64,000 nt of DNA, from the NCBI GenBank assembly GCA_904063045.1, contig CAJFCJ010000001.1, positions 3,348,001-3,412,000 on the forward strand. Direction: 5' to 3'. Origin of the DNA: Dimorphilus gyrociliatus. Its lineage: Eukaryota > Animalia > Annelida. The position numbers and the translations under genes were made by a program. Shown piece by piece: positions 1-64,000 of the stretch; position 1 is the stretch's first letter; every line of letters starts with the position of its first letter. The notes under the pieces were generated by a model. That model was not told the origin of the DNA, did not search any database, and saw only the letters and a list, made by a program, of their open reading frames with translations.

Positions 1-1623
1 ATGGTTGTAAGGACGGATTTATCAGACATAGAACAGAAGGAACTTGCACACCATGTACGGGAAGTGGAGTTTCAAGATGTGCATACGAGACAGCAACTAG
101 TGATACTCTCATACCAAAGATATGCAAAACAGGATATAAATTAAACACTGCTATTTCACCAGTAGCATGTGAAAGTATGAAGATCATTATAAACATTCCA
201 TACTTGTTTTGAGATTGTTAAAAACGAATTTTATCTTTTCAGAGTGTGATCCTAATTGTAAAAGCTGCGAAACAAATGGAAAAGACAAGTGTGATTCAGG
301 ACAATGTAATTCTGGTTATTTCTTTGATTCTAGTGATCAAAAGTGTTACAACAATAAAGCTGGTTGTCTTGCTTCAACTAGAAGTAATGGAAAGATCACT
401 TGTTCATCATGTAATACAGCAACTTCGGTACTTTCCAATGGTGAATGTAAAACATGTCCTACTGGTTGTAGTGGATGTTCATTTGATGCTCAAACAAGCA
501 AATTTACTTGTTCATCTTGTATAGCAAAATATTACAAAACATCTGATAATTTGTGTTTGCCTTGTCCAACTGGTTGCAGTGCTTGTTCTCTCAATGGAGC
601 ATCAGTTGAATGTACAAGTTGTCTTGCAACATATGGTTTGAAAGGAACTGCGTGCGAATTATGTGGTATTGGAGAATGTCAAACATGTTCTGTTCCATCT
701 GGTGGAAGTGGTTTGGTTTGTTTAACATGCTCAAATAAGTTTTATTTGAATAGTGATGATTGTGGTCAATGTCCGAAATTCTGTAAAGAATGTTCATATA
801 ATCAAAAATATGAATGTACAAAGTGTTATGATAGATATGCAAAGGCATCAGATGGAACATGTGTACCGTGCCCATCAAACTGTGAAACATGTACAGCCAA
901 TGCAGATAAGACAACAAGATGTACAAAATGCATATCAAAGTCATTTTCTTTAAAAACTGATGGAACTTGTGTACCATGTTCGGAAGCTGTTTTTGCTAAT
1001 TGTGCAACTTGTGGACCAACTCCTTCAGGTGGAAAAGCGAAATGTGATATGTGTAGTGGAGGATTTACTCTACAAGATGATAAACTAGCCTGTGTTTCAT
1101 GTTCAATTACGGGATGTGGAATGTGTGCACATGGTCGCATATGTTCGAAATGTAAATCAGGATTCTATTTACATAATTATGATAGAGAATGCGCAAGTTT
1201 GTTTTTTATTGATATAGTTTTTGTTGATTTTTGATATGTATCAGTAATGTATTGTTTTTTTTTTCAGGAAAATGTTTCGAATGTAAAGGAAATCAGGCAG
1301 ACTGTGGAAATGATATATCAAGTACCAAGAATTCTACTGATAAAGTGAAGGTAATTGATTGTGGAATTGGTGATTGTTGGGCCTATAGAACAGAAATTTC
1401 GGGAACAATAACATTTGCAAGAGGATGCTCAAATGAAACTTGCACATCCGCTAATGAAAATGAAAATTGTAAAACGGTAAATGGAAAGAAAGAATGTGTA
1501 CAGTGCTGTAGAGGAGAAAGATGTAATACTTGGGCATTGGATGGTAAAGCAGGCGTAGCAGGATTATTTGCAACATGTTTCATTATTGCTGTATCAAGTA
1601 TCCTTTCCATCTTAATCAATTGA
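1..1623 (+). CDS. Copy A (3' part only) of a giant cysteine-rich furin-like-repeat surface protein with C-terminal Ly6/uPAR domain and GPI-type tail
   Basis: Exons <1-174, 243-1196 and 1268-1623, joined in phase 1 across GT..AG introns 175-242 and 1197-1267. Repeated CxxC..C motifs; last exon KCFEC...CCRGERCN followed by a small-residue stretch (DGKAG) and a hydrophobic C-terminus with no cytoplasmic tail. Homologous to exons 9-11 of copies B, D and E. Confidence 0.85.
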
Positions 1624-2927
1624 AGTATTGAACTTTGAAATTGTTATAATATTGTGAAAGTTAAGAATGTTTTAATTAAATATTAATTGAAAATGATGAA
1701 AATTGTAACTGTAATGAAATGAAAGTCAATAATGATGCTTATTGATAGGTTGATTTTTTGTTTATGATAAAAATTATGATTCCTCTCTTAATACAAGCTG
1801 ATGACTTTTGATGATCAAAGCCAATAGTTCTTTTATATTATTAATATTGAAAAAAGAATTATTTGCTCTTTGTAGAAGAATATTTGTTTATTATTGAATC
1901 ACATAAAGAAATATATAGTATAATAGATAACATTTTTCTATCTTGTTTAAGAGAAGAAATATTTCACTATTTCATTAATTTGATATCCAAATAATGATAT
2001 TGAAAGATGCTTTTGTATAGGCAAAATTGAATGTAATTACAGAAAATCGTTTCTCCATCATGAAAATTTTAGTAACAAAATCGTATCTGTCAAACAACAT
2101 TGGAATAGAGGTTGACAAAAAGTGTTCATAAGTGAGATATTGAAAGGTAGCATTTTGTGTTGAACAATGTGGTTGGAGGTTTCAATCTAATCAAAAAGAT
2201 TAGAAATAGATAAGGGCTACCTTAGGGTTAGGGTAAAATTTTTGACTTTTTCTGTTGCATCCAGTTGCATTACACAATCCAAAAGTATTTTTATAATCAA
2301 ATAAACTGTTGTTACATATAAATTTATATATACTTGATATATATTTATATATTACTAATATATCCAAATTTTCCTTATAAGTATACAAAAAGGCATTGAG
2401 GAATGTAAAGCTCTCTACATTAGGAAACACTTAAAACCTTTGAGGAGCTTCTTCTTCACAACAATATCTCTATTCTATAAATCTGTCAATTGTTTATTTC
2501 ATGGTTATTTTTGTGAATTCTTATTGTTAAAATGCTGTACTCGCATTTCGTTTGAGAAAATGCTACTTTACTTGAAGATATAGCTTTTATTGCCAGAAAC
2601 ATATATTATGGACTTTTGCCTTATTTTTTACATTTTTTCCGTCTGTTTCCCAGATGTGACAATATTTTACTGTTGTTTTCAAAGCACGCGTGGCGTTTTT
2701 CATATTGCGAAGATTGTACCTCTACATAATTTATGTATAAACCAGATGATATGTTATTTTACCTTTACAAGTACTTAAAACGTAGAAAGGAAAAATAATC
2801 GCTATTATCAATGACAGCAACAAAAAATACATCAATTATCCAAAAACAGAAAAGAAAATGATATTGTTGAATTGAATAAAAACATCTGCTTCAGCTAATT
2901 TTATCTATCAATTTTTGATAAAAGACT

Positions 2928-5900
2928 TCAAGTTTTGTTGATTAATATTGAGAATATAAATGAGAAATATATATATAAACTGATTACAGTTTGTCTCGCT
3001 GAACCTGCTTTACCATCCAATGCCCAAGTATTACATTTTTCTCCTCTACAACATTTTACGCACTCTCTCTTTCCTTCTATTGTTTTGCAATTTTCATTCT
3101 CATTTGACGTGGTACAAGTTTCATTGGAACATCCTCTTGTAAATATTACTATTTCTGATACTTCTTTTCTATAAGCCCAACAATCACCAATACCACAATC
3201 AATTATTTTCACTTTGTCTGTCACATTCTTTATATCAGACACGTCATTTCCGCAATCTTCTTGATTTCCTCGGCATTCGTAACATTTTCCTATGAAAATT
3301 TCAAATATGTTAGACATATACTTTAAAACATTGATAATTTTAAGATTAGGACAAATAACAAACTTGCACATTCTCTATTGTAATTGTGTAAATAGAATCC
3401 TGATTTACATTTCGAACATATTCGACCATGAGAACATAATCCACATCCGATAATTGAACATGGAACACAAGCTAAATTATTATCTTGTAAACTATATCCT
3501 GTTTCGCAGCTAATACAATTTGCTTTCCCACCAGAGGGTGTTGCACCACATGTTGCGCAATTTGTAAAAGCAGCTTCCGAACATTTTACACATGTTCCAT
3601 CAGCTTTGAGTGAAAAGGCATTTGATGAACAATTAATACAAACTGTTGTTTTATCCTGATTAACTTTACACATTTCACAATTTAGTGGACAGCGAACACA
3701 ACTTCCATCAGGTGCTATACCATAACCAGCATAGCATTTTGAACATTGATACGTTCCATTGTGTGAGCATTCCATACAAAAATTAGGACATTTCCCACAA
3801 TCATCGGAATTCAAATAGAATTTATTTGAACATGTTAAACAAATAAGACCACTTCCACCAGACTGAACGGAACATGTTTGACATTGTCCAATGCCACATA
3901 ATTCACATGAAGTTCCTTTCAAACCATAAGTAGCCAGACAATTTGAACATTCAACATTTGCGCCATTTAGAGAACAAACACTGCAACCAGTCGGGCAAGC
4001 TTTGCATAAACCGTCTGACGTTTTATAGAATTGGGCATTACAAGAAATACAAACATAATTTTGAAGTGTTTCATCAAAATTACATTCCCTGCAACCAGGA
4101 GGACATGCTATACATTCACCACTTGAGAGTAAAACAGTGGCTGTATTACAACTGTTGCATATAGTTTTACCATTACTTCTTAATGATGTTATACAATTAT
4201 CTTTGTTTTTATAACATATCTGCTCTACTGAGTCATAGAAGTATCCGTCTTTACAACTTTGTGAATCACATTTTCCCTTTTTGTTTATATCACATTTCTT
4301 ACAGTTCACGTCACATTCTGTTGAATATATAGTTATTATTAAAAGATTTTTATAGCCTAGATAAATGCTAAGAATTTACTTTCACAAGTAATAGGTGTTA
4401 TTGCAGTGTTCAGCGTGTAACCTTCTATACAAATTTTCGGTACAAGTACATCACTAACTGCTGTCTCATATACACATCTGGACACTCCCGTTCCTATACA
4501 TGGTGTGCAAGAGCCATCAGTCCTATGCTGAATATATCCAATTTTGCAACCATTAGGAAGACAAGAATCTCCATTTAGACAGAAGCTACACCCAGCTACG
4601 CATGGTTCACAATTTCCTTTGTCATCCATGTAATAACCATTCTCACATTTTAAGCATATATCATTATTATTAACATCTCTTACGCATATTGCACAGTTAG
4701 TCTTGCCGCAATATACGCAAGTGAAATCTGCATCATTGAGGGCGTATGAAGAACAGCCAAATGATAAACATAATGTTCTTGTAATATCGGCAGGATCAAT
4801 TCTGCATTCACTACAAGTCAAAGGAGATACTGGACATTGTATACAATTTCCAGCGGAATTTAGTATGTAGCCAGCAATACATTCTTTACATTTTGAAACT
4901 GAAACAGTTAATGACCCAATTACCTCGCAAACTTTACAATTAGCAACAGCTCCAGCTGTAGTTGCTTGACAATTGATACAAGCTGATTTATCAGATTTCA
5001 ATTGAAAATTATCCATACATTTTGTACATTTACAATTAGTGCCATCGTAATCAAATTCTGCACAGTTGGCAATCTGAGTTGTAGAACATAGAATACAACT
5101 GTCTCCGGCAGTATTTAAAAATTTATTTGCATTCCGGTCGCATGTGCATTCACAAGTACTTTTACCTTCCTTAACAGCTATTGTTCCTCCATTACAAGTT
5201 TGCGTACAGTCAAGGCAGGATTGGGCATCTGCTGATGCTTGTTTTCCTGCATCACATTGCTTACAGACAACAATGTATGATGAACTTTTAAGTCTTAGTG
5301 TATGTTTATCTGCGGAACAACCAGGAATGGTATTAACAGCCATACATCCAGAATGATCTAGCTTCATAAAATATAAAACTGAGGCTGTGTTAGCTATACA
5401 TTTTCCACATTTGCAGTTGCCATTTAATCCAATAATTAAAGCGCAATTGGCTAATGTTGTACTAGTACAGTCAATACATTGATAGTTAGTTGCAACTGAT
5501 GTATCAAGGGTAAATCCATTAGAGCAGCCTGTACATCTACCAGTTGCTCCTGAAAAAGTTGGAGAACCATTTGTTATATAACCTATGCAGTTTGGGCCCC
5601 CCTGATTTGCTGTTGGGACTATTTCTGCTGATCTAAAGTCACTCTTGAGAACAGCATTTACAACAGTCACCTTACAGTTCGCAACGCCAGCATTGTCAAA
5701 CGAATAGCCTGATTTACAGTTTGTCACTTCAGCAGTACATGTTGCACCTGTCAAAACATAACCTGAATCACATTTTGTGCAATCGTTAGCAGTTCCAGCT
5801 CCTTTTTTAGCTATTATACAATTGGGTGTTAGAGCATCAGAATTTTTTGGTGTACATGTAGCAATAACACCCTCTTCATTAGGAGTATTCGCAGGATCGA

Positions 5901-8900
5901 AAACTTTTCCAGTATCGCATTTTATACATTGACATGTTGAAGGGGCAGTAATTACCCATGGGGTAGCACAATCAGGATCAGCAGGACAACCGCTACTATC
6001 ACCGATACAATTAAGTGCTGCACTTGCAGGAACTCCAGAATTTGTAGCAACACAAGAGGTACATTTACTTGCACTAATACATTCTTTGCAGGCTACTGGA
6101 CACAAAGTACATTTGTCAGTATCTAGAAATGTCCCAGGTGCACATTTTAAGCAAGTGGCATCTGTTGTTGTAGCTGCTGGTGTACTTGACCAATCTGTAC
6201 ATTTACTACCAATCACTGCAAATAAAGTCAGTTAAAATACATTATAAATTACAACACTTATATGTATAGCTATACCTAAACAAGAATTTGGTACAGTTCC
6301 AGATTTAATGTATCCATTTTTACAAGTATCAATTGCTTTGGGATTTGGTCCATCCAAAGCACCTGAACACCAGATTGCATTTGGAAACTCTGTACTACAG
6401 GCTATGAAAAGGAAAGTGTTATAATATTTATCTTTTATATCTTATAAAGAAGTATATATAATACATACGACTGCATCCTTGAGTACCAGTTGTACTTTGA
6501 AGTACAGTTGGCCTACCTGTAGAAGTCTGATCGCCAATACATCCACCAGATTTACATTTACATGTACCACTCGAATATTCATAAGTTTTGCAATGTGGTG
6601 TTGCTGAGGCGCAATCTATATAATGAATATACAGTATAATAATTACCGTTGGACGGGTATATTTGTTAAAAATACTATAAACATATAGTCTACTAAATAG
6701 TCATATATACGTTTTCATACCATAGCATCCCGGGGTTGGTACATCACCAATATTTATGGCAATCCAGATTTTTGTACCTGTACATGTTTTACATAAAACA
6801 TCCGTTTTGTCGCTATTAAGGCCGCAATCTGAGCAATCAACTCCACAACTTTTACATAAGCCAGCATTTGCTCCTGCTTGAATAACAGCTCCTCCTGCGC
6901 ATGATCTACAAAAACATGCTTCATTTTCATCGTTTTGCATATATTCATCGCAAAGAGTGTCTACAGGACAAGCAGTGGAACATGTTTGAGTTGTAAATGA
7001 GAACTTTTTATTTGCTGCTGAATTTCTCTTTGAAGCGCAAGGAGATCTAAGACATTGTACATTTGAACCAATTACTTCACAGTAATCACAATTCGCAATT
7101 GAACATGGCATACAAGATTCAATAATGACTGTGGAACCACTCTTATATTTTGGAGCATAATTTGCTTTGCATTTTAAGCATGTATATCCTGTCGATCGCT
7201 TTTTACAATAGTCACAACCAGATGGACAAGCAAAGCAATTTCCACTCTCATCATCATAAGCAAAGCCTTGTGCACATTTGGATGCGTAACAAATTGGTAA
7301 CGAAGCTAAAGAGCTTACAAAATAGCATTTCAAGCAATTATCGGGACAGGCTGTATATAAGAGATTAAAAGGAATATTTCTTATCATTTTAAGGTGGGAA
7401 TAATTTACTTACCAATACATTTTCCGTCACTTTTTCTTGTCCAAGACTGTCCACCTTCATTTTCTACACAAGAATGACTTACGCTTGATCCAATACATTC
7501 AGTTCTGGACTGTTCTGAGACCCATGTACATGCATTACAATTATCTGGACATTTGATGCACACACCGTCCGAATTCAATGCATATTTCGATTCGCATCTC
7601 CCAGCTTTACAAACTAATGTTTTGCTTGAGGATAGTTCACATTCAAGACAATTATCCAGACATCTATCACAAACCTTTAGTTCAACCTTTGTATAATAAC
7701 TTGTGCATTTTGTGCATTTGATAAGATCATTCGTTTCAGTACAAGAATCACAGTTTCTAGAACAGGCAGAACAGGAGCCGTCTTTCAGATAATAGCCAGT
7801 TGTACACTTTGTACATATGTTGATACTACTTCTAGCATCACATTCAATACATGCTGAATGAATTGAGCTACATTTTTCACATTTATTTAAAGTTGTCAGA
7901 GCGTAGGCCTTAGATTTACATTCAGTGCAAGTATCTTTATCGGAACATTTGTTGCATCCAGATATTGAAGATGAGCACAATTTACAAGTGTTGATATTAT
8001 CATTTGTTACCTTGTAAGCATTGTTATCGCAAGAACTACAACTTATCCCTCTATTTTTGTCGTAAGAGCAAATTTTGCAGTAGGCTAGACAAGCTGAAAA
8101 GAAATAAAGAATTTGAATAAGATAAATACTGTACTATAGATTCCTATATCTTTTATACATTTTGGTGGTTATCCAGCATTTGTTGAATGAGTAAACTCAT
8201 TAATTTTAATAAGATAAGTGAGGGATAAGGGTTAATTCTCATGGTTTGTACCTAAACTTGATATATAGCTATAGATAAATATACTGTATACTTGTACATA
8301 TGTAATCAATGCAATTCAATTATCTATAAAATATTTCAAGTGAACTTATTTACATGTGCATCCAGTATCTTTGTTGATGTATCTATTGTCACAAACATCA
8401 CATATTGCACTTGAAATTGACGAGCTCCACGAACATTGAATACAATTTGACGGACAGGTAACACATTCTTTCGATGTATCTTTCATTACGTAATTGGAAT
8501 AGCAGTCTAAACATTCTCTGTCACTTGTACAATTTCTACATCCAGTTGGACATTCTACACATAAAGTAAGATTAATAATAAGTATAGGCTTTTAAAATTT
8601 AAGGTATTGTCGTACCGTAACATTTCGATTCCTTGAGATAGTAGCGATCTATACATCCTTCGCAGTATGTAGCATCATTTTCATTTGAAACATCAGCTTT
8701 TAGTTTACATTTTCCAATGGAACAGTATTCCGGACATTCTATTCGCGTTTATAATTGTCAATAAAAGACATTCAACATCAGATATAATAAATAAAAAAAA
8801 ACAAACTAAAGCATTTGACTCTATCAGCTGAAGGAATTCTTCCATCTAAGCACATTCCACAAGTTGCAATACGATCACCTGATTTTCCAGTTTCACAATT

Positions 8901-9052
8901 ATAAATTTCAGTGTTTGGTACTGTGGCTAATTGGGAATCTGTCGTTTTATTCGTTGTTTTATTGATAAATTTATTAGGCATAAATAACTAATACTTCTAT
9001 TCTTACATTGAATAGCCAGAGCAAAAGAAACTATCACGAAAATGCTGTTCAT
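2928..9052 (-). CDS. Copy B: intact 11-exon cysteine-rich furin-like-repeat/Ly6 GPI-type surface protein, about 1,745 aa
   Basis: Exons 9052-9007 (MNSIFVIVSFALAIQ, signal-peptide-like), 8938-8807, 8738-8616, 8554-8354, 8093-7413, 7350-6721, 6615-6469, 6401-6276, 6215-4380, 4317-3364, 3289-2928. All introns GT-AG and phase 1; summed length 5,238 nt, in frame; ends CCRGEKCNTWALDGKAG plus hydrophobic tail. Confidence 0.85.
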
Positions 9053-9896
9053 TAGTAATTTCCTCTGATCTTTCTAAATAATAAACCTTTAAACTAAAAA
9101 TTCACCTTACCTTTATTATAGAAAAAATAAGACTGACCTTGTTCCTTTAATAAAAAAGGCGAGATATAAAATGAATAAATGCTGCACGATTCCAATCTTT
9201 AAAGTGCGAATTAAATTTTCTAAAACTATAGAAAAGAGTTTAATGCTAATCTGTTTCATGAATGTAAAGAATACTAACTAGTTGTCAAAATAGAAAATGC
9301 AACTTTTTAAGAATGAGAGTATCGTTTTAGAATTATTAATCCGAGGATTATATCTTTCTTTGATAAAAACACATACACGAATACCTATTACACTTGGTCT
9401 ATTTCTTTTATCTCTTATTTCTTTTCCAATATGTAAGGTTCTTCTATAAATGGCGTTCTTTGGATTGGCATATTTTATAGTAATAGAAAAATGTTTTTCT
9501 CAGTTATACTTAACGCAACGAGTTGTTCAAATTATAGTCAAAAGGATTAGTATTTTATTAGTGTGCTTTGAATAACTAAACCTGTAGGAGTCCACTTTAA
9601 AGATTTTTCTTCATGTTTGTTTTTATATAAACTTGTCTAAACTGCAAGCTATACTCAAGCATTGCTATGTTACAAGAATTATCATGAAAGAGATACAAAA
9701 CAACATTGGCGAGTTCTTAATACTTAAACTTTAGATATTGCGAACAGTATTTCATTATGTTTGAATAATTTGTTCAAAATGGAATTGCTAATATCTTGTA
9801 AAAAAGACATTGTTCAACAACTGAAAAGAAAATACTATTTAATTGCAGCATTTTAGAATTTGACATAGATAATTATAAAAAGAGATCAAACTAATC

Positions 9897-11040
9897 TTCA
9901 AAGAAAAAGTATCCACAATAGAAAATAAAATATGGAATAAACCAAATTCAGATAGAAAACTTACTTTATTTATTAAGGTTGAGGAATTCTAAACGCAAAC
10001 CTTAAAGCTGTACTCTATTCACAATAGAAAAACAGAAAATATTAATCGCTTAATTGATGTAAAGGTCGTTCATTGACTATTCAATACTTCAATGATTTTC
10101 TTATTAACAATCAATCAATCCTTTACATTTATTCAACAATTCAGTCCTATCTAAACTATGCAAGAAGACTATTAGAATTGTGGATTAAGTCGAAAAACTG
10201 ATTAAATATGTTTAATAGTTTAAGACTAGACTAAAGCTTCTTTTCTTTTAATTACATATTGTATTACTAATATTCCACACTTTTCAACTGGAAAAAAGGG
10301 CTATCAATATATTATTCATTTTTTCGTTAGCAATAGTTAATCCTTCCAAGATAAACTCTTTTAAGGCTCTTTATAAAAGAGCGTTCCTTAAAAGTATATC
10401 ACATAGTCATACATTTATTAATAACAATAGATCCTTTCTATTTCTTATTCTTTTCAAAATTGATTAAATATCATGAAGACTCATCAGCTTGTATTCATAA
10501 AGGTATCATAATTATTATCATCAGCAAAAATTCAACATTTCAACAAGCATCATTATTGAATCTTCTTTCATTACATTTTCAATTTACATCAATACAACTA
10601 TTTCAACAATACTTGATTGAAATTACAAACCCATTTAATCGATTTATCCATAATTCAATGTTCAACTAATTAGTTCATCAACATATATAAAATGTTGGAT
10701 AATTTAATAATGAAACACGTTGCAATTAATCCTGTTCCACCTGCGCCTAATGGCCAGGTATTACATTTTTCACCTCTACAGCACTGTTTACATTCTTTCT
10801 TTCCAGGTACAGCTTTACAATTTTCATTTTCATAAAGAGGTGAACAAGTTTCGTTTGAGCATCCTCTTGAAAATGTTATTGATCCTAAAGTCTCTGTTGT
10901 ATAAGCCCAACAATCACCAACTCCACAATCTATTAATTTCACATTTGCTGTTTCTTCCTTTACATTAGAAAGTTCATTTCCACAATCAGTTCCATTTCCT
11001 CTGCATTCAAAGCATTTTCCTTAAAAAAGATTCAAGTATA
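9897..11040. repeat. About 1.1 kb block duplicated almost identically at about 26495-27640 (last exon and downstream flank of copies C and D)
   Basis: Line-by-line match with a constant offset of 16,598 bp. ORFs 10460-10669/27058-27267 and 10670-10942/27268-27540 are identical in the ORF track. Confidence 0.9.
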
Positions 11041-11469
11041 TAAAAATATATAATAAGACATAAATAAATTCAGAATTGAGACAAAAAACTTGTGCGTTCT
11101 CTGTCATAATTTTGTAACTAGAAACCCGATTTACATTTCGAACATATTCAACCATGAGCACATAATCCACATCCGATAATTGAACATGAAACACACGCTA
11201 GTTTATCATCTTGTAAAGTAAATCCTTCACTACACATATCACTTTTCGCTTTTCCACCTGATGGAGTTGGTCCGCAAGTTGCACAATTTGCAAAAGGAGC
11301 TTCCGAACATGATACACAAGTTCCATTGGTTTTTAAAGAAAATGATTTTGATATGCATTTTGTACATCTTGTTGTCTTATCTGCATTGGCTGTACATGTT
11401 TCACAATTTGATGAACATGGTACACATGTTCCATCTGATGCCTTTGCATATCTATCATAACACTTTGTA

Positions 11470-12415
11470 TTAGGTAGGATCGAGAAATTCTGTACGTTTT
11501 GCTGTAATTTTAAAATGGCCTAACTAATACTAGTAATATTTTCCAAATATATTACTTAATCTGTAAACTTTCATTGTGAAAATTTTCATTCGGCTGTGTC
11601 GAGCTATTACAAAATTATATCGGTGCAAGCAACAGCAAGTCATATCTACATGTTCCGATCAACAAAAAATATTGCATTTTTAGTGGATGGGATGGCCTCT
11701 TCAAAGAATATTTATACATTGTTAAAAAGCTATTTTGAGGATGAAACTCTGCATGAAGGTTCAGTAAGAAGGTGGGTATTTAACATATAAAAGGGGGAAA
11801 CAAATTTTGAAAACTTGCTGAGATCTGATCACTAAGCCAACCAAAAAACTGTTATATTATGTTTTAGGGGACTGTTGTGGCAAAATCAATGTGAATTTAT
11901 GAGTATGGAGAAACAGTAAGCTTTAAAAAATACAAAGGATGTCTAAAAGGTTAAGAAAGAAGTTTCACTAAATTCCACCCAAAAAAGAGATAATGTTGAA
12001 GCATGACAGTGCCAGACCTCTTACAAGTTTTTAAACAATACATTTTTTAAGAGGTCAAGGATGGTCATTATTTTCACATTCACCCTATAGCCCTAGTTTG
12101 GCAACACCTGAATACTATATTTTTAGAATATTGAAAGATTACATTCAAGCAGTACAATATAAAAATTTGGACAAATTAAAAAAAAGGATTAGGGATTTTC
12201 TGAGGAGAAAAAAATCATGCATTTATCGGAACATCATAGACATACATCCCACAAAATGGCAGACAAGTATGGATAATGGAAGGGACTGTTAAAAAATAAA
12301 ATGGTTAATTTTTCTAGAGTAGTCTATAGGCTAAAACATAAAAAAAAATTATTAAAATAAGCAAACTACTATAAATATAAATACAAAACGTACAGAATTT
12401 TTCGATCGTACCTAA
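11470..12415 (+). mobile_element. Degenerate, internally deleted mariner-like DNA transposon (946 bp)
   Basis: 32-bp terminal inverted repeats (TTAGGTAGGATCGAGAAATTCTGTACGTTTTG ... CAAAACGTACAGAATTTTTCGATCGTACCTAA, 2 mismatches) and a TA target-site duplication at 11468-11469/12416-12417 inside exon 10 of copy C. Decayed transposase motifs HDSARP (about 12003) and SPYSPSLATPEYYIF (about 12080), related to the mariner HDNARPH and YSPDLAPSD motifs. Confidence 0.85.
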
Positions 12416-13174
12416 TATATTCATATTTTTGATTGTATAAACATTCTTTACGGAATTTCGGTAATATAAATAAAATTTATTTGAACAAGTTAAACAAACA
12501 AGACAACTCCCACCAGATGGAAGAGAACACGTTTAACATTCTCCAATACTACATAATTCATATGAAGTTTCTTTCAAACCATATGTTGCAAGACAACTTG
12601 TACATTCAACTGATTCTTCATTGAGAGAACAAGCACAGAGGCGAACACAAATTATCAGTTGTTTTGTAATATTGTGCTGTGCAAGATGAACAAGTAAATT
12701 TGCTTATTGCGGCATCAAATGAGCATCCACTACAACCAGTAGGACATGTTTTACATTCACCATTGGAAAGTACCGAAGTTTCTGTATTACATGATGAACA
12801 AGTGGTCATTCCATTACTTCTAGTTAAAGCAAGACAACCAGCTTTATTGTTGTTATATCTTTGATCACTAGAATCAAGGAAATAATCAGAATTACATTTT
12901 CCTGAGTCACACTTGTCTTTTCCATTTGTTTCACAGCTTTTGCAATTAGGATCACACTCTGAAAATATATAATTTGTGTTAAATAATCTGCAAACAAAAC
13001 TGTAACATTTATAATTATCTTCATACTTTCACATGCTACTGGTGAAGCAGCAGTGTTTAATTTATATCCTGTTTTGCATATCTTTGGTATGAGGTTGTCA
13101 CTAGTTACTGTCTCATATGCACATTTTGAAACTCCACTTCCAGTACATGGTATGAGAGTTCCGTCACTTCTGTG

Positions 13175-16100
13175 GAGTATTGCAAAAAACGTCCCAGGGA
13201 GTGGGAAAAGATATTTGTATGGTAAAAAATTGTTCTTTTTTGGAACTAATGGTAATATAGTGAGAGTATAATAAATAATAGTGAATATTTGTTTATAAAA
13301 TGTATTAAAAATGTAAAAAGCCAAGAATGTTATACAAAGTTTAAAAGTTACATGAATACAAACAAAGTATGTTAAGAAACTAAGAATTATTTTGAATAGA
13401 TTGATGCAATTTTCTTCAAGAGGACAGCAGAAATAATGATGCCCAATTTGTATTCATCCCAAACGGCAAATACTTGGTTCTACATCTGGATCACACTTTT
13501 CTTATAGTTCTTTAGCCTTTTTTCTGAGAGAAGTTTCTCTACAACTGGAATAAAACTTGACTCCTGTTTTAAAATATCTATGAGCATATAAAATGCCCCT
13601 TTTGCAAGAGTCTTTTCATTTATTCTTCTGTGCCATCCTTCAACATCATTGTTGGTCTTGATGGCAAGACCAAATACAGACCCACAATCTGGCGTCGAAT
13701 TTAATCCAAGCACTTTCAATGTATTGGAAAAAATCCAAAAATTCATTTTTCTCAAAGGCCTCATCTTTTATCATGTAAAAACTGTTTAGAATAGCTTTAC
13801 CTGGAAGAAAAGGTCAAAACTTGTTTCAGCAGTCCTGCCTTCTTCTTTTCCATATTATATTGTTGTGTATATCCCAAATTCTACAATAATTTAATAATAA
13901 GGTAAACCACTGAATTAAAATATAAGCTTACTTGAATTTTTCTGTAGACAGCTTGTGTCGAATGGAAGACACAACCTTGAATAGGAATATTAGGATAAAC
14001 TGAGTTAAGAGCACTCCATATACCTAATTCAAAATTTGGGTACAGGAGAAAATGTTTAATGTAAAAATTTAATGTAGGAAAGAAAATATTTGATATATGG
14101 AGTTATCATAATAATTTGAAAGAAAAAAACTGAACAAGAGAAATTGGAAATATTTGAATATGAATATATTAATTAAGTCTGACAAAAGAGTAATAAGAAT
14201 AGTGATTGATAACAGAGTAACAACATTGTAGAAGAAAGACATATTAAACTGGAGTATAAATGTCAGAAGCTTTTTCAAGTAAATCCGTTGATGTGATTGA
14301 AGCAATTTCAAATTGCTGCCATAAGCTGAATTTTTTGCTTTAAATATTCTAATAGGCTTTCCTTTGCTGTCTACAGATTTTCTTCTCACTTAGCAATTTT
14401 TTGTAAAGTTTTATCACGTCTTGCTTCTCTTTTCAGTTCATCCAAAAGGGAATAGAAGACAGAGTTAGATGGGAGATTTTTGTTTAGCCTATGATGCCAG
14501 CCTTCAAGATCATTATTGGTTCTTTTAGCCTCACCATATATATAGACCACACTTGTGGTTTAAAAAATCCATTTATCCATTCAGTCTCAATGTACTCTAA
14601 ATAAAGACATCAGTCACACACATTTAAATGTGCTCTCCATAAACCATATTTTACCTTTAGATAATAAATCAATTTGCTTTGTAGTATAAAATATTAGTAT
14701 TCTATCATTCATTTATCAATGAAATATTAGGCGGAACTTGGATTTACATAGAAATTTCTATCAAATAGTATTTAGATAAGTTTTTACATAATTTTTTTCA
14801 TTTTTATATAGTGTATATTTTCATGAGTTTTTTTTTTGTTTGGCCATGAGTCACATTATTCCGGACTATGGTTTGGGGACTGATACTTTGCTACTTTTGT
14901 ATATGACGACCTTATTCTACCCCTCATTCCAGCATACAGATTTGGTAGCAAGTCCAGATTTTTGTTTATAAGTTGGTAGGAGCATTTTTTAATTTTCTCC
15001 CATGATGTGAATTGTGCCCCATCATACACCAAATTTTTTAGTCAGGTGCCACACATTTTCTATTGGGCTGAGGTCAGGGCTCTTTGCTGGCTAATTGATT
15101 GGATGTCTGCCATTCATCCTGAATGCCCTCCTAGTAACTCTTGCAGTGTGGCACCCTGCATTATCTTGCTGGAAGATGTAATCATTTTATCTGAGATTTC
15201 TTCTATAACTGGGAGAACATTTTCAACCACCAAACTAGAATAGTTTTGGGCATTCAATCTTTTGCTTACCTTCCAAACCTCAAACACACCATCCAAGGTT
15301 ATTAGTCCCCAGACCATCACTCCATCCCTGCCCATATTTTTCGTCAATCTGATCTCTTTTTCACTGTCATTTCTCCAGGTCCTGAAGTCGTCAGGACCAT
15401 TCAATGAAAACCTTGCCTCATCCATAAATATGACTCTTGACCAATCTAAATTATCTCGAATGGTTTGTAGACAATACTGTTTCCTTCTTGTACAGTCATT
15501 GCTTGTGAGATCAACTCTTTGTCAAATTTGATTATATTTAAAATTTTGCAATTTCAACTCCCTCTGTATTGTCTTCAGGCCTACATCTACCTCTAAGTCA
15601 TTTAAAAGAAGGAAAAATATATAATAAGTAATCAACTTAACTTGGAAAATTAATTTTGTTGAAAAAAATTTCAGTTTAAGACATCTATTTAAATGCAAAA
15701 CTGGATGTAATCCGCATGTATGGTTAATTTGGACTTTTGGCCAAATAAAGAAAAAAACAATGAAAATTAATAAAAAATTTTGCTAAATAATTTTCACAAA
15801 TATGATAATTTTCTATAATTTTTTTCAGTATTACATAAATATAACTCTTTCTTCATGGAAATTTACACAAAAAAAAAACAAATATACAACAAAGATAACA
15901 TTTTTGGGGTGTTTTAAAAATTGGCCTATTAAAGTTTACGGTGTCCGGGTATTTTAGGCATTTACTTTATATGGATTATCCATAAGGACTAATATCAGTG
16001 TGGAAGGATGGCACAATAGAATGAATAATAAAGTACTATCTAAAGGATCATTTAACTTAACAAAATGTAATATTTTTATGGGTACGGTTTCACCCAAAAT

Positions 16101-17022
16101 GGGTACTGTTTCACTCAGGTACAGTTTCACCGGCTACCGTTATTACTAGTACAACTCAGAGCAGCTTTTACAATGGGATCACCATTGATCACATCTGATA
16201 AACTAATGAGACAATATCTGTCACTCAAACTTTTGCATGAAGAACACTTATCATCTATCATTTCTGTAATACTAAGCAAAGTTAAATAAATGTATGTTTT
16301 TGCATAGTAAATATCACCTTTACAGATATGATGACAAGGTGAACATGTAAGTTCTTCAATCCTGAACTTTTCTGCACAATTATTGCAAAATACTCTTGGA
16401 GATTCTAAATTAAAAATGAAAATTGTGAATAATTTAATAAAAACATATAAACAGACAGACCTTTAATGCATTTGGCATGTACATAATCTTTGGCAGTCAC
16501 TGAATTTCATCTTTCTCTGTCTACCATAAAATCTTTTATTACAGTTAATACAAACAGGTGCCATTACTAAATTTCTGCAAAAATAAATTCACTTTCAAAT
16601 ATCAAATATGGCTGCCAATACAAAAATTATAAATAATAACTCACAGAAGAGAAGGCTTTTTAATAAATTTGTATAATCTTGTAATATTCAATCAACCGAG
16701 TTAATACAAGAGCATAAATGCTTAAAAAACAAATTAGCCTTAAAATATGACAAGAAATGCAAAATTTATCTTTCCCTTATAAACAATACAATGAAATAAT
16801 TTATATCTCTTTTAGTAACATTACATAATTCAGAGAAAACTGGTAAAAACATTATAATACATATATCTTTCTTCAAAAACATTAATATTTTATTTTATAA
16901 ATGAAGTAAACAGTAAAGAGAAAAATATTTCTTATTAAAAGTTTCCATAATTATGCCTAGTATATCTTTTACCATGTAGAGGACGTTTTCTCCCAAAACT
17001 TAGGACGTTTTTTTTCAACCCC
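13175..17022 (-). mobile_element. 3.85 kb degenerate Mutator-like (MULE) element with nested insertions, inserted in exon 9 of copy C
   Basis: 8-bp direct repeat CTTCTGTG at 13167-13174 and 17023-17030, with host exon homology continuing on both sides. Imperfect terminal inverted repeats (AAAAAACGTCC...ATGGTAAAA versus TTTTACCAT...GGACGTTTTT). Two minus-strand MULE transposase C-terminal fragments: TNNDVEGWHRRIN (13480-13764) and EYIETEWING...WSIYG..RTNNDLEGWHHRLNK (about 14480-14610). Possible decayed PHD-finger-like Cys/His segment at about 16330-16570. Confidence 0.7.
14830..15750 (-). mobile_element. Degenerate Tc1/Tc3-like transposon nested in the MULE element
   Basis: Minus-strand frameshifted transposase with DWSRVIFMDEARF, GVMVWG, FQQDNAGCHTA and (W>stop)PAKSPDLSPIENVW, the typical Tc1 DDE motifs. 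Weak inverted-repeat similarity between about 14827-14855 and about 15730-15760; boundaries approximate. Confidence 0.75.
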
Positions 17023-18076
17023 CTTCTGTGTCTGTTATATCCTTCCTTACAACCATTGGGGATACAAGTTGTTCTATCTACACAGAAATCACATCCAGAT
17101 ACACATGACTGACATATACCACTACTATCCAAATGATATCCAGTATTACATTTCAAACATTTCAGAGTATCACCAATTTCTTTAACGCAAATATCACAAC
17201 CAGTAAGAGAAGCACTTGAATCACAATTAAAATGGCTATCTCTTAGAGCACCAGTTGCACATCCAAATGATAGACATTCTGCTTTTTTCTGATCATCAAA
17301 GTTAATGTTGCAAACATAGAAGATCTGTGGTGACTGTGGACATTGAACCTATATTATTGAGTGCATAATCATATGAACAAACTGTTCATTTATTATCAGT
17401 TGTAGCTGAAGCTCCAGATGTGTCAATTGTGCAGGTTGTACATCCTGTACCATGTTGCATTCATAACAGATTAGTTCCTGGAGTTGAAGATGTACGCAAT
17501 TCATATCCACTGTCACAGTCAGAGAAAGCTGATATTTGACCAACTGGAAAAGATCTATCTTTCTCTTCATTTACAAAATGTTAAATTCAATTTAATATTG
17601 ATTTGTTCAGTATGACAGTTGAAATGTCAGTTTTTATTCATTTAGTATTAGTTACAAATGAATTAAATGATTGGGTTAGCTGGATTGAAATTGTTTAATG
17701 GAGAGATCCACTGACTTGAGAGGCTGGAATGTTTACAGAGAGTCCTATAATAGGATTTAGCTTAAAAGATATCTGATGAAACATGGTTGAATATATGAAA
17801 CTTGAAACTGAACAATGTGTTGTTAATATGAAGAATATGAATACAGTTGTAGATTATTGCTTGTCTGTGCCTATCGGGTCGAATTTGTGTTTGAATGGAA
17901 CACATTTCTGGGAAACTTATTATGAACATTATCTAAATATATTTTCAGATAAAAGAAGCAGAGGCGTTGGGATTAGCGAGTGTGGGCAATTCGAATTGTT
18001 CATAAATTCTGTTAAGTTAATGCGCCCACACAAAAATGCAGAAAAGGAGATTAGCAGTCTGTAATGGTATATGTCA

Positions 18077-18820
18077 ATAAGACAGTTTTCTTGAGCTAAT
18101 AGTAACTGTGAATGCTCCATAGATCAAAAGCAAAGAAACATTTTGAAAAAATGTTCATTTAAAATGGTATCATTCAATTGGCAATAATTTTCATTCAATA
18201 TTTGTAAATTACTGTTTCTTTAGCAAAAATTAAAAATGTTTAATCTCTGCGAATTCCAAAAAATGAACATAAAGAGAAAATTTTCCCTACAAAGACAAAC
18301 CTACAAAATGATTACAAAACAAATGAAGACAAATAAATATAGTATAGAGAATAATTTAATCAGAAATGATAACATTTCTATATACAGTTTTTTTTAAAAA
18401 AACTTGATAATAAACGTCATAACTTTAACATTAATGAATACTACTTTTTTGCATAGTTTAAAGATATTAATACTATACAACAGTAAGACAGTTTTCTTAA
18501 GCAAATTGTAACTGTGAATGCTCGGTAGATCAAAAGCAAGCAACATTTTGAACAAAAATGTACATTAAAGTGTATCATTCAATTGGTGATAATTTTCATT
18601 CAATATTTGTAAATTGCTGTTTCTTTAACAAAAATTCTAAAGCATGAACATAAAGAGAAAATTTTGATGACTAAGACAAACCTACAAAATGATTACACAA
18701 CAAATAAAGACACATAAATATAATATAGAGAATAATTTAATCGGAAATGATAACATTTCTATAGAGAGTTTTTTATAGCAAAAACTTTATCTTTAACATT
18801 AATGAATACTAATTTTTTTA
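18077..18820. repeat. Tandem duplication of an about 400 bp AT-rich unit (18077-18450 and 18482-18820)
   Basis: Both units begin TAAGACAGTTTTCTT and share collinear blocks such as GATCAAAAGCAA, TTTTCATTCAATATTTGTAAATT, AGACAAACCTACAAAATGATTAC and GAAATGATAACATTTCTATA, with scattered substitutions and indels. Confidence 0.75.
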
Positions 18821-19580
18821 TATTTTAAGAGTATTAATACAACAGTATACTGTATATATAAGAAAAATAAATATTAACCTTTCTCACATTACTTGACTTG
18901 AAATATTACTTGGAATATATCAATATATTTAATTCAATTTAGAAATCCCAACACTAACATACACTTTTTGGGTTTGGGAGGGGAATGTTTGAAAACAAAG
19001 TGTAAGATATGTCATTCATCACACTTATCAATTAACACTTGCAGTTTAATCACTGACGGTCTCTGTCTATATAATAAAATAAAACAAAAACACTGGACAT
19101 AACTGCGTTCATCACAAAAGACTATTACAGAAAACAGACTTTCTAACGTTTTAAAACTATCAACAAGGAAATATATGAATATAAATATTTCAAAATTATT
19201 TAGTTCACTCTTCAGAATTGGATTAAATGAAAAATCTCAATTAAACTTTTTTATAAGAAAATGATAACATTTGAATATTTCACACAGATCAAATATTCTT
19301 TTGCAAATGCTATATTATTTTTTATTTTGGTAACCAATAATTTATTTTCTCTATTCATATGCAAATTTCTCGCAATAATAACCTCTTTACAACTCCAAAA
19401 CAAGAACATAGAAACCAAAGAGTATAAATACAGTATAATTCTTATTCCTTCAAACTTCACATAATCAGTGCCAGACAGAAAATATTTCTTTCGAAAACAG
19501 GTAAAGTAGAACAGTTTCAAAATCAAATAACACTACAATGTTATCATTTCAAACATATAGGGCTGATTAAAGAATAATTC

Positions 19581-22500
19581 ATGAAGAACTTTTTCCTCCT
19601 GGGACTTTGTGCTGTGGTATTTCAATGTAAGTTCAAACAAATTTCTTCATATGAATATTCAACATATAATTTATACCTTAACTGTGACATCGTCTGAAAC
19701 TCATTGTAAAACCAATAACAGACTCACAAACGGCCACAGTACCAAGCAGTGATGTGTATAATTGTGAAAGTGGACAAACAGGAGCGCGAACTACATCATG
19801 TGGAATGTGCTCTAGTGGACAAATTCCTTCATCGGATCGACTTAAATGTTTCAGTAAGTAAACAAAAAAACACACAGACAAAACATTAAATCTTTGACAT
19901 TTATAAAAACAGAATGCCCAGATTTCTGTTCAAAAGGAAAATGTACACTGAAAACTGATGTATCAAATGAAAATGACGCAACCTTATGTTCACAATGCAT
20001 TGAACACTATTTTCTGGACACTGGAAAATGCGCAGGTACTCTCAACCTTTCTTTTCTCTCTTTGTTCTATCATTCAAAAAAAATGTATCTATTAACAACA
20101 AATATTTTTGAAGAATGTTCAACTGGATGCAAAAACTGTACAAGTGCAACATCATGTCTTGACTGTTACTCTAACTATGCTATGAATGATGCCACTAAGC
20201 TATGCATTCCTTGTCCATCTAACTGTGTTAAATGCACATGGAATTCCGCCACTTCAAATGTTGATTGCGACACTTGTGCTGATAGATACATCAAAAAGGA
20301 CACTGGCTGCACATGTAAATATTCTCACAGCATACTATAAACCACATATTTATTAATATCATTATTTTCAGCTTGTCTATCCTACTGCAAATCTTGTACT
20401 TATAACAAAGACACTGGTGTCAGTTGTAGTTCTTGTGACACAAATGCATACAAGGAAATAACCAATAATATCAACACATGTAAATTATGCTCCACCGCAA
20501 TTTCTGGTTGCAACAAGTGTTCTGATAAGGATACCTGTACTGAATGCATGTCTAAAGCCTATGCTTTAACAACATCAAACAAATGTGAAACATGTAGTTC
20601 CATTCATTCAGCATGCACTGAATGTGATGCCAGCAGTGGCACCAACAAATGTAAGACCTGTAAAAGTGGCTATTATCTTAAGGATGATTCCTGTTCTGTC
20701 TGTCCAAGAAACTGTGACACCTGTGAAGAAACAAATAGCATTGTCAAATGCACGAAATGTAAAGTTGACTACACAGTAGTTGATCCAAAGACTTGTGATA
20801 GATGCCCTGATAATTGTCTTGAATGTGAAGTTTCTGGTAGTAAACTGGTGTGTAAATCTGGCAGATGTGCACCAAAATATGCTCTAAACTCGGATAACTT
20901 ATGCTCAAAGTGTCCTGATAATTGCAAGGCGTGCTCTTGGAGTTCATCAAATTCTAGAACAGAATGTAGTGGAACAGATGCAAGTCATTCATGTGTTGAA
21001 AATGAAGGTGGTAAGTCATGGGGAAGAAAAAGTGATGGAAAATGTATAGGTTAGTCAAACTACTTTATCAAAAGTTTTCTGATTCATTGATATTCTGTGG
21101 AAACTAATGAATAACTTTTAATTATACAGCTTGTCCTGGAAATTGTTTAAAATGTTATTTCAAATCTTCTTCTGCATCTTCACCAATTTGTTATGCTTCG
21201 AAATGTCAAAAGGGATTTGCTTTTGATGATGATACTGGAAATTGTGTTTCCTGTCCTTCTGGGTGTGACTACTGCAAAAAGAGAGATTCTACTATAACAT
21301 GTCTCAAGTGCAGTGCAAAATATGCACCTAAATATAAAGTAAATATTGCAGCCATCGATTCATGTATGTCATGTTCAATTTCAAACTGCGACTATTGTGA
21401 AGTGATTGGTGACAAAGTGGAATGTTTAAGATCTCCTTGTGCCTCTAAAGCAACCAATTCAAATAACAAAAAGTTTTCATTTTCAAGTAAAACTTGTGCT
21501 ACAAGTTGTCCTACTGATTCAATGTGTGAAACCAAAAAAGTTAATGATGAAAATGAAGCATGTTTTTGTAGATCTTGCCCTGACGGAAGTGCTGTAATTC
21601 TAGCAGGAGCAAATGCCGGAGTGTGTAAATCTTGTGGAACGGACTGTGAAGACTGTCAACTATCAGCTGACAAGATGGATGTTGAATGTAAATCATGTAA
21701 AGGTTCGAAACAATGGGTATCAGTTGAATTATCTGGAAGTGTGAAAAAAGGATGTTATGGTATTTGTAGCAAATGAATTATTTTTAGAAAAAAATACTAA
21801 AATTGTGTAAAATATTTAACAGACTGCACTGCTGCATCACCTCAATGTGAAGTTTTGGAAGTTTCTGGAAGTACTTGTAGGTGTAAATTAGATAAATGCA
21901 TTGGCGATATATCTTTAGACCCTCTTCGCTCTGTTATACAAGAGGCTACATCAAAGCAAAGATGTAAAGGTAATAGTTTTTCACAATTTGTCTTGTCAAT
22001 GTCTACATATATACATTTATCACAATTTAAAGCTTGTGTGGAGGACATTCCAAATGCTCTGTGGTGTTCAGGCACTTATGGTTCACCATTCACACTTGGT
22101 GCTTGTCAATACGGATATATCAAGAAAACTGGTGCAGACACGTGCATACGTAAAAAACTTATTTTAATCAAAAACAATTGTTTTTAAGATATTTGACTTC
22201 TATTCCTTTTAGCAATTCCTAGTGACTGTAAGAAATATACCGGCGATGCAGCTGGGCCACCAGCTGCAGAACATGCAACATGTACTGAATGCTTAAAAGG
22301 AAAAGTGGTTTCTTCAGGTGCTTGCACACCATGCCCTTCTGGTTGTTCTGATTGTAAACCTGTAGGTACTAACCCAGTAATATGTACAGCTTGTACAGAA
22401 CCAAATAAAATTGGAATTGACTGTCTAACGCCAGAAGCTACATGTACTCCTGCTACAGTTGAAAATTGTGATACAAAGTGGGCATCAGTTGCTCACCCAG

Positions 22501-25500
22501 CACCCGCTGCAGCTTGTAAATGTATTAGATGCACAGATACATTTGCAGTGGGAACATCTGTGCCTAATACAAATAATACAATCGGAGATTGTGCTCCTGG
22601 TACACCTGCTGCTCCCCAAATAACTGATTGTTTACAACAATTCAATAGTCCAGCTGGAAGTGGTACCGTCCATTGCGTAAGATGTGTTGATGGCAAGGAA
22701 GTGGTAGGAGACACTACATGTGCTTCAGTTACTGGGTGCAAAAATAATTATTCATTTGGAGGACCCGCTGCTGGCTGTTTAATAGCTGATGCAGGCAAAA
22801 TGATGGACGATGGATCAACAAACACAGTTATTACAGTTGATTCTGAAGCTTTAGCATCAGGCAACTGCAAAGGATATTTACCAGGTACGGGATCACCTAC
22901 CCCCGCAAATAAGGGCCGATGTGGTGGTTGTGCCACTGGATTTACTCTAGATTATTCTCCAACAAAATATGACTGTAAATCATGTACTGTTTCTGAATTG
23001 GATCATTGTACATTTGCTGTATCTTCAGGAGGTACATGTATGTGTGGAAGATGTACTGATGATGCAGGAGGAAAAGTATACCACAAACATCCTACATTAC
23101 CAGGATGTACAGAAAATGATGCAATTACTGGTTGTGATACTCACACATTGAAACTTAAAAATGGAGCATATATAGTAGCATGTGCTATCTGTTCAGGTAC
23201 AAATGTTTTGGCTGAAGATGGATTGTCTTGTGTGGCTTGCTCGAAAACTTGTACTGGAGGAATCAAAGTAGTTGCAGCTGGTGCAACATCATGCACATGT
23301 GATTGTAGAAGTGTTGGATTCGAAAATAGTGCTGGAGATGATTGTATTGCTTGTGCAACAAACACAAAAACAGGATGTTCAGAGGTACAACTAAATGCAG
23401 ATTCATGTGAATGCCAAACATGCAATGCCAATTTTGTTATGAAAGCAGATAAGTCAGAATGTGTTGCTTGTAACACTGGTCCTGGTGGTGCAACTTCCAA
23501 CTGTAAAAACTGTAACTTAGATAATTCTAATCAAGTCACAGTTTGCTCTGATTGTGACAGTGGATATGCATTACACACTTCTTCAACACCAGGAACTAAT
23601 CCATCATGCATGGCATGTGGTACAGGATGTGCAACCTGCACAGTAGATACATCTGGAGCTTCTGCTACAACTGATAATAAATGTACAGTTTGTTCATCTG
23701 GTTATGCTCTCAATAATGTAGGGCTTTGTATTCAGTGTCCTACATCACCAGAGGCCTGTTCCGAATGCAGAATTGATCCTGATGATCAAACAAGAACACT
23801 ATGTCTATCATTTGGATGTGCAGCTGGTGCTCTAAGAGACAGCAATTTTAATTGTGATTCATGCGCCTCTCTTACTGGTTGTGATATTTGTGTTAAACAA
23901 ATTGGTGATACTCTGAAATGTTTGAAATGTAATACTGGATATTATATGGATAGTAATAGTGTATGTCAGACATGTGTATCTGGATGTGATTTCTGTGTAG
24001 ATGGAACAACTTGTATCCCCAATGGTTGTAAGGACGGATATATCAGACATAGAACAGAAGGAACTTGCATACCTTGTACGGGAAGTGGAGTTTCAAGATG
24101 TGCATATGAGACAGCAACAAGTGACGACCTCATACCAAAGATATGCGAAACAGGATATAATTTGAACACTGCTGCTTCACCAGTAGAATGTGAAAGTATG
24201 AAGATAATTATAAATGCTACATTTTTGTTTGCAGATCATAAAACACGAATTATATATTTTCAGGATGTGATCCCAATTGCAAAAGCTGCAAAACAAATGG
24301 AAAGGACAAATGTGACTCAGGACAATGTAACTCTGATTATTTCTTTGATTCTAGTGATCAAAGATGTTACAACAATAAAGCTGGTTGCCTTGCTTCAACT
24401 AGAAGTAATGGAAAGATCACTTGTTCATCATGTAATACAGCAACTTCGGTACTTTCCAATGGTGAATGTAAAACATGTCCTACTGGTTGTAGTGGATGTT
24501 CATTTGATGCTACAACAAGCCAATTTACTTGTTCATCATGTAAAGCACAATATTACAAAACATCTGATAATTTGTGTTTGCCTTGTCCAACTGGTTGTAG
24601 TGTCTGTTCACTCAATGGTGAAGCAGTGGAATGTACAAGTTGTCTTGCAACATATGGTTTGAAAGGAACTTCATGTGAGTTATGTGGCATTGGAGAATGT
24701 CAAACATGTTCTGTTCCATCTGGTGGAAGTGGTTTGGTTTGTTTAACATGCTCAAATAAGTTTTATTTGAATAGTGATGATTGTGGTCAATGTCCCAAAT
24801 TCTGTAAAGAATGTTCATATAATCAAAAATATGAATGTACAAAGTGTTATGATAGATATGCAAAGGCATCAGATGGAACATGTGTACCGTGCCCATCAAA
24901 CTGTGAAACATGTACAGCCAATGCAGATAAGACAACAAGATGTACAAAGTGCATATCAAAGTCATTTTCTTTAAAAACTGATGGAACTTGTGTACCATGT
25001 TCAGAAGCTGCTTTTGCCAATTGTGCGACTTGTGGACCAACTCCTTCAGGTGGAAAAGCGAAATGTGATATGTGTAGTGAAGGATTTACTTTACAAGATG
25101 ATAAACTAGCTTGCGTTTCATGTTCAATTATCGGATGTGGATTATGTACTCATGGTCGAATATGTTCGAAATGTAAATCAGGATTCTATTTACATAATTA
25201 TGACAGAGAATGCGCAAGTTTGTTTTTTATTGATATAGTTTTTGTTGATTTTTGATATGTATCACTTATGTATTGTTTTTTTCCAGGAAAATGTTTTGAA
25301 TGTAAAGGAAATCAGGCAGACTGTGGAAATGATATATCTTCTACCAAGAATTCTACTGATAAAGTGAAGGTAATCGACTGTGGAATAGGTGATTGTTGGG
25401 CATATAGAACAGAAGTTTCAGGAACAATAACATTTGCAAGAGGATGCTCAAATGAAACTTGCACATCGGCTAATGAGAATGAAAATTGTAAAACGGCAAA

Positions 25501-25642
25501 TGGAAAGAAAGAATGTGTACAGTGCTGTAGAGGAGAAAGATGTAATACTTGGGAATTAGATGGTAAAGCAGGCGTGGCAGGATTATTTGCAGCCTGTTTC
25601 ATTATTGCTGTGTCTTGTATTCTATCCATTTTAATCAATTAA
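19581..25642 (+). CDS. Copy E: intact 11-exon cysteine-rich furin-like-repeat/Ly6 GPI-type surface protein, about 1,788 aa
   Basis: Exons 19581-19626 (MKNFFLLGLCAVVFQ), 19722-19853, 19913-20035, 20114-20314, 20372-21049, 21130-21759, 21823-21969, 22033-22149, 22213-24195, 24264-25217, 25287-25642. All introns GT-AG and phase 1; total 5,367 nt = 1,789 codons; ends CCRGERCNTWELDGKAG plus hydrophobic tail. Confidence 0.88.
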
Positions 25643-25974
25643 AGTATTGAACTTTGAAATTATTATAATATAAAGAAAGTTAAGACTGTTTTAATTAAAT
25701 ATTGCTAATATGTTAATTGAAAATAATGAAAACTGTGATTGTAATGAAATGAAAGTCTAGAATGATGCTTTTTGATAGGTTGATTTTTTATTTATGATAA
25801 AAATTATGATACATTTATCAATACAAGCTGATGACTTTTGATGATAATAACCGATAGTTTTTTTATATTAATAATATTGAAAAGAAAATGATTTGCTTCG
25901 AAACGCTTTTCCTGTTTTCATGATATTTGAATATTCTCAATGGTATCCTAAAAGTTAAATGATTTTGATCTTTG

Positions 25975-26455
25975 CGACTATTTCTGCTTATCTAAAGTCA
26001 CTCTTGAGAACAGCATATGCAGCCTGATTTACAGTTTGCCACTTCAGCAGTACACATTGCACCTGCCAAAACATAACCTGAATCACAATATGTTCAGCTT
26101 CACCTAAACGAGTATTTGGTGTGGTGTCAGATTTAATGTATCCATTTTTACAAGTATAAATTGGTTTCGGATTTGGTCTGTCCGAAGCACCTGAACACCA
26201 GATTGCATTTGGAAACTCTCTACCACAGGCTATGAAAAGAAAGCAGTGATAATATTTTTTTTATATGTTATAAAGTATATATAATAAATATGACTGCAAC
26301 CTTGAGTACCAGTTGCACTTTCAAGTACAGTAGGCCTAACTGTAGAAGTCCCATCACTAATGCATCCAATAGATTTACATTTACATGTACTACTTGAATA
26401 TTTAAAAGTTTTGCAATGTAGTATTGCTGAGGCGCAATCTATAAAATGAACATAA
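25975..26455 (-). pseudogene. Relic of a copy-B-like gene (fragments of exons 7, 8 and 9)
   Basis: Collinear similarity to B positions about 5615-5660, 5706-5770 and 6275-6630 (e.g. CTAAAGTCACTCTTGAGAACAGCAT, CCTGAACACCAGATTGCATTTGGAAACTC, GCTGAGGCGCAATCTATA), joined by internal deletions; no ORF. Confidence 0.8.
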
Positions 26456-26494
26456 TTACTGAAAAAGATTACTTAAATAGATATTAAGAGCATC

Positions 26495-27640
26495 TTGAAG
26501 AAAAAAGTATCCGCAATAGAAAATAAAATATGGAATAAACCAAATTCAGATAGAAAACTTACTTTATTTATTAAGGTTGAGGAATTCTAAACGCAAACCT
26601 TAAAGCTGTACTCTATTCACAATAGAAAAACAGAAAATATTAATCGCTTAATTGATGTAAAGGTCGTTCATTGACTATTCAATACTTCAATGATTTTCTT
26701 ATTAACAATCAATCAATCCTTTACATTTATTCAACAATTCAGTCCTATCTAAACTATGCAAGAAGACTATTAGAATTGTGGATTAAGTCGAAAAACTGAT
26801 TAAATATGTTTAATAGTTTAAGACTAGACTAAAGCTTCTTTTCTTTTAATTACATATTGTATTACTAATATTCCACACTTTTCAACTGGAAAAAAGGGCT
26901 ATCAATATATTATTCATTTTTTCGTTAGCAATAGTTAATCCTTCCAAGATAAACTCTTTTAAGGCTCTTTATAAAAGAGCGTTCCTTAAAAGTATATCAC
27001 ATAGTCATACATTTATTAATAACAATAGATCCTTTCTATTTCTTATTCTTTTCAAAATTGATTAAATATCATGAAGACTCATCAGCTTGTATTCATAAAG
27101 GTATCATAATTATTATCATCAGCAAAAATTCAACATTTCAACAAGCATCATTATTGAATCTTCTTTCATTACATTTTCAATTTACATCAATACAACTATT
27201 TCAACAATACTTGATTGAAATTACAAACCCATTTAATCGATTTATCCATAATTCAATGTTCAACTAATTAGTTCATCAACATATATAAAATGTTGGATAA
27301 TTTAATAATGAAACACGTTGCAATTAATCCTGTTCCACCTGCGCCTAATGGCCAGGTATTACATTTTTCACCTCTACAGCACTGTTTACATTCTTTCTTT
27401 CCAGGTACAGCTTTACAATTTTCATTTTCATAAAGAGGTGAACAAGTTTCGTTTGAGCATCCTCTTGAAAATGTTATTGATCCTAAAGTCTCTGTTGTAT
27501 AAGCCCAACAATCACCAACTCCACAATCTATTAATTTCACATTTGCTGTTTCTTCCTTTACATTAGAAAGTTCATTTCCACAATCAGTTCTATTTCCTCT
27601 GCATTCAAAGCATTTTCCTAAAAAAAAGATTCAAGTATTT
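26495..27640. repeat. Second copy of the about 1.1 kb near-identical block (see 9897-11040)
   Basis: Direct match at offset 16,598, including non-coding sequence. Confidence 0.9.
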
Positions 27641-30600
27641 AAAAATTTATCATACGGAATAAATAAATTTAAAATTAAAACAAAAAACAAACTTGCACAT
27701 TCTCTATCATAATTATGTAAATAGAATCCTGATTTACATTTCGAACATATTCGACCATGTGCACACATTCCACATCCGATAATTCAACATGAAACACACG
27801 CTAGTTTATCATCTTGCAGGATAAATCCTCCACTACACATATCACATTTCGCTTTTCCACCTGAAGGAGTTGGTCCACAAGTTGCACAATTAGCAAAAAC
27901 AGCTTCCAAACATGGTACACAAGTTCCATCAGTTTTTAAAGAAAATGACTTTGATATGCATTTTGTACATCTTGTTGTCTTATCTGCATTGGCTGTACAT
28001 GTTTCACAGTTTGATGGGCACGGTACACATGTTCCATCTGATGCCTTTGCATATCTATCATAACACTTTGTACATTCATATTTTTGATTATATGAACATT
28101 CTTTACAGAATTTCGGACATTGACCACAATCATCACTATTCAAATAAAACTTATTTGAGCATGTTAAACAAACCAAACCACTTCCACCAGATGGAACAGA
28201 ACATGTTTGACATTCTCCAATACCACATAATTCGCACGCAGTTCCTTTCAAACCATATGTTGCAAGACAACTTGTACATTCAACTGATGCTCCATTGAGA
28301 GAACAAGCACTGCAACCAGTTGGACAAGGCAAACACAAATTATCAGATGTTTTGTAATATTTTGCTATACAAGATGAACAAGTAAATTTGCTTGTTTGAG
28401 CATCAAATGAACATCCACTACAACCAGTAGGACATGTTTTACATTCACCATTGGAAAGTACCGAAGTTGCTGTATTACATGATGAACAAGTGATCTTTCC
28501 ATTACTTCTAGTTGAAGCAAGACAACCAGCTTTATTGTTGTAACACTTTTGATCACTAGAATCAAAGAAATAACCAGAATTACATTGTCCTGAATCACAC
28601 TTGTCTTTTCCATTTGTTTCGCAGCTTTTACAATTAGGATCACACTCTGAAAAGATAAAATTCGTTTTTAACAATCTCAAAACAAGTATGGAATGTTTAT
28701 AATGATCTTCATACTTTCACATGCTACTGGTGAAATAGCAGTGTTTAATTTATATCCTGTTTTGCATATCTTTGGTATGAGAGTATCACTAGTTGCTGTC
28801 TCGTATGCACATCTTGAAACTCCACTTCCCGTACATGGTGTGCAAGTTCCTTCTGTTCTATGTCTGATAAATCCGTCCTTACAACCATTGGGGATACAAG
28901 TTGTTCCATCTACACAGAAATCACATCCAGATACACATGTCTGACATACACTATTACTATCCATATAATATCCAGAATTGCATTTCAAACATTTCAGAGT
29001 ATCACCAATTTGTTTAACACAAATGTCACAACCAGTAAGAGAGGCGCATGTATCGCAAGTGAAATCACTATCTCTTAGAGCAGCAGCTCCACATCCAAAT
29101 GATAGACATAGTGTTCTTGTTTGATCATCAGGATCAATTCTGCATTCCGAACAGGCCTGTGGTGATGTAGGACACTGAATACACAGTCCTACATTATTGA
29201 GTGCATAACCAGATTGACAAACTGTACATTTGTTATCAGTTGTAGCAGAAACTCCAGATGTATCTACTGTACAGGTTGTACATCCTGTACCACATGCCAT
29301 ACATGATGGACTAGTTCCAGGTGTTGAAGATGTGTGTAATGCATATCTACTGTCCATCTGCAGCCAAAACATTTGCACCTGAACAGGCAGCACATGCTAC
29401 TACATAAGCTCCATTTTTAAGTTTCAATGTGTGAGTAGCACAATTGGTAATTTCATTATTTTGTACACATCCTGTTAATGTAGGATGTTTATGGTATACT
29501 TTTCCTGCTGCATCAGCAGTACATCTTCCACACATACATGTACCTCCTGAAGATACAGCAAATGTACAATGATCCAATCCAGCAGCAGTACATGCTACAC
29601 AATCATATTTAGTTGGAGAAAAATCTAGAACAAATCCAGTAGCGCAACCGGCACATCGGCCACTAGTTGCTGGAGCAACTGTGGCCGCTGATGCAATATA
29701 CCCTTTGCAATTTCCAGAGGCTAGTGCTGCAGTATCAACTGTAATAACTGATGTTGTTGATCCAGCATCTAACATTTTGCCTGCCGCAGCAACCTGACAA
29801 CCAGCTGCTGCTCCTCCATATGAGTAGTTCTCTTTGCATCCAGTTATTGAAGCACATGTAGTTCCTGTTACTATTTCTTTGTCATTAGCACATGTAACGC
29901 AATTGACGGCAGGTCCTACAGGATTATTATATTGTTGTAAACAATCAGTTATTTGAGTAGGAGAAGTGGGTGCACCAGCAACACATTCTCCTATTCTATT
30001 ATTTGTATTTGGTACAGTGCTTGCAGTTGCAGTGGCAAATGTATCAGAGCATCTAATACATTTACAATCTGCAGCGGGTGCTGGGTCAGGAACTGATGCC
30101 CATTTTGTATCACAATTGGCAACTGTAGCAGGAGTACATGTAGCTACTGGTGTTTGGCAGTCAATACCAATTTTAGTTGGTTCTGTACAAGCTGTGCAAA
30201 ATACTGGGTTAGCACCGTCAGCATCACAATCAGAACAACCAGCAGGGCAAGGTGTGCAAGAACCAGCAGAAAAATAATATCCTTTTGTGCATGCAGAACA
30301 TAATGCACTTGTTGCAGTTGGTGATCCAGCTGTATATTGCTTGCAACCAGTAGGAATTGCTAAAGAAATGGGAAACATACTGTTTAAAAAAGTTGTTTTC
30401 ATTAAAGTAATTATATATACGTATGCATGTATCAGCTCCAGTTTTCTGAATAAAGTCCTGTTGACACTCAACAACTGTAGCTGAACCAGCACTGCCACCA
30501 CACCAGAGAACATTTGGAATTTCTTCAGCACAAGCTGTAAATTGTATTGAATGCAAATATTTTGGATATCCATGAATTAATTTATGGAAATATATTACCT

Positions 30601-32988
30601 TTACAGCCTTGTGCTCCAGAAGCTGCTTGTAGAACAGAGTGTTTACCACTAATACTCATATCGCCCATACATTCACCTGCTTTGCATATACAAGTACTTC
30701 CAGAAAGTTGTAGCACTTTACATTGTGGTGATGCAACAGTGCAGTCTGTCAAATATTTTAAAATGTTGTAGTAGTTTTTTCTACAAATAATTCATTTGCT
30801 ATAAATACCATAACATCCTTTTACAACATTACTAGATACTTCTATTGATACCCATTGCTTTGAACCTTTACATGTCTTACATTCAACATCCATCTTGTCA
30901 GCTGATAGTTGACAGTCTTCACAATCTGTTCCACAAGTTTTACACACTCCGGCATTTGCTCCTGCCAGAATTACAGCACTTCCTGCAGGACAAGATCTAC
31001 AAAAACAGGCTTCATTTTCATCATTGACTTTTTTGGTTGCACACATTGAATCAGTAGGACAACTTGTAGCACAAGTTTTATTTGAAAATGAAAACTTTTT
31101 GTTATTTGAATTGGTTGCTTTAGAGGCACAAGGAGATCTTAAACATTCCACTTTGTCACCAATCACTTCACAATAGTCGCAGTTGGAAATTGTACATGAC
31201 ATACAAGAATCAATGGCTCCACTATTTGCATTATATTTAGGTGCATATTTTGCACTGCACTTTAAGCATGTTATAGTAGAACCTCTCTTTTTACAGTAGT
31301 CACATCCAGAAGGACAAGAAACGCAATTTCCAGTATCATCATCAAAAGCAAATCCATTTTGACATTTTGAAGCGTAACAAATTGGTGAAGACGCAGAAGA
31401 AGATTTGAAATAACATTTTAAACAATTTCCAGGACAAGCTGTATATACAAAGTTATTCATTACATCTCATGGAATATCTATTACATAGAAAACTTTTGAT
31501 AAAGTAGTTTGACTAACCTATACATTTTCCATCACTTTTTCTTCCCCATGATTTTCCACCTTCATTTTCAACACATGAATGACTTGCATCTGTTCCACTA
31601 CATTCTGTTCTAGAATTTGATGAACTCCAGGAACATGCCTTACAATTATCAGGACACTTTGAGCACAAGTTGTCTGAGTTTAGAGCATATTTTGATGCAC
31701 ATCTGCCAGATTTACACACCAGTTTACTACCAGAAACTTCACATTCAAGACAATTATCTGGACATCTATCACAACTCTTCAGATCAACTACTGTGTAGTC
31801 AACTTTACATTTCGTGCATTTGACAATGCTATTTGTTTCTTCACAGGTGTCACAGTTTCTTGGACAGACAGAACAGGAATCATCCTTAAGATAATAGCCA
31901 CTTTTACAGGTCTTACATTTGTTTGTGCCACTGCTGGCATCACATTCAGTGCATGCTGAATGAATGGAACTACATGTTTCACATTTGTTTGATGTTGTGA
32001 GAGCGTAGGCTTTAGACATGCATTCAGTACAAGTATCTTTGTCAGAACACTTGTTACAACCAGAAATTGCAGTGGAGCATAATTTACATGTGTTGATATT
32101 ATTGGTTGTTTCCTTGTATGCATTTGTGTCACAAGAACTACAACTGACACCAATATTTTTGTTATAAGTACAAGATTTGCAGTAGGATAGACATGCTGAA
32201 GAAAAATATGAAGATTATATGGTTGAAATTGAAATATTGTAGAAATAAGTACACAGTATAAAATATGTTAAGAGTATATTTACATGTGCATCCATTGTCT
32301 TTTCTGATATATCTGTCAACACAAGTATCGCAATCAGTTCTGGAAGTAGCGGAATTCCATGTGCATTCAATACAGTTGGATGGGCAAATAACGCATAGCT
32401 TGGAAGCATCATTCTTTGCATAATTAGAGTAACATTTTTGACAAGATGTTGGAGATGTGCAGTTTCTGCATCCAGTAGAGCATTCTTGAATGAGATTTTA
32501 TGTAAAAGAATAAATAATTGGAAGTGAAAAATGAATATAAAAAAGAAATGGCGCTACTACCTGAACATTTGCCATTGTCCAAGAAATAATGTTCAATGCA
32601 TTGTGAACATAGGGTAGCATCATTTAATACATTACTTTTTAGTGTACAATTTCCTTTTGAACAGAAATCTGGGCATTCTGTTTTTATCAACATTCACTTT
32701 TCATTTTTGATACGATGTACATATTAACTTACTAAGGCATTTAAGCCTATCTGCTGAACGAATTCGTCCACTTGAGCATATTCCACATGATGTAACACGC
32801 TTTCCTGTTTGTCCAGGTTCACAATTATACACATCACCATTTGGAACGGTGGCTGACTGGGAATCTGTTATGGAAAATGTTAATTTAAGGATTTTATTTC
32901 TATAGATTTGTTTTAAAAAATAAACGATGGCTTGCTTAGACTGACATTGAATAGCCATAGTAAATACTGCCAAGATGATGGAGCGCAT
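27268..32988 (-). pseudogene. Copy D: 11-exon family member with a frameshifting deletion in exon 9 and a nonsense codon in exon 10 (could still encode a truncated about 1,024 aa anchor-less protein)
   Basis: Exons 32988-32946 (MRSIILAVFTMAIQ), 32864-32733, 32677-32561, 32484-32284, 32195-31518, 31438-30809, 30745-30599, 30534-30421, 30359-28715, 28646-27693, 27617-27268. Relative to E, about 335 bp (E 23223-23557) is missing at about 29352, giving a stop at 29347-29349. TCA>TGA at 27784-27786. Confidence 0.82.
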
Positions 32989-33628
32989 TCTCAGGAATAC
33001 TCTATTTGACTCTGTAAAGAAATGCAGAAACTGTTGAGTTTAAATATCTCTCGTTAGCAGAGTATTATGGTACCTCTAATAGTAAAGAATTAGGTTTCTT
33101 TAGATTGTCTATATGTGAAATCTCTTGAAAAATACATAGTATTTATAGTTTTTGGTTTCTAAGTTGTTGTTTTGGAGACGGATAGACAATATTATTAATA
33201 TTAATTAACTTATAAGTGATTTAATAGAAAGTTATTAAGACGGGAAAGTTTTGTATTTGAATTTAAAATAATATTTAATAAAGAATTATTAAGCGATTGG
33301 ATAATATAAATATATTTTAAGTTAGCATTAAAGGTATGCCATTTAAAACGATAACCCAATTAAGCGGTAGTATTCTGTCTACAACAGTTTATAGTTATTC
33401 TACAATGAAATGTTTTTTTCTTTAATAATTCAAAAAGGAAATATTATTCCAAAAACAAATCTATACTATTCTTTCATGTTTCTTTGCTATGTTCACTTAT
33501 TAGCTCATACAATATAACGATTTAAATCAAGCTTTAGCTTCTTTCTTTGAAGATAAAGATAGAATTTAATTCATGTAGAACATTTATTCTCATTGAAATC
33601 GTACGAAATATGAGATCATTTATGCAGA

Positions 33629-35424
33629 TTATATTGTTCTTCTATTAAGTACTTCTAAGCTATTGTTCTTACTGCTCGGTACTCCGCAAAATAATTTTCT
33701 AACTTCATTCTGAAATTCTTTATACTGCAAGGTGTAAAGGAAAGGATTAATAACCATATTCAAGAATGAAATCATTATGAGAGAACGATAAAGAAAACCA
33801 AAAGGAATATGAACTCCGGTGTTTATGAGGAAGAAACACACTTGGCCAGGCGTATTGCAGATTACGAAGGCAATGGTAACCATTAGTAAAGTTTTAAATA
33901 AATTCTTACTAGCTTTCTCCATATTTTTCCTTCTCTTTTCAAACATTTCACTCTTTAAATGTTCGCATTCAAAGCTATTTCTAGCCGATCTAGCTCCTTT
34001 AAACATTGTAGCAGTCATATGAATATAACAGATGGCCAAAAATACAAGAGGATTCACGAATTCAATGAAAATAATAAATATTCCAAAGTTCTGCTGAACC
34101 TTTAATGAGGACCATTTCCAACCTGAACAAGTATTTCTTTTCAAATTAACTTTTGAAAGAGCAATTACAGTTGATAATTTAAAGGTAAAACTTGAAAGCC
34201 ATATAAAGATCATTGATATTTTCACACGACCTTTCAAAATCAAAAAAATATATATAAATTATATATATAGATATCTTTCCTTCCTTCATATTCCTTTATC
34301 TTTTAGGTCAGGAAAAATTCGATTTATTCAATACTTACTCTTTGTAGCTATGACGTCGTGTTTCATTGGCCAAACTATGGCAAGATAGCGTTCGAAAGAT
34401 ATAAGACATAAGTTAAAAGTTGATCCCGTAAGCGCACCCCATTGTATTACTTGGCTCTTCCATAATCTGCAATAAATCTCCTTAAGAAGAATTCCAGGTA
34501 GGATATAAGTTAAATCTCCATTAAGTAACAATTTATCAATAACAATAAATATCGAAGCCGTTATATCAAGAAATGATTGATTTATAACCAATTTATTGTG
34601 AATTTTCCTCCTTCTTCTCGGATTTCTTAACATGACAAAAATTACAAAGAAATTTCCAACAATTCCAATTGTTGCTATGGATACGGAAATCCATCTGAAT
34701 GTGGATGATACTTTGAGATGATCAGCCATTTCTGTATCCAATTTGCCTGTTGTGTTTTCTCCATTTGGCAAAGAGTCGAAAATTGGTAAAATTACACTGT
34801 GATTTTCTGTCATCTGCAAATAAGAAATAACCGCATTTTGATGTATTTAGGAAATAGTTTTTAAAAGGAGATAATTGTAATTTAACTCTTTTATTCATAT
34901 ATAAACAGTGTGTATACTTGTGTATAGATAGATATACTAATATACAGTATATGAAGGAACATTACATAAATATCTAGGTTATATTGGCGCATTATTAATT
35001 CCAATTGCATCTTTTTATATATTAGACATAGATGTAGGTTTATATAGTAGTTACTTGGTAATAGGTTGCTCCATTCGCAGTCAAATTCTCTTTTACTTCA
35101 AGACTATATATAAGCAAGATAGAGCATTGTTTTATTGTTTATGGTAAAACAGCTTATTAATGTTAATCATTCACAAACGTCAAGAGCAAACTTTAAGTTC
35201 TTCCCTTGTTTAGCATTCTGTTATTGTTGGCCTACTATACAATCACTCTTTTTTTATTTGTATTTTCCTTTTCTTCTCTATACTACCCCCTCACCTCTCT
35301 CTCTCTCTCTCTCTCTTTTCCTCCACCTTTACCTCAAAACATATAAAATACAGAATGTACAATGACGGAAGAGTTTGAAAAGGGAAAAAAACTCACTTAC
35401 CTCTTTTTCATGGCTCTTCCCCAT
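33629..35424 (-). CDS. Rhodopsin-class (class A) G-protein-coupled receptor, probably a peptide-receptor-like orphan, about 365 aa
   Basis: Exons 35424-35401 (tentative first exon), 34813-34339 and 34230-33629. TM1 GIVGN, TM2 NQSFLD, TM3 ISFERYLAIVWP, TM6 FVICNTP, TM7 NPFLY motifs. Confidence 0.85.
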
Positions 35425-35844
35425 CAATAATGGAAATAATAATGAAATTTCTTCCTCTTACGTTGCCTGGCTTGCCCCGTGTTTATTTGTGATCGCCTTA
35501 TAGAGGAGAAATTAGGTCAATAAGTCTTTAAATTATGCTCTGTATCTTTCATTACGAGATGAGAATCTTTTTGAAAGTAGACAACAATGTAATTTTTCTC
35601 CATATTTATTAATAAAAAAATGTGAGATATTCAAAGGAAACTTTCTACTTTACACTTTTAGTTTTTTTTTTACATAAAAGCAGAATAAATTAAAAAATCT
35701 ATTTAATTAATAGAAATAAATTTTATACTTTTTAACGAAATTCTATCTTGTTACTCGACTTTAAAAGAATAGAAAATTTTCCATACTTAAAAATAGATTT
35801 CTACAACCATGAACTCATGGATTTATCCTGAATGAGTGTTGTAT

Positions 35845-35845
<1 letters not shown>

Positions 35846-35879
<34 letters not shown>
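35846..35879. repeat. (CT)n microsatellite; similar CT/GA tracts at about 35295-35315, 37860-37885, 38443-38470 and 54353-54380, and (GAA)n at about 36455-36500
   Basis: Directly visible dinucleotide and trinucleotide runs in intergenic DNA. Confidence 0.9.
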
Positions 35880-35881
<2 letters not shown>

Positions 35882-38438
35882 AGTTCAGCTAAAGACTGAG
35901 CACCCTCTCCTTATTTATCGCAAATGATAGAGCTAGGGGATTGGGTAGAATTCTAGTGTATATGTGTGAAAGCGTCTAATAGGCTTAGACTAGGGGCGTT
36001 CCGGTTTGTGAAAGTGTTACCTAGGTCGTCTACGTAAACATTTTAATGTTTTATAAAGTCTACTTAGCCTTAGATACAGAAAATTTTTATAGAACTAATA
36101 AAGATTTTCTCTCGTGCATCCTCTCTTCCACAGGAGAGTATTTATAAATAAAGAACATTGCTCATGTACTCGCAAGAGCGTCTATAATCTATCACTGCAA
36201 GGAAAGTATGTACAGTATATATTTATATTAACGAATGATTAAGAATAGAGTTTTCATTCCAACGTTATCCAATAGAAGTAGCATAAAACAATTCGTCAAG
36301 TATGAATTCTAATACTTAAAGAATTCGAGCACAACCACTTTATTAAGTCAGCTATGTCAACCGTGAAAATATATATAAGATGAATAATTCTATTCCCGTC
36401 AATGGATTTAATGAGGTATTCGAGTATGAAAATAAAAAATAGGAATAGCAGAAAAAGAAGAAGAAGAAGAAGAAGACGCGAAGAAGAAGACGAAGACGAA
36501 AGAGAGGAAAGAAATCTTTTATATTCAGTTATATATATAATATGTTGAGAAGTTTTAACATTTTTTACATCCTGTATATGTTGTATTTATAAAATAAAGC
36601 ATTGAATTAATTCGGAAAATCTCTTTAAATGCAGCTTTTACTTGCTTTAAGAAAATTCTAGACATGAGATGTAATTTGCAAATAATTCTTAAGAAGTCTA
36701 TTTTTGTTTTCTTTTCCATACAGTTTTCTCCAGTTTGTTTGGCTGACTAGAGAGACAGAAAAGAGAAACAATCTCCATCCGTACAGATACCGCGAACAAA
36801 CAAAATATACTCTATATATTGTATTTAAATCAATAAGATTACTATTCCAGGTTAAATAATACGGTAAGGAAAGAAGATATTTATGTCCCTTAGCCTTAAA
36901 AGGGTATTTCTCTCTAACTATAGCATAAAGAAACAGGAGAAAAATAAACTTTTAAGGAATTAATTTAGCTCTATGTTTGTCTTTTCTCCTTACTTTACTA
37001 TTACAAACAGTATATATACACAAGTATACTCAGTATATAAATACATGTACATTGTTTATAAATAAATCATTAAACCTATTTTTAAATCATAATCCTCCTT
37101 GAAAAATATTTCTGTTTTTGACAAGAAAATTTGACTTAATACAAGAAAAGAGAAAGCTTAAGATTCTTTCATTAAAATCTGAAGGAAATGTTATGTTTGA
37201 GAGACTAAAAAACGGACAATTACCTCCCTCCTCCCTCCCTCTTTTTCTCTCTTACAAGAAAAGAAAAACGGTAAATAAATACTGCTAGACGTTTCTTTTA
37301 TATTAGAATAGATATAAGATGAAAGAAATAGCGTATATCCTCTAGAATATATAATAAAGATTGCATAATTATGACTATTTTTCTTAGAAATCATAAATAT
37401 ATTAACATATTTTACAGTTAAAAAATATCGCTATTATATTAATATTCTCCTACTGCAATTTTTACAGTTTTTGTTTAAATTCTCTTTAAATTACTTTTCC
37501 ACATTTCTTCAATATGCATAGAATAAAGCATTGAATATTTTACATACAGTTTTTATAGGCCTAAACTAATGCTCTTTTCTCACCAATTAAATAATACCAT
37601 AACAAAATATCTTACTTCTTTTAAGTAACCAATATTATTAAAGGGCGACAGTCTTTTGCTGCACTGGTTGTAGGCCGGTATGTGGCGTCAGCTAAGACGT
37701 TAACATAGCGTCGAATGTCTCATCTAGTTATAATGTCGAAGAGAGAATAAGATATTACTGTATTTGTCTTGTTTGATTGAAAATATATAAAGATATATAC
37801 TGTATATATATATAATAATAAATTGTATAGACTGGTATAAAATGGAGGTTTCAAATGAAAGAGAGAGAGAGAGAGAGAGAGAGGGAGGGAGAGAAAGATA
37901 CAGAAATCAATAATAAAATACTTTACTTTTTTAAATAAAAGAATTGAAAATTCATTAAAAAATAAATCAAAAGTTTCTATTTCAAAGCTTCATCTTAAAA
38001 AGGACTTTATTCAGTTTCATATGAAAGATAAAAATCTATCATTTCATCCCTTTAACTACTTTAATTTGTCAAATAACGGCTTACTTTTTTTTTATAAAAA
38101 CAATTCTCTACTTTTCCAAACAAAACCAAACTTGATAGTTTACTTAAACAGCAAGTAAATTTTGCTTTTACTTATCTCTCCTTTAAACTGAACCAGTTTA
38201 GGTCTAATCCTAAAAACATATTGAAACGTAGAATACTTATTTCCTAGTAGCGAATATAAGTGCGCAGATGTTTTGGAATATTGGAAGAGGGGGAATCTCT
38301 TTTTTGTGTGTTTCTTTCTTTTGGACCAAAACTCTCTGCAAAACCTTTAAATTTTCATTGTTTCTACGTTTCTTTTTCATTATTCTGTTCTATTTCTTAC
38401 GTATTTCCATAAAAAATAGAATTCCTATCCTAATAGTG

Positions 38439-38474
<36 letters not shown>

Positions 38475-39965
38475 TTAATAACATTGCGGTTTGAAAGGAT
38501 TCAATATGCACCAAAATCCAGAGCATTTTTTTGCAGATTTCAATGGTGTTTTGCCTCCGTAAACAACATTTAAAAAACAACAACAATATATATTTATAGT
38601 ATATCTTTATAAAACAGAGAAAACGAAAGTAATAGTGGTAAAAGGTTTTATATAAATCATTCGATTCCAATTATATTCTGTTAAGAAAGATGAGCTGCTT
38701 ATTGAAGGGGAAAAAAAGAGATTTCTATTAACTACTAAGTCTTCAATTTTTTTTTAATCTAAAAATATTCATTGATAATATCAGGCCTATGTATTACTTT
38801 TGAATAAACTATACTACTATATTTTATAAAAGTATACTAAGAAAACTGCTATGTAGGCCTTTGTTTTGCAAAATTAACTATAAAATGTATTTTATACTGT
38901 ATATATTTTTGCTTTATAAGAAAAAATAAGGTCTATAACATAGTTACCATAAAGGGAATGATGTTAAAATTAATATAAAATTTACATTAGTGCTTTAACT
39001 TAATTTAATAAAAGTTGAAACAATGTTTAAAGAACAAACACGTGTATACTTTTTAATAATTTGAACATTGAACTTGAATGCTTACGTTGCACGTTGTCTT
39101 GTATTAGTAAGCCAAAGATTTGAACGTTCATTTATAATAATAGAAGCTTAGTATGACTGTCTCTTTGTCAATCGCCCCCCTCTTTCTCTCTCTTTCTTCT
39201 TACTGTAAATTTATTTGTTTAAAATTGATTCAAGTACAAGATAATGCATTATAAGTAATTTATAGCCAAACTACTGTATATATTAAATAGAAATTGGTAG
39301 TTTCTTCAATATTAAATATAAAAAAGATGAGTCAGCGTATTCCAAGAATAAAATCCAAAGCCCTAATAATTTCTAATTGATTTGAATGCTAAACAAGTAC
39401 AAAATGTATTTATCTACCTCTAAAACTAGTTTATTTCGCTTTAGCTCTATTACTTAACTGTCAGATATACCTTTAATTAATCATTCTCCAAATATAGTAG
39501 AGAGATTATAATAGAAATTATTAAAAAAAACAATTCATAGCGCTGGCTGCTATTTCTTACTTGAATAGAGAAAATTTCAATCAAGTTTTAATAATAGAAA
39601 TACCAATTTTTGTTATCTTAGTAATTGTTATTTTAACTTTATTCCTTTAAAAGTAGAAGTATTGTTAAAGTAGACTAGATATTAAATTTTTGCGCAATAC
39701 ATAATTCTCATAAAATTCGCCATTTAAAAAGGATTAAAAAGACTTTGTTAAGAAGGCCGTCGTTTCGTAAACATAAATCTTGTTTATACCATATTGTTTC
39801 GGTTAAGGGTTGGATATTGTTGCGATTACTATCTTACGATTATCTATTGGAGAACCTTCCTAATCTTCCTTTCTAAATTATATATTCGATTTATAGAAGA
39901 CGAAGAGAGAGAGAGTGAAAGAGAGAGAGGGAGAGAGAGAAAAGAGAAGGAATTTTACAGATAGA

Positions 39966-42900
39966 ATGAAGATATTTGACGGGATAATACTATTCTCCTT
40001 ATTAGTTCAGAGTATACAGTTTAAAAATACGAAAACTGCTTTGTTTGATATATACACATTCTGTTGTTTCTTCTTCAGTTTATTCAACTCAGGTAAACCC
40101 GTATAACATTTATAATTGTCTTGAAGATCAAACTGGAGCTGCTAATATCAAATGCGAAATTTGCTCTGCTGGAAAAATTCCTTCTGCCGATAAACTCGGC
40201 TGCTACGGTTAGTTTATTATCTTTTATTACAATGTAGAGAACATTCAATAATGCGTTTGTATTTCCCACTTCAACAATAGATTGTCCATCGCTTTGTAAG
40301 GTTGGAAAATGCGTTATAAGCAACAATTCTACTAAATGTACATCCTGTATTGATGGCTATACATTAAATTTACAGAAAACATGTATAGGTTAGATCTATT
40401 TAATTAATTAAATACGATATGAATTATATGTCTAAATATTGCCTTTATAGCTTGTGGTTCAAATTGTAAATCTTGTACTCTATTGGAGGATGGCAATATA
40501 GATTGTACAACTTGTTTTTCAAATAGTTATAAGGAAATTTCAAATTCAATTTCTCAATGTAAATTATGCTCTTCTTCCCTTACTGGATGTAAGGCTTGCT
40601 CTGATCAAAATACTTGTAATCAATGTCTATCTGGCTATACTCTATCAGACAGCAAATGTATATCATGCGCTAATATTCATCACGCTTGTATTGACTGCGA
40701 TGAAAAGAATCAATGCGTAAAGTGTAAAACAGGCTTCGTATTAAAAGACAATCTGTGTATAGATTGCCCTCGAAATTGTGATTCGTGCGAATTTGAAGAA
40801 AACTTTGTCAAATGTAACAAATGTAAAGCCTATCATACTAACGTAGGTAAAGTGAACTGCAATAATTGCCCTGATAATTGTCTGGAATGCGAACTTATCA
40901 ATGGAAATCTCGTATGTAAAGATGATAAATGTCTACCCAAATATGGTTTAACCGAAACTGGTTCTTGCAATAAATGCCCGGATAATTGTCTCTCTTGCTC
41001 GTGGAATAGAGTTAATTCAAGATTAGAGTGTAATGGTAATAGTATTATACATTCTTGCATTGAAAATGAACAAGGTAAATCGTGGGCTAGAAAAACTGAT
41101 GGAAGTTGTGTAGGTGAGTTATAATTAATATGGATATTTTCCATTTAACTAATGGATCTTTCTTCAAAAAGCTTGTCCAGAAAATTGTCTTAAGTGTTAT
41201 TTCAAGACTGATCAGTCTTCTTCTCCTATTTGCTATCCTTCTAAATGTAACATAAAATATGGATTTGACGATTCAACCTCAACTTGCTTTTCGTGTCCGT
41301 CGGGATGCGATTATTGTAAGAAGGTATCAACTGGAAATATCTGTCTTAAATGCAGCTTTGGATACGCTCCTAAATACAATGTCGGTAGCTCTACAATTGA
41401 ATCGTGCAAATCATGCTCAGCAGTAAATAATTGTGATTATTGCGAAGTTATTAACAACATAGTTAAGTGTTTAAGATCACCTTGCGCTTCAAAATCATCG
41501 GGACAAAATAGAAAGTTTTCTTTCAATACAAAACAATGTTCTGACAGTTGTCCTTCTGATTCGGGATGCAAAACTCAACAAAGTATTGTAGACGAAGGAG
41601 ACTATTGCTATTGTAGAGATTGTCCACTTGGTTCGGCTGTTATTCTATCAGGACAGAATAGTGGCGTTTGTAAATCTTGCGGTATAGATTGTATTGATTG
41701 TCAATTGACCGCCGATAAGACAGACGTTCAATGTAAAACTTGCAGAGGAACAAAACAATATATTGCAGTTTTTGATGGTTCAAATACAATTTTTGGATGT
41801 TATGGTTTGTTAAATACATTAGAATACAAGAAATTACGTATATTTATATATTTTCTGTCTTAGATTGTACGAATGTTAGACAATATTGCCATACACTAGA
41901 CATTTCAAGTGGATCTTGTAAATGTAAAAGCGACTCTTGCATTGGTGATTCATCTAATCCTACAAAGAAAACAGTCATATACGATTCTACTTCTGGAGTT
42001 TGTAAAAGTAATGATTTATTAAATATTAATATTAATAAACGTTTTATTTCCTTCTTATTTTTTCACCAATGAATAGGCTGTAGAGAAGTTGATCCTAATG
42101 GCCTATGGTGCTCGGGAAATTTCAATTCATTCACTTTGGATACTTGTATGGGTGGATACAAAAAGATAACTTCGCCAAGTCTTGTTTGTAGACAAATTCC
42201 TAATGGTTGCGCTAAATCTACTACAAATATTCCTGTTGGTGAAACTTATGTTCAATGTGAAATTTGTGGCCCTGGATACTATTTAGATCCATCGACAAAG
42301 AAATGCCCCTCGTGTAGTTCGGGTTCAGGAATTTCAGCGTGCGAAGAGTGCTTCTTAAAAACGTCGCCAAGCTCGCAAGTTGTTTGTACTAAATGCAGTA
42401 ATACTTCTCCGGGTGTTGGTTACAATTGTAATACTCCTTGTACAAGTTCAGTTGCTAATTGTGAAAATGGTAAATCTTGGGCACAAGATAATACTGGCTC
42501 AAATTGCGGATGTACTTCTTGTCTTTCTACTCATTCCAATACAGGCGGTGTACTTGCAACAAATAATGCTTATTCTGAGTCGTGTCTTTCAACTCTGAAT
42601 ACTCCTACTGTACCGAATTGCGCTACGTATTACGGCAATCCTGTAACTGGATGTAGCAAATGTTCGGATGGATATGCTTTTGCCAGCCTTGCCAATGGAT
42701 GCGTAGGTGACCCCGGTTATTCAAGTTCTTGTAAAAGTGGATATCTTTATTTTACGTCGGGAACCGACGTTGCCTGTGAAGTACCTTCTGAAAATTATAT
42801 GACAAATCCTGTCAGTAATTTACAGCCAATTCTAGTTGATCCTGCGGATAGAGCACCAACAAACGTTCCGTGCCTTTTATATTTGGGTTTAGGTGGTAGC

Positions 42901-45614
42901 ACGTCATCAGATGCAAGGTGTGCTCAGTGTCCATCAGGTTCGATTCTCTCTACAATTGCTGGAAATCTAATTACTAAATATACGTGCCAAACTTGTCCTT
43001 CCTTGTCAAATTGTGAGCTCGTTGCGTCACATAGCGGAAATTGTAGATGTGGTGCGTGTGGATCCAGTCCAGCTGGTAGTGTCAAATTAATATTACCGGA
43101 TAACAGTAACTGTAAAACTTGTGCAGTTATATCCAGTTGTTTAACGCATTCCCTCCGTCTAAAGGACGGCAATTACGAATGTGTTTGCTCACAATGCATA
43201 TTCGGAAAGCATTTATCAAAAGATTTCCTATCTTGCATTGATTGTTCTTCAATCACTTGTACTGGAGGAACTGTACAATTATCTAATGATAATTGTATTT
43301 GTTCATGTTCAAGTGGCAAACTTTTGAATAGAAATAATGATGGCTGTATCTCTTGTTCAAATTCAGAATTCACTGATTGCGTGCCAAATAGCTTTCTATT
43401 GAAACAAGATGACTCTTGCGATTGTTCCACTTGTCCACCATATAGTATTAAGAATAGAGCCAACAATAAATGTCTAAATTGCGCCGAACAAACCACAGGA
43501 TTTGTAGGGAATTGCTCAGTTTGCACAGAAAGTACATCAACACCTGATTCTATTGACGTTTGTAACGAATGTCAGGATGGTTTTTCGTTAAATAAAACCT
43601 CAAACACAGACAAAGGTAATTGTGTCGCTTGTGATAATGGATGCAAAACATGCAATATCGATTCATCTGGATCTACTGCAAATAAATGTACTAAATGCAA
43701 TGCTGGTTTTGCGTTGAACAATGCCGGCACTTGTCTCCAATGTCCAGAAAATTGTGGAGAGTGTAGAGTTGATACGAACAATAACTTGAAAACTTTATGT
43801 TTACAATTTGCCTGCTCAACTGGTGGACTTGTTGACAAAGATTTTACATGTGGATCTTGTCCTGCAAATTGCGCCAAATGTGTTAAAGATATATCCAACA
43901 ATGTAAAATGTCTAATATGTAATGATGCTACTTATTTAGATTCGGATGGATCATGCAAAAGTTGCATTAATGACTGTTCATTCTGTATTGATGGTGTAAG
44001 TTGTTTACCGAACGGTTGTAAAGATGGGTTTATCAGACATAGAACACAGGGAATTTGTATACAATGCTCTGGAGCTGGAGTTTCAAGATGCGTTTATCAG
44101 ACTATTCAAGATGATATTTTGATTCCAAAAACGTGTAAAGAAGGCTTCAAATTTAATGCAAATTTAAATCCAGATGCATGCGAAGGTTTGAATTAATTTC
44201 GATAAATTTCTGACTAATATTGAATTTTATTTTCTCTATTATTTTCAATAGAATGCGCTACAAACTGCAAAAAATGCGATTCATCGGGAAAGGGAAATTG
44301 CGATCCGAATGAATGCCGAGCTGGATACTTTTACGATTCAACAACTAGAAAGTGTTATAAAGTTAAAGAAGGGTGTCTTACATCTGCAAGATCTACTAAC
44401 GAAACAATATGCCAATCGTGTGACAAGTCCATTTCAGTGTTTAGTTCTGGACTGTGCAAAACGTGTCCTGAGGGTTGCGATGAATGTTTCGTTTCTTCGG
44501 AACAGACGATTTTGTGTAGATGGTGCAAAAAGCAGTATTATAGATTAGATAGCGGTCTTTGCTCTTCATGTCCAGAGGGATGTAAAGAATGCTTTATATC
44601 TGGTGGTAACGTAAAGTGTTCATCATGTTTGAATGAATACGCTTTGAATGGGCAATTTTGCACCAAATGTGTGGAAAGCAACTGTAACAATTGCGAAATG
44701 GATGGGAATTCTCCTGTTTGTAAAGAGTGCTTTAGTAAATTCTATTTGAATAATGAACAATGCGGAGAATGTCCAAAATTTTGTAGCGAATGCTCCTACG
44801 ATAATAAGTATGTGTGTAACAAATGCATTAAGAAGTATGCTAGAGATTCTAATGGTATTTGCGTTGCTTGCCCATCATCATGCGAAGAGTGTAGCGTTGA
44901 TGCTAACGATGTAGCTAAATGCTCAAAATGCGATTCTAATGCATTCTCTCTTCAACAAAATGGTACTTGTATATCCTGCAAGGAGGCTACCTTTTCTACG
45001 TGCGCTACGTGCGGTCCAGCAATTAATGGTAGTAAAGTGGAATGTTTGACTTGCGATAAAGGATACGGTCTTCAAGATGATAAATTAGCTTGTCTACCAT
45101 GTTCAATATCAAATTGCGATCTTTGCTCTCACGGTCGGCGATGTTCAAAATGCAAAGCAGGTTTCTATCTTCATAATTATGATAGAGAATGCGCAAGTAA
45201 GTAAATTATCTTCACAATGAAAAATATGTATTTATTAAATTAATGAATTTAGAAAAATGCTACGAATGTAAAGGAAGTCTAGATGACTGCGGAACAAATG
45301 ACCGTCATATTCTTGATGACGAAAGTAAAGTTAAATTAATTGACTGCGGTACTACAGATTGTTGGGTTCATCGGAGAGAAGTTAAAGGCGTTATAACATT
45401 CGAAAGAAGCTGTTCACACGAAGTTTGTACAGCAGATGCATTGAACGAAATTTGCTCGTCGAATAGCGATAGTAGAGAATGTAAAAAGTGTTGCAAAACG
45501 ACGAAATGCAATTCTTGGTTTTTAGACGGTAAAGCCGGTGTTAATAGGCTTAACCAATCCTATTTAACTTTAATATTGTCTATTATTTTCAAATTAATAA
45601 CCTCATTTAAGTGA
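39966..45614 (+). CDS. Copy F: divergent intact 9-exon member of the cysteine-rich furin-like-repeat/Ly6 GPI-type family, about 1,712 aa
   Basis: Exons 39966-40011 (MKIFDGIILFSLLVQ), 40079-40207, 40281-40388, 40451-41113, 41172-41804, 41864-42007, 42077-44185, 44252-45196, 45253-45614. All introns phase 1; total 5,139 nt. Shares family motifs (SWARKTDGSCVG, FIRHRTQGICI, GFYLHNYDRECA, CCKTTKCNSWFLDGKAG plus hydrophobic tail). Confidence 0.85.
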
Positions 45615-46040
45615 TGTTGAAGAGAGAATTTTCAATATCTTATCGATACTTGAAGATAAGAGGGTACAATGGTACTCTTTCCAAAATGTGTTACACGTTA
45701 TACTTGTTTATCTTATATCATGACATTAAGAGGTTCAAGTATAATCTTTTCTCTTCTCGTAGCAACTGATGTCTACGTTGATAACGTAATACAAAGCTAT
45801 GACTTTTGACAGAGTTTGTTTATGAACTGTAGGATTACGAATACTGAAGAGAAGATAAGCTTCAGCTAATGAAGATTTTGAATATTTATTCTAAATTCAC
45901 AAAGTGTAATACTCTTGTGTAATAAGAACTTTCTATTCAATTTCATTGTAGGGCATAATAGAAAGACACTTGACAATGAAAATACATCGTTATAAGTATT
46001 AGTAATGTTCTCTTATTCTTGTCTTTAAGTACCATTTTCT

Positions 46041-47471
46041 TTATGATAATATTTTATGATAAATATCTTTAGGTAAAGTAGACTTTAGATTGTCATACTC
46101 TACTCCTTCAATATCGAACATGATCTTTGATTTCGGAATATTACTCTCTTCCGCCCTTTCGACTATCTGGTCTTTAAATTTACAAATGGCAGATGAAAAT
46201 CCTAGACGCTTTGTCTGATATTCATCGGATGATTCAATACCAATTATCCATATCATTTCATTATTACCCAATTCTGAATTGAATGAATCTGGTAGAACTC
46301 GAATTTTGTCTACATGCGTCAATTCTGATAGATATTTCAAGAAGAAATGAATACTACCGCTGATTAGACCGGCGAAGTCTTGTTCAACGCTTTTTGCAGC
46401 CGTTGCTCTTAGTAACAGGAAATATTTGAAAGCAGTAAAAAATGGGTCTGCTTTTACTAGACTTAACCAATCATCTTGGCCTTTCAGAATTCTCTTTGTA
46501 ATTAAATTTCCATTTCTTAATTCGGACATTATAATTTTAAGGCTGGATTTCGAAACATTATAAGCACAGTTCCTCCGAGGAGAAGTTGGGGTTAAAATTG
46601 GCATTATTTGCGATCTGGCTATACGATTTACTGTACTCCAATTGTAAGTTAGGAATCTTCTGGGTACTGGAATACTAGCTTTGATGGTGACTGGTTTAGG
46701 CCATGGCCAATTGTGAAAGGTTTCAAAAAATTTGGCAACTAGTGTTGAAGCGTCAGAACTAGGATATAATTGATTTATGTATACTAGTAAAATAGTCCAC
46801 GAAACGCCACCAAGAAATCCATACTTGGCATAATAAATCTTTTTTCCTTTAGCCCATAGTTTGATAGCACGTAAAGCGATTCCGAATTCTTCTTTTCTAG
46901 CTATACTTGCGTATATATCGTTTGCAACTTGATAACTATGTACGTTTAACATACTTGGTTCATCCAACTTGTAGTAAATATCAGAGCTTTGTAAAGATTC
47001 GGCACGAGACAAATCTCTAATATTGACGTTTGCATAAACTAAATTCAATTTAACGCCTTTATAAGTGAGTAAAAGAACTGGTATAAGCGTCTTTGGAATT
47101 TTTCTCATAGACGTTACGTCTCGTAACTGTTGAAGTTTAAGAGAAAAAGACGAAAAGAAAGTTGTAATAGGGATATTCTCCGGTGCCATACAAATTAAAT
47201 CCATATTTGAATCTTCTTCAATAAACCCAAGAGCATACGATCCAAAAGGATAAACAAACTTTTCAACAGAATGTAATGAAGATTTTGAATAAGATGACGA
47301 CTCTTCCAGTAGCCACTCTTTGACATGACTATTCATTTCTTTCAAAATTTCATCTCTCTTCCTTACATTTTCTATAGAATCAAAATAACCAAGTTTTGAT
47401 AAAGTGTCCTTTAAATTTAAATCCTTAAAATCTTCAGATACGTCATTTTCTCCATTGCTTCTCGAAGCCAT
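46041..47471 (-). CDS. Poly(A) polymerase-like protein 1 (PAPOLA/PAP1 family, intronless, 476 aa; catalytic Asp substituted)
   Basis: PAP motifs FGSYALG, ALRAIKLWAK, GFLGGVSW, WPWPKPV and MPILTPTSPRRNCAYNVS. The DxD site reads NMD and the third Asp position reads N. Confidence 0.85.
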   Translation of the reverse strand: MASRSNGENDVSEDFKDLNLKDTLSKLGYFDSIENVRKRDEILKEMNSHVKEWLLEESSSYSKSSLHSVEKFVYPFGSYALGFIEEDSNMDLICMAPENIPITTFFSSFSLKLQQLRDVTSMRKIPKTLIPVLLLTYKGVKLNLVYANVNIRDLSRAESLQSSDIYYKLDEPSMLNVHSYQVANDIYASIARKEEFGIALRAIKLWAKGKKIYYAKYGFLGGVSWTILLVYINQLYPSSDASTLVAKFFETFHNWPWPKPVTIKASIPVPRRFLTYNWSTVNRIARSQIMPILTPTSPRRNCAYNVSKSSLKIIMSELRNGNLITKRILKGQDDWLSLVKADPFFTAFKYFLLLRATAAKSVEQDFAGLISGSIHFFLKYLSELTHVDKIRVLPDSFNSELGNNEMIWIIGIESSDEYQTKRLGFSSAICKFKDQIVERAEESNIPKSKIMFDIEGVEYDNLKSTLPKDIYHKILS

Positions 47472-47776
47472 ACTTCAAAAGACAATGTAATTTCTGAAAT
47501 GTAAAATTTAAGCGTATTTGTACAAAGCCGAAATGAAAGTAAAAACAATGCTTAACTCTTAATGGTTGGAAAAACCACCAAGTTAAATGATCCAATTTCA
47601 TATAAAATACATTCTTTTATTGTTTATTATAAATAAAATAAATAATAGAAATAATCTAATTCTACATGTATATTGAAACAAAAGAATTAACAGACTTTAT
47701 CTAGTTCAAATATATAAATAACTGACTTTTGGGGAAATATCCTCAAAACAGGAAAAACATTACATTTACGACAATA

Positions 47777-49201
47777 TCAATTAAGATATCTTTCGAAAAG
47801 TTGATCATAAGCATCTTGGGGTAGAAATGTAGATAATTCTTCGTGTCTGATCGTTGAAACGTCAATTTCAATGTGATTCCTTTCCATCGGAATCTCTTCT
47901 ATTTTCTCAAAAATGGTTCGATTAAAATCATCAATATATGGTCTTAAATAGTTGGCTACAGCTTCTATTGAATCTGTCGTTTTAATACCAATAATCCATA
48001 TTCTACGTTCATCGTTGATAGTCGAATCAAACGAATATGGTAGGGCTTGAACTCTCCTGATGAAATTTTTCGTTTTCGAATCATCCAATTTATTTGTTAA
48101 TACCTTAATTTTGGATTCTATTACAGAGTAAGTTTGGGTTCTGTAGTTTTCGATGGTGTTACCAGTTATTACGATAAATTGCTCATATTTATCAAAGAAA
48201 CGATTCGGTTCAAAGAGAGCTGTCCAATCCCCATTCCTATCTACAATCTCTTTGCAAATAGTGAATCCTTTCTGAAATTCTTCGACAATTAGAGATTTCG
48301 TAGATCTAGTTATACGAAATGCCGAGTTGTTTCGAGGAAAAGATGGAGTCAGAATTGGCATTAAGGCATTTTTATCTCTCGCCAATCTTGATACTTCAAA
48401 GTCGAAAAGTTTTAAATTCTTCACATAGACGTTTTTGCCGATAAACTGTTTGATTTCAACTGGTTTAGGCCAACTCCATTCACGGTAAATGTTGAAAAAT
48501 TGATAAATCAATTGAGAAGGTGAAGCTGTAGGAAACCTTTGACAAATGTAAACGACTAGAATTGTCCAAGAAGTTCCACCCATAATTCCAAGTCTTCTGC
48601 TATAAAAGCCTTTCTGCTTTGCCCATAATTTAATAGCCCTTAGAGCTATCTGGAAAGTTTGTCTATTCGGAATAATCTTTAAAATATCTTGAATAATATG
48701 ATAACCATTCAAACTTATAGCATTTTGGAAATTCATTCCTTCATAAGCATTAGGATGACTAATATTTTTTCTCCCAGTTAAATATTCAATAGGAACGTTG
48801 GAAAATGATATAAACAATTCCGTATCATCTAAAATAAGTCGGATTTGGGGAGTTCGGCAAACTCCTACTGCGATTACTTGCTTCACATTTGGATATTGCT
48901 GAAGTTTTGTGGAAAATAATGTTAAAAAGTCCTCCAAAGAAATAAACTGGGGAGCAATGAAGATTGTATCTAACTTTGAATCTTTTTCCATTACTTCCAA
49001 AACATAGGATCCTAATGGATAGATATACTGCTTTATAGCTTTAATTGCAGTTTTTCTGTCCTCATTATCTTCCACCATTTCCATTATCCATTCCTTAGCT
49101 AAACTTTTAACATTGTTTATTAAAGTAGATCTTTTTGACCTCTCATTCTCCGATTCATAGTGTCCCACTTCAATTAGGTATGTCTCCAAACTAGTTGACA
49201 T
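47777..49201 (-). CDS. Poly(A) polymerase-like protein 2 (intronless, 474 aa; catalytic Asp substituted)
   Basis: LGSYVLE, SLNGY, ALRAIKLWAK, MGGTSW, WSWPKPV and MPILTPSFPRNNS. The DxD site reads KLD and the third Asp position reads F. Confidence 0.85.
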   Translation of the reverse strand: MSTSLETYLIEVGHYESENERSKRSTLINNVKSLAKEWIMEMVEDNEDRKTAIKAIKQYIYPLGSYVLEVMEKDSKLDTIFIAPQFISLEDFLTLFSTKLQQYPNVKQVIAVGVCRTPQIRLILDDTELFISFSNVPIEYLTGRKNISHPNAYEGMNFQNAISLNGYHIIQDILKIIPNRQTFQIALRAIKLWAKQKGFYSRRLGIMGGTSWTILVVYICQRFPTASPSQLIYQFFNIYREWSWPKPVEIKQFIGKNVYVKNLKLFDFEVSRLARDKNALMPILTPSFPRNNSAFRITRSTKSLIVEEFQKGFTICKEIVDRNGDWTALFEPNRFFDKYEQFIVITGNTIENYRTQTYSVIESKIKVLTNKLDDSKTKNFIRRVQALPYSFDSTINDERRIWIIGIKTTDSIEAVANYLRPYIDDFNRTIFEKIEEIPMERNHIEIDVSTIRHEELSTFLPQDAYDQLFERYLN

Positions 49202-50099
49202 GATAAAGCGCTAAATCTTTATATCACCAGAAAACTATTTGATATTTGAATGACAAAGAACTCTAGCCTTATATACTAATTTATTGCGTCATAAAAACAT
49301 TCAATTTTTATGAACATTTCTAAATATAGGTATAGAAATAAGTGTATTTTACAAGTTTCAGTTTCCTATTGTTGTTATCTCATCAGGTGATTTAGGGAAA
49401 CACAGTTTTCTATAGAATCTATAGATTTCAATTGGAATGTTTTATTGGTAAGATTAATAACAATGATTAAAATAAATAGGAATTTGCTTTTTACGGAGAT
49501 AATCAATCTAATAGATTATTGGTTATTAAATTATATTGTCGTGATTTTAACTTTTATTTCTCGTTGTTTAACTTGATCTCTGATCCTTATCTTTCGAAAC
49601 CTAATAATTCATCTAATCATTATGTCACAAAGTTTATCTAGTTTCAATTAATATTTAGATGGACAGTCGGAAATTTTTGCTTTTTCACGCGTATGAAATA
49701 GAAATTGACAAAGAAATATGGCTTTTAAAACCTGATATTAATATTCTTACAACTTGAATAGTAATTGTTACATAATTTCGTAAAAGCCCTGTTTTAAACT
49801 GTTTATTTTTAGAATAGATGCTCTACGGTATGACATCAGACAAAACTAATATATGATCATTATCAACTTTTCAATATACATACAACGAAACAGTAGTGAT
49901 ACAAGAATCAATAGAGAAAACGCCAGATTTTGACGCCAGACGTTTATCCAAAAGACTACTCTGTCTGTAAAAAGCAGGGACAGTGCCACAAAAACCGGAA
50001 GATTAATTAATATGTTTATTAATGATAACTCTACCGATATAATCATACTTCTTGTTTTATTTTAACTCTATTATCTAATATAATCTTATCAAATTTGAA

Positions 50100-51560
50100 T
50101 CAAAATATTTCAGAAATGATATCTTCAGGTAAAACGCTTTCTAATTCATTTGTATCTTGATTCTCAATACTAAAGATGATGTCTTTGGATAGTCGAGCTT
50201 CGGCGATCTTACTCTGAACATCTTTTGAAAATGCATCGAGTAAACGATCAAATTCGTCGCTATCGTGACTGTACGAATTTCGTTTATATCCAATAAACCA
50301 ATACCTTTCCTCAGTCGAATATGAATCATAATATTTTGGACACAAATGCGTTTCCTGCACTCGATATAAATTATCTATTTTCTTAACAAGTACTAAAATC
50401 CTCGATTCGAGTAAATCAATCCATTTCGTTAGGTTCATTTTCATATTTGTTGAAGTTTTAACAACCATAAATGTCGAGTAGTTGTCAAAAAAATTGAATG
50501 ATTCAAATAGATTATCCCATGATAATTTCCCTGCTACAATATCTTCCATAATTTCCGATGCTCTCTCCATTTCCTTTAAAATGATACTTCTTGTCGATTT
50601 CGTTACTGCACTAGTTAAATTTTGCTGAGGAAAGGCTGGAGTAATGATTGGCATGAAATCTACAACATTCCTTTTAGGTAGTGGATCCCATTCGGTTAAT
50701 TTTGATTTTTTCATCGCAATACCTACATCAATATTCTTAATTTTTACCGGTAAAGGCCATTTCCAGGTTGCAAATTCTTTAAAGAATTTACTCAATAGTA
50801 TTCCAACAACGGCATTCTCATTCGATTGACATATTTTAAGTAATAGAATTGTTAATGACATTTCTCCCAAATATCCATATTTACTATTGTCAAGACCTCG
50901 GTTTTTAGCCCATAGTTTAAGGGCGGAAAGAGCTAAATTGAAATTTTCCAGTTGTGTTATACACTGCAAAATAGCCTTAGCAATATGATAGCCATGAAAA
51001 CTCAAACTGCTTTCTTTATCCATTGTATTATATATGGATACATTATCAATACTTTTATTTCCAAGTAAAAAGCTCACCTCCACATTAGAAAGGAATAGAT
51101 TAACATGGACATCAGAATAGTAGAAAGATATTACGGGAACACTACTTTTTGTAATTAACGCTAATTCTCTCACCTTTTGTAAAGAGTCAAGTTTACTTGC
51201 AAAGGCTTTGAAAAATTGGTCACGGCGAATTTCTCTCGGCGCAAGACATAACAAGTCTAGAGTTGAAGTTTTTTCAACAACGCCCAAAGTAAATGATCCC
51301 ATTGGTTTAATGAAATTTTGAACGCTTCGAATAATTGTAAGAATATCTGGCTTTTCCGTAAGACTACTATGATACCAAGTTCTAAGAAATGAATTAATTG
51401 CTCTAATAACCCAATTTCTCTTAAACTTTTCGCAATCCGAATTGCCGTAGCCATTTTCGCGAAGTGTATTTTCTAAGTCACTCATACAATTGAATTCCTC
51501 TTCACTAGGAAACTCTCTACCAATTATTTTTCTTTGCGTATTAGATCTCGTATCAGTCAT
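50100..51560 (-). CDS. Poly(A) polymerase-like protein 3 (intronless, 486 aa; catalytic Asp substituted)
   Basis: MGSFTLG, ALSALKLWAK, WKWPLPV and FMPIITPAFPQQNLT. The DxD site reads TLD and the third Asp position reads N. Confidence 0.85.
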   Translation of the reverse strand: MTDTRSNTQRKIIGREFPSEEEFNCMSDLENTLRENGYGNSDCEKFKRNWVIRAINSFLRTWYHSSLTEKPDILTIIRSVQNFIKPMGSFTLGVVEKTSTLDLLCLAPREIRRDQFFKAFASKLDSLQKVRELALITKSSVPVISFYYSDVHVNLFLSNVEVSFLLGNKSIDNVSIYNTMDKESSLSFHGYHIAKAILQCITQLENFNLALSALKLWAKNRGLDNSKYGYLGEMSLTILLLKICQSNENAVVGILLSKFFKEFATWKWPLPVKIKNIDVGIAMKKSKLTEWDPLPKRNVVDFMPIITPAFPQQNLTSAVTKSTRSIILKEMERASEIMEDIVAGKLSWDNLFESFNFFDNYSTFMVVKTSTNMKMNLTKWIDLLESRILVLVKKIDNLYRVQETHLCPKYYDSYSTEERYWFIGYKRNSYSHDSDEFDRLLDAFSKDVQSKIAEARLSKDIIFSIENQDTNELESVLPEDIISEIF

Positions 51561-52163
51561 TTTCTCTCGTTTGTCAAGTGAACTCGCCTTCCCTTCGTAT
51601 ACGTAAGAATATTGTTTATTTCTTTTTGAGATTAAATATATAAGTTAACCATAAAAAATATCTAATTATCTTTCAGATTAGATACAAGACGTCTCTTTAT
51701 ATGCTGTCATTTATTAAGAAATTATCAGTTTTGATGAATTTTATCATTTCTTTTCAAATTATTATTTTCTTCCTCAATTCATCATTCCAATGAATAGAAC
51801 AAAGAGAAAATTATCAATATTCTTCCATCTTTTGATGATATATTTTCTAGTTTTTCTCCTATTGATAGACAATATCAATAAATATAATAAGTAGGTCTAT
51901 ATATGGTTTATTTTGCTTGAGCTTTCTTGCTATACATAGATCATAATTATCTGAATAGATAACAAATTATTTCCTCTTATCTATTCATATTAATTAATAA
52001 GACCATATATAATTTCTGATCATAACTATTAGCCTATACTATATACAGTATATAAAATCACCTCTTCAAACGAGGTTTAGTCATTATGGAATGATATTAG
52101 TATATATGTGTATTGGTAATTATAATATTATTCTCGTATTCATTTCAAAATTTCAAGTTTTCT

Positions 52164-53615
52164 TCACTCTACTGCAATGATTTTATCATAAACATCTTTA
52201 GGTAAAGATCTTAATTCTTTACGCTCCGAACAGGAAACTTTCAGATCAACATCGGCCCTCTCTACGCCCACTTCATCTAGTTTAGCCAACGTAGTATTTT
52301 CAAACATATCAACGTGTGGTAGTAAGTCAGTAGGGAAATTGTCCTCTAGTTCTTCCATTTTTATACCAATAAACCATATTCTACATTCATCGTCGATAGT
52401 CGAATCAAACGGATTTGGTAAGACTTGAAGAGTCTTAAGGAAATCCTCTTTTTCCAAATCTCTTGTTAATACTCTAATTTTGGATTCTATTACAGAGTAA
52501 GTTTTGCTTCTGTAGTTTTCGATGGTGTTACCAGTTATTACGATAAATTGCTCATATTTATCAAAGAAACGATACGGTTCAAAGAGAGCTGTCCAATCCC
52601 CATTCCTATCTACAATCTCTTTGCAAATAGTGAATCCTTTCTGAAATTCTTCGACAATTAGAGATTTCGTAGATCTAGTTATACGAAATGCCGAGTTGTT
52701 TCGAGGAAAAGATGGAGTCAGAATTGGCATTAAGGCATTTTTATCTCTCACCAATCTTGATACTCCAAAGTCGAAAATTTTTAAATTCTTCACATAGACG
52801 TTTTTGCCGATAAACTGTTTGATTTCAACTGGTTTAGGCCAACTCCATTCACGGTAAATGTTGAAAAATTGATAAATCAATTGAGAAGGTGAAGCTCTAG
52901 GAAACCTTTGACAAATGTAAACAACTAGAATTGTCCAAGAAGTTCCACCCATAATTCCAAGTCTTCTGCTATAAAAGCCTTTCTGCTTTGCCCATAATTT
53001 AATAGCCCTTAGAGCTATCTGGAAAGTTTGTCTATTCGGAATAATCTTTAAGATATCTTGAATAGTATGATAACCATTCAAACTAAAAGCAGTACGTGAA
53101 TCCATATTCCCATAAATATTTGGTTGATAAATATCGTTTTCACCGTTTAAATAAGAAACGTCCGGATTAGTAAAAGTTAAACCGACTTCAACATCAATGT
53201 ATAGAGCTTTGATAGTTATATTTCGAGCTATTTCTATTGGATGTATTTCTTTTACGTTTGGACATTGTTCAAGTTTTTTTGCAAAACTGTTCAGAAAATC
53301 ATCTATGCTTATGAAACTTGGAGCTATGAAGACTAGGTCTAAATTTGAGTCTTTTTCCATTACTTCCAAAACATAGGATCCTAATGGATAGATATATTGC
53401 GTTATACCATTAATTTTACTTTTTCTTTCCTCATTATCTTCCACCATTTCCATTATCCATTCCTTAGCTAAACATTTAATTTCATCAATTATGGTAGATC
53501 TTATCAATCTACTTTCGTCTATCGATTGATAACATTCTTTATTTGATAGAAAATCTTCTAAATTCTCCGATGTTTGCCTATCTCTTTCGTGTTCATACTT
53601 AATTTCACGAGACAT
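52164..53615 (-). CDS. Poly(A) polymerase-like protein 4 (intronless, about 483 aa; catalytic Asp substituted)
   Basis: LGSYVLE, SLNGY, ALRAIKLWAK, WSWPKPV and MPILTPSFPRNNS. The DxD site reads NLD and the third Asp position reads G. ATG at 53615 (the ORF track starts at an upstream GTG). Confidence 0.85.
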   Translation of the reverse strand: MSREIKYEHERDRQTSENLEDFLSNKECYQSIDESRLIRSTIIDEIKCLAKEWIMEMVEDNEERKSKINGITQYIYPLGSYVLEVMEKDSNLDLVFIAPSFISIDDFLNSFAKKLEQCPNVKEIHPIEIARNITIKALYIDVEVGLTFTNPDVSYLNGENDIYQPNIYGNMDSRTAFSLNGYHTIQDILKIIPNRQTFQIALRAIKLWAKQKGFYSRRLGIMGGTSWTILVVYICQRFPRASPSQLIYQFFNIYREWSWPKPVEIKQFIGKNVYVKNLKIFDFGVSRLVRDKNALMPILTPSFPRNNSAFRITRSTKSLIVEEFQKGFTICKEIVDRNGDWTALFEPYRFFDKYEQFIVITGNTIENYRSKTYSVIESKIRVLTRDLEKEDFLKTLQVLPNPFDSTIDDECRIWFIGIKMEELEDNFPTDLLPHVDMFENTTLAKLDEVGVERADVDLKVSCSERKELRSLPKDVYDKIIAVE

Positions 53616-54625
53616 CACGAATGGGAAAATTTCGATTGTATTGCAGAAGAATGAAAACCGGTTACCAACTAATTGTTTTGTTTATTAAAAGGAAGTTTTA
53701 GTTTTTTCCTACTATAATAAATGAGACGTTTAAGCTAAGGCTCTAAACAATATTTGAACAAACCTGAAAATGTAAATGTTCCGCTTTTATCGGGAGTCTA
53801 GAGAGTGTTATGCAAAATTAAACCCCAACTGATGTACTTGTATACTATGAGATTTACGACTCATTTTTAGTAAGACCCGCCTGTAGGTTGTAACCGGTTT
53901 GAATTTACGTTGCCAAGCTTCAGGGTGGGCGAAATTTTTATATGAATGCTCTAAAATGACATACACTCTTTCTATTATGGAATTTTTCTGATATTTCTAC
54001 TTTCAGATTCGATTTTTGGCTGTATCGCTACAACTGAAATATTTACTGCAGCCTTTTTATCGGCGATCTAAAACAGGTGTTGTGTTTAAAGCCTATCTAG
54101 TGTTGCAATATAATAGCCTATTACACAGTTCAATTATGCATAAAAAATGCTTGAATATTTAGCGATTTTGCAAAGTTGAACTTTTAATCTTGTAATGTTA
54201 ATCCCTTAATATTATGACTAAGAATATCCTCATTTCCATTATACTTTTCAACGTGATAAAACTATTGATAAAGTGGCCTATCCCGTCAATACTTGCGTTA
54301 TAACAAAGTAAGAAGAGAAAAACAAAGAAGAGAAGAAAGAGTACACTTTAAGGTTCTCTCTCTCTCTCTCTCTCTCTCTCTTTATATATACTGTATATTT
54401 GATATATAGAGGATTTGATTCAAGTTGGACAGTCAGGAAATAGTAGAGAGCTGTTGAAAAGAATTTCTTCTGCAATATAATTTGTATTGATTTTTCAGGT
54501 CACCTTTTATTTTATTGAAATGAATAGAATATACTCCTTACTATCCTTTCGCGGATCAATGGTTTTTCACTAAGTAATAACCATTCTTGTACCTTATAAC
54601 TGCGGTCTACTTACAAAACGAGAGA

Positions 54626-57600
54626 ATGGCGTTCGAAGTTAGGGATTCTGGTGATTTTTTATTAGACCTATTAAATCAGAAACTCATCGAAGATCAGTTA
54701 TTACTTCTCGGAGAACTTGGTATTCGTTATTCAAATGAAAACATTCAATATTTCTATCGCATTAGATATTTGGATAATCTCTTTCAAAAATGCTCTGATC
54801 TTGACCTTAATCAATACTTTTATGATTATTTCTCTTCTTTTCAATCAAAATGTAATGGCGAACGTGTAGAAGAGGTCTTTGAAGGAACCGAAAATGATAT
54901 TAAATTTTCGTATTTAGCAATATTCCTAAGTGATGAGGAAATAGAAAATTTATACTATAAACATTTATACAATTATGGAGAAGACGCTCCATTTCAACCG
55001 ATTGACGATGAAAGCGTTCATTGGTCACCCGTAAAAACAATGAAGATTTTAGAGAGATGGATGTTCGGTGAAGATATCCGTAATAAATTCGATTACAATG
55101 GTCTCATCAAGCTTTTTATTAAAAAGTTCAATTCTATTGAACAAAGGTTAATATTGGTTTCTTTTCTTCTCTTCTTCAATAACCAAAAAAACAACAATCA
55201 ATCAAAACTAAACTAGTTGTTTTTTCTCTTTTATCCTCAATAGGAAACTTGCTTGTTTGGATGCAAAACTAAATGAAAGATGCGGTTAGTATCTATTCAT
55301 TTATCGTTGTTTTATCTCTATTAATTCAATGATATCTTCTTCTTCTTCTTCTTCTTGTAAAGAATTGAACAAATTTATTACGGATTTAAAAAACAAGTAC
55401 ACTTCCGCCTACTACGATCTGCCAATTTTAACGAATAAACATCCAAAGACAAAGAAAAAGGCCTATCAGATTCAAACTGAAATTTTGTGGAAAATTCAAA
55501 AAAATGATTTCAACAAAAATAATGAACTTGAAATTTGGTCAAATTTTCAAAGTTTAATTAATAATTATGAACATTTCATTACGAAGAAAACTGGTAGAGT
55601 CTTAATGGAAGGACAAATTGGTTCTGGTAAAAGTTTATACGTTCATTATATGATGAATATGTGGGCGAAAGGAACTGTGTTGAAAGATATCGATTTGTGC
55701 TTATACTTTGATTTCAGTCGGATTGATTCAAACCAAACATTAGAGAGATTATTTATTCAGCAAACATTCCCAGAATTTTCAAGGGAGCAACAAGATTTCT
55801 ACTCTACTCTTCTTCAACGTTTTATACGCAAATCACCTTCAAAAGTCCTATTACTTTTCGATCAGCTTGACCATTATTATTTCAATAATCACCAATTAAA
55901 CGAAATACTAGAAGAAAAATCCCGAACTCCCATCATAACATGGTGTAGAAATGTTAAGGCAAAGGATATAAAAGATACTTATCATTGTGTTATTGAATTA
56001 TTAGGTTTCAATCTGTTACAATTTACGATCTATTTACAGAAATGTTTCAATGAACTTGAAATTATTGATATTGAATCATCTTACGAACATTTTAAAAATT
56101 CCTTTGGCTTGGCAAAATTATCGAAAGAATATCTAAGGAGTTTGACAGATGAAGTTGAACAATTTCAATTATTTAGATGTTCATGTTTGTCAACTCTACA
56201 AAATCTCTCCATTATAGTATTTAAACAAATACCTCAAAGTCTTGAACATCAATTTGGCCGTTACGATTTAATGGAAGAAAGAAATTCTCCTCTATTTATG
56301 GCATTAACCTCCTTGTATTGTTTGCGTGAGGAAGAGGATGATAATTGTCGATTTAAGACCGATTTTGGATTATATCAATATTATATTCAAAGTTCATCTA
56401 CAAGATTTAAGGAAATACTCGAAAACAAAGTTGGAAGGTTGTTAATCAATGATTTGAACGGAATAGACTTAAATTTCAATGATAATCTATCAATTGAAGT
56501 CATTAAAGAATTCTGTTCTTATACAAATAATCTTGTTTACTATTCTCAAGTTTTCAACACGAGAACTAATACAGAAAGAATTGTTATTGAATTCCTTCAT
56601 CCAACAGTTAAAGAGTATTTATTGGCTTTATACATTACTCAAATATTTCAAAAAGACAACCAATCTTTTAATATACTAATTGCAGATGGATATAAATTTC
56701 ATAATTTATCAAAAATGTGGAAGATTTTCCAATATATCGGTGGAATTGATGAAGAATGTTTAAAAGTTATATTATATAATATTGAAAAAGAGTTTTTCGA
56801 AGGAGTAAACAACGTTCACGAAGAGACTTTTAATCGTTTTAATACACTTGTAAAAGGTTCTCTATGTCGTATCAACGATGAAATATGGAAAAGATTCTTC
56901 TATTCAATCCTAAATTATACTGCAAAAATCAATTTAAAATCTATTTTAAGCTCTTTTAATTCAACGTTTAACGATATTATCTTGAGAATTCCTACCGATG
57001 TTCAATTGTATTTCAACGATCAGGAAGATGAGTTGATTTTTGATGGAATAGGAAATTTACTTATTCAAACTGGTGGCTTGAATAATCATCAATTAGAACT
57101 TTTAATGAAATGTAAACATTTGAAATGTATTAAAATTATTGATGTTCAAGTTGATAATGTTGCTTTATACGAATTGAAAGAGAATTCATTGAAAACACTC
57201 GAGAAATTGGTCATTGGACAAACTATCATAGATTGGAAAATATTATCATCCGTTGGTACGTTCCTTTCTTTTATCTTATCTTAATTAAATCTCTAAAGTA
57301 ATATTTATTACGCAGACGGAGATTTACTCTTATCGGATCTTCATTTATGCAAACTATTACTTACCGATAATACAATGAATTTTATATCTAAAGCCATTCA
57401 TTTACAACATTTAACAATTCATCCATCGTCAGATTATACTCAAAACGCTTTGACTATAGAACTACTTTATACACTTGCTACTGTGAACACATCATTGAAA
57501 TCTCTTTCTTTATTTGGACTAGATGTTGAATCTCAGCATCATCTCTATGACAACTTTTTCTTTTCAATGCAATCGTTCAAAGAGCTAGTTGATTGTCATT

Positions 57601-59223
57601 TTACTTTAGTAGATTTAGGTTGTGTTGCGGATGAATTTTTTAAAGCCTTATCTCTTGGACCAAGGAATACTTTACGTAGTTTAATATTAAATAGATGCAG
57701 ACTACGGCCAAAGGACGAAAAAGAAATAGAGATTTATATCAAAAGATTTGTTAATCTTCAATTTTTTTCAACTTCAAATGCTCTGTCGTTTGATAAACAA
57801 TATAAAGCAGACGATAGCCCAGTTACAAGTATAGATGATGGTGAAGTATTCTTACAAGTTGGAATAGGAAGACAACATTCTCAAACTCCTAAAGTTGACA
57901 ATACTTTACAATGTATAGAAGTAGAAGATGTGATTAAGGAACAAAGTACCATAGATTTGTCTAGCATCGATTGTTTAATGAACAGTTCACAGTCGAAAAG
58001 TAAGAGAGATGGAAAATTTTAACAGATATTTCATTTTTCTATACGAATTCATTATGTATATCGTTTCTAATTTTTGATTTAGGTTTGCTAGGGGATTGTT
58101 CCGATTCCAATGTTGATAATATTATCCTTCCTCCTCAACCTCCTCCTCCTCCATCTACTTCTTTGACGCCTTCTTCTCCTGTTGCTTCTTGCTCTTTTCC
58201 AAACTCAACAGTTTCCATTTACCTATCGGAGATTATAGAGAATTTTGAAATAGAAAAGACAGCAGAGAACTTGAATGAAATATGTAATTTGGATAGGCTT
58301 CAACCGGTACCAGTCATGAAATTGTTCCCAATTCTGGAAGATTTTCTGAAGTATTTCCAGCCAGTATTTGTATTACACTTTAGTGAAGACGATGTAAAAA
58401 CTCTATACTTCGAATTCATGAAACAATCCAATAAGCATAAAATACCAAAGATACTTTTTCGACTAACCGTTTTGAACAATTGGAAAAGAAATAGCCAAGA
58501 TGAAGTTGAACGCTTTTCATCATATTTTATATTGTTCTTCACTATAGAACTTAGATTTGAACTATTATATGATTATTCCGACCATGAATCTCTATTTAAC
58601 GCTTTTGAGAGGATAATTGAATTGAATATTGTATAGTTTTTTCATTTTTAATTCATTTCATTTAGTTCGTTAGCTTAATTCATTTGTAAATTATTCTACA
58701 GGAGAACTCTATGGTCTGCGAATTTTTATTGGATATTCTATATTCCTTGGCTAAAGTAAAGGAAGAGCTAAGAGAAACTATTGTCGATTTGTTTAACAAA
58801 TTGAACGAAACGGAAAATATTGATACTAGTTTGAAAAACTATTTGAAAAACACTTTAGAAGATATGAACACAGGATTTTTAATAAAAGAAATGTTTCTTG
58901 AACAATTTCATCAAATTCTCAAAATTCAGAATAATAAAGTACTTTATGAATTTCTTAAAGGTTTATTCATTTTCATTATCGTTTACAAGAAATATATTAA
59001 TACTTTTCGTTCAATAGATAACTTATCTCTATTAGATTTTCAAAGAAATCGAGATAAATCTATGGTAGCAGCTTTCTCCAAAGGTTTTCATATACTTATA
59101 CAAAATGAAAGAGACCGTGATTCAATGATGCCAAGTTTGTTAATATTCTTTATTTAGCTATTGTTCAATAATATTTGTCGATATTTTGTAGCTTTTCAAA
59201 AATATATGGGATATCTACTTTAA
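54626..59223 (+). CDS. NLR-like protein: putative N-terminal death-fold region, NACHT NTPase, LRR-like region, Pro-rich linker and additional C-terminal helical/death-fold-like region (multi-exon; 3' end approximate)
   Basis: Walker A VLMEGQIGSGKS, Walker B-like LLLFDQLDH, winged-helix motif EFLHPTVKEYLLALYI, LRR-like repeats (LQHLTIH, LKSLSLFGL, LRSLILNRCRL). In-frame splice junctions link ORFs 54587-55216, 55329-57284, 57375-58022, 58085-58636 and 58711-59157. Confidence 0.7.
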
Positions 59224-59496
59224 CATTCGTCAAATACGGCTCAACTTGAACACTACTCTACAATGACGTTATATTTAGTTGTTTGAATACAATCATATAT
59301 TAGAAATGTGGAACGTCTGCTCTTAGTGTTTATAGGAAAATAAAAAGGAGAGATATTCGTATTTCATATAATTATGAATAGTCTTTTTGAATTAATGGGA
59401 GAAAGCTTTTAATTGAAATTGATAGTTCCTTATTAAATATAAGGAAAAGCTTATGAACACTTTACAAAATCTTGATATCATAGTTCTGTCTTGAAT

Positions 59497-62400
59497 ATGG
59501 ATCTATTTCAACTGTTTCTTTTAATATTTTCAATAATTTCTCTATTCATATTCAATCAAAGTGAAAAATGCAAATTTAAAGGAAATTTTGTTAATGATTC
59601 TCTTGATGATAAAATATATATTGATAAAATATTAATAAGAGATAACAATTCAATAACTGGTACAATTGTTGTAAGACAATTCAATCTTTCAACTATCCCA
59701 TATCATTTGTTTATGAATTATGGCCGTTTTAATAATTTAGCTTCAATTGGAATGTTCGCTTGTAAAAATTCAGGATTCGATGATTTTTATCATCAGTTAT
59801 TAACTTGTCCAAATTACGCAAGTAAGTATGAGAATTGAACAATAGAAGATTCATAAATTCATATTCTGATCCCTATCTTGTCTACTGTATAAGCTAAGAA
59901 TAGTTTGAATGTGAGATGTTTTAATAAAATGAATATTCAATCTTGCGAATGGTAAAATTTGATTTAAATTGAATAAATATCTATAATCTTTCAATCTTTA
60001 TCTTATAAAGGAAAATCAATATTTGTCAACAATTGCCGGAAATCAATGATATATTATGCGTTAGATGTTTCAAGGTAGAAATACCATGTAAATTGAACAA
60101 ATTCCTTCTTTTCTTATAAATAAACAACGAATAATTCATCATTTTCAATCATTTTATAGTTTTATTTAGTGATTTTGGAGAAGGTAGACACTTTAACAAT
60201 AATGTTATATATACTAGATTTCGTATGAAATCTTACTACTACTGTCCCAATTCTCAAATTGATAACATTTGTAAAGACATTTTCTATATAAAGAAAGAGA
60301 TATTTCCAAATTTTCCACCAACAAACATCTCTGGCTGGTTTATTGATGTTAATAAAATAGATTTTGTTGAAACTGATACTAAATTGAATATTCAATGTTT
60401 ACAAATCAACTGTTCAAGCTATAAAACTGTATTTAAAATTAAACTATTAGATTCAAAACTCTATTCTAACAGCTTTAAAGTGGATAATTACGTAAAAATA
60501 TTCCCTTGTTTCCATAGTGAAAAGTACGGATTTAGCCATATGAAAATAACCTATAAGACAGACAGTAGAACGTTTTTGGACGTAATGTGTAAGCGACTGT
60601 CAATGAAACTCTTTCCAAGAACTTTTGGTACATGTTCTTCTCCAAGAATGCAAAATTACTTTGAAGACAATGAAGGCGAAATGGTCCTTTCTTCTAAACT
60701 GGGTAGTAAAACACTTGCAGATTACACCTACGTAACAACTAAATATTATCAGAATGTTTGTAGTTTTTATTGTAAAAAGGATGATCCGTTTTTGGGTTTG
60801 CAATAAAAATATATACTTTACTCGATCACATTGAAAAAACTCTTTTCTTCAGAAAAGGACTTTCGTCTTAATATTGGCATTTATAATAGAGAATACGTAT
60901 ATCCTTTTGATAAAAATCTGCCAGAAAAGGCTACAGGGAGTCTGCAATATTATTCGTACAGTTGGCTTTATGTTAATTATCCATTTTTAGATAGAACCCA
61001 CAGGAAGGTGATTAAGTTTTATGAATGTTTGAATCTGTTCATTCTCACTCCCACTCTTTCTTTCTGTCTTTCTTTCTGTCTTATAATAATATATAAGATA
61101 AATACTATATATTTAATAGTTAATCTGTAAATATTTTGGATTCGAAGACGAAGAAATACAAGCTTCAAAAAATAAAAGATACGCTAATAGCCAGACAACT
61201 TTCGCCATGACTTGTTCAAAGAATGAAACAACTCTTCAAAATTGTTCATTTGCTTCTTATTCAGCTACAATTCTTGCGCTAACAAGAGAGGTTATATGCT
61301 TAAAGAACCGAAAAATTCGTACAAATAGTAATAATACTAATACAACTATAATATATATACTTTAATCGTTAAATATATTAAGAATATTGTAAAAGATTGC
61401 AGAGGAAAAGACTTTTTCTATATAAATAACAAATGTATTCATAGAAGAGTTTCAAAGGTAAAATTATCTCATCATCAATCAAGAGAATATTGCAAAAAAC
61501 AAAATTTAACGTTATTTAATGTATTTGATGAAAATGATCTCTTCCTTATCGCCATACTCATTTTTCATTCGGAATATGAAAGGAATTTTATGAAAAATTC
61601 AAAGTTAGTCGTATTAACTTGACGTTGATGTCTTTTCTATCAATTTTATTAAAATTACAGAACTGTGATGGATAATTTCCTGCTTGGAATTCGAACTTCT
61701 ATACCAATTTGTAAGCTTTCTATATATATATATATGTATATACTATATATATATACAGTATTTGTTCATTTAAAGACTCTGAAAAAACTATCAGTTCATC
61801 TTTTAATACATATTTGACAACCTATGATAAAATTCCTTTTAATATTATTGGATTATGGACAATTCATCATTTAACGTATTTTATTCTACATTTAATAATC
61901 TTTAATAACTCATCTTCTTCTACCTCTTCTTCTCTTTAGCGTTGCAAAAGTTGAGCATATAGGTTGTCAGAGTCTCCTCGATTCAATGTTTAAGCATGTA
62001 ACATCTTGGTCCTATGGTGAAGAATGCCTCAGTATTAGTCCGGAAGGTTTTAGGTCTGTCAATTGTGAACATCTTTATTATACTATCATTTTATGCGAAG
62101 CAAGATCTTGTACGTTATTAACAGCTGATATTTGCTATCAACCTCATTTAACATTTATCTTTCAAAGACAGCGATAATATTATAGAGACTGTACAAAGCA
62201 ATTATTCAACAAACCCCTATAGATCTTTTGATAGAATGAATAAAAATGGCGATACTTGTCCTTTTCGTACTTTTACTTGCCTTCCAGAAGAAATTTGTAT
62301 TAGCGAACTAGAAGTATGCGACGGTATTAAGGATTGTTTAAATGGTTATGACGAATTAAACTGTCCTACTAATTCGGTTATGTTTACCTGCGATTCTGGA

Positions 62401-64000
62401 GAAGCTATTCAATTAAATCTAGTTTGTAATTACTTACAAGAATGTTCGGATGGAAGTGATGAGTCTCGATGCGGTACGAATATAATGTATTGTATGAATT
62501 TATAACTACCGTTCTCTCTCTTTTTTCGTATTAATTCTAAACTGAACAGAGAGGCAATGCGATAACAGAACTCAGTTAAGATAAACAAACTTTCAGTCCC
62601 TTATAGCCTATCTCATACCTACTAATATTTAGATTTCAATGTATAACAAGTGGACGATGTATTGATAAGAATAAATACTGCAATAGAGAAAAAACTGCAT
62701 TGATTCATCTGATGAAAATTGTCGAGGTAGATAATATTTTTTAGATCATTCTTTTATCTTTTCTCACTCTATCATTTGAAGCTGATTGCGAAACATTCTT
62801 CTGCCAAAATCGTTGTCTAAGGGAAGAAGATTTGTGCGATTTCAACTTGCATTGTACCGAATCGGCTGCCGATGAACAACCCGAATACTGTATTGGTGAT
62901 ATTCATTTTAATACTCGAAGAATAGTGTATTTCATTTTAATTTCTTCCTCTTCTTCTTCTTCTTCTTCTTTTGCACTTAACCATATTTACATAATTAATA
63001 CTTCCTAGACTTGCTGATTTTTCAAAAGAATGTAGGAGCAAGATAGTTTTAAAACTATTGTCTAAATCTTCAAGAAATACAACTAAATGTAGAATAGTTT
63101 ATGATTCAATGAACAATTTACAAACTAGACCTCAGTTTCCGTTCTTCGATTTGAACTCTTGTGAAAATTGGCGATGTAATCCTGAAGAATATCAGTGTTA
63201 CTCGACTAAATACTGTATACATATCAAGAATATTTGCGATGGTATAAACCATTGTAAATACGGCGATGATGAAATCAATTGCGGTTTATTATTTCCTTTT
63301 TGTTTCTTATTTATTAAATGGAAATAATGTTTTGTTTGTTTCTTTAAAAAGAAAAATTTTATCCAATCGGACATTTCAAGTGTAAATACGAAAGAACGTA
63401 TATATACTTAAGAGAAATTTGTGATGGATATATAAATTGTCAATCCGGAAATGACGAAATGTTTTGCTTCAATTTTTCAAGTAAATTTTGTCCATTTTAT
63501 TGTAAATGTTCAATCAATACGGATATCTATTGTAATCTAACCGAATTGTTGAATATTCATACAATTTATTTGGATAAACCATTGAAAAGATTATCTATAA
63601 GAAATCTTAATGATTATCATAATATTTCGCTTACTTATTCAGCGGAATTAACGTATTTAAACCTAAGCTTTGGTCTTATTACTTCTCTTCCTCATATTTC
63701 TACTCCAAACGTTATTTGCGCTGATTTTAGCAATAATAGGTTGTCTTTTATCGAAAGAGAAACAATGCACTATTGGCCTATTCTACAATATTTGGATCTT
63801 AGTAGAAATCCTATAGGTTCCTTATCAAACCGTAGTTTTGAAAGACAAAATGAATTATTATACTTGGATTTATCAACAACAAATTTAACTTATTTAAATA
63901 GTTTTACATTTAAAGGTTTAACTAAATTGAATAAATTATTATTCGTCGATTGCCATTTTGAATTTATTCATGAAAATATCTTTATGGAAACGAACAAAAT
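59497..64000 (+). CDS. 5' part of a multidomain receptor (signal peptide, possible SRCR/C-type-lectin-like segments, multiple LDLa repeats, LRRNT and LRRs); GRL101/LGR-like, truncated by window end
   Basis: Hydrophobic N-terminus MDLFQLFLLIFSIISLFIF. LDLa repeats (CDGIKDCLNGYDELNC, CSDGSDESRC, CDGINHCKYGDDEINC, CDGYINCQSGNDEMFC). LRRNT CPFYCKC and LRRs (LTYLNLSFG, LQYLDLSRNPI, LLYLDLSTTNL) in 63345-64000. Linkage of 59497-61300 to the LDLa exons is inferred; a 7TM domain is not visible in the window. Confidence 0.6.

What the first reader, a model, noticed from the sequence alone, without database searches (positions are those of the whole stretch)
46041..53615. Tandem array of four intact but apparently catalytically dead poly(A) polymerases
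Four same-strand, uninterrupted 474-486 aa ORFs keep the PAP fold motifs (GS loop, LWAK, WxWPxPV, MPIxTP). Aligned to the canonical FGSYRLGVHTKGADID...EIDILFA, all four have lost the first Asp of the DxD (N, K, T, N) and the third catalytic Asp (N, F, N, G); only the middle Asp is retained. In the pol-beta nucleotidyltransferase family these three carboxylates bind the catalytic metals, so loss of two should abolish polymerisation. Different substitutions in each copy while the ORFs stay intact suggest selection for a non-catalytic role, such as RNA-3'-end or ATP binding, a decoy for viral or transposon RNAs or inhibitors, a dominant-negative regulator, or a scaffold in 3'-end processing. They also lack the long S/T-rich C-terminal tail of vertebrate PAP. 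I am not aware of a described pseudo-PAP array. Caveat: three copies have an Asp two residues upstream (DSxxD) that might partly compensate.
Basis: partly seen in the sequence, partly recalled or inferred. Interest (0 to 1): 0.88.

Follow-up and report, generated by a model that had tools for sequence, protein, structure and literature searches.

The report
Expressed family of dead poly(A) polymerases
The miniature marine worm Dimorphilus gyrociliatus carries four neighbouring, intron-free, transcribed copies of the enzyme that adds poly(A) tails to mRNA; all have lost the metal-binding residues needed for catalysis but have stayed intact over a long time, so they most likely act as non-catalytic binders, a pseudo-enzyme I could not find described for this enzyme family.

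Summary
Window 46041-53615 (minus strand) of the Dimorphilus gyrociliatus assembly holds four intact, intronless genes of 476, 474, 486 and 483 aa. All have the three-domain fold of canonical poly(A) polymerase (PAP). An AlphaFold2 model of copy 4 has pLDDT 93 and TM 0.86-0.89 to bovine PAP.

Gapless HMMER alignments to bovine PAP give these residues at D113/D115/D167:
- c1: N/D/N
- c2: K/D/F
- c3: T/D/N
- c4: N/D/G

In about 145 other PAPs these positions are D in 141-151 cases.

Two more members lie in tandem at the syntenic locus of an unidentified relative. Their triads are S/D/Y and D/N/K. All six lack the third Asp and keep exactly one carboxylate of the DxD pair.

The genes are not decaying:
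- Their frames are open although synonymous sites are saturated.
- The codon-model omega is about 0.19.
- Transcript-like contigs cover all four genes. They are collinear with the genome, and for c1-c3 end just after AATAAA.

They evolve several-fold faster than canonical PAPs. c2 and c4 share a gene-conversion tract. All four lack the NLS and S/T tail.

Most likely they are non-catalytic binders of an RNA 3' end or a nucleotide. The actual role is untested. I rate this a new variant of a known kind (a nucleotidyltransferase-fold pseudoenzyme).

The parts
46041..47471 (-). c1: intronless pseudo-PAP gene, 476 aa. Triad N89/D91/N143 (codons 47205-47207, 47199-47201, 47043-47045).
   Evidence: ORF. 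Pfam PAP_NTPase and PAP_central. Alignment to 1f5a/4lt6. A 1635-nt transcript-like contig reaches 47493 at its upper end; its laid part (46700-47493) has no differences, and by its length it would end near 45859.
47777..49201 (-). c2: intronless pseudo-PAP gene, 474 aa. Triad K76/D78/F130 (codons 48974-48976, 48968-48970, 48812-48814).
   Evidence: Exact transcript-like contigs 47603-48168 and 48653-49010 in run X5.
50100..51560 (-). c3: intronless pseudo-PAP gene, 486 aa. Triad T100/D102/N154 (codons 51261-51263, 51255-51257, 51099-51101). It has also lost Y237 (to D).
   Evidence: Contigs of 1844 and 1876 nt span 49776-51619 and 49762-51635 without differences; a 222-nt contig lies on c3 in a coral metatranscriptome.
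52164..53615 (-). c4: intronless pseudo-PAP gene, 483 aa. Triad N/D/G (codons 53343-53345, 53337-53339, 53181-53183).
   Evidence: AF2 pLDDT 93.4. Foldseek TM 0.86-0.89 to 1f5a/4lt6. Highest word depth of the four.
48139..48722 (-). Gene-conversion tract in c2 (central domain, about codons 161-355). It is 97-100% identical at nucleotide level to c4 at about 52508-53091, while the flanking codons 101-160 and 401-468 are only 51-53% identical.
   Evidence: Sliding-window comparison. c4-derived contigs cross-map here with 10 differences in 584 nt.
45885..45890 (-). AATAAA poly(A) signal of c1, about 30 nt upstream of where the 1635-nt transcript contig would end by its length (about 45859, outside the laid stretch).
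47616..47628 (-). Two overlapping AATAAA signals of c2, 18-25 nt upstream of the contig end at 47603.
49802..49807 (-). AATAAA signal of c3, 31-45 nt upstream of the contig ends at 49776 and 49762.
55329..57284 (+). Context only: a divergently oriented neighbour ORF with a NACHT domain.
   Evidence: Pfam NACHT, E 1.3e-10.
40360..45608 (+). Context only: cysteine-rich (furin-like/VSP-like repeat) gene block flanking c1. It is the synteny anchor to the relative's locus L002.
   Evidence: tblastn and blastn of L002 against the window give 40-64% aa and 66% nt identity. Pfam.

Best explanation
The four genes are a lineage-specific family of pseudo-enzymes derived from the canonical nuclear poly(A) polymerase.

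Origin (inferred). An intronless copy, probably a retrocopy, lost the third catalytic Asp in an ancestor shared by D. gyrociliatus and a related worm. The gene was then duplicated in tandem. The copies diverged very fast, each lost one Asp of the DxD pair, and c2 and c4 keep exchanging their central domain by gene conversion.

What is shown:
- PAP fold and three-domain architecture.
- Absence of two of the three metal ligands in all six known members.
- Absence of everything C-terminal to the core.
- Long-term ORF maintenance.
- Transcript-like contigs collinear with the genome for all four genes, ending just after AATAAA for c1-c3.

What is inferred:
- They cannot polymerise.
- They still bind something in the old active-site cleft. 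The GS loop, K228, K232, Y237, the MPIxTP loop and exactly one DxD carboxylate are retained. The likely ligands are an RNA 3' end and/or a Mg-nucleotide.
- Without the C-terminal NLSs they probably act in the cytoplasm, as non-catalytic readers or occluders of RNA 3' ends that compete with tailing or deadenylating enzymes.

I put about 0.8 on 'selectively maintained, expressed, catalytically dead PAP paralogues' and about 0.3 on the specific 3'-end or nucleotide binder mechanism.
For: Fold and family:
- Pfam hits for all three PAP domains.
- phmmer E 1e-62 to 1e-80 to PAP alpha and gamma structures.
- AF2 pLDDT 93.4 and pTM 0.93.
- Foldseek TM 0.86/0.89, rmsd 2.7 A to 1f5a.

Dead triad:
- Gapless alignments.
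- Of 55 positions that are at least 90% conserved in 87 canonical PAPs, 25 are kept in all six members. D167 is kept in 0/6, D113 in 1/6 and D115 in 5/6.

One origin:
- The six form one side of a 100/99 branch against 24 other PAPs.
- They share family-specific residues beside the catalytic strands and elsewhere: L114, L116, N172, Y190, Y204, I214, T250.

Maintenance:
- The syntenic tandem pair P0007/P0079 sits next to the same cysteine-rich genes in another species. Those neighbours are 40-64% identical, so the split is old.
- dS is saturated in all pairs except c2/c4.
- NG86 omega is 0.17-0.62 and ML GY+F3X4+G4 omega is 0.19.
- There are no stops in frame against 15-58 in the other frames.

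Expression:
- Three runs from the same study as the genome give one-gene contigs with short UTRs.
- Depth is zero in the c2-c3 spacer (49300-49699) in all three runs, in the c1-c2 spacer in two of them, and low in the c3-c4 spacer.
- No splice joints are seen.
- For c1-c3 the 3' ends lie 18-45 nt after AATAAA (the c1 end inferred from its contig length).
- An independent coral metatranscriptome holds pieces of c3 and c4.

Binding without catalysis is plausible: the yeast PAP-ATP-oligo(A) crystal 2q66 carries Ala at the third Asp, where wild-type 2hhp has Asp. A PAP without that residue can therefore still hold both substrates.

The aspartate triad as metal and ATP ligand, and the C-terminal NLS1/NLS2 plus S/T region, are described in PMC6309179.
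Against: - No biochemical assay exists. Inactivity rests on homology to mutational work on bovine and yeast PAP, which I recall from memory.
- Some substrate-contact positions are also gone: N239 in 0/6, R205 in 0/6, N202 in 4/6, and Y237 lost in c3. Adenine-specific or primer binding may therefore be lost as well.
- Pseudo-to-pseudo identity (25-41% per domain) is no higher than pseudo-to-canonical identity. No strongly conserved new surface is evident that would point to a shared new ligand.
- omega comes from saturated data. The monophyly branch joins long branches, so long-branch attraction is possible.
- Runs X4-X6 are labelled 'DNA?' by the tool. Treating them as RNA-seq is my inference from contig size and coverage pattern and from the stage-specific RNA-seq described for that project.
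- Cytoplasmic location is inferred only from the missing C-terminus.
Confidence: 0.7

Rival explanations
1. The proteins are still polymerases or other nucleotidyltransferases. They would use the remaining Asp plus nearby acidic residues (D111 in c1, c2 and c4; E165 in c2 and c4) or a one-metal mechanism.
For: One carboxylate of the DxD pair is kept in all six members. K228, K232 and Y237 are kept in most. Acidic residues sit two positions before the lost Asps in some copies and would face the same side of the strand.
Against: - No compensating acidic residue is conserved across the family. c3 and P0007 have neither D111 nor E165.
- D111 (22 of about 150) and E/D165 (about 100 of 150) are common in PAPs that also need the full triad, bovine PAP (E165) among them. 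They are therefore not substitutes.
- The residues at position 167 are G, N, F, N, Y and K, which looks unconstrained.
- A yeast PAP with Ala at this position was what was crystallised with intact ATP and oligo(A).
Confidence: 0.08
2. They are non-catalytic partners or decoys for proteins rather than RNA. They could be a prozyme-like activator or a dominant-negative competitor of the canonical PAP for 3'-processing factors such as Fip1 or CPSF.
For: Dead paralogues that regulate their active counterparts are well documented, for example trypanosomatid AdoMetDC and DHS prozymes (PMC5201418 and PMC3663545, listed). The C-terminal RNA-binding domain, which in yeast carries the Fip1 site (entry 3c66), is retained.
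Against: - The regulatory tail and NLSs that mediate many PAP partner contacts and nuclear import are missing.
- The C-terminal domain is the fastest-evolving part, at 25% identity among members. That fits poorly with a conserved partner.
- Canonical PAP is not known to work as a dimer (from memory).
Confidence: 0.12
3. They are fast-evolving sensors or decoys in a host-parasite conflict (viral or transposon RNA). The model is inactive OAS-family proteins in tandem arrays.
For: - Tandem array, very fast protein evolution (end branches 2-5.5 substitutions per site against 0.1-0.7 for canonical metazoan PAPs) and gene conversion.
- The immediate neighbour is a NACHT-domain gene.
- The genome paper reports that the few expanded families in this species are mostly locally duplicated immune genes (PMC7854359).
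- All three differences seen in an independent metatranscriptome are non-synonymous: c3 E336K, c4 H434L and T441I.
Against: - Overall omega is below 1, and no site-level positive selection could be tested with six saturated sequences.
- Adjacency to one NACHT gene is weak evidence.
- No infection-related expression data exist.
- The family is not named among expanded families in the text or held supplements of the genome paper.
Confidence: 0.12
4. They are transcribed but functionless relics (processed pseudogenes that happen to remain open).
For: They are intronless, have lost catalytic residues, evolve fast, and c2/c4 omega is about 0.55.
Against: - Six ORFs of 455-493 codons are open at saturated synonymous divergence, in a 33% GC background where a stop is expected about every 13 codons.
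- Synteny is conserved across a deep species split.
- Fold-critical motifs are invariant.
- The AF2 model is very confident.
- ML omega is 0.19.
Confidence: 0.04

Closest known systems
Canonical poly(A) polymerases alpha and gamma (bovine 1F5A/1Q78, human 4LT6)
   Same: Same three-domain fold: NTase, central and RNA-binding domains. About 30% identity, TM 0.86-0.90. The GS loop, K228, K232, Y237, WxWPxPV and MPIxTP are retained.
   Different: Two of the three catalytic Asps are missing in every member. There are no NLSs and no S/T-rich tail. The genes are intronless. Protein evolution is several-fold faster.
PAPOLB / TPAP, the intronless testis-specific PAP of mammals
   Same: An intronless paralogue of canonical PAP with a shortened C-terminus and cytoplasmic or tissue-specific use (cited in PMC6309179).
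   Different: PAPOLB is an active polymerase with an intact triad (from memory). It is a single gene, not an array. Tissue specificity of the worm genes is unknown.
Nucleotidyltransferase-fold pseudoenzymes: MiD51/MiD49 and the DZF domains of NF45/NF90
   Same: A pol-beta-type NTase fold without catalytic residues, used for ligand or partner binding. MiD51 binds nucleotide; NF45/NF90 dimerise and bind RNA through other domains (PMC3926961, PMC3467086).
   Different: There is no close sequence relationship, and they are not among the top 50 Foldseek matches. Those families are ancient and widespread. This one is a recent, lineage-restricted offshoot of the canonical PAP itself and keeps all three PAP domains.
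Yeast Pap1 with Ala at the third catalytic Asp (PDB 2Q66)
   Same: An engineered counterpart: the third Asp is replaced, yet the protein was crystallised with ATP and oligo(A).
   Different: It is a laboratory point mutant that retains the DxD pair. The worm proteins have additionally lost one DxD Asp and N239.
Uncharacterised teleost 'PAP-like' proteins with degenerate triads (Cheilinus undulatus XP_041672040.1, D/D/G; Synchiropus splendidus XP_053713822.1, E/D/N)
   Same: Canonical-PAP paralogues lacking the third Asp, found among the 150 best representatives.
   Different: They are unrelated lineages and single genes, longer (658 and 1305 aa), and keep one more carboxylate. Nothing shows that they are expressed or maintained. 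In the tree they sit with the other PAPs, not with the worm family.

Membership tests
Canonical poly(A) polymerase (Pfam PAP_NTPase + PAP_central + PAP_RNA-bind) | Three-domain architecture and fold | tested here: met
   Pfam hits in all four genes; PAP_RNA-bind is above its cut-off only in c3 and c4. The AF2 model of c4 matches 1f5a/4lt6 at TM 0.86-0.90 over about 465 columns.
Canonical poly(A) polymerase (Pfam PAP_NTPase + PAP_central + PAP_RNA-bind) | Catalytic aspartate triad (bovine D113, D115, D167) | tested here: not met
   N/D/N, K/D/F, T/D/N and N/D/G in c1-c4; S/D/Y and D/N/K in the relative's two genes.
Canonical poly(A) polymerase (Pfam PAP_NTPase + PAP_central + PAP_RNA-bind) | C-terminal NLS1/NLS2 and S/T-rich regulatory region (metazoan nuclear PAPs) | tested here: not met
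   The proteins end about 5-15 residues after the last aligned residue of the crystallised core (bovine about 501, PAP gamma about 508). Canonical hits are 600-850 aa. No K-K/R-x-K/R motif at the C-terminus.
Canonical poly(A) polymerase (Pfam PAP_NTPase + PAP_central + PAP_RNA-bind) | Polyadenylation activity | not testable with these tools
   Needs a recombinant protein assay.
Pol-beta-like nucleotidyltransferase superfamily | Signature hG[GS]x9-13Dh[DE]h plus a third carboxylate on a later strand | tested here: not met
   G-S is invariant in 6/6. The DxD/E motif is broken in 6/6 and the third carboxylate is absent in 6/6.
NTase-fold pseudoenzymes (concept; e.g. MiD51, NF45/NF90 DZF) | NTase fold retained and catalytic carboxylates lost, yet the gene is maintained and expressed | tested here: met
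   Fold. Loss of carboxylates. Maintenance. Transcript-like contigs.
NTase-fold pseudoenzymes (concept; e.g. MiD51, NF45/NF90 DZF) | Demonstrated non-catalytic ligand or partner binding | not testable with these tools
   Only indirect: triphosphate-contact residues are retained, and there is the precedent of 2q66.
Retrogene-derived PAP paralogue (PAPOLB-like) | Intronless coding region derived from a multi-exon parent | tested here: inconclusive
   Transcript contigs are collinear with the genome and show no joints. The multi-exon canonical PAP of the same genome is known only from untested earlier notes s1-080846 and s1-083348. No retroposition hallmarks are left.

The most novel reading that the evidence does not exclude
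A dedicated family of catalytically dead canonical PAPs acts as cytoplasmic readers or caps of RNA 3' ends, possibly of poly(A) tails themselves. It would occupy the 3' end with the old active-site cleft and so modulate tailing, deadenylation or decay. That would be a new class of 3'-end-binding protein, evolved from the enzyme that makes the tail and possibly deployed in germline or embryonic mRNA control or in conflict with foreign RNA.
Probability: 0.25. Interest if true: 0.8.

Novelty: new variant of a known kind. Interest (0 to 1): 0.62.

Why it matters
Pseudoenzymes are known in many enzyme families, including the nucleotidyltransferase fold (MiD51, NF45/NF90). Three literature searches here found no described pseudoenzyme derived from the canonical mRNA poly(A) polymerase.

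This case is clean. There are six members in two species, all with a broken triad in different ways. They have been kept open across a deep split, and the four in this genome are transcribed. The family is a natural experiment on what a PAP scaffold can do without catalysis.

Binding to RNA 3' ends or to nucleotide can be tested directly with recombinant protein. Dimorphilus gyrociliatus is a culturable annelid with a 74-Mb genome and existing stage-specific RNA-seq, CAGE and ATAC data.

It also has an annotation consequence. These genes carry all the PAP Pfam domains, so pipelines that name genes by domain content could label them as active polyadenylate polymerases.

Tried and rejected
- The bacterial-type promoter and terminator scan of 45700-54600 was no better than shuffles, and it is irrelevant for an animal genome.
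- Rfam found no RNA family anywhere in the window.
- I looked for the canonical PAP of the same genome with a word-based search using a sea-cucumber PAP. The result was swamped by vertebrate and echinoderm PAPs, and no D. gyrociliatus entry was among the 120 listed. The by-sequence look-up of earlier findings was blank. The presence of a canonical PAP therefore rests on two untested earlier notes.
- A word-based search with a profile of the six members found no further family members.
- I could not identify the relative's species. No paper cites the three run accessions.
- A literature search for the yeast D154A mutant gave nothing. I resolved this by reading the 2q66 and 2hhp chain sequences in HMMER alignments; a first attempt was out of frame, and a shorter fragment did not reach the site.
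- The genome paper's held supplements do not mention PAP or adenylyltransferase.
- The look-up of sequencing runs was busy three times before it answered.
- Model coordinates are not exposed, so I could not measure distances for possible compensating carboxylates.
- I considered and rejected the idea that c2 and c4 are simply young duplicates. Their flanks are as diverged as any other pair.

Full report
ORGANISM AND LOCUS
The window is part of contig CAJFCJ010000001.1 (3.6 Mb) of assembly GCA_904063045.1. A comparative-genomics paper lists that assembly as Dimorphilus gyrociliatus (PMC10212961). This is the miniature annelid with a 73.8-Mb genome described in PMC7854359. The window is about 31% GC.

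THE OBSERVATION
Four minus-strand ORFs lie head to tail with spacers of 305, 898 and 603 bp:
- c1, 46041-47471
- c2, 47777-49201
- c3, 50100-51560
- c4, 52164-53615

The public annotation calls them as single-exon genes of 476, 474, 486 and 483 aa. tblastn finds no other copy or fragment in the 64 kb.

All four hit Pfam PAP_NTPase and PAP_central strongly. They hit PAP_RNA-bind weakly or moderately. Their best solved relatives are human PAP gamma and bovine PAP alpha, at E 1e-62 to 1e-80. The copies are only about 31% identical to one another, except c2/c4 at 68%.

An AlphaFold2 model of c4, built on a 94-sequence alignment, has mean pLDDT 93.4 and pTM 0.93. It superposes on 1f5a, 1q78 and 4lt6 with TM 0.86-0.90 and rmsd 2.6-2.8 A over about 465 columns, covering all three domains.

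THE CATALYTIC RESIDUES
The HMMER alignments to bovine PAP are gapless from the invariant G-S loop through the DxD strand and through the strand carrying the third Asp. The residues at D113/D115/D167 are:

| Copy | D113 | D115 | D167 |
|---|---|---|---|
| c1 | N | D | N |
| c2 | K | D | F |
| c3 | T | D | N |
| c4 | N | D | G |

(codon coordinates.)

In a MAFFT alignment with the 150 best-scoring representatives from a 1.8-billion-protein library, these columns are D in 141, 151 and 144 sequences. Most exceptions are this family.

I then took the 55 positions that are at least 90% conserved in 87 canonical PAPs:
- 25 are kept in all six family members. They include G-S, K228, W230, A231, the GxxGG loop, WxW-P and P-T-P-P.
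- D167 is kept in none, D113 in one and D115 in five.
- N239 and R205 are also lost in all six.
- K232 and Y237 are kept in five.

The review PMC6309179 states that the aspartate triad coordinates the metals needed for catalysis and ATP recognition. That single Ala substitutions of these residues inactivate bovine and yeast PAP is from my memory of the primary literature.

It applies to c1, c2 and c4. However, Asp at that position occurs in 22 of about 150 PAPs that have full triads, and it is absent in c3 and in one gene of the relative. It is therefore not a family-wide substitute. The same holds for E165, which bovine PAP itself carries.

THE FAMILY EXTENDS BEYOND THIS GENOME
An exhaustive HMMER search with a profile of the four proteins returned 4896 PAP-like proteins. 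Only two scored like relatives of this family: P0007 (493 aa) and P0079 (455 aa). Both lie in tandem on Logan contigs from three runs (SRR23372229, SRR23372216, SRR23372231).

Next to them on that contig lie genes that match the cysteine-rich block flanking c1 in the window (40360-45608). The match is 40-64% at protein level and 66% at nucleotide level, in the same relative order and orientation. This is therefore the orthologous locus of a fairly distant, unidentified relative.

Its two PAP-like genes are only 27-36% identical to c1-c4. Their triads are S/D/Y and D/N/K. So:
- All six known members lack the third Asp, with five different replacement residues.
- Each keeps exactly one carboxylate of the DxD pair.

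In a maximum-likelihood tree the six form one side of a branch with 100/99 support against 24 other PAPs. Their end branches (other than c2 and c4, which share a 2.3 stem) are 2-5.5 substitutions per site, against 0.1-0.7 for canonical metazoan PAPs. Long-branch attraction therefore cannot be excluded.

Independent support for a single origin comes from shared family-specific residues: Y204, I214 and S405 in 6/6, and L114, L116, N172, Y190 and T250 in 5/6. Several of these flank the catalytic strands.

The simplest history has two steps. The third Asp was lost once in the common ancestor. The DxD pair then degenerated separately in different copies.

A word-based search with a six-member profile found no further members.

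ARE THE GENES MAINTAINED?
- Synonymous divergence is saturated for every pair except c2/c4 (dS 1.5-3.9). NG86 omega is 0.17-0.62.
- A codon model (GY+F3X4+G4) on the six genes gives omega 0.19. These values are soft because of the saturation.
- ORF integrity needs no model. Each coding frame has no stop, while the other five frames have 15-58. By base composition a stop is expected about every 13 codons, so an open frame of this length has a chance probability of about 1e-16 to 1e-18 per gene.
- Together with conserved synteny across a deep split, this excludes drifting pseudogenes.
- Constraint is nevertheless much weaker than on canonical PAPs. Per-domain identity among members is 26% (NTase), 41% (central) and 25% (RBD). 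Among ten canonical metazoan PAPs the figures are 65%, 78% and 57%.

c2 AND c4 ARE A MOSAIC
Codons 161-360 are 97-100% identical at nucleotide level, with almost no synonymous differences. Codons 101-160, which include the D167 position, and codons 401-468 are 51-53% identical with saturated dS. c4-derived contigs cross-map onto c2 at 48139-48722 with 10 differences in 584 nt.

This is the signature of gene conversion of the central domain between old duplicates. It is not the signature of a recent duplication.

EXPRESSION
Only runs kept as Logan contigs were available. Three runs (X4-X6) come from the same 2020 study as the DNA run that probably gave the assembly. On the stretch 46700-52699 they show the following:
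- A 1635-nt contig reaching 47493 at its upper end. It covers all of c1 that lies in the laid stretch, and by its length it would end near 45859.
- 1844-nt and 1876-nt contigs for c3 (49776 or 49762 to 51619 or 51635).
- Several exact pieces for c2 and c4.
- Zero depth in the c2-c3 spacer (49300-49699) in all three runs, zero in the c1-c2 spacer in two of them, and low depth in the c3-c4 spacer.
- No splice-like joints apart from the paralogue cross-mapping.

The tool labels these runs 'DNA?'. I read them as the stage-specific RNA-seq of the genome project for three reasons:
- Their total contig size is 30-41 Mb.
- The contigs are gene-sized.
- Depth is zero or low in the spacers between the genes.

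PMC7854359 describes two replicates of four female life-cycle stages. This reading is an inference.

An independent library that is recorded as RNA, a coral metatranscriptome (X1), holds a 222-nt piece of c3 and a 161-nt piece of c4. All three listed differences in those pieces are non-synonymous: c3 E336K, and c4 H434L and T441I.

Stage, sex and tissue specificity could not be addressed.

WHAT IS MISSING FROM THE PROTEINS
All four end within about 5-15 residues of the last residue aligned to the crystallised cores, at bovine about 501 and PAP gamma about 508. Canonical metazoan PAPs in the searches are 600-850 aa.

The region that carries NLS1, NLS2 and the phosphorylated S/T-rich tail (PMC6309179) is therefore absent. 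No classical basic cluster occurs near the C-termini. A cytoplasmic location is plausible but untested.

MECHANISM
The proteins keep a confident PAP fold, the G-S loop and most of the triphosphate-contacting residues. The attribution of K228, K232 and Y237 to triphosphate contacts is from memory of the bovine ternary-complex work. They also keep one DxD carboxylate and the MPIxTP loop, but have lost the rest of the metal site.

A direct precedent shows that such a protein can still hold substrates. The chain of PDB 2q66, titled 'Yeast Poly(A) Polymerase with ATP and oligo(A)', has Ala where wild-type 2hhp has the third Asp.

My best reading is therefore a non-catalytic binder of an RNA 3' end and/or a Mg-nucleotide, probably outside the nucleus. 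It could compete with tailing or trimming enzymes.

Weighing against a simple 'ATP plus primer' binder:
- N239 and R205 are lost in all members.
- N202 and Y237 are lost in some.
- No strongly conserved new surface is visible.

The alternatives are a protein-partner decoy or activator, a conflict-driven sensor or decoy, residual catalysis, and functionless relics. They are listed with their evidence under rival explanations.

The context is worth noting but proves nothing. A NACHT-domain gene lies immediately upstream and is divergently oriented. The genome paper says that the few expanded families in this species are mostly locally duplicated immune genes.

COMPARISON WITH WHAT IS KNOWN
By descent and fold these are canonical-PAP paralogues. 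They fail the defining enzymatic feature, so they should not be filed as poly(A) polymerases.
- They resemble mammalian PAPOLB/TPAP in being intronless and C-terminally short. PAPOLB, however, is active.
- They resemble MiD51 and the NF45/NF90 DZF domain in being NTase folds without a catalytic site (PMC3926961, PMC3467086). They are unrelated to these in sequence.
- Two annotated teleost 'PAP-like' proteins also lack the third Asp: Cheilinus undulatus XP_041672040.1 and Synchiropus splendidus XP_053713822.1. Degenerate PAP paralogues may therefore arise sporadically, but I found nothing published on them.
- Three full-text searches for inactive or pseudo-PAPs returned no description of such a family. 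That is absence in one library, not proof.

CANONICAL PAP IN THE SAME GENOME
Two earlier first-stage notes report multi-exon PAP loci elsewhere in this genome:
- s1-080846: a 12-exon divergent PAP without a tail.
- s1-083348: a PAP tail built from triplicated NLS-bearing exons.

I could not reach those loci with the tools. The point stays untested here.

VERDICT
This is an expressed, selectively maintained, lineage-restricted family of catalytically dead canonical-PAP paralogues. It shows tandem duplication, rapid divergence and gene conversion. I rate it a new variant of a known kind (NTase-fold pseudoenzyme or PAP retrogene). Interest is moderate to high, because the function is open and can be tested directly.

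Noticed in passing
window 377-1596, 2937-8094, 20371-25615, 27283-32196, 40444-45608: Five paralogous blocks of cysteine-rich (furin-like/VSP-like repeat) coding sequence, in both orientations. The block next to c1 is the one syntenic with the relative's locus L002 (61% aa identity for the largest ORF). These ORFs are probably exons or neighbouring genes of a segmentally duplicated family.
   Followed up: partly
window 55329-57284 (+), with ORF 54587-55216 (+) just upstream: A NACHT-domain ORF (Pfam E 1.3e-10) is divergently oriented from c4. It suggests an NLR-like gene directly beside the pseudo-PAP array.
   Followed up: partly
window 50512-50733 and 52232-52392: A coral metatranscriptome run (X1) contains short contigs about 99% identical to c3 and c4, so a D. 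gyrociliatus-like worm was present in that sample. All three listed differences are non-synonymous: c3 E336K, c4 H434L and T441I.
   Followed up: partly
L002:672-4420 (Logan contig SRR23372229_27442; also L003 and L004): An unidentified relative carries at least two tandem pseudo-PAP genes (493 and 455 aa). The contig starts 671 bp upstream of the first, so the array may be longer. The species could not be identified.
   Followed up: partly
proteins P0029 and P0033 (not in the window): Annotated teleost PAP paralogues with degenerate triads: Cheilinus undulatus XP_041672040.1 (D/D/G) and Synchiropus splendidus XP_053713822.1 (E/D/N, 1305 aa). These may be independent pseudo-PAPs.
   Followed up: no
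window 53615-53618: The mechanical ORF for c4 starts at a GTG (53618). The annotated protein, and the likely start, is the ATG one codon downstream (53615), giving 483 aa.
   Followed up: yes
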